A DNA stretch of 64,000 nt from Nautiliaceae bacterium (GCA_039831155.1 JBDONT010000026.1:35892-99891); one strand, 5' to 3'. Positions 1-64,000 are shown, counted from the first letter of the stretch. Translations and numbers: made by a program. The notes: generated by a model from the sequence alone, not told the origin.

Positions 1-14
1 AGGATATTATTATT

Positions 15-725
15 ATGCGATATATTAAATATATTTTATGGTTTTTAATCGGTATTATAAGCGGTTTTTTCCTTATAACTTTTCTAAAATTGTTTTTACC
101 TTCCGTACCTTTAAAATACGACATCAAAAAAACATCGGAAATATTTAATATTAACCTTTCCAAAATATTTAAAGTCTTTTATCAAACTCCTTTAAATATC
201 TCCCCTTTAAAAGGAGTAAGTTTAAAAGCTTTATATAAAGATAACGATAAAGGTTTCATTATTATATACGATAAGAAAAATATCTTCATAGATTTAAACG
301 GTTATTACAAAGGGTATAAACTAGTAACAATAAACAAAAATTCCGCTATTTTCGAAAAAAACTCCGAAAAATATATTTTAAAATTTAAAAATACGAACAA
401 TAATTTTACAAACATCTCTGAATCGGAAAAAGTGAAAATTAAAAAATCCTATATTAAATCGGTAAAAAACAACCCTTTGAAAATTTGGAATGACATTAAT
501 ATAATCAATACCCCAAACGGTTACAAAATAACTTATATAAGACCTCATAGTATATTCGATAAAATAGGTTTGAAAACGGGAGATATAATAATTGCTGTAA
601 ACAATAAAAAATTAAACGACAATTTAGCTTGGAAACTTTACAAAAATATAGAAAAATACGAAGATTTGGATATAACCATAAAAAGAAACAACACTATAAA
701 GGTAATTCGTTATGAAATTAATTAA
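15..725 (+). CDS. gspC: Type II secretion protein C-like (N-terminal TM, C-terminal PDZ)
   Basis: N-terminal TM, C-terminal PDZ-like 'IGLKTGDIIIAVNN'; first gene of the gspDEF run. Confidence 0.7.
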   Translation: MRYIKYILWFLIGIISGFFLITFLKLFLPSVPLKYDIKKTSEIFNINLSKIFKVFYQTPLNISPLKGVSLKALYKDNDKGFIIIYDKKNIFIDLNGYYKGYKLVTINKNSAIFEKNSEKYILKFKNTNNNFTNISESEKVKIKKSYIKSVKNNPLKIWNDINIINTPNGYKITYIRPHSIFDKIGLKTGDIIIAVNNKKLNDNLAWKLYKNIEKYEDLDITIKRNNTIKVIRYEIN

Positions 726-2463
726 AACTCTTTTATCAACGGTAATTTTATTAAACGCAACTTATATTAATTTAAACTTTAAAAATCTGGATATAAAAGA
801 TTTTATAAAAATGACGGCTAAAATCACTAATAAAAACATTTTAATTAACACTTCACTTTCCGGTAAAGTTAATTTTATATCGGTCAAACCTATAAAAAAA
901 GAAGATGTTTTTAATATTTTATTAAGCGTATTACGTGCTAAAGGTTACACTATAATTGAAGAAAACGATTATTTAAAAGTCATAAGAAGTTCCGACCTAT
1001 TAAAAGAAGCACCCGGTCTTGATAATTCATTATCTTCTGTTAAAACGACTATTATTAAACTACAAAACATTTCCGTCAGAGACGCTTATCAACAAATTTT
1101 TTATTTAAAAAGTAAATACGGAAAAATAGTTCTTAATCAAGATGAAAATATCCTAATAATTACCGATTATCCCAAAAATATAAAAGTAATAAAAGAGATT
1201 TTAAAAAAAACGGATCGTTTTAACAAACCGATTATAAAATATTACTCTTTAAAAAACGCTCAAGTTACCAAAGTGTTTAAAAAAATAAACAATATTACAT
1301 CAACAATGTATAACCCTAAAATTTATAAATACAAAATAGTCCCGAATGAAAACTCAAACTCATTTATCGTTATAGGTCCTAAAAAAGTGGTAAACTCAAT
1401 AATACTCAACCTACAAAAGCTGGATACAAAACCAAAACCCCTAAATCAGATAACTAAAATTATTACCCTTAAAAATTCGGATGTTACAAATATGGCAAAA
1501 GTTTTGCAAAAAATAGTCTCTTTAAAATATAAAAAAAACTCTCCCTCAATTACGGAAGACAAAGAAACAAACTCTCTAATCGTAATAGCCACACCTTCTC
1601 AAATGGAAACTATAAAAACAATTATAAAAGCTTTGGATATCCCTAAAATGCAGGTATACGTAAAAGCCAGAATCCTGGAAATCAGCAACCTAAAAGCCTC
1701 TCAACTGGGAACAAAACTAGGTCTTTTAGCAGGAAGTGGCGGAAGCAGCGGGCTTTATACCCTTAGTGCCAATATGGGAGGCCCGGCAATTGCATTTGAC
1801 GTAACCTCTCTTGGTCTAAGTATCCCGACTTTAAAACAGGGCTTAGCCCTTGGTGCTACTCTTGATTTATTAGAAACTTTCGGAGCTGCCAAAAAATTAA
1901 GCGAACCATCAATTCTTTGTATAAACAACACCCCCTCAACCATTTACGTAGGAAAAACAATTTCCGTAAAAACCGGTCAAACTACTTCCACAACCACATC
2001 GGTATCTTATACAAGACAGGATATAGGACTTACCTTAAAAGTAACTCCTAGAATAGACAGTGATAATAAAGTCGCTTTAAATATAGAATCCACAATAGAA
2101 GACATACTTCCCGGCTCACCGGATTTGACTTTACCTACAACCTCTAAAAGAGAAATTCAAACAACAACAATAGTAAATAACGGTCAAAGTATAATTATAG
2201 GCGGTCTTGCTAGAAACAATAAAGACATTACAATAAAAAAAGTACCTCTCTTAGGCGATATCCCAGTAATTGGAAATCTATTTAAACACAAAGAAATTAA
2301 CGAAGACAAAACGACACTTGTTATAATTTTAACGCCTTATATCGTTAAAAAAAGTACCGATTTGGATAAATTAAGATTGACCCTGGCAAAACTAAACCAT
2401 TTAGAAAGACAGTTTGCCCTAGATTACATCAAAAAAAGAAAGTTAAATGTTAACGTTAAATAA
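712..2463 (+). CDS. gspD: Type II secretion secretin GspD
   Basis: N0 'LNFKNLDIKDFIKMTAKITNKNI', repeated N domains, secretin motif 'KVPLLGDIPVIGNLF'. Confidence 0.92.
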   Translation: MKLIKTLLSTVILLNATYINLNFKNLDIKDFIKMTAKITNKNILINTSLSGKVNFISVKPIKKEDVFNILLSVLRAKGYTIIEENDYLKVIRSSDLLKEAPGLDNSLSSVKTTIIKLQNISVRDAYQQIFYLKSKYGKIVLNQDENILIITDYPKNIKVIKEILKKTDRFNKPIIKYYSLKNAQVTKVFKKINNITSTMYNPKIYKYKIVPNENSNSFIVIGPKKVVNSIILNLQKLDTKPKPLNQITKIITLKNSDVTNMAKVLQKIVSLKYKKNSPSITEDKETNSLIVIATPSQMETIKTIIKALDIPKMQVYVKARILEISNLKASQLGTKLGLLAGSGGSSGLYTLSANMGGPAIAFDVTSLGLSIPTLKQGLALGATLDLLETFGAAKKLSEPSILCINNTPSTIYVGKTISVKTGQTTSTTTSVSYTRQDIGLTLKVTPRIDSDNKVALNIESTIEDILPGSPDLTLPTTSKREIQTTTIVNNGQSIIIGGLARNNKDITIKKVPLLGDIPVIGNLFKHKEINEDKTTLVIILTPYIVKKSTDLDKLRLTLAKLNHLERQFALDYIKKRKLNVNVK

Positions 2464-3952
2464 TATAAACCCAAAAGCTACGGAAATAGAAAATTTCAAT
2501 ATAGAAGAGGGGATTAAATTCTCTTTACTGCCAGGTGTTTTAGATAATAAAACCTACTTTTTTACAACTCAAGACCACCTAATAGACGCCCTTAATTTTT
2601 ATAATAAAACAAATACTCCACTTGAAATAATATTAACGGATAAAGACTCTTTTAACAGACTTCTTAATCGGTTTTTGGAAATTAAAACCCAAAAAGAACT
2701 TCAAAACAGTGACTTAGAAGCGGAAGAGGATTTGAGTTTAGACGATTTTATAAAAAACGGGCTTGATATTTTGGATTCGGAAAACTCGGCTCCTATTATA
2801 AAATTCGTAAATTCTATGTTCTTTCAAGCTGTAAAAAAAAGAGCAAGCGATATTCATATAGAAACCCACGAAAGTTTCGGAACCATTCGTTTTAGAATAG
2901 ACGGAGTGTTAATAACTCAAGCCACCATTCAAAAAAACATAACAAACCTTGTAATCAATAGAATAAAAGTAATCTCAAACCTTGATATAAGCGAAAAAAG
3001 AGTCCCACAAGACGGAAGATGTCAAATAAAAATTTCAAATAAAACAACCGATATAAGAGTCTCTATTATTCCTACATATTTCGGAGAAAAAGCAGTCCTT
3101 AGACTGCTTATGGAAAGTGAGGATATTCCATCTTTAAAAGAACTTGGATTCAATAAAGAAGTAACAACCAACCTTCAAGAGCTTTTAACACACTCTTACG
3201 GAATGATTTTAGTAACGGGACCTACCGGTAGTGGAAAGTCCACAACCCTTCACAGTTTTTTGCAAACAATAGCAACACCCGAAAAAAACATAATAACAAT
3301 CGAAGACCCGGTAGAATATAAAGCCGACAACATAAACCAAATCCAGGTAAACCCGAAAGTAGGACTTACGTTCAGCTCCGGGCTTAGAAGTATTTTACGT
3401 CAAGACCCGGATATCATAATGGTAGGGGAAATAAGAGATAAAGAAACGGCTTCTATTGCCATTCAAGCCGCTTTAACGGGACACTTAATGCTATCGACCC
3501 TTCATACCAACAACGCAGCCTCTACCATTACAAGACTTATGGATATGGGAATAGAGCCGTTTTTAATCGCTTCTTCTTTAATAGGAATCTTATCCCAAAG
3601 ACTTGTTAGAATATTATGTGAGTGTAAAGAACAAGAACCATCAACCAAGCTACAATCCATAATAGAAAAAGACCCTCTGCTTAACAAATATAAACTGCCT
3701 CCTTTTATCTCAAAAGCAAAAGGGTGTCCTAAATGTAACTTCACAGGCTATATAAAAAGAAAAGCGGTAGGAGAGATTTTCGTAATGAACGACGAAATAA
3801 AAGCCCTTATCGCAAATAAAACAAACGATATAGAACTAAAACGGCAAATGATAAAACACGGAATGAAAACCATTAAAGAAAACATTCTTGAGATGGTAAT
3901 AAATCAAGAAACTTCTTTAAAAGAAGCTATTAGAGTAGGGTTAAAGGATTAA
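2447..3952 (+). CDS. gspE: Type II secretion ATPase GspE
   Basis: ASDIHIE, Walker A GPTGSGKST, 'LRQDPDIIMVGEIRD', LSTLHTN, tetra-Cys motif. Confidence 0.93.
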   Translation: MLTLNNINPKATEIENFNIEEGIKFSLLPGVLDNKTYFFTTQDHLIDALNFYNKTNTPLEIILTDKDSFNRLLNRFLEIKTQKELQNSDLEAEEDLSLDDFIKNGLDILDSENSAPIIKFVNSMFFQAVKKRASDIHIETHESFGTIRFRIDGVLITQATIQKNITNLVINRIKVISNLDISEKRVPQDGRCQIKISNKTTDIRVSIIPTYFGEKAVLRLLMESEDIPSLKELGFNKEVTTNLQELLTHSYGMILVTGPTGSGKSTTLHSFLQTIATPEKNIITIEDPVEYKADNINQIQVNPKVGLTFSSGLRSILRQDPDIIMVGEIRDKETASIAIQAALTGHLMLSTLHTNNAASTITRLMDMGIEPFLIASSLIGILSQRLVRILCECKEQEPSTKLQSIIEKDPLLNKYKLPPFISKAKGCPKCNFTGYIKRKAVGEIFVMNDEIKALIANKTNDIELKRQMIKHGMKTIKENILEMVINQETSLKEAIRVGLKD

Positions 3953-3953
3953 G

Positions 3954-5138
3954 GTGGAGTTTAAATACAAAGCTTATACGAAAGAGGGTAAAAAAATAAA
4001 GGGAAAAATAGAGGCGAACTCTTTAACCGAAGCAAAAAACAGACTAAACGACCTATATATCTTAGAAATAAAACCTACAAAAACACTCAATTTAAATATA
4101 TCCAAAACCAATAAAAAAGAACTCTCAAAAACCCTACACTCTCTGGGGCTTTATCTAAAAGCTTCAATCTCACTAATCAGTGCGATTAATCTTTTAAAAA
4201 GCCAATCTTCCCCTCAAATGGTAAAATTCTTAAACGAACTTGAAAAATCTATAAAAGAGGGAAAATCGTTTTTTTACTCCATAGAAAACCAAAAAATCCT
4301 AAAAATCCCCCAATACATAAAAAACAGCTTAAAAATAGGCGAAGAGAGTGGTAAACTGGATATTATCCTAATAGAAATGGCTAAATTTTTAAAAGAAGAG
4401 GAAAAAATAGCCTCCAAAACTTCCCAGGCTATGATATACCCTATGTTTATAGTTGTCGTATCTATATTTATGGTCTTTTTTATGTTAAGCGTAGTGGTCC
4501 CTAAAATCGTAAAAGTATTCGAAAACCTAAATAAAGACTTACCTCTTGTTACGAAAATCGTAATATCACTTGGAAATTTCCTCCAACACAACTGGCTTAA
4601 TATCTTAATAGCCTTAGGAGGAGCCGCGGTTTTAATAAAACTCTCTTTAAAAAAGAGAAAAATCAGGCTTCTTTTTCATAAAACGCTTTTAAAAATACCC
4701 ATTATCAAAAAATTAATAATCTCAAAAGAACTCGGAAGATTTTCTTATCTTACCTCAACCCTTATAAATTCCGGAATAAATTACATCAACGCCGTTAATA
4801 TGGCTACCAATACCCTTGAAAACGAATATATAAAAGAAATCTTCCTAAAAGCCATACAAGACGTAATAGAAGGGAAAAAACTCTCGATATCCTTAAAAAA
4901 AGCCGGATTTGATTTTGATAAATCTTTCCTTCAAGCCCTATCCTTAGCCGAAGATACCTCTCAAGTAGATGAGGTGTTAAAAAATATAAGCGAAATATAC
5001 TTTGAAGAAAATGAACTTTTAAGCAACACTTTAGTGAATTTAATGGAGCCTATTTTGATTATTATAGTAGGAGGAGTTATAGGATTTATCGTAACTGCTA
5101 TGTTACTTCCTATGTTTAGTATGAGTATTATTAACTAA
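3954..5138 (+). CDS. gspF: Type II secretion inner-membrane platform protein GspF
   Basis: GEESGKL, AMIYP, 'LMEPILII...AMLLPMF'. Confidence 0.92.
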   Translation: MEFKYKAYTKEGKKIKGKIEANSLTEAKNRLNDLYILEIKPTKTLNLNISKTNKKELSKTLHSLGLYLKASISLISAINLLKSQSSPQMVKFLNELEKSIKEGKSFFYSIENQKILKIPQYIKNSLKIGEESGKLDIILIEMAKFLKEEEKIASKTSQAMIYPMFIVVVSIFMVFFMLSVVVPKIVKVFENLNKDLPLVTKIVISLGNFLQHNWLNILIALGGAAVLIKLSLKKRKIRLLFHKTLLKIPIIKKLIISKELGRFSYLTSTLINSGINYINAVNMATNTLENEYIKEIFLKAIQDVIEGKKLSISLKKAGFDFDKSFLQALSLAEDTSQVDEVLKNISEIYFEENELLSNTLVNLMEPILIIIVGGVIGFIVTAMLLPMFSMSIIN

Positions 5139-6832
5139 CTCAAAATTATAACCTCTTTGTTTTTTATCATCAAAATATCCTCTGCCTTTGCGATAGTCTC
5201 TGCCCTATGGGCTATTATAATAGTCGTTCTTGATTTTAAAAACCCTTCTATATTTTTAAATACCCTCTCTTCCGTATCCACATCCAAAGCCGAAGTAGAC
5301 TCATCAAGTATTACTATTTCGGGCTTATAAAGAAGTGCCCTGGCAATTGCTATTCTCTGCTTTTGACCCCCACTCAATTTTACCCCGTTTTTCCCTACAT
5401 AAGTTAACAATCCTTTAGGCCAGCTTCTGACAACCGCCTCCATTTCGGCAAGTCTTAAAGCCTCCCAAATTTCTTCTTCTTTAAACTCTCTTCCTAAAGT
5501 AAGATTAAAAAGCAAAGTGTCGTTAAAAAGCCTTGTCTCTTGCAAAATCAAACTAACGTTTTGTCTTATCTTATTAAGCCCTATCTCTTTAAAACAAACT
5601 CCGTTATAAAACACTTCCCCCTCTACCGGCACGAAAAATCCGGCTATAATTTTTGCCAAAGTAGTCTTTCCTCCTCCACTAGCACCTATTAAAGCCGTAA
5701 TTTTATTAGGATAAACGGTACAGTTTATATTCTTTAAAATCCAATCACTCTCTTTATATTTAAAAGAGAGATTTTTTATTTCCACCTTTACACTTTTTTC
5801 AAAAGGATTTTTTTTATGAGCAAAAACCGGTTCTTTTTGTAAATTTAAAGTTTCGTTGATTCTATCAAGTGCGGCTTTTGCGGCAAAGTAGGTGTATTGA
5901 ATAGAAATAATATCCTGAATAGGAGTCATCATAAACCATAAATAACTATAAACCGCAAGCATAAGCCCTATAGTTAAATTATCATAAGCCACAGCCAGAA
6001 TTCCGGCAGCCCTGAAAACTTCAAACCCTATCAAAAATATCAAAAAGCTAAGTTTATTAAAGGCCTCGCTTTTATAACTAAATTCAAAAGATTTCTCTTT
6101 CAAATCCTTTACCAAATCAAAAAGTCTTTTAAAAAAGAACTTCTCTTTATTATAAGCCTTTATCTGCTCAAAAAGCTCTAGCGTCTCAATCAAAGCCTCT
6201 TGAAAAACGGAAATAGACCTATTTTGGACTTTTTTATACTCTTTTACTTTTCTGGCTATTTTACCCGAAAGCACCACCACAAAAGGATTTAAAATCAAAA
6301 TAAAAAACCCCAGTTTCCAGTTAATAAGCAAAAGCACAACAGCAACACCTATTAACGTAAAAAACGATATAACAAACCTCGAAACGGACTTAATCAAAAA
6401 CTCTTCAACCGTATTTACGTCACTAATTAATCTACTTGCTATATCTCCGGTTTTTAAATTTTCATATTCGTTTATCGAAAGATGTTTTAAATGAGCCAAA
6501 ACCCTTAGCCTGATTTTATAAGTAATATCCTTAGTAATTTTCTCAAAAAAATAACTCTGAACGATATTCAAAAAAACAAACATCCCCCTTAAAAAAAGCA
6601 CGACCACAAGAGTAACACTCACATAACAAAAAGCCGAACAGCTACCAAAAATCTCACTTAAACTCTCTACCCAAATGCCTTTTTTGTGTAATAACACCTC
6701 ATCTATTAAAAGTGGCATAAGCATAGGTACGGGTATTGAAATAAGAGTGGCTAAAAATGCTATAATTTGAGCCGATATAAATTCACGCTTATATTTTTTT
6801 ATCTCTTTTATAAGTTGTCCGAATGTATACAA
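5135..6832 (-). CDS. ABC exporter, fused permease/ATPase
   Basis: Multi-TM N-terminus, GASGGGKT, LSGGQKQR, ILDE; TTG start with AAAGGA RBS. Confidence 0.9.
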   Translation of the reverse strand: MYTFGQLIKEIKKYKREFISAQIIAFLATLISIPVPMLMPLLIDEVLLHKKGIWVESLSEIFGSCSAFCYVSVTLVVVLFLRGMFVFLNIVQSYFFEKITKDITYKIRLRVLAHLKHLSINEYENLKTGDIASRLISDVNTVEEFLIKSVSRFVISFFTLIGVAVVLLLINWKLGFFILILNPFVVVLSGKIARKVKEYKKVQNRSISVFQEALIETLELFEQIKAYNKEKFFFKRLFDLVKDLKEKSFEFSYKSEAFNKLSFLIFLIGFEVFRAAGILAVAYDNLTIGLMLAVYSYLWFMMTPIQDIISIQYTYFAAKAALDRINETLNLQKEPVFAHKKNPFEKSVKVEIKNLSFKYKESDWILKNINCTVYPNKITALIGASGGGKTTLAKIIAGFFVPVEGEVFYNGVCFKEIGLNKIRQNVSLILQETRLFNDTLLFNLTLGREFKEEEIWEALRLAEMEAVVRSWPKGLLTYVGKNGVKLSGGQKQRIAIARALLYKPEIVILDESTSALDVDTEERVFKNIEGFLKSRTTIIIAHRAETIAKAEDILMIKNKEVIILS

Positions 6833-6854
6833 ATCAATCCTTTAAGGAGTTTTT

Positions 6855-7226
6855 ATGCAAAAAATTATACTATTAATTTTAAGTACTTTTTTATTTTCTT
6901 ATCAAACATTACCGGCAACCCTTAAAAACATAAAAGCCCTTCAAGCAAAACACATCCCCATAGTCGATATAAGAACACCTGGGGAATGGGCTATAACAGG
7001 CGTAATTCCGGGAGCGATAAAAGATACGTTTTTTGATGAATACGGAAGAATTAACCCAAATTTTTTAAAAAAGATAAAAGCGAAAAAATTCGCCATCATC
7101 TGTCGAACCGGTCACAGAAGCAAACTCGCAGCCGGTATTTTAGAAAATAAAGGAATAGAAGTAATAGACTTAAGCGGAGGAATATTTTATCTTTTTAAAG
7201 ATATGTTATCTAAAGAATTTAAATAA
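6855..7226 (+). CDS. Secreted rhodanese-like protein
   Basis: Signal peptide; 'IVDIRTPGEW..G.IPGA'; active loop 'CRTGHRS'. Confidence 0.85.
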   Translation: MQKIILLILSTFLFSYQTLPATLKNIKALQAKHIPIVDIRTPGEWAITGVIPGAIKDTFFDEYGRINPNFLKKIKAKKFAIICRTGHRSKLAAGILENKGIEVIDLSGGIFYLFKDMLSKEFK

Positions 7227-8645
7227 TTAATCCGTATTAGGAATCAATCTTATATCCAATTGAGTAGGAATTTTTACCATTTCCTCTCCGGTTCTGAATC
7301 CGTCATTCATTTTTATATTTTCAAAAAAATAAAAATTATTTTCACTAAAAGCGAAATTATTTAACGAAATAAAAGAAATAGGTGTTTTATATTCATATGA
7401 ATTTAAATAATTAAAGATTTTTTGAATTTTGCAAGCATTTAAAACCCGTGCCAAAGTAATATAATTCCCCTCTTTCAAATCTATATTTTTCCCTAAAAAA
7501 TAGAGTTTATTATCTTTTACAATCCTATAAACCACACTCAAATAATTTTTATTCAAAAATAAAATCCTATAATCCACACTGTCGGCTTTTGGAAACGAAG
7601 CTAAAAGTTTATTTACCTTTTTATCGTTTTCACTACCTTCAATTTGAGGATACGTACAGTTTATACCTTTTTTGGCAAACACCCTTACCGGTTCTTCTCT
7701 TGTAAAGAGTTTTTTATCATACACTAAAAAATAAACCCTCAAAGCGTTTTTATCTTTTATTACGAATAATTTAACTTTATCGTTATTCTCCAATCTCCCT
7801 TCATAAATATCCTTTAATTTATCGCTTTGTGTATATCTTAAGTTCGTTACTTCAATAGGCGTATTTTTAAAAAATCTCAAGTTAATATCCACCCCTCCGT
7901 CATAAAGTGGCAAAACTGCCCTTGTAAACTGCAAAAAGTTAAGATAGCCACTTTTAGTCGTTTCGTTAATTTCAGATGCTTTAGAAAAGTTATGAGAAAG
8001 TGCCATTATCCTAGAAGAAGTAAAAAACATATTATTAAAAAAAGACAAATTACTATCACTCACAGCCGTTAAAACGGCTCCCGTTTTAGTATTTACGATT
8101 AAAACCCCACTATGCTTTGCAAATTGAATTTTATTTAACTCTTTTAACTGATTAAAATAAGCTTTTTGCAAGTTATAAAGAATATTTAAACTTACATTCC
8201 CGTCTCTTGAATTATTGGCCTCTTCCAGTCCACTGGCTCCAATTAGCATAGAAAAGTTACCCTCTTTTTTCGTCTTCAAAGTACCTAAAATAGCCCTAAA
8301 CTCTTTAAGAGAAGTTCTTTTTTCTTCAAAAGGGCTCAAATTAACATCGCTAACTTTTATTAAAGAATCTATAAAAGAAGTTTTTTTAGTCAAAAGAGTA
8401 GAGTTTTTATCAACTTTCTTTTTAAAATAAACCTCTAAAGAATTCAAAATAAATCTGTTAATCCCACTTCTATTTTCATCGCTTATATTCTCATCGCTTA
8501 AGTTCGAATCGTTAAACAGATTTTTAATATCAAGTTTATAAATAATATAACTTTTCACTACAACCTTATTACCACTTAAAAACGTAGACTTTAAACTCAC
8601 TCCAAACGCAAAAACCCCAATTAAAAGAGTTAGCAATAATTTCAT
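7227..8645 (-). CDS. Secreted protein: degenerate class B PBP-like region plus C-terminal DUF4163/PdaC-like domain
   Basis: Signal peptide; 'GASGLEEANN', 'GNVSLNILYNLQ', 'VLIVNTKTGAVLTAVS' resemble PBP motifs; 'YPQIEG...VNKLL...YLSVV...NIDLKEG..ITL' resembles DUF4163. Confidence 0.5.
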   Translation of the reverse strand: MKLLLTLLIGVFAFGVSLKSTFLSGNKVVVKSYIIYKLDIKNLFNDSNLSDENISDENRSGINRFILNSLEVYFKKKVDKNSTLLTKKTSFIDSLIKVSDVNLSPFEEKRTSLKEFRAILGTLKTKKEGNFSMLIGASGLEEANNSRDGNVSLNILYNLQKAYFNQLKELNKIQFAKHSGVLIVNTKTGAVLTAVSDSNLSFFNNMFFTSSRIMALSHNFSKASEINETTKSGYLNFLQFTRAVLPLYDGGVDINLRFFKNTPIEVTNLRYTQSDKLKDIYEGRLENNDKVKLFVIKDKNALRVYFLVYDKKLFTREEPVRVFAKKGINCTYPQIEGSENDKKVNKLLASFPKADSVDYRILFLNKNYLSVVYRIVKDNKLYFLGKNIDLKEGNYITLARVLNACKIQKIFNYLNSYEYKTPISFISLNNFAFSENNFYFFENIKMNDGFRTGEEMVKIPTQLDIRLIPNTD

Positions 8646-8709
8646 AAACTTCCTTTTTGGCTAAATTTTAACATAAATTCCAATACACAAAATTAAATTA
8701 CGCTAAAAT

Positions 8710-9261
8710 TTAATCCTCTTTTATCTCTCTTGCCTGATAAGTATAAATTACCGGATGATACATAAGACAATCCCCGGGTAACCCGGCTTTCATACAAAGA
8801 TGAGCGAAAAACAGCTCAAAAACCGGCAACTCCTCCCAAACACTCGGTAAAAAAGTCGCCTGATGATTTGCAAGTTGTAAAATAACCCCGTCAACCCCGG
8901 GACGAATTTTTTTCATTAAATCCTCTTTGTCTTCATACTCAACTTTTTGAGGAATAGTTAAAAGACTAATCTCAAGTTTAATTTCATCAAACTCTTCAAC
9001 TCTCAAAGGTGGAAATCTAGGGTCTTCAAAAGCTGCAGCTTTTGCGTTTGATACAATATCGTCAATCAAAGACCTATGAGGCAAAATAGAACCTATACAA
9101 CCTCTTAAAGCCCCGTGTTTTTTAAGAGTTACAAAAGATGCCCTATTTTCTTTTAAAAACGGATATTTCTCAACCCATTCGTTTTTATCAATTAATTTTT
9201 TATTTTCAAGCTCTTCCAAAATAGCCATTCTAGCTAATTTAAGCAATACTTTATCTTCCAT
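8710..9261 (-). CDS. amrA: AmmeMemoRadiSam system protein A (AMMECR1 family)
   Basis: 'ASFVTL...LRGCIGS', 'AAFEDPRF', 'ATFLPSVW'. Confidence 0.92.
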   Translation of the reverse strand: MEDKVLLKLARMAILEELENKKLIDKNEWVEKYPFLKENRASFVTLKKHGALRGCIGSILPHRSLIDDIVSNAKAAAFEDPRFPPLRVEEFDEIKLEISLLTIPQKVEYEDKEDLMKKIRPGVDGVILQLANHQATFLPSVWEELPVFELFFAHLCMKAGLPGDCLMYHPVIYTYQAREIKED

Positions 9262-9284
9262 AATTTCCTCCTATTTTTATAACT

Positions 9285-9293
9285 ATTATATCA
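9285..9293 (-). promoter_or_regulatory. Extended -10 promoter (TGATATAAT) for amrA
   Basis: attatatca on + strand, ~24 nt upstream of the start codon. Confidence 0.6.
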
Positions 9294-9314
9294 AAAATAT
9301 TTAACTAATTTCAC

Positions 9315-9596
9315 TCAAGTTTTGCTAAGCTGGGCTTTTTCTTCAAGCCCATGAAGCCAAACAAAAACATCCACCACGGCTTTATACATCTTAGGAGGTA
9401 TCTCTTCTCCAACTTCCACATTTAAAAGCATTTCTGCCAACATCTCGTTTTGAAACAACGGTACATCGTAAATCTCCGCTTTTTCGATTATTTTTTTGGC
9501 AAGTTCGCCTTTGCCTTTGGCTATGACTTTTGGAGCGTTATCTTCGTAGGCTTTATATTTTAAAGCCACTGCTTTAGTATTTATGGATTTTTTCAT
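9315..9596 (-). CDS. FlhB C-terminal-like (EscU/YscU/HrcU) export switch protein
   Basis: 'KAVALKY..APKVIAKG..A.KII..A...VP', 'GEEIP..MY.AV'; start moved to the MKKS ATG. Confidence 0.88.
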   Translation of the reverse strand: MKKSINTKAVALKYKAYEDNAPKVIAKGKGELAKKIIEKAEIYDVPLFQNEMLAEMLLNVEVGEEIPPKMYKAVVDVFVWLHGLEEKAQLSKT

Positions 9597-10041
9597 AAAT
9601 AGGTCCTTTTTTCGTAAGAGTGGATTTATAAAGATAAACTTCCAGAGGCACTTCAAAAGAGATATTATCCCACTTTTTAAGTTCTTTAAAAAAAGCGTTA
9701 TCTTTAATCTCTTTTATCCTACAAAGAGTGATATGGGGTTTAAAGGGTTTGTCGTTTTTCAGATTAAATTTTTCGTTTATCCGTCTGTTTATTTCATCAC
9801 TTATATCAGCTTTTAAATATAAAATCTTTTTACCGAACATCCCGATACCGTTTATTTTAAAGCTTTTTTGGCTAAAAGAGAGCTTAACCTCATATTTCCT
9901 AGGCTCATCTTCCCCTATAAATTTATGAGTTAAATGCAAATTCCACCCCTCAACCCACTTACCCTCTATAAACCTCCCTAAATCCTGCTTAATAGCCCCG
10001 TAAAGTGGAAACTTAACCGGAGTCGCTATAAAAAGTCTCAT
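9574..10041 (-). CDS. thpR: RNA 2',3'-cyclic phosphodiesterase (2H phosphoesterase)
   Basis: MRLFIA, two HxT motifs (HLTH, HITL), 'STLT..GPIY'. Confidence 0.88.
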   Translation of the reverse strand: MRLFIATPVKFPLYGAIKQDLGRFIEGKWVEGWNLHLTHKFIGEDEPRKYEVKLSFSQKSFKINGIGMFGKKILYLKADISDEINRRINEKFNLKNDKPFKPHITLCRIKEIKDNAFFKELKKWDNISFEVPLEVYLYKSTLTKKGPIYEKIHKY

Positions 10042-10247
10042 TTTAAAACCCTTGATAAAACATAAAAAACGACACTTAAAAAAACACTAATAACAATTGA
10101 CGACGTAACGGGAAAATAAAAAGTAAAATTCTCCTTTTTAATTACGATATCTCCCGGCAGATTAAAAAGTGGAAAATCTTTAAAAAAATACATCAAAAGC
10201 CCTATGATAATAAAAATAACTCCTATAAAAATAAAAATTTTCGCCAT
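10038..10247 (-). CDS. DUF2905 small membrane protein
   Basis: 'LPGDI.IK.ENFTFYFPVTSSIVIS'. Confidence 0.85.
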   Translation of the reverse strand: MAKIFIFIGVIFIIIGLLMYFFKDFPLFNLPGDIVIKKENFTFYFPVTSSIVISVFLSVVFYVLSRVLK

Positions 10248-10265
10248 TTCAAGCCTTTTTTATTA

Positions 10266-10287
10266 ATTATATCAAATTAGCTATAAT
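10266..10287. promoter_or_regulatory. Back-to-back sigma70-type -10 elements for the DUF2905-thpR operon (-) and leuC (+)
   Basis: attatatca at 10266-10274 (TGATATAAT on -) and TATAAT at 10282-10287 (+). Confidence 0.55.
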
Positions 10288-10307
10288 TTCATTAAAAAAG
10301 GACTACT

Positions 10308-11585
10308 ATGCCTATGACTATTACTGAAAAAATTTTCGCAGAACATATAGGACGCGAAGTTAAACCGGGTGAAATTATTTTATGTGATGTTGATATGACT
10401 ATCGGTAACGACATTACAACTCCTATTTCAATTAGAGCATTTGAAGAGAGCGGAGCCGAAAAACTTGCAAAACCGGACAATTTTGCAATAGTTCTAGACC
10501 ACTTCATCCCTCCAAAAGACATAGCTTCGGCAAACCAAGCGAAAATAAACAGAGAATTCGCATATAAACATAATCTAAAAAACTTCTTTGACGAAAAAGA
10601 TATGGGAATTGAACATAGACTGCTTCCGGAAAAAGGACTTGTAATCCCGGGAGATGTTATTATAGGAGCCGACAGCCACACTTGTACTCATGGGGCACTT
10701 GGTGCTTTTTCTACGGGTATGGGAAGTACGGATATCGCATTTTGTATGATTACGGGGAAAAGCTGGTTTAAAATTCCTGAGAGTATCAAAGTGGTATTCA
10801 AAGGTGAAATAAAAGAGCACGTTTACGGAAAAGATTTGATTTTAGAACTTATAAGAAGAATAGGTGTTGACGGGGCGTTATATAAAGCCCTTGAGTTTAC
10901 GGGTGAAGTAATTGAAAATCTACCTATGGACGACAGAATGAGTCTTTGTAATATGGCTATTGAAGCCGGAGCCAAAAACGGAATAGTAGCATACGATAAA
11001 ATCACCGAAAGCTTCCTTGAAGAAGTTAAAAAATACAACCCTTTAAGAAGCGAACCGAAAATCCACTATTCAGACCCTGATGCAAACTATTCTCAAGTAA
11101 TAGAAATAGACGTAAACGAACTAGAACCTCTTGTGGCGTATCCTTACTTACCAAGTAACGGAAAACCTATCAGCCAAGCCGTAAAAGACGATATCGAAAT
11201 AGACCAGGTTTATATAGGAAGCTGTACAAACGGAACTCTTAGCGACCTAAGAATCGCGGCTGAAATACTTAAAGGCAAAAGAGTCCATAAAAGAGTAAGA
11301 CTAATCGTAACTCCGGCAACTCAAAGAATCTACAAACAAGCCGAACACGAAGGAATTTTAGATATCTTAATCGATGCCGGTGCAGTTGTGGCAAACCCTA
11401 CATGCGGTGCTTGTCTTGGTGGATATATGGGAATTTTAGGCGATGGAGAAAGAGCAGTAGCCACTACAAACAGAAACTTCCGTGGTAGAATGGGAAGCAG
11501 AACTTCCGAAGTATACCTAAGCAATTCTGCAGTTGCCGCAGCAAGTGCAATTGCCGGTAAAATTGCAGACCCTAGGGATATTTAA
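10308..11585 (+). CDS. leuC: 3-isopropylmalate dehydratase large subunit (LeuC/HacA type)
   Basis: GADSHTCT, GSCTN, CGACLGG, TNRNF. Confidence 0.92.
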   Translation: MPMTITEKIFAEHIGREVKPGEIILCDVDMTIGNDITTPISIRAFEESGAEKLAKPDNFAIVLDHFIPPKDIASANQAKINREFAYKHNLKNFFDEKDMGIEHRLLPEKGLVIPGDVIIGADSHTCTHGALGAFSTGMGSTDIAFCMITGKSWFKIPESIKVVFKGEIKEHVYGKDLILELIRRIGVDGALYKALEFTGEVIENLPMDDRMSLCNMAIEAGAKNGIVAYDKITESFLEEVKKYNPLRSEPKIHYSDPDANYSQVIEIDVNELEPLVAYPYLPSNGKPISQAVKDDIEIDQVYIGSCTNGTLSDLRIAAEILKGKRVHKRVRLIVTPATQRIYKQAEHEGILDILIDAGAVVANPTCGACLGGYMGILGDGERAVATTNRNFRGRMGSRTSEVYLSNSAVAAASAIAGKIADPRDI

Positions 11586-11589
11586 CTTA

Positions 11590-12564
11590 ATGGACCATCT
11601 AATTCCGGAATGGGAAATACAAGAATTTATCCAACTTGTATTTCCCCATAAAAATACGGATTGGAATTGTTGCTTAGAAGAAGCTATAAACACTTTTAGC
11701 GAAATTGCATATGCAATTGCTCAATATCAAAAAGTACTTATCTGTTATGAAGATGAAAATACAATCTCTCACCTAAAACACAAAAACTTTATCTTTCGTA
11801 AAGTAAAAAACAACGATACCTGGGCAAGGGATTTTGGAGCAATAAGCATAAAAATAGACAATGAAGTCAAACTTCTTGATTTTAAATTCAACGGCTGGGG
11901 ACTTAAATTCCCAAGTAATTATGATAATCTAATCTCAAGAGAGATTTTTAATATCCATAAAAGCTACAATTTCGTACTTGAAGGTGGGAGTATCGATACA
12001 AATGGAGAAACACTCTTAACTACTACAAAGTGCCTGTTAGAACCAAACAGAAACTATCCAATGAGTAAAGAAGAGATTGAAAAGTTTTTAAAAAAAGAAC
12101 TGTTTGTAAAAGATATTATTTGGCTTGAGAATGGATTTTTAGAAGGAGACGATACAGACTCTCACATAGATACCCTTGCAAGATTTGTAAATAAAGATAC
12201 AATAGTTTACTGCACCTGTGAAGATAAAAACGATATTCACTACAATGAGCTAAAAAAAATGGAAAAAGAGCTTAAAAAAACATCTTTTAATCTAATTCCA
12301 CTGCCTTTGCCAAGCCCAAAAATATGGGACAATCATCGCCTGCCTGCAACATATGCAAACTTTTTAATTACAAACCACGCAATACTTCTTCCGATTTATG
12401 AAGATAAAAAAGACAAATACGTATATGACCTATTCAAAGAGATATTCAAAGAAAAAGATATAATCCCAATCAATGCAAACACCTTAATTAAGCAACACGG
12501 TTCCATTCATTGCATCACAAAAGAGTACTTCTTAAAACCACTATCTCAAACTCTAAAAAATTAA
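11590..12564 (+). CDS. Agmatine deiminase family protein
   Basis: PEWE, DTWARD, LEGGSI, DTDSHID, GSIHCIT; ATG at 11590. Confidence 0.9.
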   Translation: MDHLIPEWEIQEFIQLVFPHKNTDWNCCLEEAINTFSEIAYAIAQYQKVLICYEDENTISHLKHKNFIFRKVKNNDTWARDFGAISIKIDNEVKLLDFKFNGWGLKFPSNYDNLISREIFNIHKSYNFVLEGGSIDTNGETLLTTTKCLLEPNRNYPMSKEEIEKFLKKELFVKDIIWLENGFLEGDDTDSHIDTLARFVNKDTIVYCTCEDKNDIHYNELKKMEKELKKTSFNLIPLPLPSPKIWDNHRLPATYANFLITNHAILLPIYEDKKDKYVYDLFKEIFKEKDIIPINANTLIKQHGSIHCITKEYFLKPLSQTLKN

Positions 12565-13165
12565 AAGGAAATTCCTTTAAAAATTTTCTCACTTTTCCCA
12601 CTTTCGCCCTCACATTTCCACTTACCCCCGAATACTTTATATATTCAAGCAGTTTTTTAGGAGAATCAAACTCCAACCTATAATGCAACACTTCCACTTC
12701 AGCCGATAAAATTTCAGCCGAAGTCAAAATCTCTTCTTTTGAAAAAATGGGTGATTTGATTTCCAAATAGTTATGAAGAGTCTTAAAAGTATTTGAAGTA
12801 AAAAGAGTCAGTAAAAAACTCCTCTCCAACCCCTTAATCTCCCTAAATACAAAATCCAAATCCAAAGCCCACTGCAAAGCGGAAAAAGAGACAATCTGTT
12901 CAAAATCATATCTTCTTATCTTCTCAAAACACTCTTTTTTATTAAAATCGGCAAGTAAAACAGTGCAAAGATTTCTCTTTAGCATCTCTTTAGAAGCATC
13001 CATGCCTAAATAAAATTCAAACTTCTTATATTTGCAAAGCCCTTCACTCCCACACCCCAAATCCACTACCCTATTTTTTACAAACGGAAGATATCTTTTG
13101 ATTATCTCTTTTTGAATTACGTTATACTTTCCGTAAGTGTTGGCGAACTTCTCAAAACTTTCCAT
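12515..13165 (-). CDS. bioC: SAM-dependent methyltransferase, BioC-like
   Basis: 'F..Y..YNVIQ', VDLGCGS, SALQW. Confidence 0.7.
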   Translation of the reverse strand: MESFEKFANTYGKYNVIQKEIIKRYLPFVKNRVVDLGCGSEGLCKYKKFEFYLGMDASKEMLKRNLCTVLLADFNKKECFEKIRRYDFEQIVSFSALQWALDLDFVFREIKGLERSFLLTLFTSNTFKTLHNYLEIKSPIFSKEEILTSAEILSAEVEVLHYRLEFDSPKKLLEYIKYSGVSGNVRAKVGKVRKFLKEFPFNFLEFEIVVLRSTLL

Positions 13166-13235
13166 ATTTTCTCTTTTTTTGATTTTATAATATCAAAAAT
13201 TTTTACTATAATTAAAAAAAAATTAAAGGCTCATT

Positions 13236-14504
13236 ATGTTTAAGATTATATCGGCTCTTTTTATAAGCGTACTTCTTTTTGCAGACTACTACACTGCCAC
13301 AAACAGTTCTTTAAATTCAAATAAAACTTTAATCTTTACCCATAATTTCAAAATAGAAATAAACAACTCCAAAATTACCACAAACTCTAAAAAACTAAAC
13401 GCCCTAATGCTAGGAAAGACCCCTAAAACATTCGAACAAACAGACATAACAAACGAAGACGATATGCTAGAGAGTTTTGAAACTTATAACCTGGCATACG
13501 TTTTAAAAAACCGTCCTCAAGAAGAGTTTGTTTTAAAAACCCCAAAATATCTGCTTTTAATAACTCCTTCATACTCTACCGATTATATAGATGTATTCAA
13601 TACCAAAAAAGAAGCGAACGTCTATACGTACGAAGTAAAAAAGGCTCTTCTTAAAGACCACTCTTTAGCAAAAAAACAGAATTTTTCCTTAACTCTATAT
13701 ACGGACGAAAACGACAATCTTTTAGCCGTTAAATTTTCAAGAGACCTAAAAATCCTAAAACAAGTAATAACCCCGAATCTTGAAAAATTCTTAGAAGAAA
13801 AATCCAAATTAAAAACGGAAGTTGATAAATTTACCTTAGATGAAGGAAACTTATACCTCTCTTACGTATCAAAAACAAAAAACGGAGCGAAAAGATTAAA
13901 ACTCACTTATCAAAAATTTAAAAAACACTACATTAAAACTATGCTAAAAGCACCTATTTCACTATTTGACCCGGAAAACAAATCCCCTAGCATAGAAGAG
14001 GATATAGGATTTTTAAGAGAGTATAAAAACGACTTATATGAAATTAAAAAAGTTCAAATAATCGATTCCCAGATCGATACGATGTGGATAAACAAACCTT
14101 CAAGCAGCGTAGTGGTGGTAGAATATAACGGACTAAACGACAAAACAATCCTCTCAAAAGATAAAAACCAACAGTTCTACGGAATTGAGGGAGTTTTATA
14201 TCTTGTAACGTGGATGAGATTAAACAACATCCATTCAAAAATCTTTACTTTTATAAACGGATATTTGCCGTTTGACTCCACAATGAAAGAGATATCAAAA
14301 AACAGCTACGATATGGAAAAAAGCCACCATATAATCTATAAATTCACAACAGACGACAAAGGATTTATCACAAAAATTTTCTATCCTTCTTACAATATTT
14401 CCATACACTTAGAAAGCATAGATACGGATTTAACGCTTAAAAACAAAAAATACCTAAAAAAACTTATGCAGCAATTCGATATTAAATTAATTAAGGAGCA
14501 GTAG
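13236..14504 (+). CDS. Hypothetical secreted protein (envelope operon gene 1)
   Basis: Sec signal peptide (LLFA|D); no recognised family; TATAAT at 13207-13212 upstream. Confidence 0.75.
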   Translation: MFKIISALFISVLLFADYYTATNSSLNSNKTLIFTHNFKIEINNSKITTNSKKLNALMLGKTPKTFEQTDITNEDDMLESFETYNLAYVLKNRPQEEFVLKTPKYLLLITPSYSTDYIDVFNTKKEANVYTYEVKKALLKDHSLAKKQNFSLTLYTDENDNLLAVKFSRDLKILKQVITPNLEKFLEEKSKLKTEVDKFTLDEGNLYLSYVSKTKNGAKRLKLTYQKFKKHYIKTMLKAPISLFDPENKSPSIEEDIGFLREYKNDLYEIKKVQIIDSQIDTMWINKPSSSVVVVEYNGLNDKTILSKDKNQQFYGIEGVLYLVTWMRLNNIHSKIFTFINGYLPFDSTMKEISKNSYDMEKSHHIIYKFTTDDKGFITKIFYPSYNISIHLESIDTDLTLKNKKYLKKLMQQFDIKLIKEQ

Positions 14505-15535
14505 TGAAAAAATTTTTACCTCTAATAGCTTTTATGGTACTGGGATGTTCTACCGGAAATAACGCCGTAGTCTCTTCTAAAACCATACAGGCAAAACAAG
14601 AAGAAATGTTATTAGACGAAGACCAGGAAGAAGACAACCAAGAACTCTATTTTCTAGCTACCAAAAATAAAATTCTCTACTCAAAAACAAGCTACACTAC
14701 AAAAGACCAAATAGACTATTTTATAAACAATACGTTAGAAAACCTTTTTCGCCAAGCAAGACCGAGACTCCCTAAAAGACATCATCACAAACTAAATATA
14801 GCTATCTACGTAGACGCTTCTTCTTACAAAAACGAAATAACAGACGCCGTGCAAGCTTTTATCTTAAAACACAAAAGATTTAATCTAGTCTCAATAGATT
14901 CTCAAAGTCTAAAAGCCTTAAGAAAAATCATAAACAAAGAAAAAGACTCCACCTATACGGGAGGATTTTATATAAACCCAAAACATCGTTCAGACATAGT
15001 AATTTTCATAAAAGCCTCAAAAGATAAAAACAACCTTTATATAAAAGCAAAACTCATCTCAAAAAACGCTTCTATACTAGGGAGTATAAAAGAGAAAATA
15101 AACCTCAATAAATCCCTAAAATGGGCTCAAGTAAAAGTACCTAGAAACACGGGAGGGTTTGAGAATTTTGAAATTATGATAAAACCGGTTTCAAAAAAAG
15201 AGTTTTACGGATTTGGAGACGACACGCCCGTTACAAACGTAACGTTCCAAAAAGCAAGTGCTTACTGTATGAAAATAAATGCCCAACTTTCACAACCTTA
15301 TGTATTCGAATATGCCAGAAGATCCCACGTAATACAAAAACCTCTAAACGTTTCTCAAGAAATGATAGCTCCTTACGATGATGAAGACCAGGATATTTAT
15401 TATCAAGAGGGGGATAAATTAGAAAGCGAGGACGGAACTATTATCGTATTTGACTGGAATAAAGAAAAATACTATTCGGTATCAAACCTATACACCTCTT
15501 CTAATACCACATTCAGATGTATAAAGGTTAAATAA
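14504..15535 (+). CDS. Lipoprotein: LpoB/CsgG-like alpha/beta domain plus degenerate FGE-sulfatase-like domain
   Basis: Lipobox VLGC; C-terminal 'FEIMIKPVS..EF...PVTNVTF..AS.YC...TFRC'. Confidence 0.6.
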   Translation: MKKFLPLIAFMVLGCSTGNNAVVSSKTIQAKQEEMLLDEDQEEDNQELYFLATKNKILYSKTSYTTKDQIDYFINNTLENLFRQARPRLPKRHHHKLNIAIYVDASSYKNEITDAVQAFILKHKRFNLVSIDSQSLKALRKIINKEKDSTYTGGFYINPKHRSDIVIFIKASKDKNNLYIKAKLISKNASILGSIKEKINLNKSLKWAQVKVPRNTGGFENFEIMIKPVSKKEFYGFGDDTPVTNVTFQKASAYCMKINAQLSQPYVFEYARRSHVIQKPLNVSQEMIAPYDDEDQDIYYQEGDKLESEDGTIIVFDWNKEKYYSVSNLYTSSNTTFRCIKVK

Positions 15536-16365
15536 TGAAAAAACTATTATTTATGCTTCTTGCCACGTTTTTAACGGCAAAAACAAACATCTCCCTGGCA
15601 AAAACCCTACTTCAGTTCCAAGGGGATGAATATAATATGTTATTGGCACCAAAAGAAATAGTAGTAGTAGGAAGAAAAAGAAAAACAAAAAAAGCAATCA
15701 ACAAAGGCTATAAAAGAGCTATCAGCGAACTTAAACGACAGATAAGGCTAAGGGATATAGACTTTCATCTTAAAGTCTTTACGCCAAAAGGCTCCGACTT
15801 ACCTCAATACAGAACCCAAGATATTCAGGCTTACAAAATTTTAAAAGAGATGTTAAAACAGCAAATAGCCATAAGACAACAACTCTTTCAAGATACTGAA
15901 ATTAAAAAACCCAAAAAAGTATCTGCAAAAGATATAGGACTTGACGATATAGGGGATGACGCTTTTGATATAAGCGACGATAAAGTAAAAATCAAAAAAC
16001 AAATCCTAAGCCCGGCAGAAGCTTTTATAGGAGCCTATACCGAACTTAGCGAACTTTATAATCAAGAAGTTACCAAATTAAGCGATGTTTTACACCCTTT
16101 TAACATAAACGGAAAACCGGTATTCAAACACGTTCATTCGGTTTTCGGTATGGCGTTTTTCCCGACAAAAGTCGCCGGAAGCATACATATGATAAAAATC
16201 TATATCGTATTATGCAATATAAACACCGAATCGGATAAAAGCGTCCAAATTATCGCTAAAGAGATTCCTCCTTTTGAGTGGGACAGAAACTATCTATACA
16301 TCAATGCGGCAACCGGAAAAGTTTTAAGACAGATTATTTCCGGAGTGCTTGGAGAAAATTTTTAA
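15535..16365 (+). CDS. Hypothetical secreted protein (envelope operon gene 3)
   Basis: Signal peptide; TAATG coupling to the previous gene; no recognised family. Confidence 0.7.
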   Translation: MKKLLFMLLATFLTAKTNISLAKTLLQFQGDEYNMLLAPKEIVVVGRKRKTKKAINKGYKRAISELKRQIRLRDIDFHLKVFTPKGSDLPQYRTQDIQAYKILKEMLKQQIAIRQQLFQDTEIKKPKKVSAKDIGLDDIGDDAFDISDDKVKIKKQILSPAEAFIGAYTELSELYNQEVTKLSDVLHPFNINGKPVFKHVHSVFGMAFFPTKVAGSIHMIKIYIVLCNINTESDKSVQIIAKEIPPFEWDRNYLYINAATGKVLRQIISGVLGENF

Positions 16366-16374
16366 AGGAAAAGT

Positions 16375-17937
16375 ATGAAAAAGCTTATTTTACTGTTTAG
16401 TGCCATATTTTTTATAGGATGCGGAAGTAATCAGTTAAGCCCTCACAGCCTAAAAAAAGAGTTAAAAAAAGAACATAAAGAGTATTCCCACTGGTTTTTG
16501 GACCAAAGTGAAAGAGTGCCTTTAAAAATAATTGTTTTAGGATACGTAGACCCGGAAGTTAAACACACAAAAGAGTATACAAGATATATCAATCTCTTTA
16601 AACAAATCAAAAAAAAACCGACTATTTTAAACAAAATCACAAACAGCAATTTTACCGATAAATTCTGGCCTATAAAAGTCGTAAATTTCGACTCAAAAGA
16701 AATTTATCTTCAAAAATTCGTAGCGGTTTATAAAAACAGATTCAAAGATAAAGAAGTTTTAAACGACATTTTAAGACCGGATGTGGAAAAACCTTCTGCA
16801 GAAATTTTGATAAGACTTAATTATCAAGACTTAAAAAAAGGCAAATTAACGCTTGAAGGATACAAAACAATAAAAACCCCCAATTACGCAAGAAACTCCT
16901 TTTACTATTACCTTATAAAACCAAACTACTCTTTGCTGACACCTCTTAAACAAAAAGAGGCTATTATAAATTCCGTTTCGGCAGTACTTAAACTCTCTAT
17001 CCCTCAATATGTCTCACTGGACCTAAAAAACCTTATAAAAACCCACCCCGTTATGAAAATATTTACGAAAAAAAACGAAAATTTCGTTTTTAAAGGCTAC
17101 ATCAAAAAACACATCATCTGGAACGAAATCACCCCAAAACAGCTTTTATACACAAAGCCTCTTCCTTATGAGGATTTAAAAACCCTTTATGAGACTAAAT
17201 ATATACCTTTTGAAAAAGAGAGTGATTTAAGCTTAAAAGAAATAAACGAACTGACAAAAGTTTTAAACACCTCTTTAATAGACCCTCTTATTCTATACGG
17301 ATACAACGACACCGACACCCTAAACCTTCCTAGCAAAAAATACAACGACTTTTTAATAATCTATCCTAAAAAAACATACGATTTAGACGAAATTTACTTT
17401 ACTTCAAACAACCAGCTGCAACAAAACGGATATAAACTAATCTACAAAAACAGCAAATTCATTCAACAAGACTTGGATACTAAATTCGGATTTAAAGTAG
17501 TTAATTATATTTTATCCTTTAAAGACCCTTCAAAAGCCAAACTAAATAACGTTTACGTGCAAATAAAAGATTCCAAAGTTACAAGATTGAGTGCTACAAA
17601 AATACCTTACATTGCAATAAAATTCGACCTAACACACTATCAAAAAGATACGTTTTTATACAGTTACCATAACTATCACTATTTATACAAAGAAAAATTC
17701 GGTGGGTGTACCAGAATACTATTTTTATTCAAAGCATCATACGACCCTATATGTTACTCTCAATTCTCAACGGGAGTGGGTATAGGACTTGGATTTATGG
17801 ATTTACTGTTTTGGACTATTACGTACGGAATAGGAGCAGGGACGTATTTTGTAAGCTATGATAAAGACACGATGATAAAAGCCATCAAAAACAGTGGCTT
17901 TAGAGATTTGGAAATATTTAAAACGGAGTTAAAATGA
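16375..17937 (+). CDS. Hypothetical lipoprotein, paralogue of 22282..25110
   Basis: Lipobox FIGC; shared motifs with 22282 ORF; C-terminal Gly-rich hydrophobic segment. Confidence 0.75.
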   Translation: MKKLILLFSAIFFIGCGSNQLSPHSLKKELKKEHKEYSHWFLDQSERVPLKIIVLGYVDPEVKHTKEYTRYINLFKQIKKKPTILNKITNSNFTDKFWPIKVVNFDSKEIYLQKFVAVYKNRFKDKEVLNDILRPDVEKPSAEILIRLNYQDLKKGKLTLEGYKTIKTPNYARNSFYYYLIKPNYSLLTPLKQKEAIINSVSAVLKLSIPQYVSLDLKNLIKTHPVMKIFTKKNENFVFKGYIKKHIIWNEITPKQLLYTKPLPYEDLKTLYETKYIPFEKESDLSLKEINELTKVLNTSLIDPLILYGYNDTDTLNLPSKKYNDFLIIYPKKTYDLDEIYFTSNNQLQQNGYKLIYKNSKFIQQDLDTKFGFKVVNYILSFKDPSKAKLNNVYVQIKDSKVTRLSATKIPYIAIKFDLTHYQKDTFLYSYHNYHYLYKEKFGGCTRILFLFKASYDPICYSQFSTGVGIGLGFMDLLFWTITYGIGAGTYFVSYDKDTMIKAIKNSGFRDLEIFKTELK

Positions 17938-18533
17938 AAAGATTTTTAATATTTCTAGGAGCTGTTTTTATTATAGGATGTTCTAAATCCCCTCAACAAA
18001 CAAAAATAAACCTACTTAACGTCCTGGATGAAAATACATCCGTAAAAGATTCAAGCGAACTCTATTTTCACGACACAAAAGGCAAAAAATTCTACTCTCA
18101 TACAAAACCATCCTTAAAACAAGGGTGGGTAAGTATCACTCTCTATACAAAAAAAGGAAAAAAAAGATTTGAAATTATGAAATCTCCCGTAAGCTTAAAA
18201 GACTTTAAAATATCAAATTCAAGCTCCCCCGTAACAAACATATCTTTTAAAACAATGGCTAAATACTGTATGAATAAAAACGCAACTTTGGCTACTATTT
18301 TCGTGTTCGAAAAAGCCAGAAAAAAACACCTCCTCTCAAAACCTCCCGTAAAATACGAAATTTTAGCCCCGGTGGATGAAGAAGATGACGATATTTACAT
18401 AAACCAAAAAGACAAAGTAATAAACAAAGACAACACCGTTATAAGGTTTGATTGGCAAAAAGAGATATATGAAGAGGTACCGATTATTTTTAAATCTAAA
18501 AACACAACTTTTAGATGTATGAGGGAAAAATGA
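17934..18533 (+). CDS. Lipoprotein with degenerate FGE-sulfatase-like domain
   Basis: Lipobox IIGC; 'FEIMKSPVS...PVTNISF...YC...NTTFRC', paralogous to the C-terminus of 14504 ORF. Confidence 0.65.
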   Translation: MKRFLIFLGAVFIIGCSKSPQQTKINLLNVLDENTSVKDSSELYFHDTKGKKFYSHTKPSLKQGWVSITLYTKKGKKRFEIMKSPVSLKDFKISNSSSPVTNISFKTMAKYCMNKNATLATIFVFEKARKKHLLSKPPVKYEILAPVDEEDDDIYINQKDKVINKDNTVIRFDWQKEIYEEVPIIFKSKNTTFRCMREK

Positions 18534-19798
18534 GAAAAATTATTTTAATTTTTCTGTTTTCAAGCCTTTTTGCACTACCTCCCTGGACACAAGGAGTGGA
18601 TAAAAAAGACGGAGTTTATTTTGTAGGAGTTTCCAAGTGGTACCCTCTAAACGACACTTTTACCAAAAAAACAGCCCTAAAAGACGCCCTAAGCGATGCT
18701 TACTCCCAAATAGCCGGTTATTTCGGAATTAAAGTCACATCCTCAACCGATATTCAAAAATACCTAACAAATAAAGGAATTTCAAGAAATATCAAAAAAG
18801 AAGTAAAAACAAAAACATCCCTTTTTATTTTTAACATAAAACCCATAAAAAGATATACCGAAGAAAAAGAGGATTATTACAGAATCTGGGTGCTGGTAAA
18901 ACTTGATAAAAATACCGAACGTCAGATAAAAGAAAATCTAAAAAAAGACAAACAAAAACTAAACCTCTTAAAAACACAAATAAACAAAGCCATAAACAAC
19001 CAAAACTTATTTCTAGCCCAAAATCTCCTAATAAAAGCAAAAAGCCTTCAAAGTGCCGTGTTTGACGATGAACTGCCTCTTTTGGAAAAAAGAATCAAAA
19101 CACTAAAAGAAAACCTAATAATCCCTACTATCTCTTTAGATAAAACTCTTTATAAACCGAACGAAGAGATAAAAATAAAAGCCTCCCTAAACCGTCCAGG
19201 GTATTTATATCTTTTTTACGACAACAAAGACTCGATTGAAATGTTCTTACCGAACGAATTTCAAAACAACTACATTCAAAACAGACTCATAACCTTCCCA
19301 AACGACGACATTTCCATAATCGCTTATAAAAACTCTATAAACTACCCGAATAAAATCATAGCCTTAGGTTCTAAACACTACATAGATTTTAGCTTCTTAA
19401 GTGACGACAAAGACGGGGTTTATATCTTCTATAACAAACAAAAAGTAAAACAAAAAATAAAAGAGTGCTTAAAAAAAGGCGAATGTTTCGTAGTGGTTAA
19501 AAGGTTTAAAATAAAAAATAAAAACACAAAAATAAATATCTCAATTCAAGGACCTTTTAAAAAAGAGATTTTAGCGTTTTTAAGAAAATTTAAGATAACA
19601 TCAACCCCTAACGGCAAAAAAATAGTTATTAAAATATTCCCTAAAACCTCCTATTCAAACGAACTTCAAACATACATAAAAACCTACAAAATAGTAGCAC
19701 TTTACAACCACCGAAAAGATATAGAATTTGTAGCCGACAAAGAGGATTTGCTTTATAAAATCAAAGAGATAATTCAATGTTTCATATCCCAAAATTAA
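18530..19798 (+). CDS. Secreted LPP20-like + DUF4384-like protein
   Basis: Signal peptide; 'PPW...YFVGVS...A..DA..QIA'; 'YKPNEEIKIKAS.NRPGYLYLF...LPN'; start moved to ATG 18530. Confidence 0.6.
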   Translation: MRKIILIFLFSSLFALPPWTQGVDKKDGVYFVGVSKWYPLNDTFTKKTALKDALSDAYSQIAGYFGIKVTSSTDIQKYLTNKGISRNIKKEVKTKTSLFIFNIKPIKRYTEEKEDYYRIWVLVKLDKNTERQIKENLKKDKQKLNLLKTQINKAINNQNLFLAQNLLIKAKSLQSAVFDDELPLLEKRIKTLKENLIIPTISLDKTLYKPNEEIKIKASLNRPGYLYLFYDNKDSIEMFLPNEFQNNYIQNRLITFPNDDISIIAYKNSINYPNKIIALGSKHYIDFSFLSDDKDGVYIFYNKQKVKQKIKECLKKGECFVVVKRFKIKNKNTKINISIQGPFKKEILAFLRKFKITSTPNGKKIVIKIFPKTSYSNELQTYIKTYKIVALYNHRKDIEFVADKEDLLYKIKEIIQCFISQN

Positions 19799-20859
19799 TT
19801 CTTAGCCTCTTTTTGGACTCTCAAAGCAGACTTTTAAAATTTGCCTTTTATACACTCCCTATAGCTCTTTTTTTTTCAATCACCTCTTTTTTGTTTGTAA
19901 ATAATATCTTAAAAAGTTACAAAAATTACCTAATCAATTCTTACATAGGCTCCCAAGGAAGAGTTACGATAATCTCAACCCCACCATTTATAAAAAAACT
20001 TCAAGAAGTCTCAAAAAAACACCACCTAATCTTCTCTCCCAAAGTAACTTTCAAAAGTTTTATTGTTTTTAAAAACAAAACTCCCATTATAAAATCAGCC
20101 CAAATAGTAATCTTAAATCAATCCTACCTCCAAAAAAAATTCCACTCAAACGACATATTTATAAACAAAGCCCTAAAAAACGGTTTTGGGGATATGAATA
20201 TAAGCTCTTTTAAAAAGTTACAATACGACAAAAAAAGTATCCCGATAAAAAAGATAAAAATAATAGACACTGGGTTTTTAGGAAACTATCCTACTATATT
20301 TTTATCTTTTAAAAACGCTAAAAAACTCTTTCCCTCTTTAAAAACGAACCAAATAGAATATCTAAACAAAAACACTAAATTCATAAAAACACTAGTGGAA
20401 AAAACGGCAAAACAATACGGGGTTTTAGAGTATAAAATAAAAGATTTAATTGAAGACACCAAAGAGACAAAAGAGTTTTTTCAAAAAATCTCCGTCATTC
20501 AAAAGTTTATTATGGGATTTATTTTCATACTTGCCTTAGGAATAGTTATTTTAAGCGTAGCTATAATGATAGAATTTAAAAAATCCTCCCTTAAAACCCT
20601 ACATCTAATAGGTATGAGCAAAAAAGAGTTAAACCTTACTATCTCCTTAATAGTATTAAGCACAATTAGTATTATTTTAACCTTATCCGTGATAAGCACC
20701 AAAGCCTTAGAGAGTCTGTTTTTAAAAATTACCGGATTTGGAAGTGACTTTTTTGTGCCTGTCGGTTTTAAAGAGATAGGATTTGTTTTTGTTTTAGGAG
20801 TAATTTTAAGTATGATAACTTATATTTCATCCTCACTTGCTTTTAAAGGAAAAGAATGA
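19777..20859 (+). CDS. FtsX/LolC-E-like ABC permease
   Basis: 1+3 TM topology around a large periplasmic domain; 'LHLIGMSKKEL' motif. Confidence 0.7.
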   Translation: MFHIPKLILSLFLDSQSRLLKFAFYTLPIALFFSITSFLFVNNILKSYKNYLINSYIGSQGRVTIISTPPFIKKLQEVSKKHHLIFSPKVTFKSFIVFKNKTPIIKSAQIVILNQSYLQKKFHSNDIFINKALKNGFGDMNISSFKKLQYDKKSIPIKKIKIIDTGFLGNYPTIFLSFKNAKKLFPSLKTNQIEYLNKNTKFIKTLVEKTAKQYGVLEYKIKDLIEDTKETKEFFQKISVIQKFIMGFIFILALGIVILSVAIMIEFKKSSLKTLHLIGMSKKELNLTISLIVLSTISIILTLSVISTKALESLFLKITGFGSDFFVPVGFKEIGFVFVLGVILSMITYISSSLAFKGKE

Positions 20860-21590
20860 TTTTTTTACTTTTTTTTATTCCTCTTTTCGCTTTTGAAAAA
20901 GTGTTTATAAATCTTGATAAAAACATATCCATACCTAAACTTAACGACAAAAACATAAAAGATTTCAGCGTCTCTTATACTCTAACTCCTACTAAATTTT
21001 ATATTTCAAAATATGAAATTACCAAAAAAGAGTATAACGAATACCTAAAAGCCATTCACAAAAAACCGATAAAAATAGACGAAGACGAAGAAAACGAACC
21101 TATAACAAACGTATCGTTTTTTGAAGCTCAAGAGTTTTGCAGATTCTACAAAGGAAGAGTTCCAACGGAAAAAGAGTGGACAATAGCAGCAAGCGTAAAA
21201 CTTGCGAAATCAAAATGTTTTGAGTTTATAAAAAAATACATCTTCACACCATTTCCCACTCAAAAATACCCCTTAGCCCCAAACGACCCTCAAATTAAAT
21301 GTATGCTAAAAGAAGACGACGAAATAGAACCCTCTCTTATAGGAAGCGAATTTTTGGAAGTTCAATACTCTTACGAAAACATAAACGGCATATACGGAAT
21401 GCTTGGAAACGCTTTTGAATGGGTGGACGATAAGGTTAATTATTTCAATCACACCTTCTACAAAATAAAAGGAGGCAGCTATAACGATAAAAATATGCCG
21501 GTATTTTTCGATAGCAGAGTTTACAGCCTGCTAAAACCGAATACCAAAAGAGTAAACGTAGGATTTCGATGCGTATGGGAGACAAAATGA
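20856..21590 (+). CDS. FGE-sulfatase (SUMF1/EgtB/PvdO) domain protein
   Basis: 'KYEIT..EY', 'PITNVSF.EA..FC', 'RVPTEKEW', 'GIYGMLGNAFEW', 'KGGSY', 'GFRC'. Confidence 0.88.
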   Translation: MIFLLFFIPLFAFEKVFINLDKNISIPKLNDKNIKDFSVSYTLTPTKFYISKYEITKKEYNEYLKAIHKKPIKIDEDEENEPITNVSFFEAQEFCRFYKGRVPTEKEWTIAASVKLAKSKCFEFIKKYIFTPFPTQKYPLAPNDPQIKCMLKEDDEIEPSLIGSEFLEVQYSYENINGIYGMLGNAFEWVDDKVNYFNHTFYKIKGGSYNDKNMPVFFDSRVYSLLKPNTKRVNVGFRCVWETK

Positions 21591-22279
21591 TAAAAGCGAT
21601 AAATTTAAAAAAAAGTTTCAATAAAGAAGTTATTTTTCAAAACGTAAATTTCGAAGCCAAAAAAGGAGACTTTTGCGTAATTACCGGAAAAAGTGGTAGT
21701 GGAAAAACGACTCTTTTAAACCTCATCTCCACAATAGACGAAATAAAAGAGGGAAAACTTATAATAAACAACACCGACATAACAAACCTAAACGAATACG
21801 AAAGGGCAAAATTCAGAGCCAAAAATATAGGTTTTATTTTCCAATCATACGCTCTTATTCCGGAGTTTGACATTATAAAAAACTGCACTATTCCACTTAT
21901 TATGTCAAATGTACCTAAACGCAAAGCCGAACAAAAAGCAAAAGAGATAATTTTAAAATTCATCCCCGAAGCCGATGAAAAGTTTTTAAAAAAAAGACCT
22001 CCTCAACTAAGTGGAGGACAACAACAAAGAGTGGCTATTGCAAGGGCGTTAATTCACAACCCTCCTATCATAATAGCCGACGAACCTACGGCAAACCTAG
22101 ACAAAGAATCTGCAAAAGAAGTAAAAGAGCACTTAAAAAAATTATCCCTAAATTCAAAATGCGTAATCGTAGTAACGCACGAAGAGGAGTATTTGGAAAA
22201 ATACGCAAACGTAGCTTATCAATTCGTAAAAGACCCGTCAAACAAAGCAAAATCAATTCTTAAAAAAATAAAAGGCTAA
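21587..22279 (+). CDS. ABC ATPase, LolD/MacB-like
   Basis: GKSGSGKTT, 'FR..NIGFIFQSY', LSGGQQQRVAIARAL, ADEPTANLD; start moved to ATG 21587. Confidence 0.9.
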   Translation: MIKAINLKKSFNKEVIFQNVNFEAKKGDFCVITGKSGSGKTTLLNLISTIDEIKEGKLIINNTDITNLNEYERAKFRAKNIGFIFQSYALIPEFDIIKNCTIPLIMSNVPKRKAEQKAKEIILKFIPEADEKFLKKRPPQLSGGQQQRVAIARALIHNPPIIIADEPTANLDKESAKEVKEHLKKLSLNSKCVIVVTHEEEYLEKYANVAYQFVKDPSNKAKSILKKIKG

Positions 22280-22281
22280 AA

Positions 22282-25110
22282 ATGAGATATCTATTTATTA
22301 TCGTTTTGATATTCTTAGGATGTCAAAACCCCTCACCTTCAAAATACAAAACCCTCTATGAAAAAACAAAAGCCAAGAACTCATCCTACTCCCAATGGCA
22401 GGAGAAAAAAACACCTCTAAAAATTATAGGAATAATCTACATAAACCCTCTAACCACTCAAACAAAAGAGTTCAAAAACTACACAAAACTTCTCTCTTAC
22501 ATTGCAAAACACCCTAATTACCTAAACTTAAACCAAAAATTCACTTCCGTTCAATTTATAAAAAAATCTTCCGACCAAAAATTTAATGCCGTTTACAAAA
22601 ACAGATTCGAAGACAAAGAGATATTAAACGACATCTTAAGAAATTACCCGGACACCCCCTCATCCGAAATAGCTATTATGCTTGATTATGAAGAGCTTCA
22701 AAAAGGAAACCTGGTAATTAAAGGCTACAAAAGCGTAAAAATAAAAGGGAAAAAAAGAAACTCTTACTTTTTTACCCTAAAAAAACCGGAATACTCCAAA
22801 CTTAACAAAAAACAAAAACAACAAGCACTAATAAACTCAATAAAAGCCGTTTTAAACCTATCAATTCCTAATTACATCTCAATAAACACCCAAAACTTTA
22901 TACAAAAAGAGAAATTTAAAAAAATCTACTCTACCAAAAACGGCGTTATAAAAAAAGAGACCTTTTTTAACCCTATAAAAAACGCCCTTAACAAACTTAA
23001 ATTTAAAAAAAGAATGATTTTATCAAACAACGAATCGGTATATCTTTTACACAACTTTTTTCCTCAGAGATTCAGTATTTATAAGAATTTCGCAGCTATC
23101 CAAAATAGAAAACAAATTGTAATAATAAATCTGTTAACCGGAAAAATCATAAAAAAAATTCCAACCGACATTTCAATACATCAAATAAAATTAAACGAAA
23201 ATCTAATAATCGTAGGCTATAAAAGCTCCCTAATATCAAGCAAAAACTTCTTAGAAGTAATAAACCCTAAAACAAAAGAGACCGTTTTAAAAAAAGAAAT
23301 CCCCTCTTTAACGACAGCCCTTACCGACAAAGCCGTTTACTATTTAGACAAAAACAAAAAAGAACTTAACATTTTATTCCTAAAAGACTTTACAACAAAA
23401 ACAATTAAACTTCCTCAATCGTCTTATAAAATTTTTACAAACGACAAAACGATTATCCTAAAAGGATACAACCAAATATTAACCCTAAATGCCAATACTT
23501 TAAGAGTTATAAAATCAACCTATATTCGACCGACTTACCACTTTACGTCTTTAAAATACTCCCCTAACCTTCAAACAAAAATAAAAATAACCTATCCTAA
23601 CCGTTTAACTAATATACAAATCTCAACCCCTACTAAAAAAACGACAATTTCCACAAACAACAGACTTTTGACATTGGCTTTTTCCAAAGACTCAAAATAT
23701 GTGGCTTTGGCGTTTAACGTAATAAAAAATAAAATCTTCTTTTCAAACAATTTCAAAATAGATATTTACGATTTACAATCTCTAAAAAAAATAAACACCC
23801 TTTATTTTGAAGCGTTTAAAATGGCATTTTACAATCACAACCTCGTAATTTTTTCAAAAGACACCATAAGAATCTTAGATATACGTAAAAAACCGAATAA
23901 AACCCTCGTTTCCTCAAAAGATAAAATAACCTTCTCTCCAAATAAAAACTACTTTTTATTAAAAAACACCTATAAAAAAATCCAATTTGAAGTATATGAC
24001 CTAAACTTTAAAAAACTTCTCTCAAAAAAACTATATAAAAAAGACGGCTACTCGGAACTGCTCATAACAAACAAATACGCCGTTTATTTCTACTCCCCTT
24101 GGGGATATTCACCAAATAAAAAATCGCTAATTCACTTTTACAACCTAAAAACAAAAAAAGAAAAAGAGATTTGGGCTAATGTAGCCTCTTTTAAAGTTTC
24201 TCCCTGTGGGGATGATGTTTGTCTTATAAACACCAAAGATTATCAACTCTATAAAATCTCCCCAAACGGCGTAAAAAAACTCTCAAACTCTTTACCGAAA
24301 AAATTTATCGTCTCTTTAAAAGTAAGCCCGGATTCTCAAAAAGCCGTAATAAACTACTTCAAAAAAACATTAATCTACGACCTTAAAACCTCCAAACAAA
24401 CGCTAATAAACACAAAAATAAACAAATCGTTTGCTATAACGGATAAATTTCTTTTTTATATCCAAAAAAATACTCTAAACAAACTATCCCTAACCACCCT
24501 AAAAACCGTAAAAAAAGAAATAAATACTCCAGTATCCCCTAAACTGCTAGCAGATAATAAACACATTTACATAACTTCATCGATTTATAATAAAAACTTT
24601 ACGCAAGTATTCGATTATAACCTAAACCTAATCACAATACTGCCTTATAAAATAGTAAATTCCACCAAAAACTACCTAATAAGCAAAACCGGAAGTACCC
24701 TTACATTAATAAACAAAAGTTTTTTAAACGTAAACTTAAAACCTATAGACGAAAAAATAGCTAACATAAAAAACAGCTTTTTTAATAAAAGCAAAAAAGA
24801 GATAAAACAACTAATCTTCACAACTCCCCTAAACCCAAAAGATTTACTTGTTTTAAAAACTACTAATTACATAACTTCGTTTAAAACAACGCTTCGTGCA
24901 AAGGAAGTGGAAAAAATAGCAGATATTTTAGGAGTCGACTTTTTAGACCCTCTTTTGGCTTATAATGTAAGCTTTTTAAAAAAATACGCACTTAAAGTCG
25001 TAAAATACTCAAACACCTACGAAACAATCTTAAAACCCTTTTACGATATAAACGAAATATTTTTCAATTCGCCTTTTGATTACAAAAAAGCCGGATTTCA
25101 AAGGAGATAG
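22282..25110 (+). CDS. Large lipoprotein with probable beta-propeller insertion
   Basis: Lipobox FLGC; repeated 'FS.D.KY', 'IYDL', 'SPD' blade-like motifs; termini paralogous to 16375 ORF. Confidence 0.7.
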   Translation: MRYLFIIVLIFLGCQNPSPSKYKTLYEKTKAKNSSYSQWQEKKTPLKIIGIIYINPLTTQTKEFKNYTKLLSYIAKHPNYLNLNQKFTSVQFIKKSSDQKFNAVYKNRFEDKEILNDILRNYPDTPSSEIAIMLDYEELQKGNLVIKGYKSVKIKGKKRNSYFFTLKKPEYSKLNKKQKQQALINSIKAVLNLSIPNYISINTQNFIQKEKFKKIYSTKNGVIKKETFFNPIKNALNKLKFKKRMILSNNESVYLLHNFFPQRFSIYKNFAAIQNRKQIVIINLLTGKIIKKIPTDISIHQIKLNENLIIVGYKSSLISSKNFLEVINPKTKETVLKKEIPSLTTALTDKAVYYLDKNKKELNILFLKDFTTKTIKLPQSSYKIFTNDKTIILKGYNQILTLNANTLRVIKSTYIRPTYHFTSLKYSPNLQTKIKITYPNRLTNIQISTPTKKTTISTNNRLLTLAFSKDSKYVALAFNVIKNKIFFSNNFKIDIYDLQSLKKINTLYFEAFKMAFYNHNLVIFSKDTIRILDIRKKPNKTLVSSKDKITFSPNKNYFLLKNTYKKIQFEVYDLNFKKLLSKKLYKKDGYSELLITNKYAVYFYSPWGYSPNKKSLIHFYNLKTKKEKEIWANVASFKVSPCGDDVCLINTKDYQLYKISPNGVKKLSNSLPKKFIVSLKVSPDSQKAVINYFKKTLIYDLKTSKQTLINTKINKSFAITDKFLFYIQKNTLNKLSLTTLKTVKKEINTPVSPKLLADNKHIYITSSIYNKNFTQVFDYNLNLITILPYKIVNSTKNYLISKTGSTLTLINKSFLNVNLKPIDEKIANIKNSFFNKSKKEIKQLIFTTPLNPKDLLVLKTTNYITSFKTTLRAKEVEKIADILGVDFLDPLLAYNVSFLKKYALKVVKYSNTYETILKPFYDINEIFFNSPFDYKKAGFQRR

Positions 25111-26271
25111 ATGAAAAAACCAAGCTTAACCTTTTCTCTTTTTAAAAGCTCCTTTTTTCTTGTTTTTATTTTATATCTTTTGACGCTGATAATTTTAAAC
25201 ACCATTTTAATATTAAAAGAGTCTTACAAAACATCCCTTGAAAACGAATTTGCAACCAAACAGCCCCATATAAAAATAACCTATATAAACTCAAACTTAA
25301 AAGACATCTCAAAAGATTTGAAATTGATAAAAAAAATCCCCCTTGTAAAGGCTATAACCCCTTTTAGCGAAGGGGAAGAGTTTTTCGAATCCATAGGCTA
25401 CAAAAAAACAGGAGCCAACTCTTTATATAACGGCAATATTAAAATAATAGGAATTTTAACAGACAGTTTCGTATACGATTTTTTCGATATGAAGTTTTTG
25501 CCTTTTGGGGATTTTCAAGTTCCTTTGACTGTAGTTGAATTTATATATAAATTCAGAACAACCCCCAATCTCATAATTTTTAATCAAACGCTATTTAAAT
25601 CATATTTTCCGGTAATAGAATCAACAGAAGATTTTAGCTTTAAAAACAAACATTCTCTTAATGGCAAACTATGCGGAGTGTTTAACGACTTTAGTAACTC
25701 CCCTACAATCTATACCAACTTATACTTTGCAAACAGACTATTAAACAAACCTTTAAATCACGCAGACGGATTTTTCGTAAATGCAACTTCCATAAAAAAA
25801 ATAGACGCACTTTTAGAAAACCTAAAAAAAATCCTCCCCAAAAACAGATTTATAATCCACTCGTGGCTTGAGCTTAGAAAAAAGCAGTTTGATATGTTTT
25901 ATCTTTTTTCTATGCTCTCTTTAATCATCATTACAGCCATTTTTCTTTTGTCTTTGCTTTTTGCGGTTTTAATAATTTATCATTCAATAGTAAAAAAAAG
26001 CTATCAATTATCGGTTCTTTTTACACTGGGTTACAACCTTAAAAAAGAGATTATGTGTATCATTTCGGTTATTATCTCCATAGCGACGATTATTAATTTT
26101 TACACCGTTTCAAACCTAACCCCAAAAATCCTAAAAACCCTAAACCTCCCAACCTCCAACACCCTAAAGACGGCTTTTTACGCAACTTGTTTTTTAGATT
26201 TGTTTTTTATTACGGTAAGTTTTTTTATTATAAAAACCACTTATGAATTAAAAGCAAAAAGCGTCTTTTGA
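25111..26271 (+). CDS. Second FtsX/LolC-E-like ABC permease
   Basis: 1+3 TM topology; 'PHIKI', 'SWLE.....F', 'LFTLGY....I'. Confidence 0.7.
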   Translation: MKKPSLTFSLFKSSFFLVFILYLLTLIILNTILILKESYKTSLENEFATKQPHIKITYINSNLKDISKDLKLIKKIPLVKAITPFSEGEEFFESIGYKKTGANSLYNGNIKIIGILTDSFVYDFFDMKFLPFGDFQVPLTVVEFIYKFRTTPNLIIFNQTLFKSYFPVIESTEDFSFKNKHSLNGKLCGVFNDFSNSPTIYTNLYFANRLLNKPLNHADGFFVNATSIKKIDALLENLKKILPKNRFIIHSWLELRKKQFDMFYLFSMLSLIIITAIFLLSLLFAVLIIYHSIVKKSYQLSVLFTLGYNLKKEIMCIISVIISIATIINFYTVSNLTPKILKTLNLPTSNTLKTAFYATCFLDLFFITVSFFIIKTTYELKAKSVF

Positions 26272-26276
26272 TTTTA

Positions 26277-26285
26277 TGATATAAT
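26277..26285 (+). promoter_or_regulatory. Extended -10 promoter (TGATATAAT) for the secG operon
   Basis: Exact motif 21 nt upstream of the secG ATG. Confidence 0.65.
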
Positions 26286-26306
26286 TTCGCAAAAAGGTCT
26301 TACAAA

Positions 26307-26606
26307 ATGACAGGAGTTTTATTCGTATTTCAAATCGTGCTTGTAATAGCGATAGTTATTTTAGTTCTTCTACAAAAATCAGAATCTATGGGGCTTGGAG
26401 CGTATTCAAGCTCAAACAATACGGTATTCGGTGCCAAAGGTCCTATGAACTTTTTGACAAAAGCCACAATGGTACTTGGACTTTTATTCGTTTTAAACAC
26501 TTTAACACTGGTTTATCTATACAACAAACAACCAAACGTTTCCTCTTTAGATAAAGTAAAAACTGAAAAAACAATCCCACCGGTTCCTAAAGCACCTACA
26601 AACTAA
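26307..26606 (+). CDS. secG: Preprotein translocase subunit SecG
   Basis: 'VLLQKS..MGLGAYS.S...FGAKGP..FL.K.T'. Confidence 0.92.
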   Translation: MTGVLFVFQIVLVIAIVILVLLQKSESMGLGAYSSSNNTVFGAKGPMNFLTKATMVLGLLFVLNTLTLVYLYNKQPNVSSLDKVKTEKTIPPVPKAPTN

Positions 26607-27526
26607 TGAGATTTTTACTTTTTTTCCTTCCTCTTTGGCTTTTTGCCGAAGCTCATCTATTTGTTTTACACCGAATAGACGATTTTAGACACCCTTACAC
26701 AAACACATCTTCTAAGGAACTGGTAAAATATTTCAAATATCTAAAAACTCACAACTACAAAGCCGTAACACTCTCAACCCTTATAAAAATGCAAAAAGAA
26801 GGCAAAAACATTGATAAAATAGTCGTTTTTACAATAGACGACTCTTATAAAAGCTTTTATAAAAACGGGCTTCCTTTATTTATAAAATACAAAATCCCTT
26901 TTACGCTTTTTGTCTACACAAAAGCAACCACCCAAAAATGGGGCGATTTTATGAGCTGGAAACAAGTAAAAGAGTGTACCAAATACGGAGAACTAGGAGT
27001 TCACAGCTGGGCTCATCCCCATTTAGCGAAACTAACCGACAAAGAGATTATAAAAGATACGAAAAAAGCTATAAACTCCTTTAAAAAACATATAGGATAC
27101 GTCCCTAATATGTACGCCTACCCTTACGGAGAATACGATAAAAGAGTTCAAAAAATAATCAACTCCTTTTTCCCTATAATAGTCAACCAAAACCCTGGGG
27201 CTTACGGGCTAACTTCTCCTATAAACGATATAGACAGATTCGCTTTAACGGGAAAAGTTGATATTTCAAAAAAACTGAAAATTAAAATCCTTCACATAAA
27301 AAACCTCAAAATAGAAAGAAATAAAAACAAAGTCACAAAAATTTCGGGATTTACAAACAAACCTTACTTAAACATTTACATCACGAAGCTTGGTTGGAAA
27401 GGTGTTAAAGTAAAAAACGGATATTTCGAATATAAGCCCGATTTCAAACTCAAAAAATATAGAAATAGAGTTATCATAAGATATAATTATGAAATGATTT
27501 CAAAACTAATTTTAAAGGAGGAGTAA
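26606..27526 (+). CDS. Secreted polysaccharide deacetylase
   Basis: TIDD, HSWAHPHL, AYPYGEY. Confidence 0.85.
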   Translation: MRFLLFFLPLWLFAEAHLFVLHRIDDFRHPYTNTSSKELVKYFKYLKTHNYKAVTLSTLIKMQKEGKNIDKIVVFTIDDSYKSFYKNGLPLFIKYKIPFTLFVYTKATTQKWGDFMSWKQVKECTKYGELGVHSWAHPHLAKLTDKEIIKDTKKAINSFKKHIGYVPNMYAYPYGEYDKRVQKIINSFFPIIVNQNPGAYGLTSPINDIDRFALTGKVDISKKLKIKILHIKNLKIERNKNKVTKISGFTNKPYLNIYITKLGWKGVKVKNGYFEYKPDFKLKKYRNRVIIRYNYEMISKLILKEE

Positions 27527-28080
27527 TGCAAGAGGTATTTGATTTCGCAAAAGAACATATGGAAAAAAGTATAGAAGTGCTAAAAAAAGACTTAAACACT
27601 CTAAGAACGGGGAAAGTTTCAATTCACGTACTTGACGGTGTAAAAGTTGAATATTACGGAGCTCCAACTCCACTAAACCAGGTTGCAAACGTAAACGCAG
27701 TTGACGCGACTACAATCGTGGTAAGTCCTTGGGATAAATCTATTATAAACGATATCGAAAAAGCTATCCAAGAAGCAAACGTAGGAGCAAATCCGAATAA
27801 CGACGGAGATACGATAAAACTATACTTCCCGCCTATGACGGAAGAAGAGAGAAAAAAACAAGCTAAAAAAGCAAAAGAATTCGGTGAAAAAGCAAAAATC
27901 GCCATTAGAAACATAAGACGCGAAGCAAACGACGAAATTAAAAAAATGTTTAAAAACAAAGAAATAACCGAAGACGACCAAAAAAGAGGACTTGATAAAG
28001 TTCAAGAAATTACCGACATTTACGTAGCTAAAGTTGACGAAATTGTAAACAAAAAAATAGATGACGTTATGAGAGTATAA
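27526..28080 (+). CDS. frr: Ribosome recycling factor
   Basis: [29 protein letters not shown]. Confidence 0.96.
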
Positions 28081-28082
28081 CA

Positions 28083-28691
28083 ATGAACGTAAAAGAGATT
28101 TATAAAAAACACAAAGCATTACTTAAAGGACATTTTTTACTTAGCAGCGGCAAACACAGTGAATATTATCTTCAAAGTGCAAGGGTTTTAGAACATCCGG
28201 AGGTTGCAGAAAAGCTAGCATGTGAACTTGCAAAACAAATCAAAAAAGCCGGTATTAAAGTGGATACTGTTTGTTCGCCGGCTATAGGAGGGCTTTTAGC
28301 CGGTTATGAACTTGCGAGGGCTCTTGGTGTTAGATTTATTTTCACCGAAAGAGTTAAAGGCGAAATGACTCTTAGACGTGGATTTGAAGTAAGTGAAGGC
28401 GAAAAAATCTTAATTTGTGAAGACATAATAACAACCGGTGGGTCAGCTATGGAAGCTGCAAAAGAAGTTGAAAAAAGAGGAGCGGAAGTCGTAGCGTTTG
28501 CAGCTATAGCCAACAGAGGCGTATGTAAAAGAGTAAACGGAAAAAGCGAAAGAAAAGAAGAGTGCAAACTTCCAAAAGACAAACCTTTCTTCGCACTTGA
28601 CGATTTTGACTTTGAAGTGTACGAACCACAAGAGTGCCCTATGTGCAAAGCCGGAAGCACCCCTGTAAAACCTGGGAGCAGAGGCAATTAA
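28083..28691 (+). CDS. pyrE: Orotate phosphoribosyltransferase
   Basis: [24 protein letters not shown]. Confidence 0.95.
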
Positions 28692-29083
28692 TGTGCCCTC
28701 TTTGCAACATAAAAGAGAATATTATTTTTGAAGATGAATTTTTAAAAATAGTTTTGGTAAAAGAGATTGACGGATACGTAAGAGTAATTCCTCACAAACA
28801 TATAAAAGAGTTAAGCGAATTAAGCAACAAAGAGCTTATAAGCTTAACTCTGCTGATTAAAAAAATAGAAAAAATAATGCTAAACACCCTAAACCCGGAT
28901 AAAATAAACGTAGCAAGCCTTGGAAATATGGTTGCACATCTTCATATCCATATAATCCCTAGGTTTAAAAACGATCCGTGGTGGCCGGGGGCTACCTTTT
29001 GTAAAGAGGCTACATTTAACCACCTCCCGGAAAAAAAACTTAAAGAGTTTATTTCTCAAATTAAAAGCCTAAATGCGAAATAA
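28691..29083 (+). CDS. HIT family protein
   Basis: CPLC, 'GNMVAHLHIHIIPRF'; start moved to ATG 28691. Confidence 0.9.
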   Translation: MCPLCNIKENIIFEDEFLKIVLVKEIDGYVRVIPHKHIKELSELSNKELISLTLLIKKIEKIMLNTLNPDKINVASLGNMVAHLHIHIIPRFKNDPWWPGATFCKEATFNHLPEKKLKEFISQIKSLNAK

Positions 29084-30119
29084 AACCTTTTTCTTCTTAA
29101 GCCTTTTTTATTTTCTCTATTTCACTCTTATAGGCGATTATGTTATATTTTTACCTAAATATCTAAAAAACATAGGATTTAACGCAAAAGAGATAGGAAT
29201 AATCCTGGCTATGATTCCCATAGCCAGATTCCTAACGCCGTTTTTTTATCTTAAAAAACCATTAACCACAACAGACTATTTATGGGCTTTAGTAACGTCG
29301 TTTTCGGCTTCTTTACTGCTGCTTACCAAAAATTTTTATTTAATTTTATTTGCCTTTTTTATCATCGGTATAAGCTTTAGCATAGTTTTTCCATTTATAG
29401 AAGCCATAGCGATAGAAACGCTAAAAGAAAAATACGGAAAATCAAGGCTTTTTGGAAGTATAGGGTTTATGCTTTTTGGAATTGTTTTTTCTTATATAAA
29501 CGCAAATATGGTCTGGCTTTTTATACTTTTAATGCTTATGACAAACATAAGTGCCCTTTATTTCCTAAGCGATAAAACCATCCGAAAAAGCGTAGCGAAA
29601 ATAGACTTTTTAAAAGAGTGGAAATTTTGGGCGGCAGTTATATTTTTTCAAATTACTCTTAGTGCATATCATAACTTTTTCACACTTTACAATCTCGACC
29701 ATCACATCTCAAAAGAAGCGATAGGATGGCTTTGGGCTATAGGAGTTATGGCAGAAATTATCATATTTTTTATTCAACACAAATTCCTACCCAAACTCTC
29801 TCCTAAAAAATGGCTTGAAATTGCTATTATATTAACGGCTTTTAGGTGGTTTATTCTTTATATATTTGCCGGTAATTTTATCTTAACGGCATTTTCTCAA
29901 TTGATTCACGTTTTTTCTTTTGCAATTTTTCATACAGCCGCCCTTCTTTATATTTCAAAAAAATACCAAAACAAAACCCTAGCCCAACAATTTTATTCGG
30001 GCATTGCTTATGGTCTGGCTACTTTTATAGGGAGTGTAATTTCCGGATATTTATACGGAGACAACCTATTTTTATACGAAACTTTCTTGGCACTGATTGG
30101 ATTTTTGATTATGTTATAA
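29073..30119 (+). CDS. MFS transporter (HcaT/MFS_1-like)
   Basis: Many TMs; 'YGKSRLFGSIGF'. Confidence 0.85.
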   Translation: MRNKTFFFLSLFYFLYFTLIGDYVIFLPKYLKNIGFNAKEIGIILAMIPIARFLTPFFYLKKPLTTTDYLWALVTSFSASLLLLTKNFYLILFAFFIIGISFSIVFPFIEAIAIETLKEKYGKSRLFGSIGFMLFGIVFSYINANMVWLFILLMLMTNISALYFLSDKTIRKSVAKIDFLKEWKFWAAVIFFQITLSAYHNFFTLYNLDHHISKEAIGWLWAIGVMAEIIIFFIQHKFLPKLSPKKWLEIAIILTAFRWFILYIFAGNFILTAFSQLIHVFSFAIFHTAALLYISKKYQNKTLAQQFYSGIAYGLATFIGSVISGYLYGDNLFLYETFLALIGFLIML

Positions 30120-30138
30120 TTACTAAAAAAGGAAAAGG

Positions 30139-33100
30139 TTGATAGAGGAGTTTTTATCTGTCCTTGGATTTAAAGACTTAAAAAAAGATTATAACGGCTA
30201 CACAATAAAAATAGATTTAAAAAAAGGCAAAATTTATTATAGAGACGATAACAAAACAACACAAGAGAGAATTAAAGACGGAAAAATCCAAATAGGAGAT
30301 ACCACTTCATCTCACTTTAACCCAAAAGGCGATGCAAATCAAGAGGCTTTTGTTGTTTTGTATGCTATTGATAGGCTTTTGAGTTTAGGGTATAAACCGG
30401 AGGATTTATTTATTGAGAGAAAATGGAAACTTGGCAGAAGCTCAAAAAGCGGAAAAGCAGATATCACAATCTACAAAAACGACAAAGCCTATATAATAAT
30501 TGAGTGTAAAAGATACGATGAGTTTGAAAAAGAGAAAAAGAGAATGCTAAAAAACGGAGGTCAGCTTTTCAGTTATCTTAATCAGGATACAAATGTAAAA
30601 TATTTAGCTCTTTTTACTTCAAGATTTGAAGAGGGGGATGTTTTTTATGAAAATGCAATTGTTAAGATTATTGATAATGAAGAGAAAGTAAAAGAGTGCA
30701 AAGAAAAAGGCGGTGAGCTTTGCTCATACAAAGATGCTCATAATGTAGATGAGTTTTTTTATATCTGGAAAAACCTATATGACTCCTATTTTTACAGATA
30801 CGGCATTTTTGAAGAAGATGCAACTCCTTATAATGTAGAACTAAAGCCTTTAAAAAAGAGAGATTTAATTCCTTTTAAAAACTCAAAAGGGCTTTTTAAT
30901 AAATTTGCTGAAATTTTAAGACACAACAATATAAGTGATAATGCCAACGCTTTTAATAAAATGCTCTCTCTTATTCTTTGTAAGATTGTAGATGAGGAAA
31001 AGCAGGATAATGAAGTGCTTGATTTTCAGGTAATTGAGGGAATGAGCGATGAAAAGTTAGTCGATAGACTTCAAGCATTATATAAAAGAGGGGTTGAGAA
31101 GTATTTAGGCATTAAAGATTTTGTATACCATTCAGACGAAGAGATAGAAGAGAGAATAAAGCTTTTCCCAAATAGAACTCCGCTTGAAGAGATAATGAAA
31201 TTTTTTAAAGAGATAAAGTATTACACAGATAAGACTTTTGCTTTTAAAGAGATTTATAATAAAAAGCTATTTGAAGAGAATGCTTTGATTTTAAAAGAAG
31301 TAATTGAGATGCTTCAGCACTACAGATTTAAAAACTCTTCAAAAAATCAGTTTTTAGGGGATTTTTTTGAACTCTTATTAAATCACGGGGTAAAACAGAG
31401 TGAGGGGCAGTTTTTTACACCTTTGCCGATAGTTAGATTTATGGTATTAAGCATTGATTTAGATACCTTACAAAAAGATAAAGAGAAACTAAACCCAGAT
31501 TCTCCTTTGATTAAAACGCTTGATTTTGCGTGTGGGGCTGGGCATTTTTTGATTGAGGCGATTGATGAGATTGAAAAGATAAATCAGCAGAAATTTCACT
31601 TTGATATAAATGAATGGACAAAAGAGTATATATATGGAATAGAAAAAGATTACCGCTTAGCAAGGACTGCAAAAATTGCTTGTTTTTTAAATGGAGATGG
31701 GGAAGCTAATGTTATTTATGGGGATGGACTTAAAAAGCATAAGGAATTAAAAGAGGATGAAGAAAAATTTGATTTAATTCTTACAAATCCTCCATATTCT
31801 GTAAAAGAATTTAAAAATTATGTAGAAATTGAAAAAAATGAATTTGAATTATTTAATTTTTTAAGTGAAAAAGCAAGTGAGATTGAAGTCTTGTTTATTG
31901 AAAGAGCAAAACAAGCTTTAAGAAACAACGGAAGGTGTGCAATTATTTTGCCAAGCTCAATCCTTACAAATACAGGAATTTATACAAAAGCAAGAGAGTT
32001 AATTCTTAAATATTTTGAGATTATTGCAATTACCGAACTTGGCAGTAAAACATTTATTGCCACAGGAACAAATACTGTAATTTTGTTTTTAAGAAGAAGA
32101 GAAGATTATTTAAGTGCTGATTTAAAAAGAGTTAGCAAAGAAGTTTTCAGGGATGAATTTTTTGAAAATGATTATATAGATAGCAAAAAACTTTTTGAAA
32201 AATATAAAAATTTTAGAAGTTTAGATTTGGATAGCTTAACTAAAAATAGATTGTCAAAAGAGTTAAGAAGCAGTGAAATAATAAAGAGTTATTATAAAAA
32301 GTTTGTAAATTTAAGCGAAATAAAAAATCTAAAAAAGAGAAAAGATTTTAAAAATTTAGGCAAATTATCACAAATAAAATTAATTTACAAAAAATTTATA
32401 GAATTTGTAAAAGAGAAAGAGAGTGAAAAATTTTATTATTTTCTTTTAACTCATAATCAAAAAGTAGTAATTGTAAAATCTCCAACCGATACAAAAAAAC
32501 AAAAAGAGTTTTTAGGGTATGAGTTTAATAAAAAAAGAGGATTTGAAGGGATTGAGATTTACACAGATGAAGATGGCAAACCTACAACAAAACTATATGA
32601 TGAAATAGATAACCCTAAAAAAGCAAATTATTACGTTAAATATGCTTTTAGGAAAAAATTTAAAAAAATTGAGGTTGATTTTGTAAGTTATAAGAATTTA
32701 GCAAATATGCTTGATTTTGATAGTGTTGAGTTTGAGAAAGTTATAAATACTTCTTTAATGGAAAATGGACAATGGGAAATAGAAAATTATAAGTGGAGTT
32801 TAGAAAAACTTGAAAAAATTGCAGAAATAAAAAAGGGCTCTTCCATTACTGAGAAAGATACAAAAAAAGGAGATATACCGGTTGTAGCTGGTGGAATTAA
32901 AGAGGCGTATTATCATAATATTGCCAATAGACCAAAAAATATTATTACAATAAGTGCATCTGGTGCAAATGCTGGATATGTTAATTTTTGGGATAGGGAG
33001 ATATTTGCTTCAGATTGTATTACTCTTTATAATAGGAATTATTTTACTACTAAATTTTTATTTTACTTTTTAAAAAATCATCAGGAAGATATTTTTAGAC

Positions 33101-33825
33101 TTGCAAGAGGTCAAGCTCAGCCTCACGTATATCAAAAAGATTTAAAAAACCTAAAAATACCTCTCCCACCTCTTGAAATTCAAGAAAAAATAGTTAAAGA
33201 AATTGAAGAAGTGGAAGAGAAAAGTGAAAAGTTAAAAAAAGAAAATGAAGAGTTGAAAAAGGAGATTGAAAAAATTATTAATGAATGTGATAATTATTCA
33301 AAAGAAAATTTAAAAAATTTATGTAATATAAATATGGGACAATCTCCAAAATCAGAATTTTATAATGAAAAAGGTAAGGGACTCCCTTTTTATCAAGGTA
33401 AGAAAGATTTTGGAGAGATTTATTTAAAAAATCCAACTACTTGGGTAACAAATCCTATAAAAATATCAACTAAAAATGATATTTTAATAAGCGTAAGAGC
33501 GCCAGTTGGAGCAGTTAATATTAATCCTTTTGAAAAAATATGTATAGGTAGAGAATTAGCAGCGATTACGCCAAAAAACATTAATTATAAATTATTGTTT
33601 TATATTTTAAAATTTTCAAATATTAAAGGCAAACAGGGAGTTACTTTTGATTCAATAAATAAAAATCAATTAAAAAACCTAAAAATCCCCCTCCCACCTC
33701 TTGAAATTCAAAAAGAGATAATCTCAAAAATAGAAAAACTTGAGGAGGTTATCGAAAATAACAAAAAAGAGCTAGAAAAATTAAATTATTTAAAAATAGA
33801 AATTTTAGAGAAGTATTTAAAATAA
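30139..33825 (+). CDS. Single-chain restriction-modification enzyme (REase + N6-adenine MTase + two-TRD specificity region)
   Basis: 'KADI..IIIECK' nuclease motif, GQFFTP, DFACGAGHFL, NPPY, two 'IPLPPLEIQ' HsdS repeats; TGTTATAAT at 30112-30120. Confidence 0.88.
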   Translation: MIEEFLSVLGFKDLKKDYNGYTIKIDLKKGKIYYRDDNKTTQERIKDGKIQIGDTTSSHFNPKGDANQEAFVVLYAIDRLLSLGYKPEDLFIERKWKLGRSSKSGKADITIYKNDKAYIIIECKRYDEFEKEKKRMLKNGGQLFSYLNQDTNVKYLALFTSRFEEGDVFYENAIVKIIDNEEKVKECKEKGGELCSYKDAHNVDEFFYIWKNLYDSYFYRYGIFEEDATPYNVELKPLKKRDLIPFKNSKGLFNKFAEILRHNNISDNANAFNKMLSLILCKIVDEEKQDNEVLDFQVIEGMSDEKLVDRLQALYKRGVEKYLGIKDFVYHSDEEIEERIKLFPNRTPLEEIMKFFKEIKYYTDKTFAFKEIYNKKLFEENALILKEVIEMLQHYRFKNSSKNQFLGDFFELLLNHGVKQSEGQFFTPLPIVRFMVLSIDLDTLQKDKEKLNPDSPLIKTLDFACGAGHFLIEAIDEIEKINQQKFHFDINEWTKEYIYGIEKDYRLARTAKIACFLNGDGEANVIYGDGLKKHKELKEDEEKFDLILTNPPYSVKEFKNYVEIEKNEFELFNFLSEKASEIEVLFIERAKQALRNNGRCAIILPSSILTNTGIYTKARELILKYFEIIAITELGSKTFIATGTNTVILFLRRREDYLSADLKRVSKEVFRDEFFENDYIDSKKLFEKYKNFRSLDLDSLTKNRLSKELRSSEIIKSYYKKFVNLSEIKNLKKRKDFKNLGKLSQIKLIYKKFIEFVKEKESEKFYYFLLTHNQKVVIVKSPTDTKKQKEFLGYEFNKKRGFEGIEIYTDEDGKPTTKLYDEIDNPKKANYYVKYAFRKKFKKIEVDFVSYKNLANMLDFDSVEFEKVINTSLMENGQWEIENYKWSLEKLEKIAEIKKGSSITEKDTKKGDIPVVAGGIKEAYYHNIANRPKNIITISASGANAGYVNFWDREIFASDCITLYNRNYFTTKFLFYFLKNHQEDIFRLARGQAQPHVYQKDLKNLKIPLPPLEIQEKIVKEIEEVEEKSEKLKKENEELKKEIEKIINECDNYSKENLKNLCNINMGQSPKSEFYNEKGKGLPFYQGKKDFGEIYLKNPTTWVTNPIKISTKNDILISVRAPVGAVNINPFEKICIGRELAAITPKNINYKLLFYILKFSNIKGKQGVTFDSINKNQLKNLKIPLPPLEIQKEIISKIEKLEEVIENNKKELEKLNYLKIEILEKYLK
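33142..33711 (+). repeat. 42-nt direct repeat (33142-33183 and 33670-33711, 40/42 identical) in the specificity region
   Basis: TTAAAAAACCTAAAAAT(A/C)CC(T/C)CTCCCACCTCTTGAAATTCAA twice. Confidence 0.9.
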
Positions 33826-33879
33826 CTCAATTCTATGATAATATAATTACAAAAAAAGCAAGAATTTAGGAGAGCCTAA

Positions 33880-33982
33880 ATGAATGAAATTATCGGAGTA
33901 ATAGGGATTAGTTAGCACTATTGTGCTAATACTATACGGAGCAATGATTATAAGTAAAAAACACTGCTTCCACACCTTATAA
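33880..33982 (+). pseudogene. Frameshifted small membrane peptide gene (33 aa if one G is removed)
   Basis: AGGAG RBS and ATG; removing one G at 33904-33906 gives MNEIIGVIGLVSTIVLILYGAMIISKKHCFHTL*. Confidence 0.45.
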
Positions 33983-34015
33983 TTTAAAAAGAGATATATA
34001 TTTTAAAGGAACAAA

Positions 34016-34984
34016 GTGAATCTACCTAAAAAAATTCAAGACAGAAAAGTAAAATTAAACTACGAAAACACTCTCATTTACGGACCAAAGGGTGTGGGAA
34101 AAACTTTTTTGGTTTTTAATTTTTTAAGAAACTTTAAAGGCTCCTATACATATATAGATTTTGAAGATTACAGAGAAAAAGAGTTTAATTTTAACGTAGA
34201 TTTAGTGATATTTGATAATTTCGATTTTTCAATTCCGCTTCCACAAAATACGACAACTTTTATTATCTCAAAAACCCCTGCTATATTAGAAAACTTTAAA
34301 ACGATAGAATTAAAAGGGCTTGATTTTGAAGAGTTCTTCGCTTTCAATAATGCTCAAAGCATAACCCATACGTTCGATAAATTCCTAAAAACCGGAACGC
34401 TTCCTAAAAGCGTGTTTTTAGAAGAGTATTTTAAAGAAGAGTATTTAAAAGAAACTTTTAAATTGCTTGATTTCAATAAAGATATTTTAAAATTCTTCTT
34501 TTCACATATAGGAGAAAAGTTAACCCTTTATCAAATTTATCAAATATTAAAAAAAGAGATAAAAATCAGCAAAGACAGTTTTTATAAAACCACAAACGAA
34601 CTTATAAAAAACAAAATTATCTATGAAGTTAATAAATTCAACTCTCCAAAATCCCCTAAAAAGTTTTATTCTTATAACTTTGCGTTTAAAAATATCCTTA
34701 CCAATAAAAAAAACCTTCTCTTAACGTTTGAAAATATCGTTTTTTTGGAATTAAACGAAAAAGAGGTTTTTTATAAAGACGCTTTGAATTTCTATTTACC
34801 TCAAAAAGAGCTTGGAATTATGGTAATTCCTTTTGCAAATGAAGAAATTTTGCTGGAAAAACTGAAAAAAGTAAAAGACGTAAAAAAAGTTCAGGTAATT
34901 ACGATTTCAAACGAATTTGAAATAAACTATAAAAATCTTGAAGTGGAGGTGATACCATTTTGGCGTTGGAGACTTGCGGAATAG
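34016..34984 (+). CDS. AAA_14/DUF4143-type ATP-binding protein
   Basis: GPKGVGKT, 'PKKFY', 'FENIVFLEL', 'IPFW'. Confidence 0.75.
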   Translation: MNLPKKIQDRKVKLNYENTLIYGPKGVGKTFLVFNFLRNFKGSYTYIDFEDYREKEFNFNVDLVIFDNFDFSIPLPQNTTTFIISKTPAILENFKTIELKGLDFEEFFAFNNAQSITHTFDKFLKTGTLPKSVFLEEYFKEEYLKETFKLLDFNKDILKFFFSHIGEKLTLYQIYQILKKEIKISKDSFYKTTNELIKNKIIYEVNKFNSPKSPKKFYSYNFAFKNILTNKKNLLLTFENIVFLELNEKEVFYKDALNFYLPQKELGIMVIPFANEEILLEKLKKVKDVKKVQVITISNEFEINYKNLEVEVIPFWRWRLAE

Positions 34985-35514
34985 ACGAAGCCGGACGTGG
35001 ACCTATTGCAGGTCCTTTGGTAATAGCCGGTTGCGTACTTTTAAAAGAGATAAAAGGGCTAAACGACTCAAAAAAATTATCGGCCAAAAAAAGAGAACGA
35101 CTCTTTGAAGAGATTATAAAAAATTCCGTTTATCATATAGAATGGATTTGGCCCGATGAAATAGACAAAAAAGGTTTAAGCTTTGCAATAGCAAAAGGAT
35201 TAAAAGCTATAAAACAAAATATAAAAGCAAAAAAATACTTATTTGACGGTAACAGCTCGTTTGGTGTAGAGGGAATAGAAACTATCGTAAAAGGTGACAG
35301 TAAAATAAAAGAAATAAGTGCGGCAAGTATTTTAGCAAAAGTAAGTAGAGATAAATATATGATAGAAATTGCCGATAAATACCCACAGTTTAGCTTTAAA
35401 AAACACAAAGGCTACATAACAAAAGCCCATATAGAAGAGATAAAAAAATACGGCTTTAGCGACATTCACAGGAAAAGCTACAGACTAAAAGCCCTAGAGC
35501 CCACCCTATTTTAA
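34960..35514 (+). CDS. rnhB: Ribonuclease HII
   Basis: GIDEAGRGP, LNDSKKL, KGD, AASILAKVSRD. Confidence 0.95.
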   Translation: MALETCGIDEAGRGPIAGPLVIAGCVLLKEIKGLNDSKKLSAKKRERLFEEIIKNSVYHIEWIWPDEIDKKGLSFAIAKGLKAIKQNIKAKKYLFDGNSSFGVEGIETIVKGDSKIKEISAASILAKVSRDKYMIEIADKYPQFSFKKHKGYITKAHIEEIKKYGFSDIHRKSYRLKALEPTLF

Positions 35515-35523
35515 GGAGGTAAC

Positions 35524-36216
35524 TTGAGATATTTATTTATTTTTTTATTGTGGATAAATTTACAAGCGGCGTTTCCCTCGTGGTACTATAAAATAAAAGA
35601 CATAAAAAAACAGAAAAAAGCGTTTGTTGAGATTATGCTTCCACTAATTCAAACCGAAAACAACAAAATTAAAAACTTAAGACAAAAAGTTATTTCGATA
35701 TTCAATTCCGACTATATTTTAGATACAAAAAAACTCGCATTTCTGGCAAAAGTAGCAAGAGAATATAAAATAAAAGACATAAGCGATAAAGAGGAGTTTT
35801 TAAAAAGAATAGACACCATCCCTCCCTCTTTAGCCCTTGCTCAAGCAGCAATTGAAAGCGGCTGGGGGAAAAGTAGGTTTGTAAAAGTTGCAAACAACAT
35901 CTTCGGACACTGGACTTATTCTAATAAAGGTATAAAACCAAAAAGCAAATACGAACATATAAAAATAGACTATTCAATTAGAATTTTTCCTTCTCTTGAA
36001 GCTTCGATAAAAGCATATATGCTAAACCTAAACAGAAACAGGGCATATAAAGAGTTTAGGGATTTAAGAGAAAAATATAGAAAAGAGCATAAGACATTTA
36101 CCGGACTTAAAGCGGCAAACACTTTAATTCACTATTCTCAAACAAAAGAAAAATATGTCGATTTATTAAAATATATGATAATAAAAAACAATTGGAGTAG
36201 ATATGACGGAGATTAA
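35524..36216 (+). CDS. Glucosaminidase-domain (Bax-like) protein
   Basis: 'LALAQAAIESGWGKSRF...NNIFG', 'YM.NLN...AY..FR'. Confidence 0.85.
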   Translation: MRYLFIFLLWINLQAAFPSWYYKIKDIKKQKKAFVEIMLPLIQTENNKIKNLRQKVISIFNSDYILDTKKLAFLAKVAREYKIKDISDKEEFLKRIDTIPPSLALAQAAIESGWGKSRFVKVANNIFGHWTYSNKGIKPKSKYEHIKIDYSIRIFPSLEASIKAYMLNLNRNRAYKEFRDLREKYRKEHKTFTGLKAANTLIHYSQTKEKYVDLLKYMIIKNNWSRYDGD

Positions 36217-36274
36217 TATTATCGTCATTTTCTTTATATAAAATATAAGAAATTATTATATAAAAGGGCTGATT

Positions 36275-38572
36275 TTGAACAAAAATATTTTCGAACAATA
36301 TCTTGATATTATAAATAAAACTCTCATCATCTCTGAAACGGACTTAAACGGAATTATAACGGCGGTTAATAAAAATTTTGAAAAAATAAGTAAATATTCG
36401 GCAAAAGAACTTATAGGTAAAAATCACAATATAGTAAGGCACCCGGATATGCCTAAAAAAGTATTCGAAAATTTATGGAACACCATAAAAGCCGGTAAAA
36501 TCTGGGAAGGAATTATTAAAAATAAAAGAAAAGACGGTAAAAGCTACTACGTAAAAAGCATAATAGCCCCTATTAAAAACGAAAAAGGAGAAAATATCTA
36601 CTATGTAGCTTTTAGACAAGATATTACCGATTTAGTCAATATAAGCAACAAACTCTCTCTCGAAAAAAAACTCTTAAGAGCCATTTTAGACAACACAAAC
36701 AACATAGTAATAGTAAAAAGAAATGATGAATTTTTTCTTGTAAACAAAAAATTCTTTGAAGTTTTACCTTTTAAAACATTAAAAGAATTCGAAGAAAAAC
36801 ACAAATCCATAAACGAACTTTTCTTAAAAGAGTGTTTTTACGATGAAGACATAAACTGGTATCAAAATAAAAAAAACATAAAAGTATGCATAAAAGACAA
36901 AAATAACGAAATTCGCTATTTTAACTTAAACATAAACAATTTTAAATTTCAAAACGATAAATATGTAGTATTTACATTAACCGATATTACGGATTTGGAA
37001 AAAACAAAAAACAAACTTATAGAAGAACAAAAATTAAAAGAGATGTTTTTTGCAAATATGTCTCACGAAATAAGAACCCCCCTCAACTCTATATTGGGTT
37101 TTACTTGCTTACTTGAGAAAACCGAACTAAACGACCAGCAAAAAGAGTATCTTTCATATTTGAAACACTCATCCGAATTTTTACTAAACATAGTAAACGA
37201 AATACTTGATTTTTCTAAAATAGAAGCCGGAAAACTAAAACTTGACATTCAAGAAAATAATATTTACGAAACTATAATTTCAACTTTTAACTCCCTAAAA
37301 CCGATAGCAAAAAAGAAAAATTTAAAATTTACTCTAAAAATAGAACCTATAAAAGAGTGTTACTTTTTCGATAAAACACGATTAAAACAGATTTTAACAA
37401 ATCTTTTAAACAACGCCATTAAATTTACAAATAAAGGGGAAGTTAAACTAATAGTAAAAAAAGATTTAACATTTAAAGTAAAAGATACGGGAGTTGGAAT
37501 CCCAAAAAACAAAATAAACACAATATTTGAAGCTTTTAACCAAACCGACCTTACAAAAAACATATCAGGAACCGGACTTGGACTTACTATTACAAAAAAA
37601 CTTATAGAACTTATGGGTGGAGAGATTAAAGTTAAAAGTGAAGTAAACAAAGGAAGTGAATTTTACTTTAAGCTACCTCTTAAAGAGTGCAAGAAAAAAT
37701 ACTTAAAAGAAAAAGTTCCGCAAATTTACACCGAAGATAAAGAAATAGAAAAATTTTTGAAACATTTTGAAATAGAAATAACTCCAAAAGCACCGGTAAA
37801 AATAGAGGTCCTAAAAAACAAAATAGTAATAAACAAATTTGAAATAGAAAAAGACAAAAACTATTTATACGAAATTTACCATTACCTCTACTTAGACAAA
37901 GAAACAAAAATAGAAAAAGAAAATTTAAACGCTTACATATTAATTGCCGAAGATAACGAATTCAATAGGATTTTATTAAAAGATTTACTTAAAAACTTTA
38001 ATTTAAACATAGACTTCGCCATAGACGGATATGAAGCTGTCCAAAAGGCTCTTGATAATAACTATGATTTAATATTAATGGACGTGAATATGCCAAATAT
38101 GGACGGAATAACTGCAGCTAAAAAAATAAAAAAATACAAATCAACTCCTATTGTAGCTCTAACCGCTCATACATTTAAAGAAGAAGTAAACAAAATAAAA
38201 GAAGTGATGGACGACTACATCCCAAAACCGGTTAAATTGGATAATTTAAAAAATATTTTTCAAAAGCATCTATTTAAAAAAAATATTTTAAACTCCATAG
38301 CAAAAGAATATAATCTTTCTCATTACGAAATAAAAAATCTATTTACTACCTTTATAAAAAATACTAAAAAACTTTTAAAAGGAAACGATTACTATTCTAT
38401 ATTTCATCAAATAAAAAGCAGTAGCGGAGCATTAAAATTATTTAAAATAGAAGAAATTGCAAAAAAAGCTATGAAAGCGGCAAGAGACAACAAAGAGTTC
38501 GACTTTGAAAAAATTAAAAAAGAGATTAAAACGGAATTAAAAAAAATTGAAGATCAAATAAAAGAAAGATAA
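36275..38572 (+). CDS. Hybrid sensor histidine kinase (PAS-PAS-HisKA-HATPase-REC-HPt)
   Basis: HNIVRHPDMP, MSHEIRTPLN, NAIKFT, GTGLGL, LMDVNMP, FHQIKSSSG. Confidence 0.92.
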   Translation: MNKNIFEQYLDIINKTLIISETDLNGIITAVNKNFEKISKYSAKELIGKNHNIVRHPDMPKKVFENLWNTIKAGKIWEGIIKNKRKDGKSYYVKSIIAPIKNEKGENIYYVAFRQDITDLVNISNKLSLEKKLLRAILDNTNNIVIVKRNDEFFLVNKKFFEVLPFKTLKEFEEKHKSINELFLKECFYDEDINWYQNKKNIKVCIKDKNNEIRYFNLNINNFKFQNDKYVVFTLTDITDLEKTKNKLIEEQKLKEMFFANMSHEIRTPLNSILGFTCLLEKTELNDQQKEYLSYLKHSSEFLLNIVNEILDFSKIEAGKLKLDIQENNIYETIISTFNSLKPIAKKKNLKFTLKIEPIKECYFFDKTRLKQILTNLLNNAIKFTNKGEVKLIVKKDLTFKVKDTGVGIPKNKINTIFEAFNQTDLTKNISGTGLGLTITKKLIELMGGEIKVKSEVNKGSEFYFKLPLKECKKKYLKEKVPQIYTEDKEIEKFLKHFEIEITPKAPVKIEVLKNKIVINKFEIEKDKNYLYEIYHYLYLDKETKIEKENLNAYILIAEDNEFNRILLKDLLKNFNLNIDFAIDGYEAVQKALDNNYDLILMDVNMPNMDGITAAKKIKKYKSTPIVALTAHTFKEEVNKIKEVMDDYIPKPVKLDNLKNIFQKHLFKKNILNSIAKEYNLSHYEIKNLFTTFIKNTKKLLKGNDYYSIFHQIKSSSGALKLFKIEEIAKKAMKAARDNKEFDFEKIKKEIKTELKKIEDQIKER

Positions 38573-39360
38573 TGAATTTTTCAATAGCTTTAAACTATGG
38601 TATAAAAGTACTAAGTGTCATTTTAATTTTTATATTAGGAAAATGGTCGGCAAAAATTAGTGCGAACTTAATCAAAAAAACTTTAATTAAAGCTAATGTC
38701 GATATCACATTAGTTAATTTTTTAAGCGAACTTACATATTTCGGTTTAATTATAGCAGTCATATTAGCCGTATTAGGTAATCTTGGCATAAACACGATCT
38801 CTTTTATCACGATGTTAGGAGTTTTAGGACTTACAATCGGTCTTGCCCTACAAAAAAACATCTCTAATTTCGGAGCCGGAATAATTATTTTATTTTTAAG
38901 ACCCTTTAAAATCGGGGATTTCGTAGAAGCCGGCGGAGCTAGCGGAAATATTGATGCCATAGGTATTTTTAACACCACATTTAAAACGGGAGATAATAAA
39001 ATTATCATAGTCCCAAACTCAAATATTATAAGCTCAAACATAATCAACTATTCAAAAGAACCCGTAAGAAGAGTTGATTTGATAATAGGGGTAAGCTATC
39101 AAGACGATTTAAAAATCGTAAAATCCACTTTAGAACACATCCTCTCTTCCCATCCGAAAATTTTAAAAGAACCGAAATTTAGCGTAGCACTTGCAGAACT
39201 TGCTAACAGCAGTATAAACTTTAACGTAAGAGGATGGGTAAACAGTGAAGATTACTGGAGTGTAAGAAGCAATTTATTAGAAACCATTAAAACCACATTC
39301 GACGAAAAAGGGATAACAATCCCTTATCCTCAAATGGATGTACACGTAAAAGCAGCTTAA
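38572..39360 (+). CDS. mscS: Small-conductance mechanosensitive channel
   Basis: IGLALQ..ISNF.AG, RPFKIGD, IPYPQ. Confidence 0.92.
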   Translation: MNFSIALNYGIKVLSVILIFILGKWSAKISANLIKKTLIKANVDITLVNFLSELTYFGLIIAVILAVLGNLGINTISFITMLGVLGLTIGLALQKNISNFGAGIIILFLRPFKIGDFVEAGGASGNIDAIGIFNTTFKTGDNKIIIVPNSNIISSNIINYSKEPVRRVDLIIGVSYQDDLKIVKSTLEHILSSHPKILKEPKFSVALAELANSSINFNVRGWVNSEDYWSVRSNLLETIKTTFDEKGITIPYPQMDVHVKAA

Positions 39361-40265
39361 CTCAAAAACTCTTTTATATTGTTATAAATCCCGTCCATTA
39401 GTTTCTCTCTCGCTTCAATACTTGTCCATGCTATATGAGGAGATAAAAGAGTTTTATCGGATTTTAAAAGAGGATTGTCTTTATTAACAGGCTCTTTTTC
39501 AAATACGTCAAGCCCTACTAAAATATCTTTATCTTCAAGTGCTTTTGCTAAATCTCTCTCATTTACAATTCCACCTCTTCCAAGATTAACCAAAATTGCC
39601 CCATTTTTCATTTTCATAAGCTCACTAAAACCTATTAAATTTTTGGTATTTTCATTTAAAGGTGCGTGAATAGAGATAATATCGCTTGTTTTTAAAAGTT
39701 CATCTAAATCCACTCTTTTATATTCGCTTGAACTGTTTTTGCCACTTGTAGAATAATAAACAACTTCAGCCCCAAAAGCCTTAGCGACTTTTGCAACTTC
39801 TTTACCTATAGTACCAAGACCGATTATCCCCCATCTTTTTCCTCTAATCTCAAACCAATCTACTATATGAGTAAAAATCTCACTTTCCGGATACTTAGTC
39901 CTGGTATATTCATCAAAATATTTAACTCTATTTAAAAGACCAAGCACCAAAGCAAAAGTCTGCTGCACTACCGAATAAGTAGAATATCCGGCTACGTTTT
40001 TTACCAAAATTCCTTTTTTCTTTGCATACTCCAAATCCACGTTATTCATTCCGGTAGCCGCTATTTGAATAAATTTTATATTACTTTTATCCATAATATC
40101 TTTATCAATTACAACTTTATTGGTTACTACAATATCTGCATCTTTTACTCTATTAAGAGTCTTTTTTTTGGGTGTTGTCTTATAAATTTCAACTTCTCCG
40201 AATTCTTTAAATCTCTCAAAATCAACATCCCCAAGCGTTAAAGCGTCTAAAAATACTATTTTCAT
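39357..40265 (-). CDS. D-2-hydroxyacid dehydrogenase
   Basis: GIIGLGTIG, IHAPL, LDVFEKEP, SPHIAW. Confidence 0.9.
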   Translation of the reverse strand: MKIVFLDALTLGDVDFERFKEFGEVEIYKTTPKKKTLNRVKDADIVVTNKVVIDKDIMDKSNIKFIQIAATGMNNVDLEYAKKKGILVKNVAGYSTYSVVQQTFALVLGLLNRVKYFDEYTRTKYPESEIFTHIVDWFEIRGKRWGIIGLGTIGKEVAKVAKAFGAEVVYYSTSGKNSSSEYKRVDLDELLKTSDIISIHAPLNENTKNLIGFSELMKMKNGAILVNLGRGGIVNERDLAKALEDKDILVGLDVFEKEPVNKDNPLLKSDKTLLSPHIAWTSIEAREKLMDGIYNNIKEFLS

Positions 40266-40301
40266 TCTCTTCCTTTGATATAATTTTCAAAAAGGCTTTT
40301 T

Positions 40302-41030
40302 ATGAGGGTAATTTTACTATTATTTTTAATAAATTTCTTATACGCTAATAAAATCGAAGCCACATACAAAGCAAAATACGGATGGTTTGGGACTATTGCA
40401 ACCTCAAAAGGAGTTTTTGAGAAAAACAAAACATCATATTCAATCTCTACCGTCTCAAAAGCCGTAGGAATTGCAGCTGCGTTTTCTAAGCATATGGTAC
40501 AGATATATAAAAGCGAAGGTATAGTCAAAAATAATATCTTAATACCAAACAAATATATATCCATCAGAAAAAAAGGGAGTGATATTTATAAAAGAGTCTA
40601 TATCTTCAAACACAACCTCAAAAAAATTATACGTTTAAAGTATAAAAACGGCTCTTTAGAAGCAAATGAAACCCTGCCTTACTACACAAAAGAGGATATT
40701 TTAAGTTTATATTTTAATTTCCCTTACTACACCAAAGCAAAAAAAAGATTTTATATTTTTTATGCTCTGGGAGGAAGAAAGAGTGACGGAAGGGTAGATA
40801 TAAGCTTTATAAACGGCAACGAACTTGAAAAAATCAAAGATACGTTTGATTACACAAAAGGTATCTATATAAAAGTAAACCTTTATAATAAAGTTTTTGC
40901 CGGAGATAAAGGAATTTTATACCTGGTAATAGACCCTAAAAACCGGGTTACTCTAAAAGGAATGGTAAAAAACGTATTGAAAATAGGGGATTTAAAAGGA
41001 GAAATTATAAACTTAAAAATATATCCTTAA
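40302..41030 (+). CDS. Secreted DUF3108-like protein
   Basis: Signal peptide; 'Y.SEG......P..Y', 'DILSLYF'; TGATATAAT at 40276-40284. Confidence 0.6.
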   Translation: MRVILLLFLINFLYANKIEATYKAKYGWFGTIATSKGVFEKNKTSYSISTVSKAVGIAAAFSKHMVQIYKSEGIVKNNILIPNKYISIRKKGSDIYKRVYIFKHNLKKIIRLKYKNGSLEANETLPYYTKEDILSLYFNFPYYTKAKKRFYIFYALGGRKSDGRVDISFINGNELEKIKDTFDYTKGIYIKVNLYNKVFAGDKGILYLVIDPKNRVTLKGMVKNVLKIGDLKGEIINLKIYP

Positions 41031-41052
41031 AAAGGACTAGGCAAGTCCTTTT
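41030..41052. terminator. Hairpin between convergent genes (likely bidirectional terminator)
   Basis: AAAAGGACT-AGGCA-AGTCCTTTT. Confidence 0.65.
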
Positions 41053-42371
41053 GTTTCTAGATATTTCGTATCGTAATTATTGCTTAAGAAATCTTCATTT
41101 TCAAGCATTTTTAAGTGGAAAGGTATTGTAGTTTTAATTCCACTGACTTTAAATTCTTTTAACGCCTCTTTCATAACTCTTATAGCTTCATCTCTATCTT
41201 TACCCCAGGTAATTACTTTCGCAATTAAACTGTCGTAATATTGAGGAATAATATATCCGGCATAGATATGAGTATCCACTCTTACGTCTTTTCCTCCCGG
41301 AATATAGAGTTTTTGTATTTTTCCGGGAGACGGAATAAATTTTTCCGGGTCTTCTGCTAAAATTCTACACTCAATTGCGTGACCTTTTATTTCCACTTCA
41401 TCCTGACTTGGGATTTTCTCACCTTCTTCCACTCTTAACATCCATTCAACCAAATCAATTCCGGTTACCATTTCACTTACCGGATGTTCAACTTGAAGTC
41501 TTGTATTCATCTCCATAAAATAGAAATTCAAATCTTTATCCACCAAAAATTCAATAGTACCGGCACTGTAATATCCGATTGCCTTTGCGGCTTTTACTGC
41601 CGTTTCGTGAAGTTTTTTTCTTGTTTCTTCATCTAAAATAGGAGCCGGTGATTCTTCTATTAGTTTTTGATGTCTTCTTTGAAGCGAACAGTCCCTCTCC
41701 CCCAAATGAATTACGTTTCCGTGTTTATCACCTAAAATTTGAACTTCAACGTGGCGAGGTTTTTCGATGTATTTTTCCATATAAATAGTAGGGTCTCCAA
41801 ATGCACTTTCAGCCTCACTGCTTGCTGCAAGAAATGCGTTTTCAAGATAACTCTCATCTTCTACAACCCTCATACCTCTTCCACCACCACCACTTGCGGC
41901 TTTTAGTATTACAGGATAGCCAATCTCACGTGCTGCTTTTTTAGCTTCTTCTACGTCTTTTATAGCTCCTTCGCTTCCGGGGATTACCGGAACCCCGGCT
42001 TTTTTCATAACTTCTTTGGCTTTAGATTTATCAGCCATAAGCTCCATTACTTCAAGACTAGGTCCTATAAAAGCGATATTATGAGCTTTACAAACTTCTA
42101 CAAAAGTTTGATTTTCACTTAAAAACCCATACCCCGGAAAAATAGCATCACATTCCGTTATTTCGGCTGCCGTAATAATAGCCGGAATATTTAAATAACT
42201 CTCATTGCTTCTCTCCGGTCCTACACACACCGCTCCGTCTGCAAACTCAAGATAAATCGCATCTTTATCCGCTTTTGAATATACACATACCGCTTCTTTT
42301 TGAAGTTTGTGGATAGCTCTTATCGCCCTTAGTGCAATTTCTCCTCTGTTTGCTATAAGAATTCTTTTCAT
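41037..42371 (-). CDS. accC: Acetyl-CoA carboxylase, biotin carboxylase
   Basis: IANRGEIA, GGGGRGM, RDCSLQRRHQK, EMNTRLQVEHP. Confidence 0.95.
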   Translation of the reverse strand: MKRILIANRGEIALRAIRAIHKLQKEAVCVYSKADKDAIYLEFADGAVCVGPERSNESYLNIPAIITAAEITECDAIFPGYGFLSENQTFVEVCKAHNIAFIGPSLEVMELMADKSKAKEVMKKAGVPVIPGSEGAIKDVEEAKKAAREIGYPVILKAASGGGGRGMRVVEDESYLENAFLAASSEAESAFGDPTIYMEKYIEKPRHVEVQILGDKHGNVIHLGERDCSLQRRHQKLIEESPAPILDEETRKKLHETAVKAAKAIGYYSAGTIEFLVDKDLNFYFMEMNTRLQVEHPVSEMVTGIDLVEWMLRVEEGEKIPSQDEVEIKGHAIECRILAEDPEKFIPSPGKIQKLYIPGGKDVRVDTHIYAGYIIPQYYDSLIAKVITWGKDRDEAIRVMKEALKEFKVSGIKTTIPFHLKMLENEDFLSNNYDTKYLETKGLA

Positions 42372-42824
42372 TTATACCCTTTTTACCCTAAAAAGAGGCG
42401 TATCAAATTCCACCGGCTGACCGTCTTCTACCAATACTTCCAAAATTTCACAATCAAATTCCGCTTCAAGTTCGTTCATAATTTTCATAGCTTCGATAAT
42501 ACATAAAGTTTGACCTTTTTTAACCTTATCTCCAACTTTTACATAAGGAGGGCTGTCCGGACTTGGGGCTTGATAGAATGTTCCAACCATAGGAGATGCT
42601 ATAATTTCTCCCTCTTCACATTCAACTTTTTTTGATTCCGTATTAACAACTGCCGGCTGCTTTAGCGATTGAGAATCGATTTGAGGTTGAGTTGATACAA
42701 GCGGTTGTACCGTTTGTACGGATTTATCAAGATAAATTCTAAATTCATTCGTTTCAAGTTCCAAAATATTCGTATTGGATTTATCAAACGCTTCAAGAAG
42801 CTTTTTTAGCTCTCTTAAATCCAT
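42372..42824 (-). CDS. accB: Biotin carboxyl carrier protein
   Basis: [16 protein letters not shown]; start at the MDLREL ATG after an AAGGAG RBS. Confidence 0.95.
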
Positions 42825-42907
42825 TATATCTCCTTTATAGCTATTGTATTTAAAATAATAACATAAATTTGTTACAATTTTAACCAAAGAGATTATAAAG
42901 GAACAAA

Positions 42908-43468
42908 ATGGGTGTAAAATCCGATAAATGGATTAGACGTATGGCAAAAGAGTTTGAAATGATAACTCCGTTTGAAGAAAAACAAATCAGAAAAAACACC
43001 ATAAGCTACGGAGTAAGTTCTTACGGCTACGATATAAGAGTCAGCGATGAATTTATGGTTTTTACGAACATCAACTCTACAATAGTTGACCCTAAAAATT
43101 TTGACGAAAAAAATGTCGTAAAAACAAAAGGAGACTGCATTATTCCTCCAAACTCTTTTGCTTTATGTAGAAGTGTTGAATATTTTAAAATGCCAAGAGA
43201 CGTTTTGGCTATATGTGTAGGAAAAAGCACATACGCAAGATGTGGCATTATAGTAAACGTAACTCCGATTGAACCGGAATGGGAAGGGCATATTACTATA
43301 GAAATCTCAAATACAACCCCACTTCCTGCAAAAATATACGCAAACGAAGGAATTGCCCAACTTATATTCCTTGGGGCAGATGATGAGATGTGTGAGATTA
43401 GCTATGCCGATAAAAAAGGCAAATATCACGGTCAAGAGGGAATTACATTACCAAAGGTGGATAAATGA
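42908..43468 (+). CDS. dcd: dCTP deaminase
   Basis: [28 protein letters not shown]. Confidence 0.95.
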
Positions 43469-44157
43469 AATTATGTATAGCACTTGATAATCCAAGCAAA
43501 GAAGAGAATTTAAAGTTAGCAAAAGAGTTAAAAAAGTATTCAAATGATTTGTGGCTTAAAGTCGGATTTAGAAGTTATATAAGAGACGGAAATAAATTTA
43601 TAGTTGAATTAAAAAACTTAGGTTATAATATTTTTCTTGATTTAAAGCTTTATGATATTCCGAACACTATGGCGGATGCTGCCGAAGAGATAGCAAAGCT
43701 TGGGGTTGATATGTTTAATATCCACGCAAGTGCAGGAAAAAGGGCAATGAGTGAAGTAATGGATAGAATTTCAAAATTTCAAAATAGACCCCTTGTGCTT
43801 GCCGTAACTGCACTTACCAGTTTTAGTGAAGACGAGTTTAGAGAAATTTATAACGATACGATTAAAAATAAAGCGAAAGAGTTTGCAAAAATTTCTTATC
43901 AAGCCGGACTTGACGGAGTAGTATGCAGTGTGTGGGAGAGTAGAGAAATAAAAGATATTACAAGTAAAGATTTTATAACTCTTACTCCTGGTATCAGACC
44001 GTTTGGAGAAGATGCGGGTGACCAAAAAAGAGTTGCCGATATAAATACCGCAAAAGAAAATTCAGTGGATTTCATAGTAGTTGGAAGACCGATTTATAAA
44101 GCAAACAATCCAAAAGAAGTTGTGGAAAAAATTTTAAACACTATTAAGGAGCAATAA
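43465..44157 (+). CDS. pyrF: Orotidine-5'-phosphate decarboxylase
   Basis: [27 protein letters not shown]. Confidence 0.95.
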
Positions 44158-44930
44158 TGAAAAAAATCGTCTTATCTTTAAGCATCGTCGTAAGTTTATT
44201 TGCAGGAGACAAATTATTAACGTCTTCGGAAGCTCGTTCGATTTTAAAAGAGAGTGTAATTTACGATAACCCGGCTTTAAAACAATTAATAAACAAAGGA
44301 ACGGTAAAAGTAAAAGGTGTCGAAAAACAAGATTTTTATATAATTACCATACAAACCCCTAACGGTAGCGGAGATATTTTCATAACAAAAGATAAAAAAT
44401 ACACTATCATAGGAAGAGTGATAAACAATAAAACAAAAGAAGAATTAAAACCTAAATATCCTTTTACCGGTAGCAAAAAAACAGTTGAAAACGGAATTAT
44501 GTTTACATTCGGAAAAGGGAAAAAAGACTTATATCTTGTAACAGACCCGGAATGTCCGTTCTGTAGAATGATGGAAGCCAAAACAAAAGACAACTTAGAA
44601 AAAAATTACAGAGTTCATGTAATTTTATTCCCTTTATCTTTTCATAAAGACGCAAAAGCTATGAGTTATTATATATTATCAGCTAAAACAAACGAAGAAA
44701 AAGCGAAAAGATTTAAAGAGGTGTTAACCGGAAACAAACAAGAAATAATCAAAAAAGTAAACGCTTTTAACAAAACTTTATCAAAAGAAGAAAAAGAAAA
44801 AATCGATAAAGAACTAGCAAACTCAAGAAAAGCGGTAATGGAACTCGGAGCAAGAGGTACTCCTAGCGTATACGATGAAAACTTTAGTAAAATAAATTGG
44901 GGAACATTAATTCCGAAAGGTCAAAAATGA
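44157..44930 (+). CDS. Periplasmic DsbC/DsbG-like thiol:disulfide oxidoreductase
   Basis: Signal peptide; TDPECPFC; GTP cis-Pro loop. Confidence 0.85.
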   Translation: MKKIVLSLSIVVSLFAGDKLLTSSEARSILKESVIYDNPALKQLINKGTVKVKGVEKQDFYIITIQTPNGSGDIFITKDKKYTIIGRVINNKTKEELKPKYPFTGSKKTVENGIMFTFGKGKKDLYLVTDPECPFCRMMEAKTKDNLEKNYRVHVILFPLSFHKDAKAMSYYILSAKTNEEKAKRFKEVLTGNKQEIIKKVNAFNKTLSKEEKEKIDKELANSRKAVMELGARGTPSVYDENFSKINWGTLIPKGQK

Positions 44931-45616
44931 GTTTTATAGACGCAACACTATGTGCAAGTTTAAAAATTATAAGAGCCTTGCACGAAGAAGAAAATATTTT
45001 TGAAGAAAAAGGTATAGGATTTGGTGGAGATAGGAGTTTAAATATAGACCTTATCGCAGAAAAAATATTTATAAAAGCCTTAAGCGAATACGGAAATATA
45101 TTAAGTGAAGAAGCCGGATTTATCGATAATGGAAAAGATAAAAAAATCATAATCGACCCGATTGACGGTAGCTATAACGTATCAAATCATATTCCGTATT
45201 TCGGATGCAGCGTATATTTAGAAGATGAAGCAAGTGTAGTAGTAAACCTTAGCAACGGCGATTATTTCGTAAGAGATAAAAACGGCAAAAAATTCGACAA
45301 CCTATTTAGAAAGCCTTTTGCAGCAAACTATAGACACGATGTTATTATTTTCGAAAAAGCATATCAAAATCCGGATATAGTTCAAAAACTATGTAACCAT
45401 AATTTAAAATTCAGAGCACCAGGGGCTCTTAGTTTATCTTTATGCTACGGAGAATTCGCAAAAGCGGTTATTTATAAAGGCGAAATTAGAGAATTCGATA
45501 TAGCGGCAGCAAAATTTTATAATCAAGAGTATGCTTGGCATTTTGAAAAAGATTTAATTATTATGAGTCCTAAAAAAGAGTATTTGAAAGAAGTTTTAAG
45601 TATCATAAAGGAATAA
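44927..45616 (+). CDS. Inositol monophosphatase/FBPase (FIG) family protein
   Basis: SEE, IDPIDGS, DIAAA; start moved to ATG 44927. Confidence 0.8.
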   Translation: MSFIDATLCASLKIIRALHEEENIFEEKGIGFGGDRSLNIDLIAEKIFIKALSEYGNILSEEAGFIDNGKDKKIIIDPIDGSYNVSNHIPYFGCSVYLEDEASVVVNLSNGDYFVRDKNGKKFDNLFRKPFAANYRHDVIIFEKAYQNPDIVQKLCNHNLKFRAPGALSLSLCYGEFAKAVIYKGEIREFDIAAAKFYNQEYAWHFEKDLIIMSPKKEYLKEVLSIIKE

Positions 45617-45618
45617 AA

Positions 45619-46467
45619 ATGGGATTTAGCGATTTTTTAAAAAAGTTTAAAAAAACTCAACCTAGCAAACCGGAAAAAAACAATACGTGGATAAAATGCC
45701 CGGCGTGCGGGGCGATTAGCTTTTATAAAGAAGTTCAAAAAGAACAAAACACCTGTCCTAAATGTGAATACCATTTTAGAATGAGTGCGGAGGATAGAAT
45801 CAAGCTTTTAGCAGATGAGGGGACTTTTCTAGAAACGGACACAAACCTTGAACCAAACGACCCTTTAAACTTCGTAGATAAAAAAAGCTATAAAAAAAGA
45901 ATAGAAGAAAACTACAAAAAAACCGGCAGAAAAAGTTCGGTAATTAGTGGAGAGTGTAAAATAAACGGAATTGACACTCAACTTGTAGTATTTGACTTCG
46001 CTTTTATGGGTGGTAGTCTCGGAAGTGTTGAAGGTGAAAAGATAGTAAGAGCAGTAAATAGGGCTATTGCAAAAAATCAAGGACTTGTAATTGTTTCAAC
46101 TTCAGGCGGGGCTAGAATGCAAGAGAGTACGTTTAGCTTAATGCAAATGGCAAAAACATCTGCTGCCCTTGCAAGTTTGGCTGAACATAACTTACCTTAT
46201 ATTTCGGTTTTAACAGACCCGACATTCGGTGGAGTTAGTGCAAGTTTTGCGTTTTTGGGAGATTTTATTATAGCGGAACCCGGAGCTATTATAGGGTTTG
46301 CAGGTCCAAGGGTTATTAAACAAACAATCGGAGAAGATTTACCGGAAGGCTTTCAAAGAGCGGAGTTTTTACTTGAACACGGACTTATAGATATGGTTGT
46401 AAAAAGGGTTGAGTTAAAAGACACTATCGCAAATCTTTTAAAATATACTATTAAAAAAGTATCTTAA
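45619..46467 (+). CDS. accD: Acetyl-CoA carboxylase carboxyltransferase beta
   Basis: Zn-finger WIKC..C...C..C, FMGGSLG, SGGARMQE. Confidence 0.95.
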   Translation: MGFSDFLKKFKKTQPSKPEKNNTWIKCPACGAISFYKEVQKEQNTCPKCEYHFRMSAEDRIKLLADEGTFLETDTNLEPNDPLNFVDKKSYKKRIEENYKKTGRKSSVISGECKINGIDTQLVVFDFAFMGGSLGSVEGEKIVRAVNRAIAKNQGLVIVSTSGGARMQESTFSLMQMAKTSAALASLAEHNLPYISVLTDPTFGGVSASFAFLGDFIIAEPGAIIGFAGPRVIKQTIGEDLPEGFQRAEFLLEHGLIDMVVKRVELKDTIANLLKYTIKKVS

Positions 46468-47072
46468 TGGCTCTTTATGCCCTTTTGGATTTTGACACCT
46501 TAAAAAAGTATGATATATCAATTAAAGATTTTTGCAAAACAAGTAAAGACTTAAAAGCAAAAATTCTTCAATACAGAGACAAAAACTCTTCTCTTGAAGA
46601 AAAAAGAGAAAGAATTAAAGAGATTAGAAAATATTGGAAAAAGCCTTTAATTGTTAATGATGAAATTAAGCTTTTAGAATTTGCAGATGGAATTCATATA
46701 GGGCAAGAAGATTTGGAAGAACTTTCAAATAAAATGAACCTATCAAAAAAAGAGGTAATAGAGTTTTTAAGAAAAAAAAATAAAATAGTAGGACTATCAA
46801 CTCATAATAAAGAAGAAATAAAAGAGGCGAATGCTTTTCCTTTAAGTTATATAGGACTTGGAGCGTATAGACCCACCTCTACAAAAGAAACCTCAAATAT
46901 CTTAGGAAAAAAAATTATAAATTTGATAAAATTTTCTTATCATCCGGTAGCTGTAATAGGAGGCGTTAAAATTTATGATAAAATTCCGTCAAAATTTAAA
47001 GTGGTAGGAAGCGATATATGCAAATTAACGTCTTCTCAATTGAGAAAAAAGAGGATTTTCAAAAGGAAATAA
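46467..47072 (+). CDS. thiE: Thiamine-phosphate synthase family protein
   Basis: QYRDK, DGIHIGQED, GLSTH, TSTK. Confidence 0.8.
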   Translation: MALYALLDFDTLKKYDISIKDFCKTSKDLKAKILQYRDKNSSLEEKRERIKEIRKYWKKPLIVNDEIKLLEFADGIHIGQEDLEELSNKMNLSKKEVIEFLRKKNKIVGLSTHNKEEIKEANAFPLSYIGLGAYRPTSTKETSNILGKKIINLIKFSYHPVAVIGGVKIYDKIPSKFKVVGSDICKLTSSQLRKKRIFKRK

Positions 47073-47449
47073 ACGAATTTATAAAAAAATCCAAACCTTT
47101 TGCAAAGGTTATGAACCATACTCTCTACTCAAACAAACTCTCAAAAACACAAAACCCTAAATCCGAATATTCCAAAATTTTTGAAAAATATACTCAAGAC
47201 GGATTTAATATAATTTTAACTCCGGAAGGGAAACTAATCGATAGTTTCGAATTTGCAAAATTAATAGATAAATCGAAAGTAAATTTTTTTATAGCGGGAG
47301 CTTACGGATTTGATGAAAAATTTAAAAAAAAGGGCGTAAATATTTCTATTTCACCGCTCACTATGAGTCATAAAATTGCAAAGCTCGTTTTATTCGAACA
47401 AATTTACAGAGGTTTAAGCATAAAAAACAATCATCCGTATCATAAATAA
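47018..47449 (+). CDS. rlmH: 23S rRNA pseudouridine-1915 methyltransferase
   Basis: FFIAGAYG, 'T.SH......EQIYR......HPYHK'. Confidence 0.92.
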   Translation: MQINVFSIEKKEDFQKEINEFIKKSKPFAKVMNHTLYSNKLSKTQNPKSEYSKIFEKYTQDGFNIILTPEGKLIDSFEFAKLIDKSKVNFFIAGAYGFDEKFKKKGVNISISPLTMSHKIAKLVLFEQIYRGLSIKNNHPYHK

Positions 47450-47468
47450 AAACAAAAAGGAGAAAAGT

Positions 47469-47816
47469 ATGGAAAAATATGAAATGTTTAAAGAAATGCT
47501 TTTAATAAGAAAAGCCGAACTTGAAAAAATCTTATTTAATCTATCAACGGAAATTTCCGATATCAACAAATGTGAAATAAACGACGATGCAGACTTTGCG
47601 GCAGCAAGTATGGACAGCAGCAGAGATTTTCAAATATACCTTAATCAAAAAAAAGAACTTGAGGAAATAAACGAAGCTCTAAAAAAAATCAAAGAAGGAA
47701 CATACGGAATTTGTGAAATGTGCGAAGATGAAATTCAAGAAGAGAGACTTAAAATAAAACCTCACGCTAAATATTGTATAATATGTAGGGAAATTTTAGA
47801 AAAAGAAGGAAAATAA
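47469..47816 (+). CDS. dksA: DksA/TraR C4 zinc-finger protein
   Basis: D.AD, YGICEMC, ERL...P...YCI.C. Confidence 0.9.
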   Translation: MEKYEMFKEMLLIRKAELEKILFNLSTEISDINKCEINDDADFAAASMDSSRDFQIYLNQKKELEEINEALKKIKEGTYGICEMCEDEIQEERLKIKPHAKYCIICREILEKEGK

Positions 47817-47817
47817 A

Positions 47818-48738
47818 GTGAAAAAATATTCCTTATTCAGTATTATTTTTATTTCTTTAATTGTTCTTTTCGTTTATATGGAAAAAAATTCTGTTACCAC
47901 ATTTCATCTGTTCGGAACTAATATCAGTTTACAAAACGCTCTATGGGTAGGACTGTTTTTATTCACTTTTTACCTGTTTTCTTTATTATTTTTTAGCTTT
48001 TTGAATTTAAAAGGATACTTATTTAAAAAAAACATTCAAAAAGATATTCAAATACTTCATCAAAATATAAAATCTCGATTACTCTTTAAAGAGGGTATTA
48101 AAGAACCTAAAATATTAAAAGATTTAAACAGTTTTATTTCCCTAATCGAAGGTTTGGAAATTAAACCGAAGAAAATAGAAAAATTCGAATTATTGGAAGA
48201 TTTAGACAAATTAAAAAAAGGCGAAATTGTAGAAATAGGTAAATACAAATTAAAAGAAGATAACCCTTGGTTTATTTTAAATGTAAAAAACAAACTAAAA
48301 AAAGACCCTTCATACGCAAAAGAGGTTTTAAAAAAATTTAAAAACGAAGAACTTAAAAAAGAAGCCTTTTACATATGGGCAAAAGAAGCTCCGATAAACG
48401 AAATATTAAAATATGACTACCCTATTACTTTAGAAATTATATTATCTCATATAAAAGACGAAAATTTAACAAAACTCCTAGAAAAAACCACTTTAACACC
48501 AAAAGAAGAAATTAATATAGCAAAAAATCTATACCAAACCCAAAATCCGGACAAAGAACTTGAAATTATTAAACCTTTAAAATGGGGTTATGCTTATTTA
48601 GCACTTAAATATGAACACCTAGACTTAGCAAAAGAGATAATAGAAGAAAACGATTTAAAATATTTCGAATTTTTCTTAAAACTTAGAATTGCCGGTATTA
48701 AGGCGGAAATTGATGAATACATTCAATCTACCGTCTAA
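47818..48738 (+). CDS. Hypothetical membrane protein (two N-terminal TMs)
   Basis: Long ORF coupled between dksA and dusB. Confidence 0.7.
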   Translation: MKKYSLFSIIFISLIVLFVYMEKNSVTTFHLFGTNISLQNALWVGLFLFTFYLFSLLFFSFLNLKGYLFKKNIQKDIQILHQNIKSRLLFKEGIKEPKILKDLNSFISLIEGLEIKPKKIEKFELLEDLDKLKKGEIVEIGKYKLKEDNPWFILNVKNKLKKDPSYAKEVLKKFKNEELKKEAFYIWAKEAPINEILKYDYPITLEIILSHIKDENLTKLLEKTTLTPKEEINIAKNLYQTQNPDKELEIIKPLKWGYAYLALKYEHLDLAKEIIEENDLKYFEFFLKLRIAGIKAEIDEYIQSTV

Positions 48739-49648
48739 AGCTTTCTTTCTGGCTCCACTTGCCGGATATACGGATTTGCCTTTTAGAAGCGTTGTTAAAA
48801 AATTTGGGTGTGATATGACGTTTTCTGAAATGACAAACGTAAACGCAATAGCTTATAACAACGAAAAAACAAAAAAAATGATGGAAAAATCCTCACTTGA
48901 AGAACCTTATTTTGTACAAATTGCTGCAAACAACACAGAAAATGCAAAAAAAGCCGTTGAAATTATAAACGAAATCCCTTGGATTGACGGAATCGATATA
49001 AACCTCGGATGTCCGGTAAATAAAGCAAGACGTTCGGGATTTGGTGGGGTATTGCTTAAAGATAAAAATAAAGAGAAACTAAAAGATATCGTAAAAACAA
49101 TAGTAAATACTTCAAAAAAACCAGTTAGTGCAAAAATGAGACTTGGGTTTGATAAAAGCGTAGTAGAAGAGAAAGCCAAACTACTTGAAGACTTAGGGGT
49201 TGAGTTTCTTACGATTCATGGTAGAACGGTTAAACAGATGTATAAAGGAAGTACCGATTATAATGAAATAAAAAAAGGAGTTAAGGCTGTAAAAATACCC
49301 GTAATCGCAAACGGAGATATAACCGATTATGAAAAAGCGAAGTATGTAATGGAATATACAGGAGCAAGAGGCGTTAGCATTGGAAGAGGAGCTGTTGGAA
49401 GACCTTGGATTTTTCTTGAAATGAAACAAGAAGGTGTTATTACGCCTAAACAAAAAAAAGAAGTAATACTTGAGCATTTTAATCAAATGATAAATTTTTA
49501 TGGAGATTATGGAGTAATTTTATTTAGAAAACACGCTCATGCTTACTCAAAAGGTCTTAAAAAAGCCAGTGAATTTAGAAGCAAAATAAATGAAGCAAAA
49601 GAAGTAGATGTTGTTAGAGAATTAATTAAGGAGTATTTTAGTGTTTAA
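48713..49648 (+). CDS. dusB: tRNA-dihydrouridine synthase
   Basis: LAPLAGYTD.PFR, INLGCP, HGRT, IANGDI; start moved to ATG 48713. Confidence 0.88.
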   Translation: MNTFNLPSKAFFLAPLAGYTDLPFRSVVKKFGCDMTFSEMTNVNAIAYNNEKTKKMMEKSSLEEPYFVQIAANNTENAKKAVEIINEIPWIDGIDINLGCPVNKARRSGFGGVLLKDKNKEKLKDIVKTIVNTSKKPVSAKMRLGFDKSVVEEKAKLLEDLGVEFLTIHGRTVKQMYKGSTDYNEIKKGVKAVKIPVIANGDITDYEKAKYVMEYTGARGVSIGRGAVGRPWIFLEMKQEGVITPKQKKEVILEHFNQMINFYGDYGVILFRKHAHAYSKGLKKASEFRSKINEAKEVDVVRELIKEYFSV

Positions 49649-50246
49649 CGGATTAATTAGAGAAATGGCAAAAGTTGTAAGTTTTAACAACAATAAACTT
49701 AGATTAAAATCAAAATATATCCCTCAAATTGGAGATAGCATTGCAATAAACGGCGTATGTCTTACAGCTACAAAAATTTATAAAGACGGATTTGAAGTAG
49801 AACTATCACCTGAGACTCAAAAAATAATCCCTCTTGAAAATTATACTCCAGGAAAATACGTACACATAGAACCGGCTCTTAGGTTTAGTGACAGAATTGA
49901 TGGACACCTTATTCAAGGACATGTAGACGCTATAGGAGAAGTACTTGAGATTAAAAAAAACTCAAACTCTTACGACGTTATCATAAAAACAGACTCAAAA
50001 ATTATAAAATATATCGCCCCAAAAGGAAGTATTGCAATAGATGGGGTTAGCCTTACGATAAATGAAGTTTTTAGCGATAGATTTAGACTTACAATTATTC
50101 CCCATACCTTCGAAAACACTCTTTTTAAATACTACAAACCTCATCAAAAAGTAAACATTGAAACGGATATGTTTGCAAGATACATCTACCATATGATCAA
50201 AAAATCTCCAAACGACTTTAACGAACAAATCCTTAGTTGGTGGTAA
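49641..50246 (+). CDS. ribE: Riboflavin synthase (alpha chain)
   Basis: MFNGLI, GDSIAINGVCLT, GHLIQGHVD, KGSIAIDGVSLT. Confidence 0.93.
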   Translation: MFNGLIREMAKVVSFNNNKLRLKSKYIPQIGDSIAINGVCLTATKIYKDGFEVELSPETQKIIPLENYTPGKYVHIEPALRFSDRIDGHLIQGHVDAIGEVLEIKKNSNSYDVIIKTDSKIIKYIAPKGSIAIDGVSLTINEVFSDRFRLTIIPHTFENTLFKYYKPHQKVNIETDMFARYIYHMIKKSPNDFNEQILSWW

Positions 50247-50342
50247 AATAGATAGATATAAATCAAAAGGATTCTATAATTAAGAAAAGTAGCTAAAAAT
50301 TCGCAATCATAAATATAAAACTAATATAAGAAATTTACCAAG

Positions 50343-50418
50343 TGGTGGAGACAACGGGACTCGAACCCGTGACCCCGACGCTGCCAGCGTCGTGCTCTAC
50401 CAACTGAGCTATGTCCCC
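50343..50418 (-). tRNA. tRNA-Ala(GGC)
   Basis: GGGGACATAGCTCAGTTGGTAGAGCACGACGCTGGCAGCGTCGGGGTCACGGGTTCGAGTCCCGTTGTCTCCACCA: cloverleaf, GGC anticodon, G3:U70, encoded CCA. Confidence 0.97.
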
Positions 50419-50449
50419 TTTTTAGTTTAGAATTATATATTAAATAAAA

Positions 50450-51568
50450 TTATTTTTCAATATAATCGCTATTTTCTTCTAAAAATCTTTTAGCGTTTTT
50501 TAATTTTTTTGTATTATTTACAACCCAATTCCTAATAATTTCCTTAGGGTTTTGCTTTTTTCTTTTTTTATAAGCTTCACTTAAAATTGCGTAAAAAGGA
50601 TAATTTTGATACGTTTCTTTAAATTCTTTATTAGTGCCTTGAAAGTTATTTATTATATTTAAGATTTCTCGTTGTAAAGAATCGTATTTTTTATTAAATT
50701 TATCGTATACGGATTTCACAAACTCGTATTTTTCACTTTTAGGATTTAAAATATTAAAAAGTTGTGCTATTTCATTATTTAATATCATTTGAATGATATT
50801 GTGCTCTTTTATATCTGCTACGATTTTATGTCTTTTCAAATATTCCGTCGTTTTAACTTTTACGAATTTCATATCCTCAAATATTAAAATCCATCCTTCT
50901 TTACTTTTACAAACATTCTTATCTCTCATATATTCGCAAAGAGGCTTATTCTCACATACTTCAGCATACTCTATATTGAAATCATCCGCTATTTTTTCAA
51001 AATCTAAAATATAATTTCCTTTTTTATCTCTTATTTGAATTAAAATCAAAGCCTCTTTTTTATAATCCATAACTACTTGAGATTTTTCAGATACATATTC
51101 AAACATAGGGAAAAACTCTCTTTTAATACAAAAATCCATAAATTTTTGTAAATTTATCGAATTTTCATATATTTTTTGAGCACTTAAAGCTTGATGAGAA
51201 TCGAATCTTAGTTTTGATTTAAAAAAAATTTGATTGTCCATTATTATAGGATGAACAAAAGTACCGTCTATTTTCTCACTTACTTTTATTACTTTTTTAT
51301 TTTTTAAATCTTCTTCCGTCCATCCTGGAGCTTGATTCAATTCAAAAAATTTATGAATAGCTAAAAATCTTCTCCATTCATTTTTTTCTTTTACAAAAGT
51401 TAATCCCCTTAATTCCCAAGCATTAAATTTTTCAAATTCATCATAATTGCCTTGTTTGTAATGATAAACGGCTACCTCTTTGTTATTAAAAATAAAACTT
51501 TTACAAAAAAATTGTTTAGATTTAGCTACGATTTCATCACATTCTTCTTTTGTCGGTAAATAAAACAT
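50450..51568 (-). CDS. T4 Rnl1/RnlA-family ATP-dependent RNA ligase
   Basis: 'ELRGLTF', 'HKFFELNQ', motif I EKIDGT, III FEYVS, IIIa LIQIRD, IV EGWIL, V VKVKT. Confidence 0.85.
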   Translation of the reverse strand: MFYLPTKEECDEIVAKSKQFFCKSFIFNNKEVAVYHYKQGNYDEFEKFNAWELRGLTFVKEKNEWRRFLAIHKFFELNQAPGWTEEDLKNKKVIKVSEKIDGTFVHPIIMDNQIFFKSKLRFDSHQALSAQKIYENSINLQKFMDFCIKREFFPMFEYVSEKSQVVMDYKKEALILIQIRDKKGNYILDFEKIADDFNIEYAEVCENKPLCEYMRDKNVCKSKEGWILIFEDMKFVKVKTTEYLKRHKIVADIKEHNIIQMILNNEIAQLFNILNPKSEKYEFVKSVYDKFNKKYDSLQREILNIINNFQGTNKEFKETYQNYPFYAILSEAYKKRKKQNPKEIIRNWVVNNTKKLKNAKRFLEENSDYIEK

Positions 51569-51582
51569 CAATTTCCTTTAAT

Positions 51583-51978
51583 TTATACCTCTTCAAGTTT
51601 TTCACTGTCTATTTCTATAACAGTATGTACGTTTCCTCTGGGATTAAAATCCATAGTCAGCTTCATTTTTTTAGGTTTTAATTTATTATAAAGAGTATCA
51701 AAAATTTCATTTGCCGCATCTTCGTGAGATATGTATCTGTTCATAAAAGAGTTGATATAAAGTTTCAAAGCCTTAAGTTCAACCACCCACTCATTCGGAA
51801 TATACTCAAGATAAACGGTAGCAAAATCCGGATACCCGGAGCGTGGGCATTTCGCCATAAATTCCGGAAGAGTAATTTTAATTAAGTAGTTTTTTTTGTT
51901 ATTATTAGGCCATATTTCAAGGTCTTTATTTACGTCAAATTCGATAATCTCTTTTTCTCCGTATTTAATTTCACTCAT
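51583..51978 (-). CDS. queF: 7-cyano-7-deazaguanine (preQ0) reductase
   Basis: PEF..CP.SG.PDFA, ELK.LKLY, SHE, PRG. Confidence 0.93.
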   Translation of the reverse strand: MSEIKYGEKEIIEFDVNKDLEIWPNNNKKNYLIKITLPEFMAKCPRSGYPDFATVYLEYIPNEWVVELKALKLYINSFMNRYISHEDAANEIFDTLYNKLKPKKMKLTMDFNPRGNVHTVIEIDSEKLEEV

Positions 51979-51986
51979 AATTTTCC

Positions 51987-54272
<2,286 letters not shown>

Positions 54273-54286
54273 TTAGCTTTTTTTAA

Positions 54287-54295
54287 ATTATATCA
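54287..54295 (-). promoter_or_regulatory. Extended -10 promoter (TGATATAAT) for gyrB, overlapping the dnaN stop
   Basis: attatatca on + strand. Confidence 0.55.
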
Positions 54296-55348
54296 AATAT
54301 TAAGTGGCATTACTATCGTAATAAAGTTTTCGTCTTTTAGAACAAACGGGATATTCGGCTCATTTAATCCAAGTGTAAAGTTTTCGTTGTCTATTACGTT
54401 TAAAAAGTCGTTTATGTATTTACTGTTAACTGCAAAAGTGAAGCTATCCTCTATAGGGGTTGTTATGTTGAATTTTGTTTTTGCTTGTAATGTTTCGTCA
54501 CTTATGCTCTCAAATTCTATTTCGTTAGGTTTTATTGTGATTTTAACTTCATTTGATATTATGCTTACCTGTTTTAAATGAGATAAAAATTCTTTCTTAG
54601 GCAGTTGAATTTCGTATTTTAAGTTTTTAGGGATTATTCTTTCGTAATCCGGGAATTTTCCGTTTATTAGTTTTGTAAAAAATAGACTCTCTTGATTTTT
54701 TAGTATTAAATATACTTCGTCATAGTAAATTTCCATATCGTCTTTTATTATTCTTTTAATTTCGGCTATGCTTCTTTTTGGAACTATTATTTTTGATTCT
54801 TTAGCGGTTGCGTTTGAGTAGTAAACTGCCAATCTTCTTGTATCGGTTGATACGAAATTGCTTTTTTCTTTTAAATCAAATAAAGCTCCGTTTAATTCGT
54901 ATTTTGGATTGTTATTGTCTATTACCGGATAAATTCTTTTTAGGATTTTGTTAAATTCTTCTATTTCTATGTTTAGTTTTTCTAAATAATCCGTAGTAGG
55001 AAATTCCGGAAATTCGTCTACGTTAAAGGAAGTTAGTTTGTATATGGAGCTTTCTTGTGTGATTATTATTTGAGAGTTTTGTGCTTTTATTTCTATTTCT
55101 TTATTTTGAAGGGTTTTTATAATATCTAGAAATCTTTTTCCGTTTATTGTTATTGTTCCGGGGGTTATTATGTTTGCGTTTGTTGTGATTTTTAGACCTA
55201 TTTCTTTGTCTGTTGCTTTTAGGGTTAATTTATCGTTTGCCTTTATTAGAATATGTGAGGTTATTTGGGTATTGTCTTTTTTTTCCGTAAAAGGGATTAT
55301 TTGATTTAGTATGCTTTCTATTACCGGTTTGTCTATTATTATGTGCAT
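54293..55348 (-). CDS. dnaN: DNA polymerase III beta clamp
   Basis: ATD.EI, STD.RRL, GKFPDY, VMPL; between dnaA and gyrB. Confidence 0.95.
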   Translation of the reverse strand: MHIIIDKPVIESILNQIIPFTEKKDNTQITSHILIKANDKLTLKATDKEIGLKITTNANIITPGTITINGKRFLDIIKTLQNKEIEIKAQNSQIIITQESSIYKLTSFNVDEFPEFPTTDYLEKLNIEIEEFNKILKRIYPVIDNNNPKYELNGALFDLKEKSNFVSTDTRRLAVYYSNATAKESKIIVPKRSIAEIKRIIKDDMEIYYDEVYLILKNQESLFFTKLINGKFPDYERIIPKNLKYEIQLPKKEFLSHLKQVSIISNEVKITIKPNEIEFESISDETLQAKTKFNITTPIEDSFTFAVNSKYINDFLNVIDNENFTLGLNEPNIPFVLKDENFITIVMPLNI

Positions 55349-55480
55349 TGTTTCTCCTTATATTTAAATTTTTTAATAATAACAATAAGAGGCGTTAAAA
55401 TGTGAAAAACTTTATTTTTCCCCATTATAGCTAAAAATCGGGTGTGAATGTGAATAACTTTTTTATTCACATCATTCACT
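55349..55480. other. oriC subregion downstream of dnaA (AT-rich DUE candidate, trio-like repeats, DnaA boxes)
   Basis: AT-rich 55359-55388 with TAA TAA TAA CAA TAA, then GAGGCG; TGTGAAAAA 55401, TGTGAATAA 55449, TTATTCACA 55463, TCATTCACT 55472. Confidence 0.75.
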
Positions 55481-56782
55481 TTTTTTGAGTTGAATTTTAC
55501 TTTTTAATTCTTCTATTTTCATTCTAAACTCGCTGTCTTCTTTTAATTTTTTATTAAAACTTTTAATTGCGTGGCTTACTGCACTGTGGTCTTTGAGTCC
55601 GAAATACTTAGCGATTGAAGGAGTAGACTCTTTTGTAAACTCTCTGGCTAGGTAAATAGCACATCTTCTGGCTTGGACTATGTTTTTGTTTCTGCTTTTT
55701 GAGATTATTTCGCTAGGTTTTATGTTAAATTCTTTTGCTATTAGTTTTATAATATCTTCAAGAGTAATAACTTCTCTTTTGTCTTTTATAAACTCTTTAA
55801 GGGCCTGTTTTGCGAAGTCTAGAGTAATCTCGCTAACTCCTAAAATTTTTGACATAGCGTTTATTTTGGTAATCATTCCTTCTATTTCTCTTATGTTGGT
55901 ATCCAGTTTTGTAGCTATGAATTCTATTATTTCATCCGGAAGGTATATCCCGTTTAGTTCGCATTTTTTTCTTATGATTTCTATTTTGGTTTCAAGTTCC
56001 GGAGGTTGAATATCCACTATAAGACCGGCTTCAAATCTGCTTCTTAATCTGTCTACCAGGTCGTATAGTTTTTTAGGAGGTCTGTCTGCTGTTAGGCAGA
56101 TTTGCTTTTTTTTGTTGTACATATCGTTAAAGATATGGAAAAACTCTTCTTGGGTTCTCTCTTTTCCGGCGAAAAACTGAACGTCGTCTATTAATAAAAT
56201 ATCGCAGTTTTTATATTTTTCGTGGAATTTTTCGGGGGTTTTTAGACGGATGTTTTCGGTAAACTCGTTCATAAACTGCTTACTTGTAACGTATAATACT
56301 TTTAGGGAGTTTTTGAGGTAGTTTCCTATGGCTTGTAAAAGATGGGTTTTTCCAAGTCCTACGCCTCCGTAAATAAATAAGGGGTTGTAGTTTTTGCCGG
56401 GATTTTCTGCTACGCTTTTTGCCGCCGTATAGGCGAATTGGTTAGAAGGTCCTACGATAAAACTCTCAAACGTATATTCCGGGATTAATACGCTAGGGGT
56501 TGATGGCTGGATGATTTCTTCTATTTTTACGGGTTTGTAGTTTATTTCTTTTGTAATGATGTTTATTTGGGGTTTTATGCCGGTTTCTTTTTCGTAGATT
56601 TCTTCTATTTTTTTTAGATATTTTCTTTTTACGAAATTTGCGATAAATATATTCGGTGCTTTTATAATTAAATTTGTTGAGGTAGAATTCTTTTCGTCAA
56701 ATTCCAAATTTTTTATAAATTTATTATAATTCACAGGATTTTCACTTTTTAGTGTTTCTTTTATTTTTTCAAACAGATTCAA
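55472..56782 (-). CDS. dnaA: Chromosomal replication initiator DnaA
   Basis: YNPLFIYGGVGLGKTHL, LLIDDVQ, RLRSRF, 'DHS.V.HA'. Confidence 0.97.
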   Translation of the reverse strand: MNLFEKIKETLKSENPVNYNKFIKNLEFDEKNSTSTNLIIKAPNIFIANFVKRKYLKKIEEIYEKETGIKPQINIITKEINYKPVKIEEIIQPSTPSVLIPEYTFESFIVGPSNQFAYTAAKSVAENPGKNYNPLFIYGGVGLGKTHLLQAIGNYLKNSLKVLYVTSKQFMNEFTENIRLKTPEKFHEKYKNCDILLIDDVQFFAGKERTQEEFFHIFNDMYNKKKQICLTADRPPKKLYDLVDRLRSRFEAGLIVDIQPPELETKIEIIRKKCELNGIYLPDEIIEFIATKLDTNIREIEGMITKINAMSKILGVSEITLDFAKQALKEFIKDKREVITLEDIIKLIAKEFNIKPSEIISKSRNKNIVQARRCAIYLAREFTKESTPSIAKYFGLKDHSAVSHAIKSFNKKLKEDSEFRMKIEELKSKIQLKKSE

Positions 56783-56942
56783 GACCTTCCTTTGTGAATA
56801 AAATTTTTTTCACATCGTGAATATTGTGTGAAAAATTATGTGAATTAAATTGTAACATATCCGAAAATAAATGTAAATCTAAGATATTCACATAGTGAAT
56901 AAGTTGTGAATAAAAATTGAATAGAATGTGAAAGGTGAATAT
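56783..56942. other. oriC subregion upstream of dnaA: dense DnaA-box cluster
   Basis: TTCAC/GTGAA-core boxes at 56793, 56806, 56816, 56827, 56839, 56884, 56894, 56905, 56927, 56934. Confidence 0.8.
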
Positions 56943-57399
56943 GAAAATTTTAGGGATTGACCCCGGTACTATAAAATGTGGGTATGCTATTATCGAAACC
57001 ACTCCTAAATTGAGGTTAATTGATGCCGGATTTATAAAAATTACCGAAAAAGAGCTTCAATATCAACTCTCTCAATTAATAGAAGGACTTGATTTGATTT
57101 ATGACGACTCTATAGATGAAGTGGCGATGGAGGATATTTTTTATGCTTATAATCCTAAAACCGTTTTGAAATTGGCTCAATTTAGAGGGGCTTTGTCTCT
57201 TAGGATACTTCAAATTCACGGAAATTTTAGCGAATATACTCCCTTGCAGGTTAAAAGAGCAGTTACCGGCAACGGAAAAGCAAAAAAAGAGCAGGTGGCT
57301 TTTATGGTAAAAAAGATTTTGGGAATAAGAGGGGAGATTAAACCTCTTGATATTACGGACGCTATTGCAGTGGCTATTACCCATTCTCAAAGGTTGTAG
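56941..57399 (+). CDS. ruvC: Holliday junction resolvase RuvC
   Basis: ILGIDPG, EYTP.QVK..VTG.GKA.K.QV, D..DA.A.A. Confidence 0.95.
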
Positions 57400-57498
57400 A
57401 GGGTTACTGTCTTTATATCTTTAGCTGCATTTTTTCTAATTTTATCATATCGAAAATTTTTTTAAGTATAATATATTAATCCAAAAAAAGGAGTAATT

Positions 57499-57969
57499 AT
57501 GAAAGTTGGAGATTTAGTAATTGTAGCGAGTCTTGGAGAAATTAAAGCGTATAAAGCAAATCCTAGAACACTTGAAGCTGAAGCAGGGCTTAAACCGAAC
57601 GAAGTAAAACTTGATTTGATAAAAAGTATAGATATTATTACCGCTCATAAAAGAGTTAGCGATTTGGTAACCGGAATTGAGGGTGCTAATAAGCCAGGAT
57701 TTTTAAACAGGGCTTTTAGTGGAGAGAATCATAATTTAAAACAGGAAATCTATAAAGAAGCCGTAAAAGCAGTTGCCGAGGATATCGATATGCTTATTGA
57801 AGAGTTCGGAGATAAAAAGGTGTTTTTATCGCTTCCAAAACTTATAGCTAATGATGTTTTGGAAAATGTTAAACATAAAGATAAAATATTTAGAATTGTT
57901 GAAAAAGATTTATTAACGTTAGACAAAAATAAACTCATAGACGAATTTAAACCGGAAGTTTTAAAGTAA
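57499..57969 (+). CDS. Host attachment protein / baeRF-like protein
   Basis: N-terminal 'LVIVA..G..KAY', C-terminal 'VEKDL'; strong AAGGAG RBS. Confidence 0.5.
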   Translation: MKVGDLVIVASLGEIKAYKANPRTLEAEAGLKPNEVKLDLIKSIDIITAHKRVSDLVTGIEGANKPGFLNRAFSGENHNLKQEIYKEAVKAVAEDIDMLIEEFGDKKVFLSLPKLIANDVLENVKHKDKIFRIVEKDLLTLDKNKLIDEFKPEVLK

Positions 57970-57991
57970 GAGAGTTATTTTAACTCTCTTA
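57967..57991. terminator. Perfect hairpin between convergent genes
   Basis: TAAGAGAGTTA-TTT-TAACTCTCTTA. Confidence 0.7.
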
Positions 57992-60260
57992 TATCAAACG
58001 GAGGAGAGAAGAAGTATCCTTGAGAAGCGTGGATGTTTAATTTTGAAATTTCGTTAAAGAGTTCTTCGTTTTCTACAAATTCGGCTATTGTTTCAAAATC
58101 AAAATCGTGTGCTATTTCAACTATTTTTTTAAGGAATTTTTTTAGTTTTTCATCTTTTAGGATATCTTTTATTAAACTGCCGTCTATTTTTATAATATCA
58201 ATAGGCAGGTTTTTTATTAGATAGACGAAGTTGGAATATCCACTTCCAAAGTCGTCAATCGCTATTTTTGCTCCGGTTTTTGAGAGTTGGTAGATAATTT
58301 CGTTTAGTTTTTTGTCCGAAATCATCTCTTCATCTTCTAAAAGCTCTATAGTGAGTTTTGGGGCTATTTTATATTCTTCTATTTTTTTGAATAAAAACAT
58401 TCTGAATTGGTCGTTTTTTAGGTCGCTAAGAGATAGGTTTATAGAAAAGTTATAAGGAAGTTTTGAAAATGTTTCAAAACATTTTTGAATCATAATAGCT
58501 TGAAGCGTTTCGTATTGGTGGGTCTTTTTGGCTATGTTTAAAAAGAAATAAGGGGTATAGAATTTTCCGTTGTGATAAATTCTCATTAAGCATTCGTATT
58601 TATATACTTTTTTTGTTTTGTTATGAATAATAGGCTGCACAAAAGGTATTACGTTGTCTTTTTCTATGGCTTCGTTTATTATTTTTTTCCATTTTAAATT
58701 CTCTTCAAACTCTTTTAAAATAGGAAGTTTTTTATTATAAACTATTATCTGTTTTTTTCTTTTTTTGGCGTATTTTAAGGCGATATCGGCTTCTGCTAAG
58801 GTCTTTCCTATACCGACGGTTATGCTTATTTTTATTTCGTCTTTGCCTACTTTAAATTTTTTGCTTTTTAGTTTTTTTATTATTTCCGATATTATATGTT
58901 TTAATTTTGCAGGTAGGGGAGCTATAATAGCGTATTCGTCTCCGGATAGTTTGTAAGTGGGTGCTATTGAGTTTAAAAATTTTGCGACTTCTTTTATGAC
59001 TTTGTCCCCCTCTTCCACACCGTAAAAGTCGTTTATCTCTTTAAAGTCGTCTATGTTTATTATGGCTATGAAGTTGTTTTTTATGTCGTTTATCAGTTTT
59101 TCTCTGTTTGGAAGGTTTGTAAGTTTGTCGCTAAACATATTTTCTATAAGCTCGGTTGTTTTCTTTTCGACTTCTAAGTGGAGGTTTTGATTGATTTTTT
59201 GTAAAAGTTTATTTTTGGACTCTATTACTCCTTCGTAGGAGCTTACTATTTTTTTAACCGAAGCGTTTAGTTTTTTGATGATAAAATGAATCAAAAGCAA
59301 AGTAACGGTCGATAAAATTAAATAAATTGCTATTAGTTTTTTTATTTCGTATTCGAAGGCTTTTTCTTTTTTGTAAAGAATTTTATTTATGTCGTCTATG
59401 AAGATATTTGAGACGATAATCCAGTTCCAAGGTTTATAAATTTTTATGAATTCAATTTTTTTAGAATGATTGTTTTTAGTATTGTTTGATGTTATGAATT
59501 GATTGTCGGTAAAATTTTTTAGATTTTGTTTATTTAAAAAACTTCCTTCCAAGTTTGGATTTATCGGATTTATGATAATTTTTATTTTGTTGTTTTTTAT
59601 TTCATATATTGAAATGTATCCGTTGTTATTCGGACCGAATTTTATATTATAAATAATTTGCTTTAAGCGTTGTTGAATTAATTTATCTATTTTTTTTTCG
59701 TAAGTACAAGTTGTGAGAAAATAATTATCAAATATGTGTTGAAATGTTATTTTTATACCTTTAGAAGTATAGTGAGTATAATAAATATCGTTTTTATGTT
59801 GGGTTAAAAGTTTTTTAATTACGTTTTTTCTTTTGGTTTTATTGTAATCGTTTAAATTTGTGTAAATGGGATTTGCGTTTAAATCACTTAGAGTCAAAAA
59901 TATTAAATTATCTAAATTGTCTATATTTCTTAAGATGAATTGAAAGTTTTTTTTGTTTGATTTTGCTAAAATTGCCGATGTTGAAAGATTAAAGGTTTTA
60001 AGTTTTTCTTTAATAGATGTATATTTTTCGTGTTTTAGTGTGTCTATTAATTTTATTAGGTTTTCCGTTTGGTGTTGCATCATCAGTTTTTGATGTTCGA
60101 TAAAATTTGTTTTTATAAAGTTTTTTTCAGTGGAATATTTTTTATAAATAACAAAAAAAGTAATGGCAAAAAAAGAAAAAATTAAAAACAACGTTGTTAT
60201 ATAGATAGATAAAACGTTTTGTTTTAATATTTTATTTTTAAAATGCTCACTTACTTTCAT
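57975..60260 (-). CDS. Membrane sensor with GGDEF and EAL domains (c-di-GMP turnover)
   Basis: Two TMs around a Cache-like region, D.LTNLPNR, SGDEY, YECLMR, DDFGSGYSN, KIDGS, QGYFF. Confidence 0.9.
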   Translation of the reverse strand: MKVSEHFKNKILKQNVLSIYITTLFLIFSFFAITFFVIYKKYSTEKNFIKTNFIEHQKLMMQHQTENLIKLIDTLKHEKYTSIKEKLKTFNLSTSAILAKSNKKNFQFILRNIDNLDNLIFLTLSDLNANPIYTNLNDYNKTKRKNVIKKLLTQHKNDIYYTHYTSKGIKITFQHIFDNYFLTTCTYEKKIDKLIQQRLKQIIYNIKFGPNNNGYISIYEIKNNKIKIIINPINPNLEGSFLNKQNLKNFTDNQFITSNNTKNNHSKKIEFIKIYKPWNWIIVSNIFIDDINKILYKKEKAFEYEIKKLIAIYLILSTVTLLLIHFIIKKLNASVKKIVSSYEGVIESKNKLLQKINQNLHLEVEKKTTELIENMFSDKLTNLPNREKLINDIKNNFIAIINIDDFKEINDFYGVEEGDKVIKEVAKFLNSIAPTYKLSGDEYAIIAPLPAKLKHIISEIIKKLKSKKFKVGKDEIKISITVGIGKTLAEADIALKYAKKRKKQIIVYNKKLPILKEFEENLKWKKIINEAIEKDNVIPFVQPIIHNKTKKVYKYECLMRIYHNGKFYTPYFFLNIAKKTHQYETLQAIMIQKCFETFSKLPYNFSINLSLSDLKNDQFRMFLFKKIEEYKIAPKLTIELLEDEEMISDKKLNEIIYQLSKTGAKIAIDDFGSGYSNFVYLIKNLPIDIIKIDGSLIKDILKDEKLKKFLKKIVEIAHDFDFETIAEFVENEELFNEISKLNIHASQGYFFSPPFDIRELK

Positions 60261-60663
60261 TATTTAAGTTTTCCTTTGCCACTCTGTCTAAAATACCGTT
60301 AATAAAGCTTTTAGCTTTATCCTCTGAAAAGTTTTTTGCTATTTTTACGGCTTCGTCTATTGCGATTTGATAAGGTGTGTCGGTATATAAAATTTCATAA
60401 ATACCCAGTCTTAAAATCTGTTTGTCTACTTTATCGAGTCTATCAAAACTCCAGTCTATTAAATGGTCTTTTATGATTTCGTCTATTTTGTCTATATGCT
60501 CAAGAACGCCTTTTAAAAGTTTTCTTGCAAACTCCGCTTTAGAGTCTTTTACTTTTTTGTCTTTTAAAATTTCTTCGAATTGAGAAACTGCTTTGTCGTT
60601 TCCCATCTCCTGTGCGTAAAGGGTTTGAATTACTGCTTCTCTTGCGTGTGTTATTGTTGCCAT
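60247..60663 (-). CDS. nusB: Transcription antitermination factor NusB
   Basis: ARE..IQ.LY, W.FDRL..VD..ILR, DEAV..AK, FINGILD. Confidence 0.95.
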   Translation of the reverse strand: MATITHAREAVIQTLYAQEMGNDKAVSQFEEILKDKKVKDSKAEFARKLLKGVLEHIDKIDEIIKDHLIDWSFDRLDKVDKQILRLGIYEILYTDTPYQIAIDEAVKIAKNFSEDKAKSFINGILDRVAKENLNNESK

Positions 60664-60665
60664 TA

Positions 60666-60857
60666 TTACCTCCAAATTTTTATTGCGAAAATTAATAATA
60701 CTATAAAAGTTTCCGGTACTAGTATTAATGTTATTTTTTCAATTGTTAAGGGAGTGAAAAAATATTTAAAAAATCTTAAAAAAGCTCCCGTACATAATAA
60801 AACTAAAATGCTTATAAGCAGATAAAAGTTTATTTTGTTTTGTAAATCGAATTTCAT
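60666..60857 (-). CDS. Small hypothetical two-TM protein
   Basis: Fills the ribH-nusB gap; its 3' end carries the GGAGG RBS of nusB. Confidence 0.55.
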   Translation of the reverse strand: MKFDLQNKINFYLLISILVLLCTGAFLRFFKYFFTPLTIEKITLILVPETFIVLLIFAIKIWR

Positions 60858-60860
60858 CTT

Positions 60861-61325
60861 TTAAAGTTTAGCATAAAGATTAATCATTTCAATTAACCCT
60901 ACCATCGCTTCAAAACCTTTATTCCCGGCTTTTGTTCCGGCTCTTTCAATGGCTTGTTCGATTGTATCTGTTGTAAGAAGACCGAATGTTACCGGGATAT
61001 CGTTTTGAAGCGTTATGTTTGCAATGCCTTTTGTAGCTTCTGCAGCTACGTAATCAAAATGAGGAGTCGCTCCTCTAATTACTGCTCCTACTACACAAAT
61101 TCCGTCATATTTTTTTGTGTTAATAGCTCTTTTTAAGGCAAACGGAAGCTCAAACGCCCCGGGTACTAAAATAAGGTCTAGGTTTTCGTTTTTTCCACCG
61201 TTTCTTAAAAACGCGTCTTCTGCACCTTCTACCAATCTGTCCGTAATTAGATGATTAAATCTACTGGCGATAATCGCTATCTTTTCGTTTCCTTTTAAAG
61301 TTAAAGTTCCTTCGATTTTATTCAT
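60861..61325 (-). CDS. ribH: 6,7-dimethyl-8-ribityllumazine synthase
   Basis: [27 protein letters not shown]. Confidence 0.96.
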
Positions 61326-61335
61326 ATTTTCTCCT

Positions 61336-62124
61336 TTAGTTACACTTTCTTATACATTCTATTTGATTTAACGTTTCTTCCAATATTTTAGGTGTTATCA
61401 TATTCGGTCCGTCACTTAATGCTTCATCGGGATTATAGTGGGTTTCAAAGAAAAATCCGTCAACTCCAACAGCTGCGGCCGCTTTGCTTAAATAAGGAAC
61501 AAATTCTCTTTTTCCACTACTTTTCCCACCTGCACCTCCTGGCATTTGAACGCTATGAGTTGCGTCGAATATTGTCGGGGCGAATTTTCTCATAATTACT
61601 AAGCTTCTCATATCAACTACTAAATTTCCGTATCCGAACGTCGAACCTCTTTCAGTTAGCCATACCCCGTATTTTTTGGAGTTTTCATATGTTGCTTCTT
61701 TACATCCTCTAGTTTCCAATACTTTTAAAACCGAATATTTCATATCTTCCGGGTTCATAAACTGACCCTTTTTGATGTTTACGATTTTATCGGTTTTTGC
61801 AGCTTCTACCAGTAAGTCGGTTTGTCTGCAAAGAAACGCCGGTATCTGTAATACGTCCACAACTTCGGCGGCTTTTTTGACTTGATGTGTTTCGTGGATG
61901 TCCGTTAAAAGTTTGTATCCGAATTTTTCTTTTACTTCGTTTAATATTTCAAGACCTTTTTTGATTCCAGGACCTCTATAAGAGTTTAGAGAAGTTCTAT
62001 TGGCTTTGTCAAAACTTGCTTTGAAGTAAAAGTTATATTTTTCGTTGTATGGTTTTAGATATTCTGCGATTTTAAAAATCTGTTCTTTGGATTCAATTAC
62101 GCAAGGTCCTGCTATTAAAATCAT
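61336..62124 (-). CDS. kdsA: KDO 8-phosphate synthase
   Basis: [35 protein letters not shown]; start at MILIAG, with TGCTATAAT at 62144-62152. Confidence 0.95.
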
Positions 62125-62240
62125 TATTTTCCTTTTTTTCATAATTATAGCAATTTTTTGTTTTTTATTTTTAAAGATTTTATAAATAAAGGTTTTGGCT
62201 TTGTTTATAAAAAATTATATAATTATTAAAAGGAGTAAAA

Positions 62241-62763
62241 ATGGGAGCTTTGAAACTAAAAAAATATACTTATTCGGATTATGTTACGTGGGAGGGGAAG
62301 TGGGAGATAATTGACGGAGTGTCTTATGCGATGGCTCCGGCTCCGGTTCCAAAACATCAAGTAGTTGTCGGTAGAGTTTTTAGAGAATTTGAGAAAAATT
62401 TAGAATGTGAAAATTGCGAAGTGTTTATTGCTCCGATTGATTGGAAGATAGATGATTTTAATATAGTCCGGCCTGATGTGAATATATTTTGTGAAGATTG
62501 GGAGGATAAGAAGTATTTAACTTCAACTCCTCCGGTGATTGTAGAGGTTTTAAGTCTATCAACTGCTATAAAAAATATAAATTTAAAATATAAGCTTTAT
62601 GAGAGGGTAGGGGTTAAGTGGTATGTTTGAAAATAAAGAGGTTAAAATTTTTAAAAACGAAAACGGGTATAAAGAGGTTAAGTTTGATAAAAGTTTTGAA
62701 TTTTAGTGGGATGGATGTAAAACAAAAATAGATTTTGAAAGGGTGTTTAATGGTTTTAAGTAA
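62241..62763 (+). pseudogene. Uma2-family endonuclease pseudogene (frameshift plus nonsense)
   Basis: 'WEIIDG..YAMAP...HQ', 'RPD', 'VEVLS'; stops at 62630, continues in the +1 frame (ENKEVKIF...FEF*WDGCKTKIDF) with TAG at 62704-62706. Confidence 0.8.
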
Positions 62764-63490
62764 ATACAGTGCAAGTGGGAATGATTTTGTAATTTTCCAT
62801 ACATTTAAAAAAGAAGATAGAAATAGTTTGGCAAAAGAATTGTGTGATAGACAAAACGGAATAGGGGCAGATGGGCTTATAGTAATTTTACCTCATAACG
62901 AATATGACTTTGAGTGGCAGTTTTATAATGCCGACGGAAGTGAGGCTGAAATGTGTGGTAATGGAAGCAGAGCCGCAGCTCATTACGCTTATACTAATAA
63001 TTTGGCTCCTAAAAAAATGAAATTTTTAACACTTGCCGGAGTGATTGAAGCTGAAGTTGACGGCGATGTGGTTGAATCTATGCTTAGTCCTTATAAATTA
63101 ATAAAAGACGAGTTTGAAAAAGAGGGGCTTAAGTGGAAAATTTATGATACCGGAGTGCCTCATTTAGTTACATTAAGTGGTACTGATAAATACGATAAAG
63201 CTTTGGCTTCTAAAATGAGATATAAATATAACGCTAATGTAAATTTTGCAGAAGTAAAAAATAATAAGCTTTATGTACGTACATATGAAAGAGGTGTAGA
63301 AGATGAAACGCTTGCTTGTGGGACCGGGATGTGTGCTAGTTTTTTGGTGGCTAGGGATTTGGGGCTAATTAAAGATGAGGTTTTAGTCTATCCTAAGAGT
63401 AAAGAAGAACTTAAAATAAGGTTACAAAACGGCAGACTTTATTTTAAAGGAAAAGTTAAAAACACATTTTTGGCCGAATATAAAATGTAA
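62750..63490 (+). CDS. dapF: Diaminopimelate epimerase
   Basis: GNDF, GIGADG, NADGS.AEMCGNG, ERGVE.ETLACGTG. Confidence 0.95.
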   Translation: MVLSKYSASGNDFVIFHTFKKEDRNSLAKELCDRQNGIGADGLIVILPHNEYDFEWQFYNADGSEAEMCGNGSRAAAHYAYTNNLAPKKMKFLTLAGVIEAEVDGDVVESMLSPYKLIKDEFEKEGLKWKIYDTGVPHLVTLSGTDKYDKALASKMRYKYNANVNFAEVKNNKLYVRTYERGVEDETLACGTGMCASFLVARDLGLIKDEVLVYPKSKEELKIRLQNGRLYFKGKVKNTFLAEYKM

Positions 63491-63578
63491 CCATTAGTAA
63501 CACTTCTAATAAAAGATTAAATTACTCTTTTTTCTTTTGTATTTTTCTGTTATATTACAAATAAAAAAAGGAGGCAAT

Positions 63579-64000
63579 ATGCCGACATTAACAAAATTAA
63601 AAGGTAACGATGTAGCACTTTACGGAAATCAAGTAAACGTAGGTGATAACGCTCCTGTGGTAACTTTACCAAACAGTGCACTTGAAGAAGTAACTATCGG
63701 TGGAGCTCAAGATAAAGCTCAACTAATTGTAGCTGTACCAAGCCTTGATACGCCGGTATGTGCAATGGAAACTACTAAATTTAACAACGAAGCTGCTTCA
63801 GTTGAGGGTGCGACTGTTTATGTTGTATCAATGGACTTACCGTTTGCAGCTAAAAGATTCTGTTCTACTGAAGGAATTGAAAACCTTCAAGTTTTAAGTG
63901 ATTTTAGAGATAAATGTTTTTCATCAGCTTATGGAACTTTAATTGCTGAAGGACTACTTAGAGGACTTAGTGCAAGAGCTATTTTTGTAGTTGGGAAAGA
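63579..64000 (+). CDS. tpx: Thiol peroxidase Tpx (truncated by window end)
   Basis: GGAGG RBS; translation gives 'VPSLDTPVC', 'SMDLPFA..RFC', 'LSDFR', 'ARAIFVV'. Confidence 0.92.
   Translation, partial: MPTLTKLKGNDVALYGNQVNVGDNAPVVTLPNSALEEVTIGGAQDKAQLIVAVPSLDTPVCAMETTKFNNEAASVEGATVYVVSMDLPFAAKRFCSTEGIENLQVLSDFRDKCFSSAYGTLIAEGLLRGLSARAIFVVGK

Follow-up and report, generated by a model that had tools for sequence, protein, structure and literature searches.

The window analysed here, a 64,000-nt stretch of DNA from a Nautiliaceae bacterium, contains at positions 13236–26271 on the + strand 11 co-directional ORFs (g1 to g11), which overlap or nearly abut. All but three of the ORF junctions are overlaps of 1–22 nt, and the remaining three are gaps of 9, 2 and 0 nt. 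The products are four lipoproteins, four other exported proteins, two FtsX-type permeases and one ABC ATPase, the counts and the compact single unit being the same as described in an earlier note on this DNA. On the basis of the N-termini, the products of g2 (14504–15535, 343 aa), g4 (16375–17937, 520 aa), g5 (17934–18533, 199 aa) and g10 (22282–25110, 942 aa) have basic and hydrophobic leaders, and were assigned as lipoproteins because the leaders end in x-[I/L]-G-C. Cleavable-type signal peptides devoid of Cys were read in g1 (13236–14504, 422 aa), g3 (15535–16365, 276 aa), g6 (18515–19798) and g8 (20856–21590, 244 aa). The permeases are encoded by g7 (19777–20859) and g11 (25111–26271), and the ATPase by g9 (21569–22279). 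The next gene after the block is secG (PF03840, from 26307). Upstream of g1, a promoter-like site (TTTATA, 17-nt spacer, TATAAT) is located at 13184–13212 on the + strand as a match to consensus only. The TATAAT that had been taken as the boundary of the unit is thus present (13207–13212), but sites of this kind are not above chance in the region (42 found, 44.6 expected in shuffled sequence).

Comparison with the orthologs of a sister Nautiliales genome returned dN/dS ratios of 0.04–0.28 for the 10 comparable genes, with dS values resembling those of the flanking genes. The genes of the block are real and under purifying selection. In two RNA libraries of one sample, contigs identical to the window bridged the g2/g3 and g3/g4 junctions; parts of the block were uncovered, and contigs of this type are no proof of transcription.

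In this Nautiliales genome from a hydrothermal vent, the block forms an island of 13 kb: its flanks (a methyltransferase gene and secG) are directly adjacent in all three complete relatives examined. The earlier note had let its reading depend on the genes being conserved together elsewhere, and an eight-gene core (g6, g7-g8-g9-g11, g1-g2-g3) was indeed found again in two Sulfurimonas genomes, inserted between moxR/Sel1 and DUF58-batAB in one and between ftsK and acnB in the other. In all, the block was seen at three different chromosomal sites. The gene order g7-g8-g9 is kept in the three lineages, with g8 always between g7 and g9. Relatives were very few, 5 to 19 for each family in billions of proteins, and a metagenome scan for the block resulted in one short extra locus only. 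As far as its contigs reach, the second Sulfurimonas genome carries the block without g4, g5 and g10. Of g10, an in-frame remnant of 74 aa is left in the sister Nautiliales genome, and a DNA run from a relative with about 96% identity contains the gene at full length; g10 is a variable accessory gene. An Rfam scan of positions 9000–30000 gave no match, and no tRNA gene was found near the block, the single one of the window being at 50343. At both island junctions, an imperfect direct repeat of about 17 nt was spotted by eye. Repeats of this length abound in the AT-rich sequence, with at least 60 families, and the junction repeat lies outside the 20 largest shown; it is therefore not taken as evidence of any mechanism.

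Among the putative transporter genes, g7 (FtsX/MacB-type permease) matched PF02687 with an E-value of 2e-5 and 25.1 bits, under the cut-off of 25.5, and in another search with 28.9 bits, above it. No Pfam match was obtained for g11, which scored 29 bits (E 5e-7; cut-off 362.45) against the lolCE equivalog TIGR02212, a model not matched by g7. Alignment of g11 to the g7 family by hhalign had a probability of 84.8% (E 6.6e-6) over 303 columns, compared to 3.6% for the LolCE-like permease of the same genome. By this profile similarity g11 is a paralog of g7, that is, a second and very divergent FtsX-type permease. In hydropathy plots both have four hydrophobic segments, the first and the second being separated by a loop of about 190–220 aa. 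The g9 product, with its true start probably at 21587, matched PF00005 with 114.6 bits and the LolD equivalog TIGR02211 with 189.4 bits, under the cut-off of 307.75. Its best NCBIfam models were all of the MacB/Lol/FtsE group, including bacteriocin and darobactin exporter ATPases. Type VII (MacB-class) transporters are defined by an FtsX C-terminal domain and by four TM segments, the first of which is followed by a large extracytoplasmic loop. Both features were found, and as judged from sequence g7, g11 and g9 form a predicted, very divergent type VII (MacB/LolCDE-class) ABC transporter. A complex prediction of the periplasmic loops of g7 and g11 with g1 scored 0.28 against a mark of 0.32, which is evidence neither way.

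The exported g8 protein has the FGE-sulfatase fold (PF03781, E 9e-22), and its best PDB sequence match was the non-catalytic SUMF2 (1y4j, E 3.3e-6); no chain named TagR was among the PDB matches at E≤0.01. Between its conserved GGS and GFRC motifs, which we take to enclose the position of the FGE catalytic Cys pair in the C-terminal part of the domain, no Cys was read, and g8 appears to be a non-catalytic FGE-fold protein. Three FGE-fold proteins had been claimed for the block, of which g8 is firm, whereas g2 and g5 are weak. The C-terminal domain of g2 (about 140 aa) is paralogous to g5, with 45% identity between the two proteins. The match of g2 to PF03781 (E 0.0032) was under the cut-off, g5 itself had no Pfam match, three of the seven members of their family matched PF03781 (best E 2.3e-4), and hhalign against the g8 family gave a probability of 20% over 43 columns. 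The C-terminal domains of g2 and g5 are hence named as weak candidates for an FGE-like fold.

For g1, which comprises two beta-rich domains, no Pfam or NCBIfam match was obtained at E≤0.1, the LolA families PF03548, NF000663 and TIGR00547 included, and 13 relatives were found. The AF2 model, from a 14-sequence alignment, had a pLDDT of 89.8 and a pTM of 0.78. Its best Foldseek match was the DUF1849 structure 6ntr (E 1e-4), followed by lipoprotein-sorting, LolA and RseB chains, with probabilities of 0.9–1.0. With VIA, residues 198–402 matched 6ntr with Z 11.7 (rmsd 3.7, 181 residues aligned), 2h1t with Z 9.8, and LolA chains with Z 6.0–8.6 (8t5j, Z 8.6); outer-membrane barrels matched the g1 model at similar Z, 8–9. 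The Protein Atlas gave weak feature leads only (DUF620 and DUF1571/MucB_RseB, 0.81–0.85). According to the model, the C-terminal domain (about 198–402) is an EipB/LolA-like beta-spiral, the fold in which a curved antiparallel sheet is wrapped around a helical plug. The two proteins nearest to this domain in structure, EipB of Brucella (DUF1849) and PA1994 of Pseudomonas (DUF1089), have been described as LolA/LolB-like, and EipB as periplasmic and required for envelope integrity (10.1101/551135). Identities in the structural alignments were 9% and 8%, respectively, with no sequence similarity, and unlike EipB and PA1994, g1 has an additional N-terminal beta domain and a place in an ABC operon.

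The unnamed family of g3 matched no Pfam or NCBIfam model, and numbered 19 representatives (E≤1e-3) in a set of 1.84 billion proteins, with one relative in Gammaproteobacteria and 56–73% identity to the Sulfurimonas proteins. The protein is basic in its N-terminal part and acidic in the middle, the C-terminal 90 aa or so being highly conserved, and searches gave no PDB lead for it and nothing usable in the Protein Atlas. PDB profile searches with the families of g3, g6 and the g2 C-terminal domain with g5 returned chance-level matches or none. The g6 product contains a DUF4384 domain (PF14326, 32 bits, cut-off 27), which was matched by all seven family members; its relatives begin at the second Met, and the true start is probably at 18530. 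The conserved N-terminal domain of g4 (about residues 35–215) is also present in g10, where it is followed by an insert of some 600 aa, for which neither a Pfam match nor any other family could be detected, and by a g4-like C-terminal module. The same domain occurs in a paralog family often bearing WD40 propellers (8 of the 16 members of the g4/g10 family), and stand-alone extra lipoproteins of the g4 family were found in genomes carrying the block, at least eight in one Sulfurimonas genome. The AF2 model of g4 was confident for about residues 35–215 only, and gave no Foldseek match at E≤1e-3. With VIA, the best match of this domain had Z 6.6, and the matches included CT253, TraT (Z 5.8), PqiC, LptE, TolB-N and PelC. 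As these fold matches are weak, the likeness to LptE, PelC, TolB-N or TraT is a lead only.

The genome itself (96.7% complete) was searched for Lol, TssC and kinase families. A LolA (NF000663, 147.6 bits) and a LolCE-like permease (TIGR02212, 261 bits; cut-off 362.45) were identified on contig C20, a further LolD/LolCE-like pair elsewhere, and a separate FtsX-like gene on contig C2. The ABC genes of the block are thus not the genome's housekeeping Lol system, a possibility that the earlier note had wished to see checked. Its observation that T6SS genes and Ser/Thr kinases are lacking at the locus extends to the genome search, in which TssC (PF05943) had no match, and the only match to Pkinase (PF00069) was a 185-aa ORF on another contig.

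By description of their parts, TagQRST of the Pseudomonas aeruginosa H1-T6SS and the block share an outer-membrane lipoprotein, a periplasmic FGE-domain protein (here g8) and a Lol-like permease with ATPase; the Tag ABC complex is reported to have ATPase activity (PMC13713981). The block differs in having two permeases and seven more conserved genes, and g8 is of 244 aa, compared to the 62 kDa of TagR (PMC13713981). PpkA, PppA, Fha and T6SS genes were not found with the block. LolA and a LolCE-like permease are encoded separately, TssC was not found, and the only kinase-like ORF is of 185 aa. The likeness to TagQRST noted previously is therefore limited to the parts list, the defining link to PpkA and the T6SS being absent.

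With LolCDE-LolA, the block shares a heterodimer-style pair of FtsX-type permeases, each with four TM segments and a large loop in the periplasm, a LolD-class ATPase, and a LolA-like beta-barrel in a periplasmic protein; lipoproteins would likewise be the likely cargo. However, all its parts scored far under the Lol equivalog cut-offs, the two-domain g1 of 422 aa resembles EipB (DUF1849) more than LolA, the ABC genes enclose one for an FGE-fold protein, and the block is an accessory island in a genome which keeps its own Lol genes. In Borrelia, an accessory cluster with a MacB-like ABC transporter and a LolA-like protein has been described purely by prediction (PMC13078400). As compared by description, this plasmid cluster (BBJ23-29) has an Omp85 barrel, two chaperones and a homodimeric permease, and is devoid of FGE-fold, DUF4384 or propeller lipoproteins. 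Our block encodes neither a receptor nor a barrel for the outer membrane. Envelope lipoproteins built on non-catalytic FGE folds are represented by Fibrobacter TIGR02171 and by GldJ, GldK and PorK of Bacteroidota. The best NCBIfam match of g8 was TIGR02171 (E 6.9e-11, profile positions 57–280 of 912, 40.9 bits against a cut-off of 544), and GldK was matched with E 1.2e-8 (34.6 bits, cut-off 350). In contrast to these proteins, g8 is no lipoprotein, and gliding and T9SS genes are absent from the block. In accordance with the earlier note, which did not recognise the system as described in Campylobacterota, the literature searched yielded no description, and the block is probably an undescribed private envelope lipoprotein-handling machine.

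As the best explanation, held tentatively and with rather less than even confidence, we suggest that the 11 genes provide a self-contained type VII ABC machine, by which their own lipoproteins, or other lipid-anchored cargo, would be moved to an outer-membrane complex. The engine, g7, g11 and g9, would convert cytoplasmic ATP hydrolysis to mechanical work in the periplasm, as in LolCDE-LolA, FtsEX-EnvC and YbbAP-TesA, with g8 and g1 of the same block as periplasmic partners. Lipid-anchored cargo would be pulled from the inner membrane, taken over by g1 and brought to the outer membrane. The lipoproteins g2, g5 and the g4/g10 family, in which the conserved N-terminal domain stands after the lipid anchor, would be the most likely cargo, and together with g3 and g6 the cargo may form an outer-membrane-anchored complex. 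The stand-alone extra members of the g4 family, and the four lipoproteins among the 11 products, are consistent with a client family. Of the two functions suggested previously, envelope sensing or lipoprotein delivery, delivery gains from the EipB/LolA-like fold of g1, while no signalling output is encoded for sensing. The housekeeping Lol system could serve the lipoproteins of the block, so that a private pathway is not required. Moreover, g4, g5 and g10 are missing from the second Sulfurimonas block as far as its contigs reach, and g10 is nearly deleted in the sister genome; at least these proposed clients are therefore dispensable. A more doubtful proposal is a horizontally mobile "private Lol" pathway, a second lipoprotein route of Campylobacterota, in which the FGE-fold protein would be an obligatory periplasmic ABC subunit and the machine would pass a dedicated lipoprotein family, beta-propellers being present in some members, to a two-domain LolA/EipB-like carrier and further to the outer membrane or cell surface, with the clients moving along between genomes. 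Campylobacterota are not known to possess LolB.

Of the rival explanations, export or detoxification of a hydrophobic substrate other than a protein (such as a lipid, glycolipid or membrane-active peptide), in the manner of MacAB, YbbAP-TesA or Bce with g1 as lipid carrier and the lipoproteins as accessory or structural parts, is considered unlikely. Bce-type modules usually come with a two-component system, and none is present in the block, nor is a biosynthetic gene, a MacA-type adaptor or a TolC-type duct; furthermore, the conserved core holds three exported proteins and one lipoprotein (g3, g6, g8 and g2) that have no assigned role. The exporter gains from the bacteriocin and darobactin ATPases among the best models of g9, from the partial dispensability of the proposed clients, from the hydrophobic-compound extractors within the type VII set (PMC12646458), and from the hydrophobic ligands generally bound by LolA/EipB-like barrels (10.1101/551135). 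Still less probable is a TagQRST-like sensor of envelope damage without a T6SS, in which the FGE protein, the lipoproteins and the ABC transporter would relay outer-membrane perturbation to some output. The kinds of parts are those of TagQRST (PMC13713981), with the firm PF03781 match of g8 and the Lol/MacB class of g7, g9 and g11. However, no kinase, phosphatase, FHA protein, sigma/anti-sigma pair or DNA-binding protein was found in the block in any of the three lineages, and the genome-wide result for TssC and kinases, the small size of g8, the second permease gene and the seven conserved proteins devoid of a Tag counterpart also speak against it.

A module for surface variation or conflict, for instance exclusion of phages or competitors by variable propeller lipoproteins with the ABC transporter serving only in their assembly, would agree with the three chromosomal sites of the island, the expanded and variable g4/g10 family with its WD40 propellers, the presence or absence of g10 among close relatives, and the weak TraT-like (surface-exclusion lipoprotein) match of the g4 N-terminal domain. 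That match is under a meaningful level, though, the core genes show purifying selection of the ordinary kind, the block contains no mobility, nuclease or toxin genes, and the PADLOC 2.0 anti-phage models gave no family at E≤0.01 for 10 of the 11 proteins (all but g9), which makes this module improbable, even more so than the sensor. The least credible, with a very low probability, is an FtsEX-like regulator, in which g8 or g6, as an enzyme or binding protein of the periplasm, would be activated mechanically by the ABC transporter to remodel the cell wall or envelope. The constant position of g8 inside the ABC genes and the type VII precedent of FtsEX-EnvC (PMC12646458) are in its favour, against which stand the lack of a detected hydrolase or other catalytic domain in any product, the missing Cys between GGS and GFRC of g8, and the separate FtsX-like gene on contig C2.

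Lol, FtsEX, MacAB and YbbAP make up the small group of type VII ABC transporters, mechanotransmission machines of which each is defined by the partner it has in the periplasm. To these the block adds a new compact partner set, consisting of an FGE-fold protein in the ABC operon, a two-domain EipB/LolA-like protein, and four families nearly without relatives. If trafficking of its own lipoproteins holds true, lipoprotein sorting can be modular and mobile, and a function would be suggested for the EipB/DUF1849-type fold and for non-catalytic FGE domains beside Lol-like transporters, TagR included; if not, the block is still a defined and testable envelope system. The block travels as a unit between hydrothermal-vent Nautiliales and Sulfurimonas.

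The block comprises eleven ORFs (g1–g11), all on the + strand at positions 13236–26271, and it is tightly packed, with eight junctions overlapping by 1–22 nt and the remaining three having gaps of 9, 2 and 0 nt. According to the N-termini of the translations, g2, g4, g5 and g10 are lipoproteins with a basic and hydrophobic leader ending in x-[I/L]-G-C, and g1, g3, g6 and g8 have a signal peptide without the Cys. Hydropathy placed four hydrophobic segments in each of g7 and g11, with a loop of ca. 190–220 aa after segment 1, and g9 was identified as an ABC ATPase by Pfam. The gene content is thereby the same as in the earlier note, i.e. four lipoproteins, four other exported proteins, two permeases and one ATPase, and the TATAAT that it claimed at 13207 is present. 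Promoter-like sites were not enriched (42 seen, 44.6 expected in shuffled sequence). Comparison with relatives suggests later start codons for g6 (18530) and g9 (21587), giving in each case a 4-nt overlap with the preceding gene.

On the 5′ side, the block is flanked by an aconitase-family gene, an agmatine-deiminase-type gene and a divergent methyltransferase gene, and on the 3′ side by secG, a polysaccharide deacetylase gene and frr. The methyltransferase-like gene (12515–13165, − strand) had a sub-threshold Pfam match only (Methyltransf_11, E 9e-4); it shows 64–69% identity in relatives, in which it adjoins secG, and in two of these the tblastn alignment passed through one TAA. Parts of the stretch were found in 13 public runs, of which four were compared in detail, and the labelled ones are hydrothermal-vent or epibiont metagenomes. 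From two RNA libraries of one sample, contigs identical to the window spanned the g2/g3 and g3/g4 junctions. These are compatible with transcription of the block and not proof of it, since DNA may be present in the libraries and the contigs carry neither strand nor transcript ends.

The ATPase g9 belongs to the MacB/LolD/FtsE class, its best models scoring 176–196 bits, each under its own cut-off. An FtsX domain was found in g7 (E 2e-5; in a second search 28.9 bits, over the cut-off). For g11, there was no Pfam match and only 29 bits to the lolCE model, and hhalign related it to the g7 family at 84.8% (E 6.6e-6, 303 columns) on shallow alignments of 3 sequences each. Together, these similarities indicate that the three form a type VII ABC transporter, one that is very divergent and whose two permeases differ from each other.

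Of the three FGE-fold proteins proposed in the earlier note, g8 is firm (FGE-sulfatase fold, E 9e-22). By sequence, it is closest in PDB to SUMF2, which is non-catalytic, and there is no Cys between its GGS and GFRC motifs, the stretch that holds the catalytic Cys pair in FGE. The other two candidates, g2 and g5, are weak: their common C-terminal domain of ca. 140 aa (45% identity) contains two FGE-like motifs with weak statistics, and matched the Pfam FGE model at E 0.0032 in g2 and not at all in g5. Three of the seven members of the g2/g5 family matched FGE in Pfam, also weakly (best E 2.3e-4), and hhalign gave a probability of 20% against the g8 family.

The predicted structure of g1 (pLDDT 89.8, pTM 0.78) consists of two beta-rich domains. 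Its C-terminal domain matched Brucella EipB/DUF1849 (6ntr; Z 11.7, rmsd 3.7, 181 aligned residues), PA1994 (2h1t; Z 9.8, rmsd 3.9, 158 aligned) and LolA (best chain 8t5j; Z 8.6, rmsd 4.4, 133 aligned), with other LolA, LolB and RseB chains at Z 6.0–7.6. Matches were likewise obtained to an axonemal protein (9fqr; Z 13.2, rmsd 4.1, 186 aligned) and to 12-stranded outer-membrane barrels (Z 8–9). In Foldseek, the group of DUF1849, lipoprotein-sorting, LolA and RseB proteins was on top (E 1e-4 to 7e-3). In 10.1101/551135, the EipB fold is called a beta-spiral that is similar to LolA and LolB. On the basis of the model, the g1 C-terminal domain has the predicted fold class of lipoprotein carriers; the N-terminal domain gave a single weak structural match, YmcC (Z 6.0).

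Nothing known was found for g3 among protein families, PDB and Protein Atlas. DUF4384 was present in g6 and in all seven of its relatives, with faint N-terminal hints of FlgT_N or LPP20 in one of seven members each. The lipoproteins g4 and g10 share an N-terminal domain (40% identity over ca. 230 aa) plus a module of ca. 100 aa. Confidence in the g4 model was confined to the N-terminal domain, for which comparisons to the envelope lipoproteins CT253, TraT, PqiC, LptE, TolB-N and PelC stayed under the meaningful level (Z ≤6.6). In the g4/g10 family, 8/16 members have a WD40 or beta-propeller domain after the N-terminal domain; at this position, g10 has an insert of ca. 600 aa, in which Pfam detected no family. 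Sulfurimonas sp. AH-709-D16 has at least eight members of the family (437–1037 aa), most of them outside the block, and several with canonical WD40 propellers.

When queried with g10, only two of 41 related genomes gave a match, the window's own and a sister Nautiliales MAG of the same genus (G005), which carries the block at the same place with proteins 94–98% identical. The methyltransferase gene directly adjoins secG in three complete genomes, two from this genus and one from elsewhere in the family, which implies that the 13 kb either were acquired in the lineage of the two carriers or have persisted there alone. The dS values between the two carriers (0.09–0.38 in the block, 0.06–0.27 in the flanks) point to presence of the block already in their common ancestor, and dN/dS was 0.04–0.28 for the ten comparable block genes. 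GC content is 0.28–0.34 in the block versus 0.35–0.38 at 10–12 kb and 28–29 kb. On the coding strand of the island (13000–26000), GC skew is strongly negative, reaching −0.42 at 23–24 kb, and AT skew is positive. The island borders have no integrase, transposase or tRNA gene. An imperfect direct repeat of ca. 17 nt lies at both junctions (about 13176–13192 and 26267–26283), its right copy overlapping the g11 stop codon and the conserved −10 region of secG; it may be a chance occurrence, as the AT-rich DNA here has many repeats of similar length.

In G005, g10 (22282–25110 in the window) has shrunk to an in-frame lipoprotein remnant of 74 aa (13599–13823 of its block locus L008, contig C3), which retains the first ca. 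32 and last ca. 42 residues. A DNA run with a third population, ca. 96% identical, contained the whole block with g10 at full length and frame-preserving indels. Either the deletion is genuine or the MAG assembly collapsed at this place.

The protein families of the block are very rare. For g4, seven relatives were found at E≤1e-3 in a collection of 5.8 billion proteins, for g1 13 at E≤0.01, and for g6 five. A g3 profile returned 19 representatives at E≤1e-3 (14 at 1e-10, 7 at 1e-30) among 1.84 billion, one g3 relative being from a Gammaproteobacteria MAG, and g11 at E≤1e-5 matched only its own genome among 401 good-quality genomes of the phylum. When one genome per species was scanned, seven of 29 pattern matches were confirmed as loci: one in G005, four in AH-709-D16 and two in a Sulfurimonas MAG.

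Relatives of all eleven genes (27–61% identity) are on one AH-709-D16 contig (L020), in the order g4-like (opposite strand), g7-g8-g9-g11, g10-like, g6 (opposite strand), g1-g2-g3, g4-like and g5, flanked by moxR plus a Sel1-repeat gene and by DUF58-batA-batB. This island interrupts an apparent moxR-DUF58-batA-batB operon. The g2 relative in this single-cell genome is split into two frames (9964–10470 and 10508–10936 of L020), which a frameshift or a sequencing error would explain. Upstream of moxR (G041:C2, L023 1092–5010), CsgG/LpoB-like, TPR and LPP20-like proteins are encoded in a further cluster of envelope lipoproteins, distinct from the block. A second Sulfurimonas genome has the run g6-g7-g8-g9-g11-g1-g2-g3, with ftsK (plus a 131-aa ORF) on one side and acnB on the other, beyond a contig break that falls within g3. 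On a 2.6-kb metagenome contig, the g2 C-terminus is followed by g3 and then by a g4-like gene. Over the four lineages compared, g7-g8-g9-g11 and g1-g2-g3 form invariant blocks and g6 is constant, while the g4/g10-type genes and g5 vary; the genes are co-conserved in other genomes, and the unit occupies three different chromosomal sites.

The block is not the housekeeping Lol system of its genome. In the region 153507–158668 of contig C20 (2507–7668 of locus L025), the housekeeping LolA gene (NF000663, 147.6 bits) and secA are divergently oriented, and downstream of the LolA gene is that of a LolCE-like permease (TIGR02212, 261 bits). On contig C32 (327–2990), a LolD-like ATPase and a second LolCE-like permease are followed by a 232-aa ORF without NCBIfam match, and contig C2 has a short FtsX-like gene. 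At E≤1e-4, no block product except g9 had a paralog elsewhere in the genome, and the g8 query thus turned up no second FGE-like gene.

In its conserved core, the block combines an ABC engine of type VII with lipoproteins and periplasmic proteins, and it encodes no signalling output, enzyme domain or outer-membrane duct. According to an excerpt of PMC12646458, type VII systems act via a periplasmic partner, LolA, EnvC, MacA-TolC or TesA. Considering these partners, the position of g8 in an ABC operon and the carrier-class fold of g1, we tentatively favour a machine that would extract and deliver lipid-anchored cargo, most simply the lipoproteins of the block itself. Export of another hydrophobic substrate comes next and is a doubtful alternative.

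A sensor like Pseudomonas aeruginosa TagQRST, to which the earlier note likened the block, is unlikely: the link to PpkA and the T6SS that defines TagQRST fails, as TssC was not found in the 96.7% complete genome and the sole Pkinase match was a 185-aa ORF. Slightly less probable still is a module for surface variation or conflict, and an activator like FtsEX is the most improbable of these readings. In concept, the block has its nearest published analogue in the Borrelia BBJ23-29 cluster, itself presented as a prediction only (PMC13078400). Among the papers listed on DUF4384 (judged by title), FGE-sulfatase with FtsX, and LolA-like with MacB/ABC operons, supplements aside, none describes such an operon, in agreement with the earlier note, which did not recognise the system as described. 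The engine (g7, g9, g11) is of a known class, and the partner set is new.
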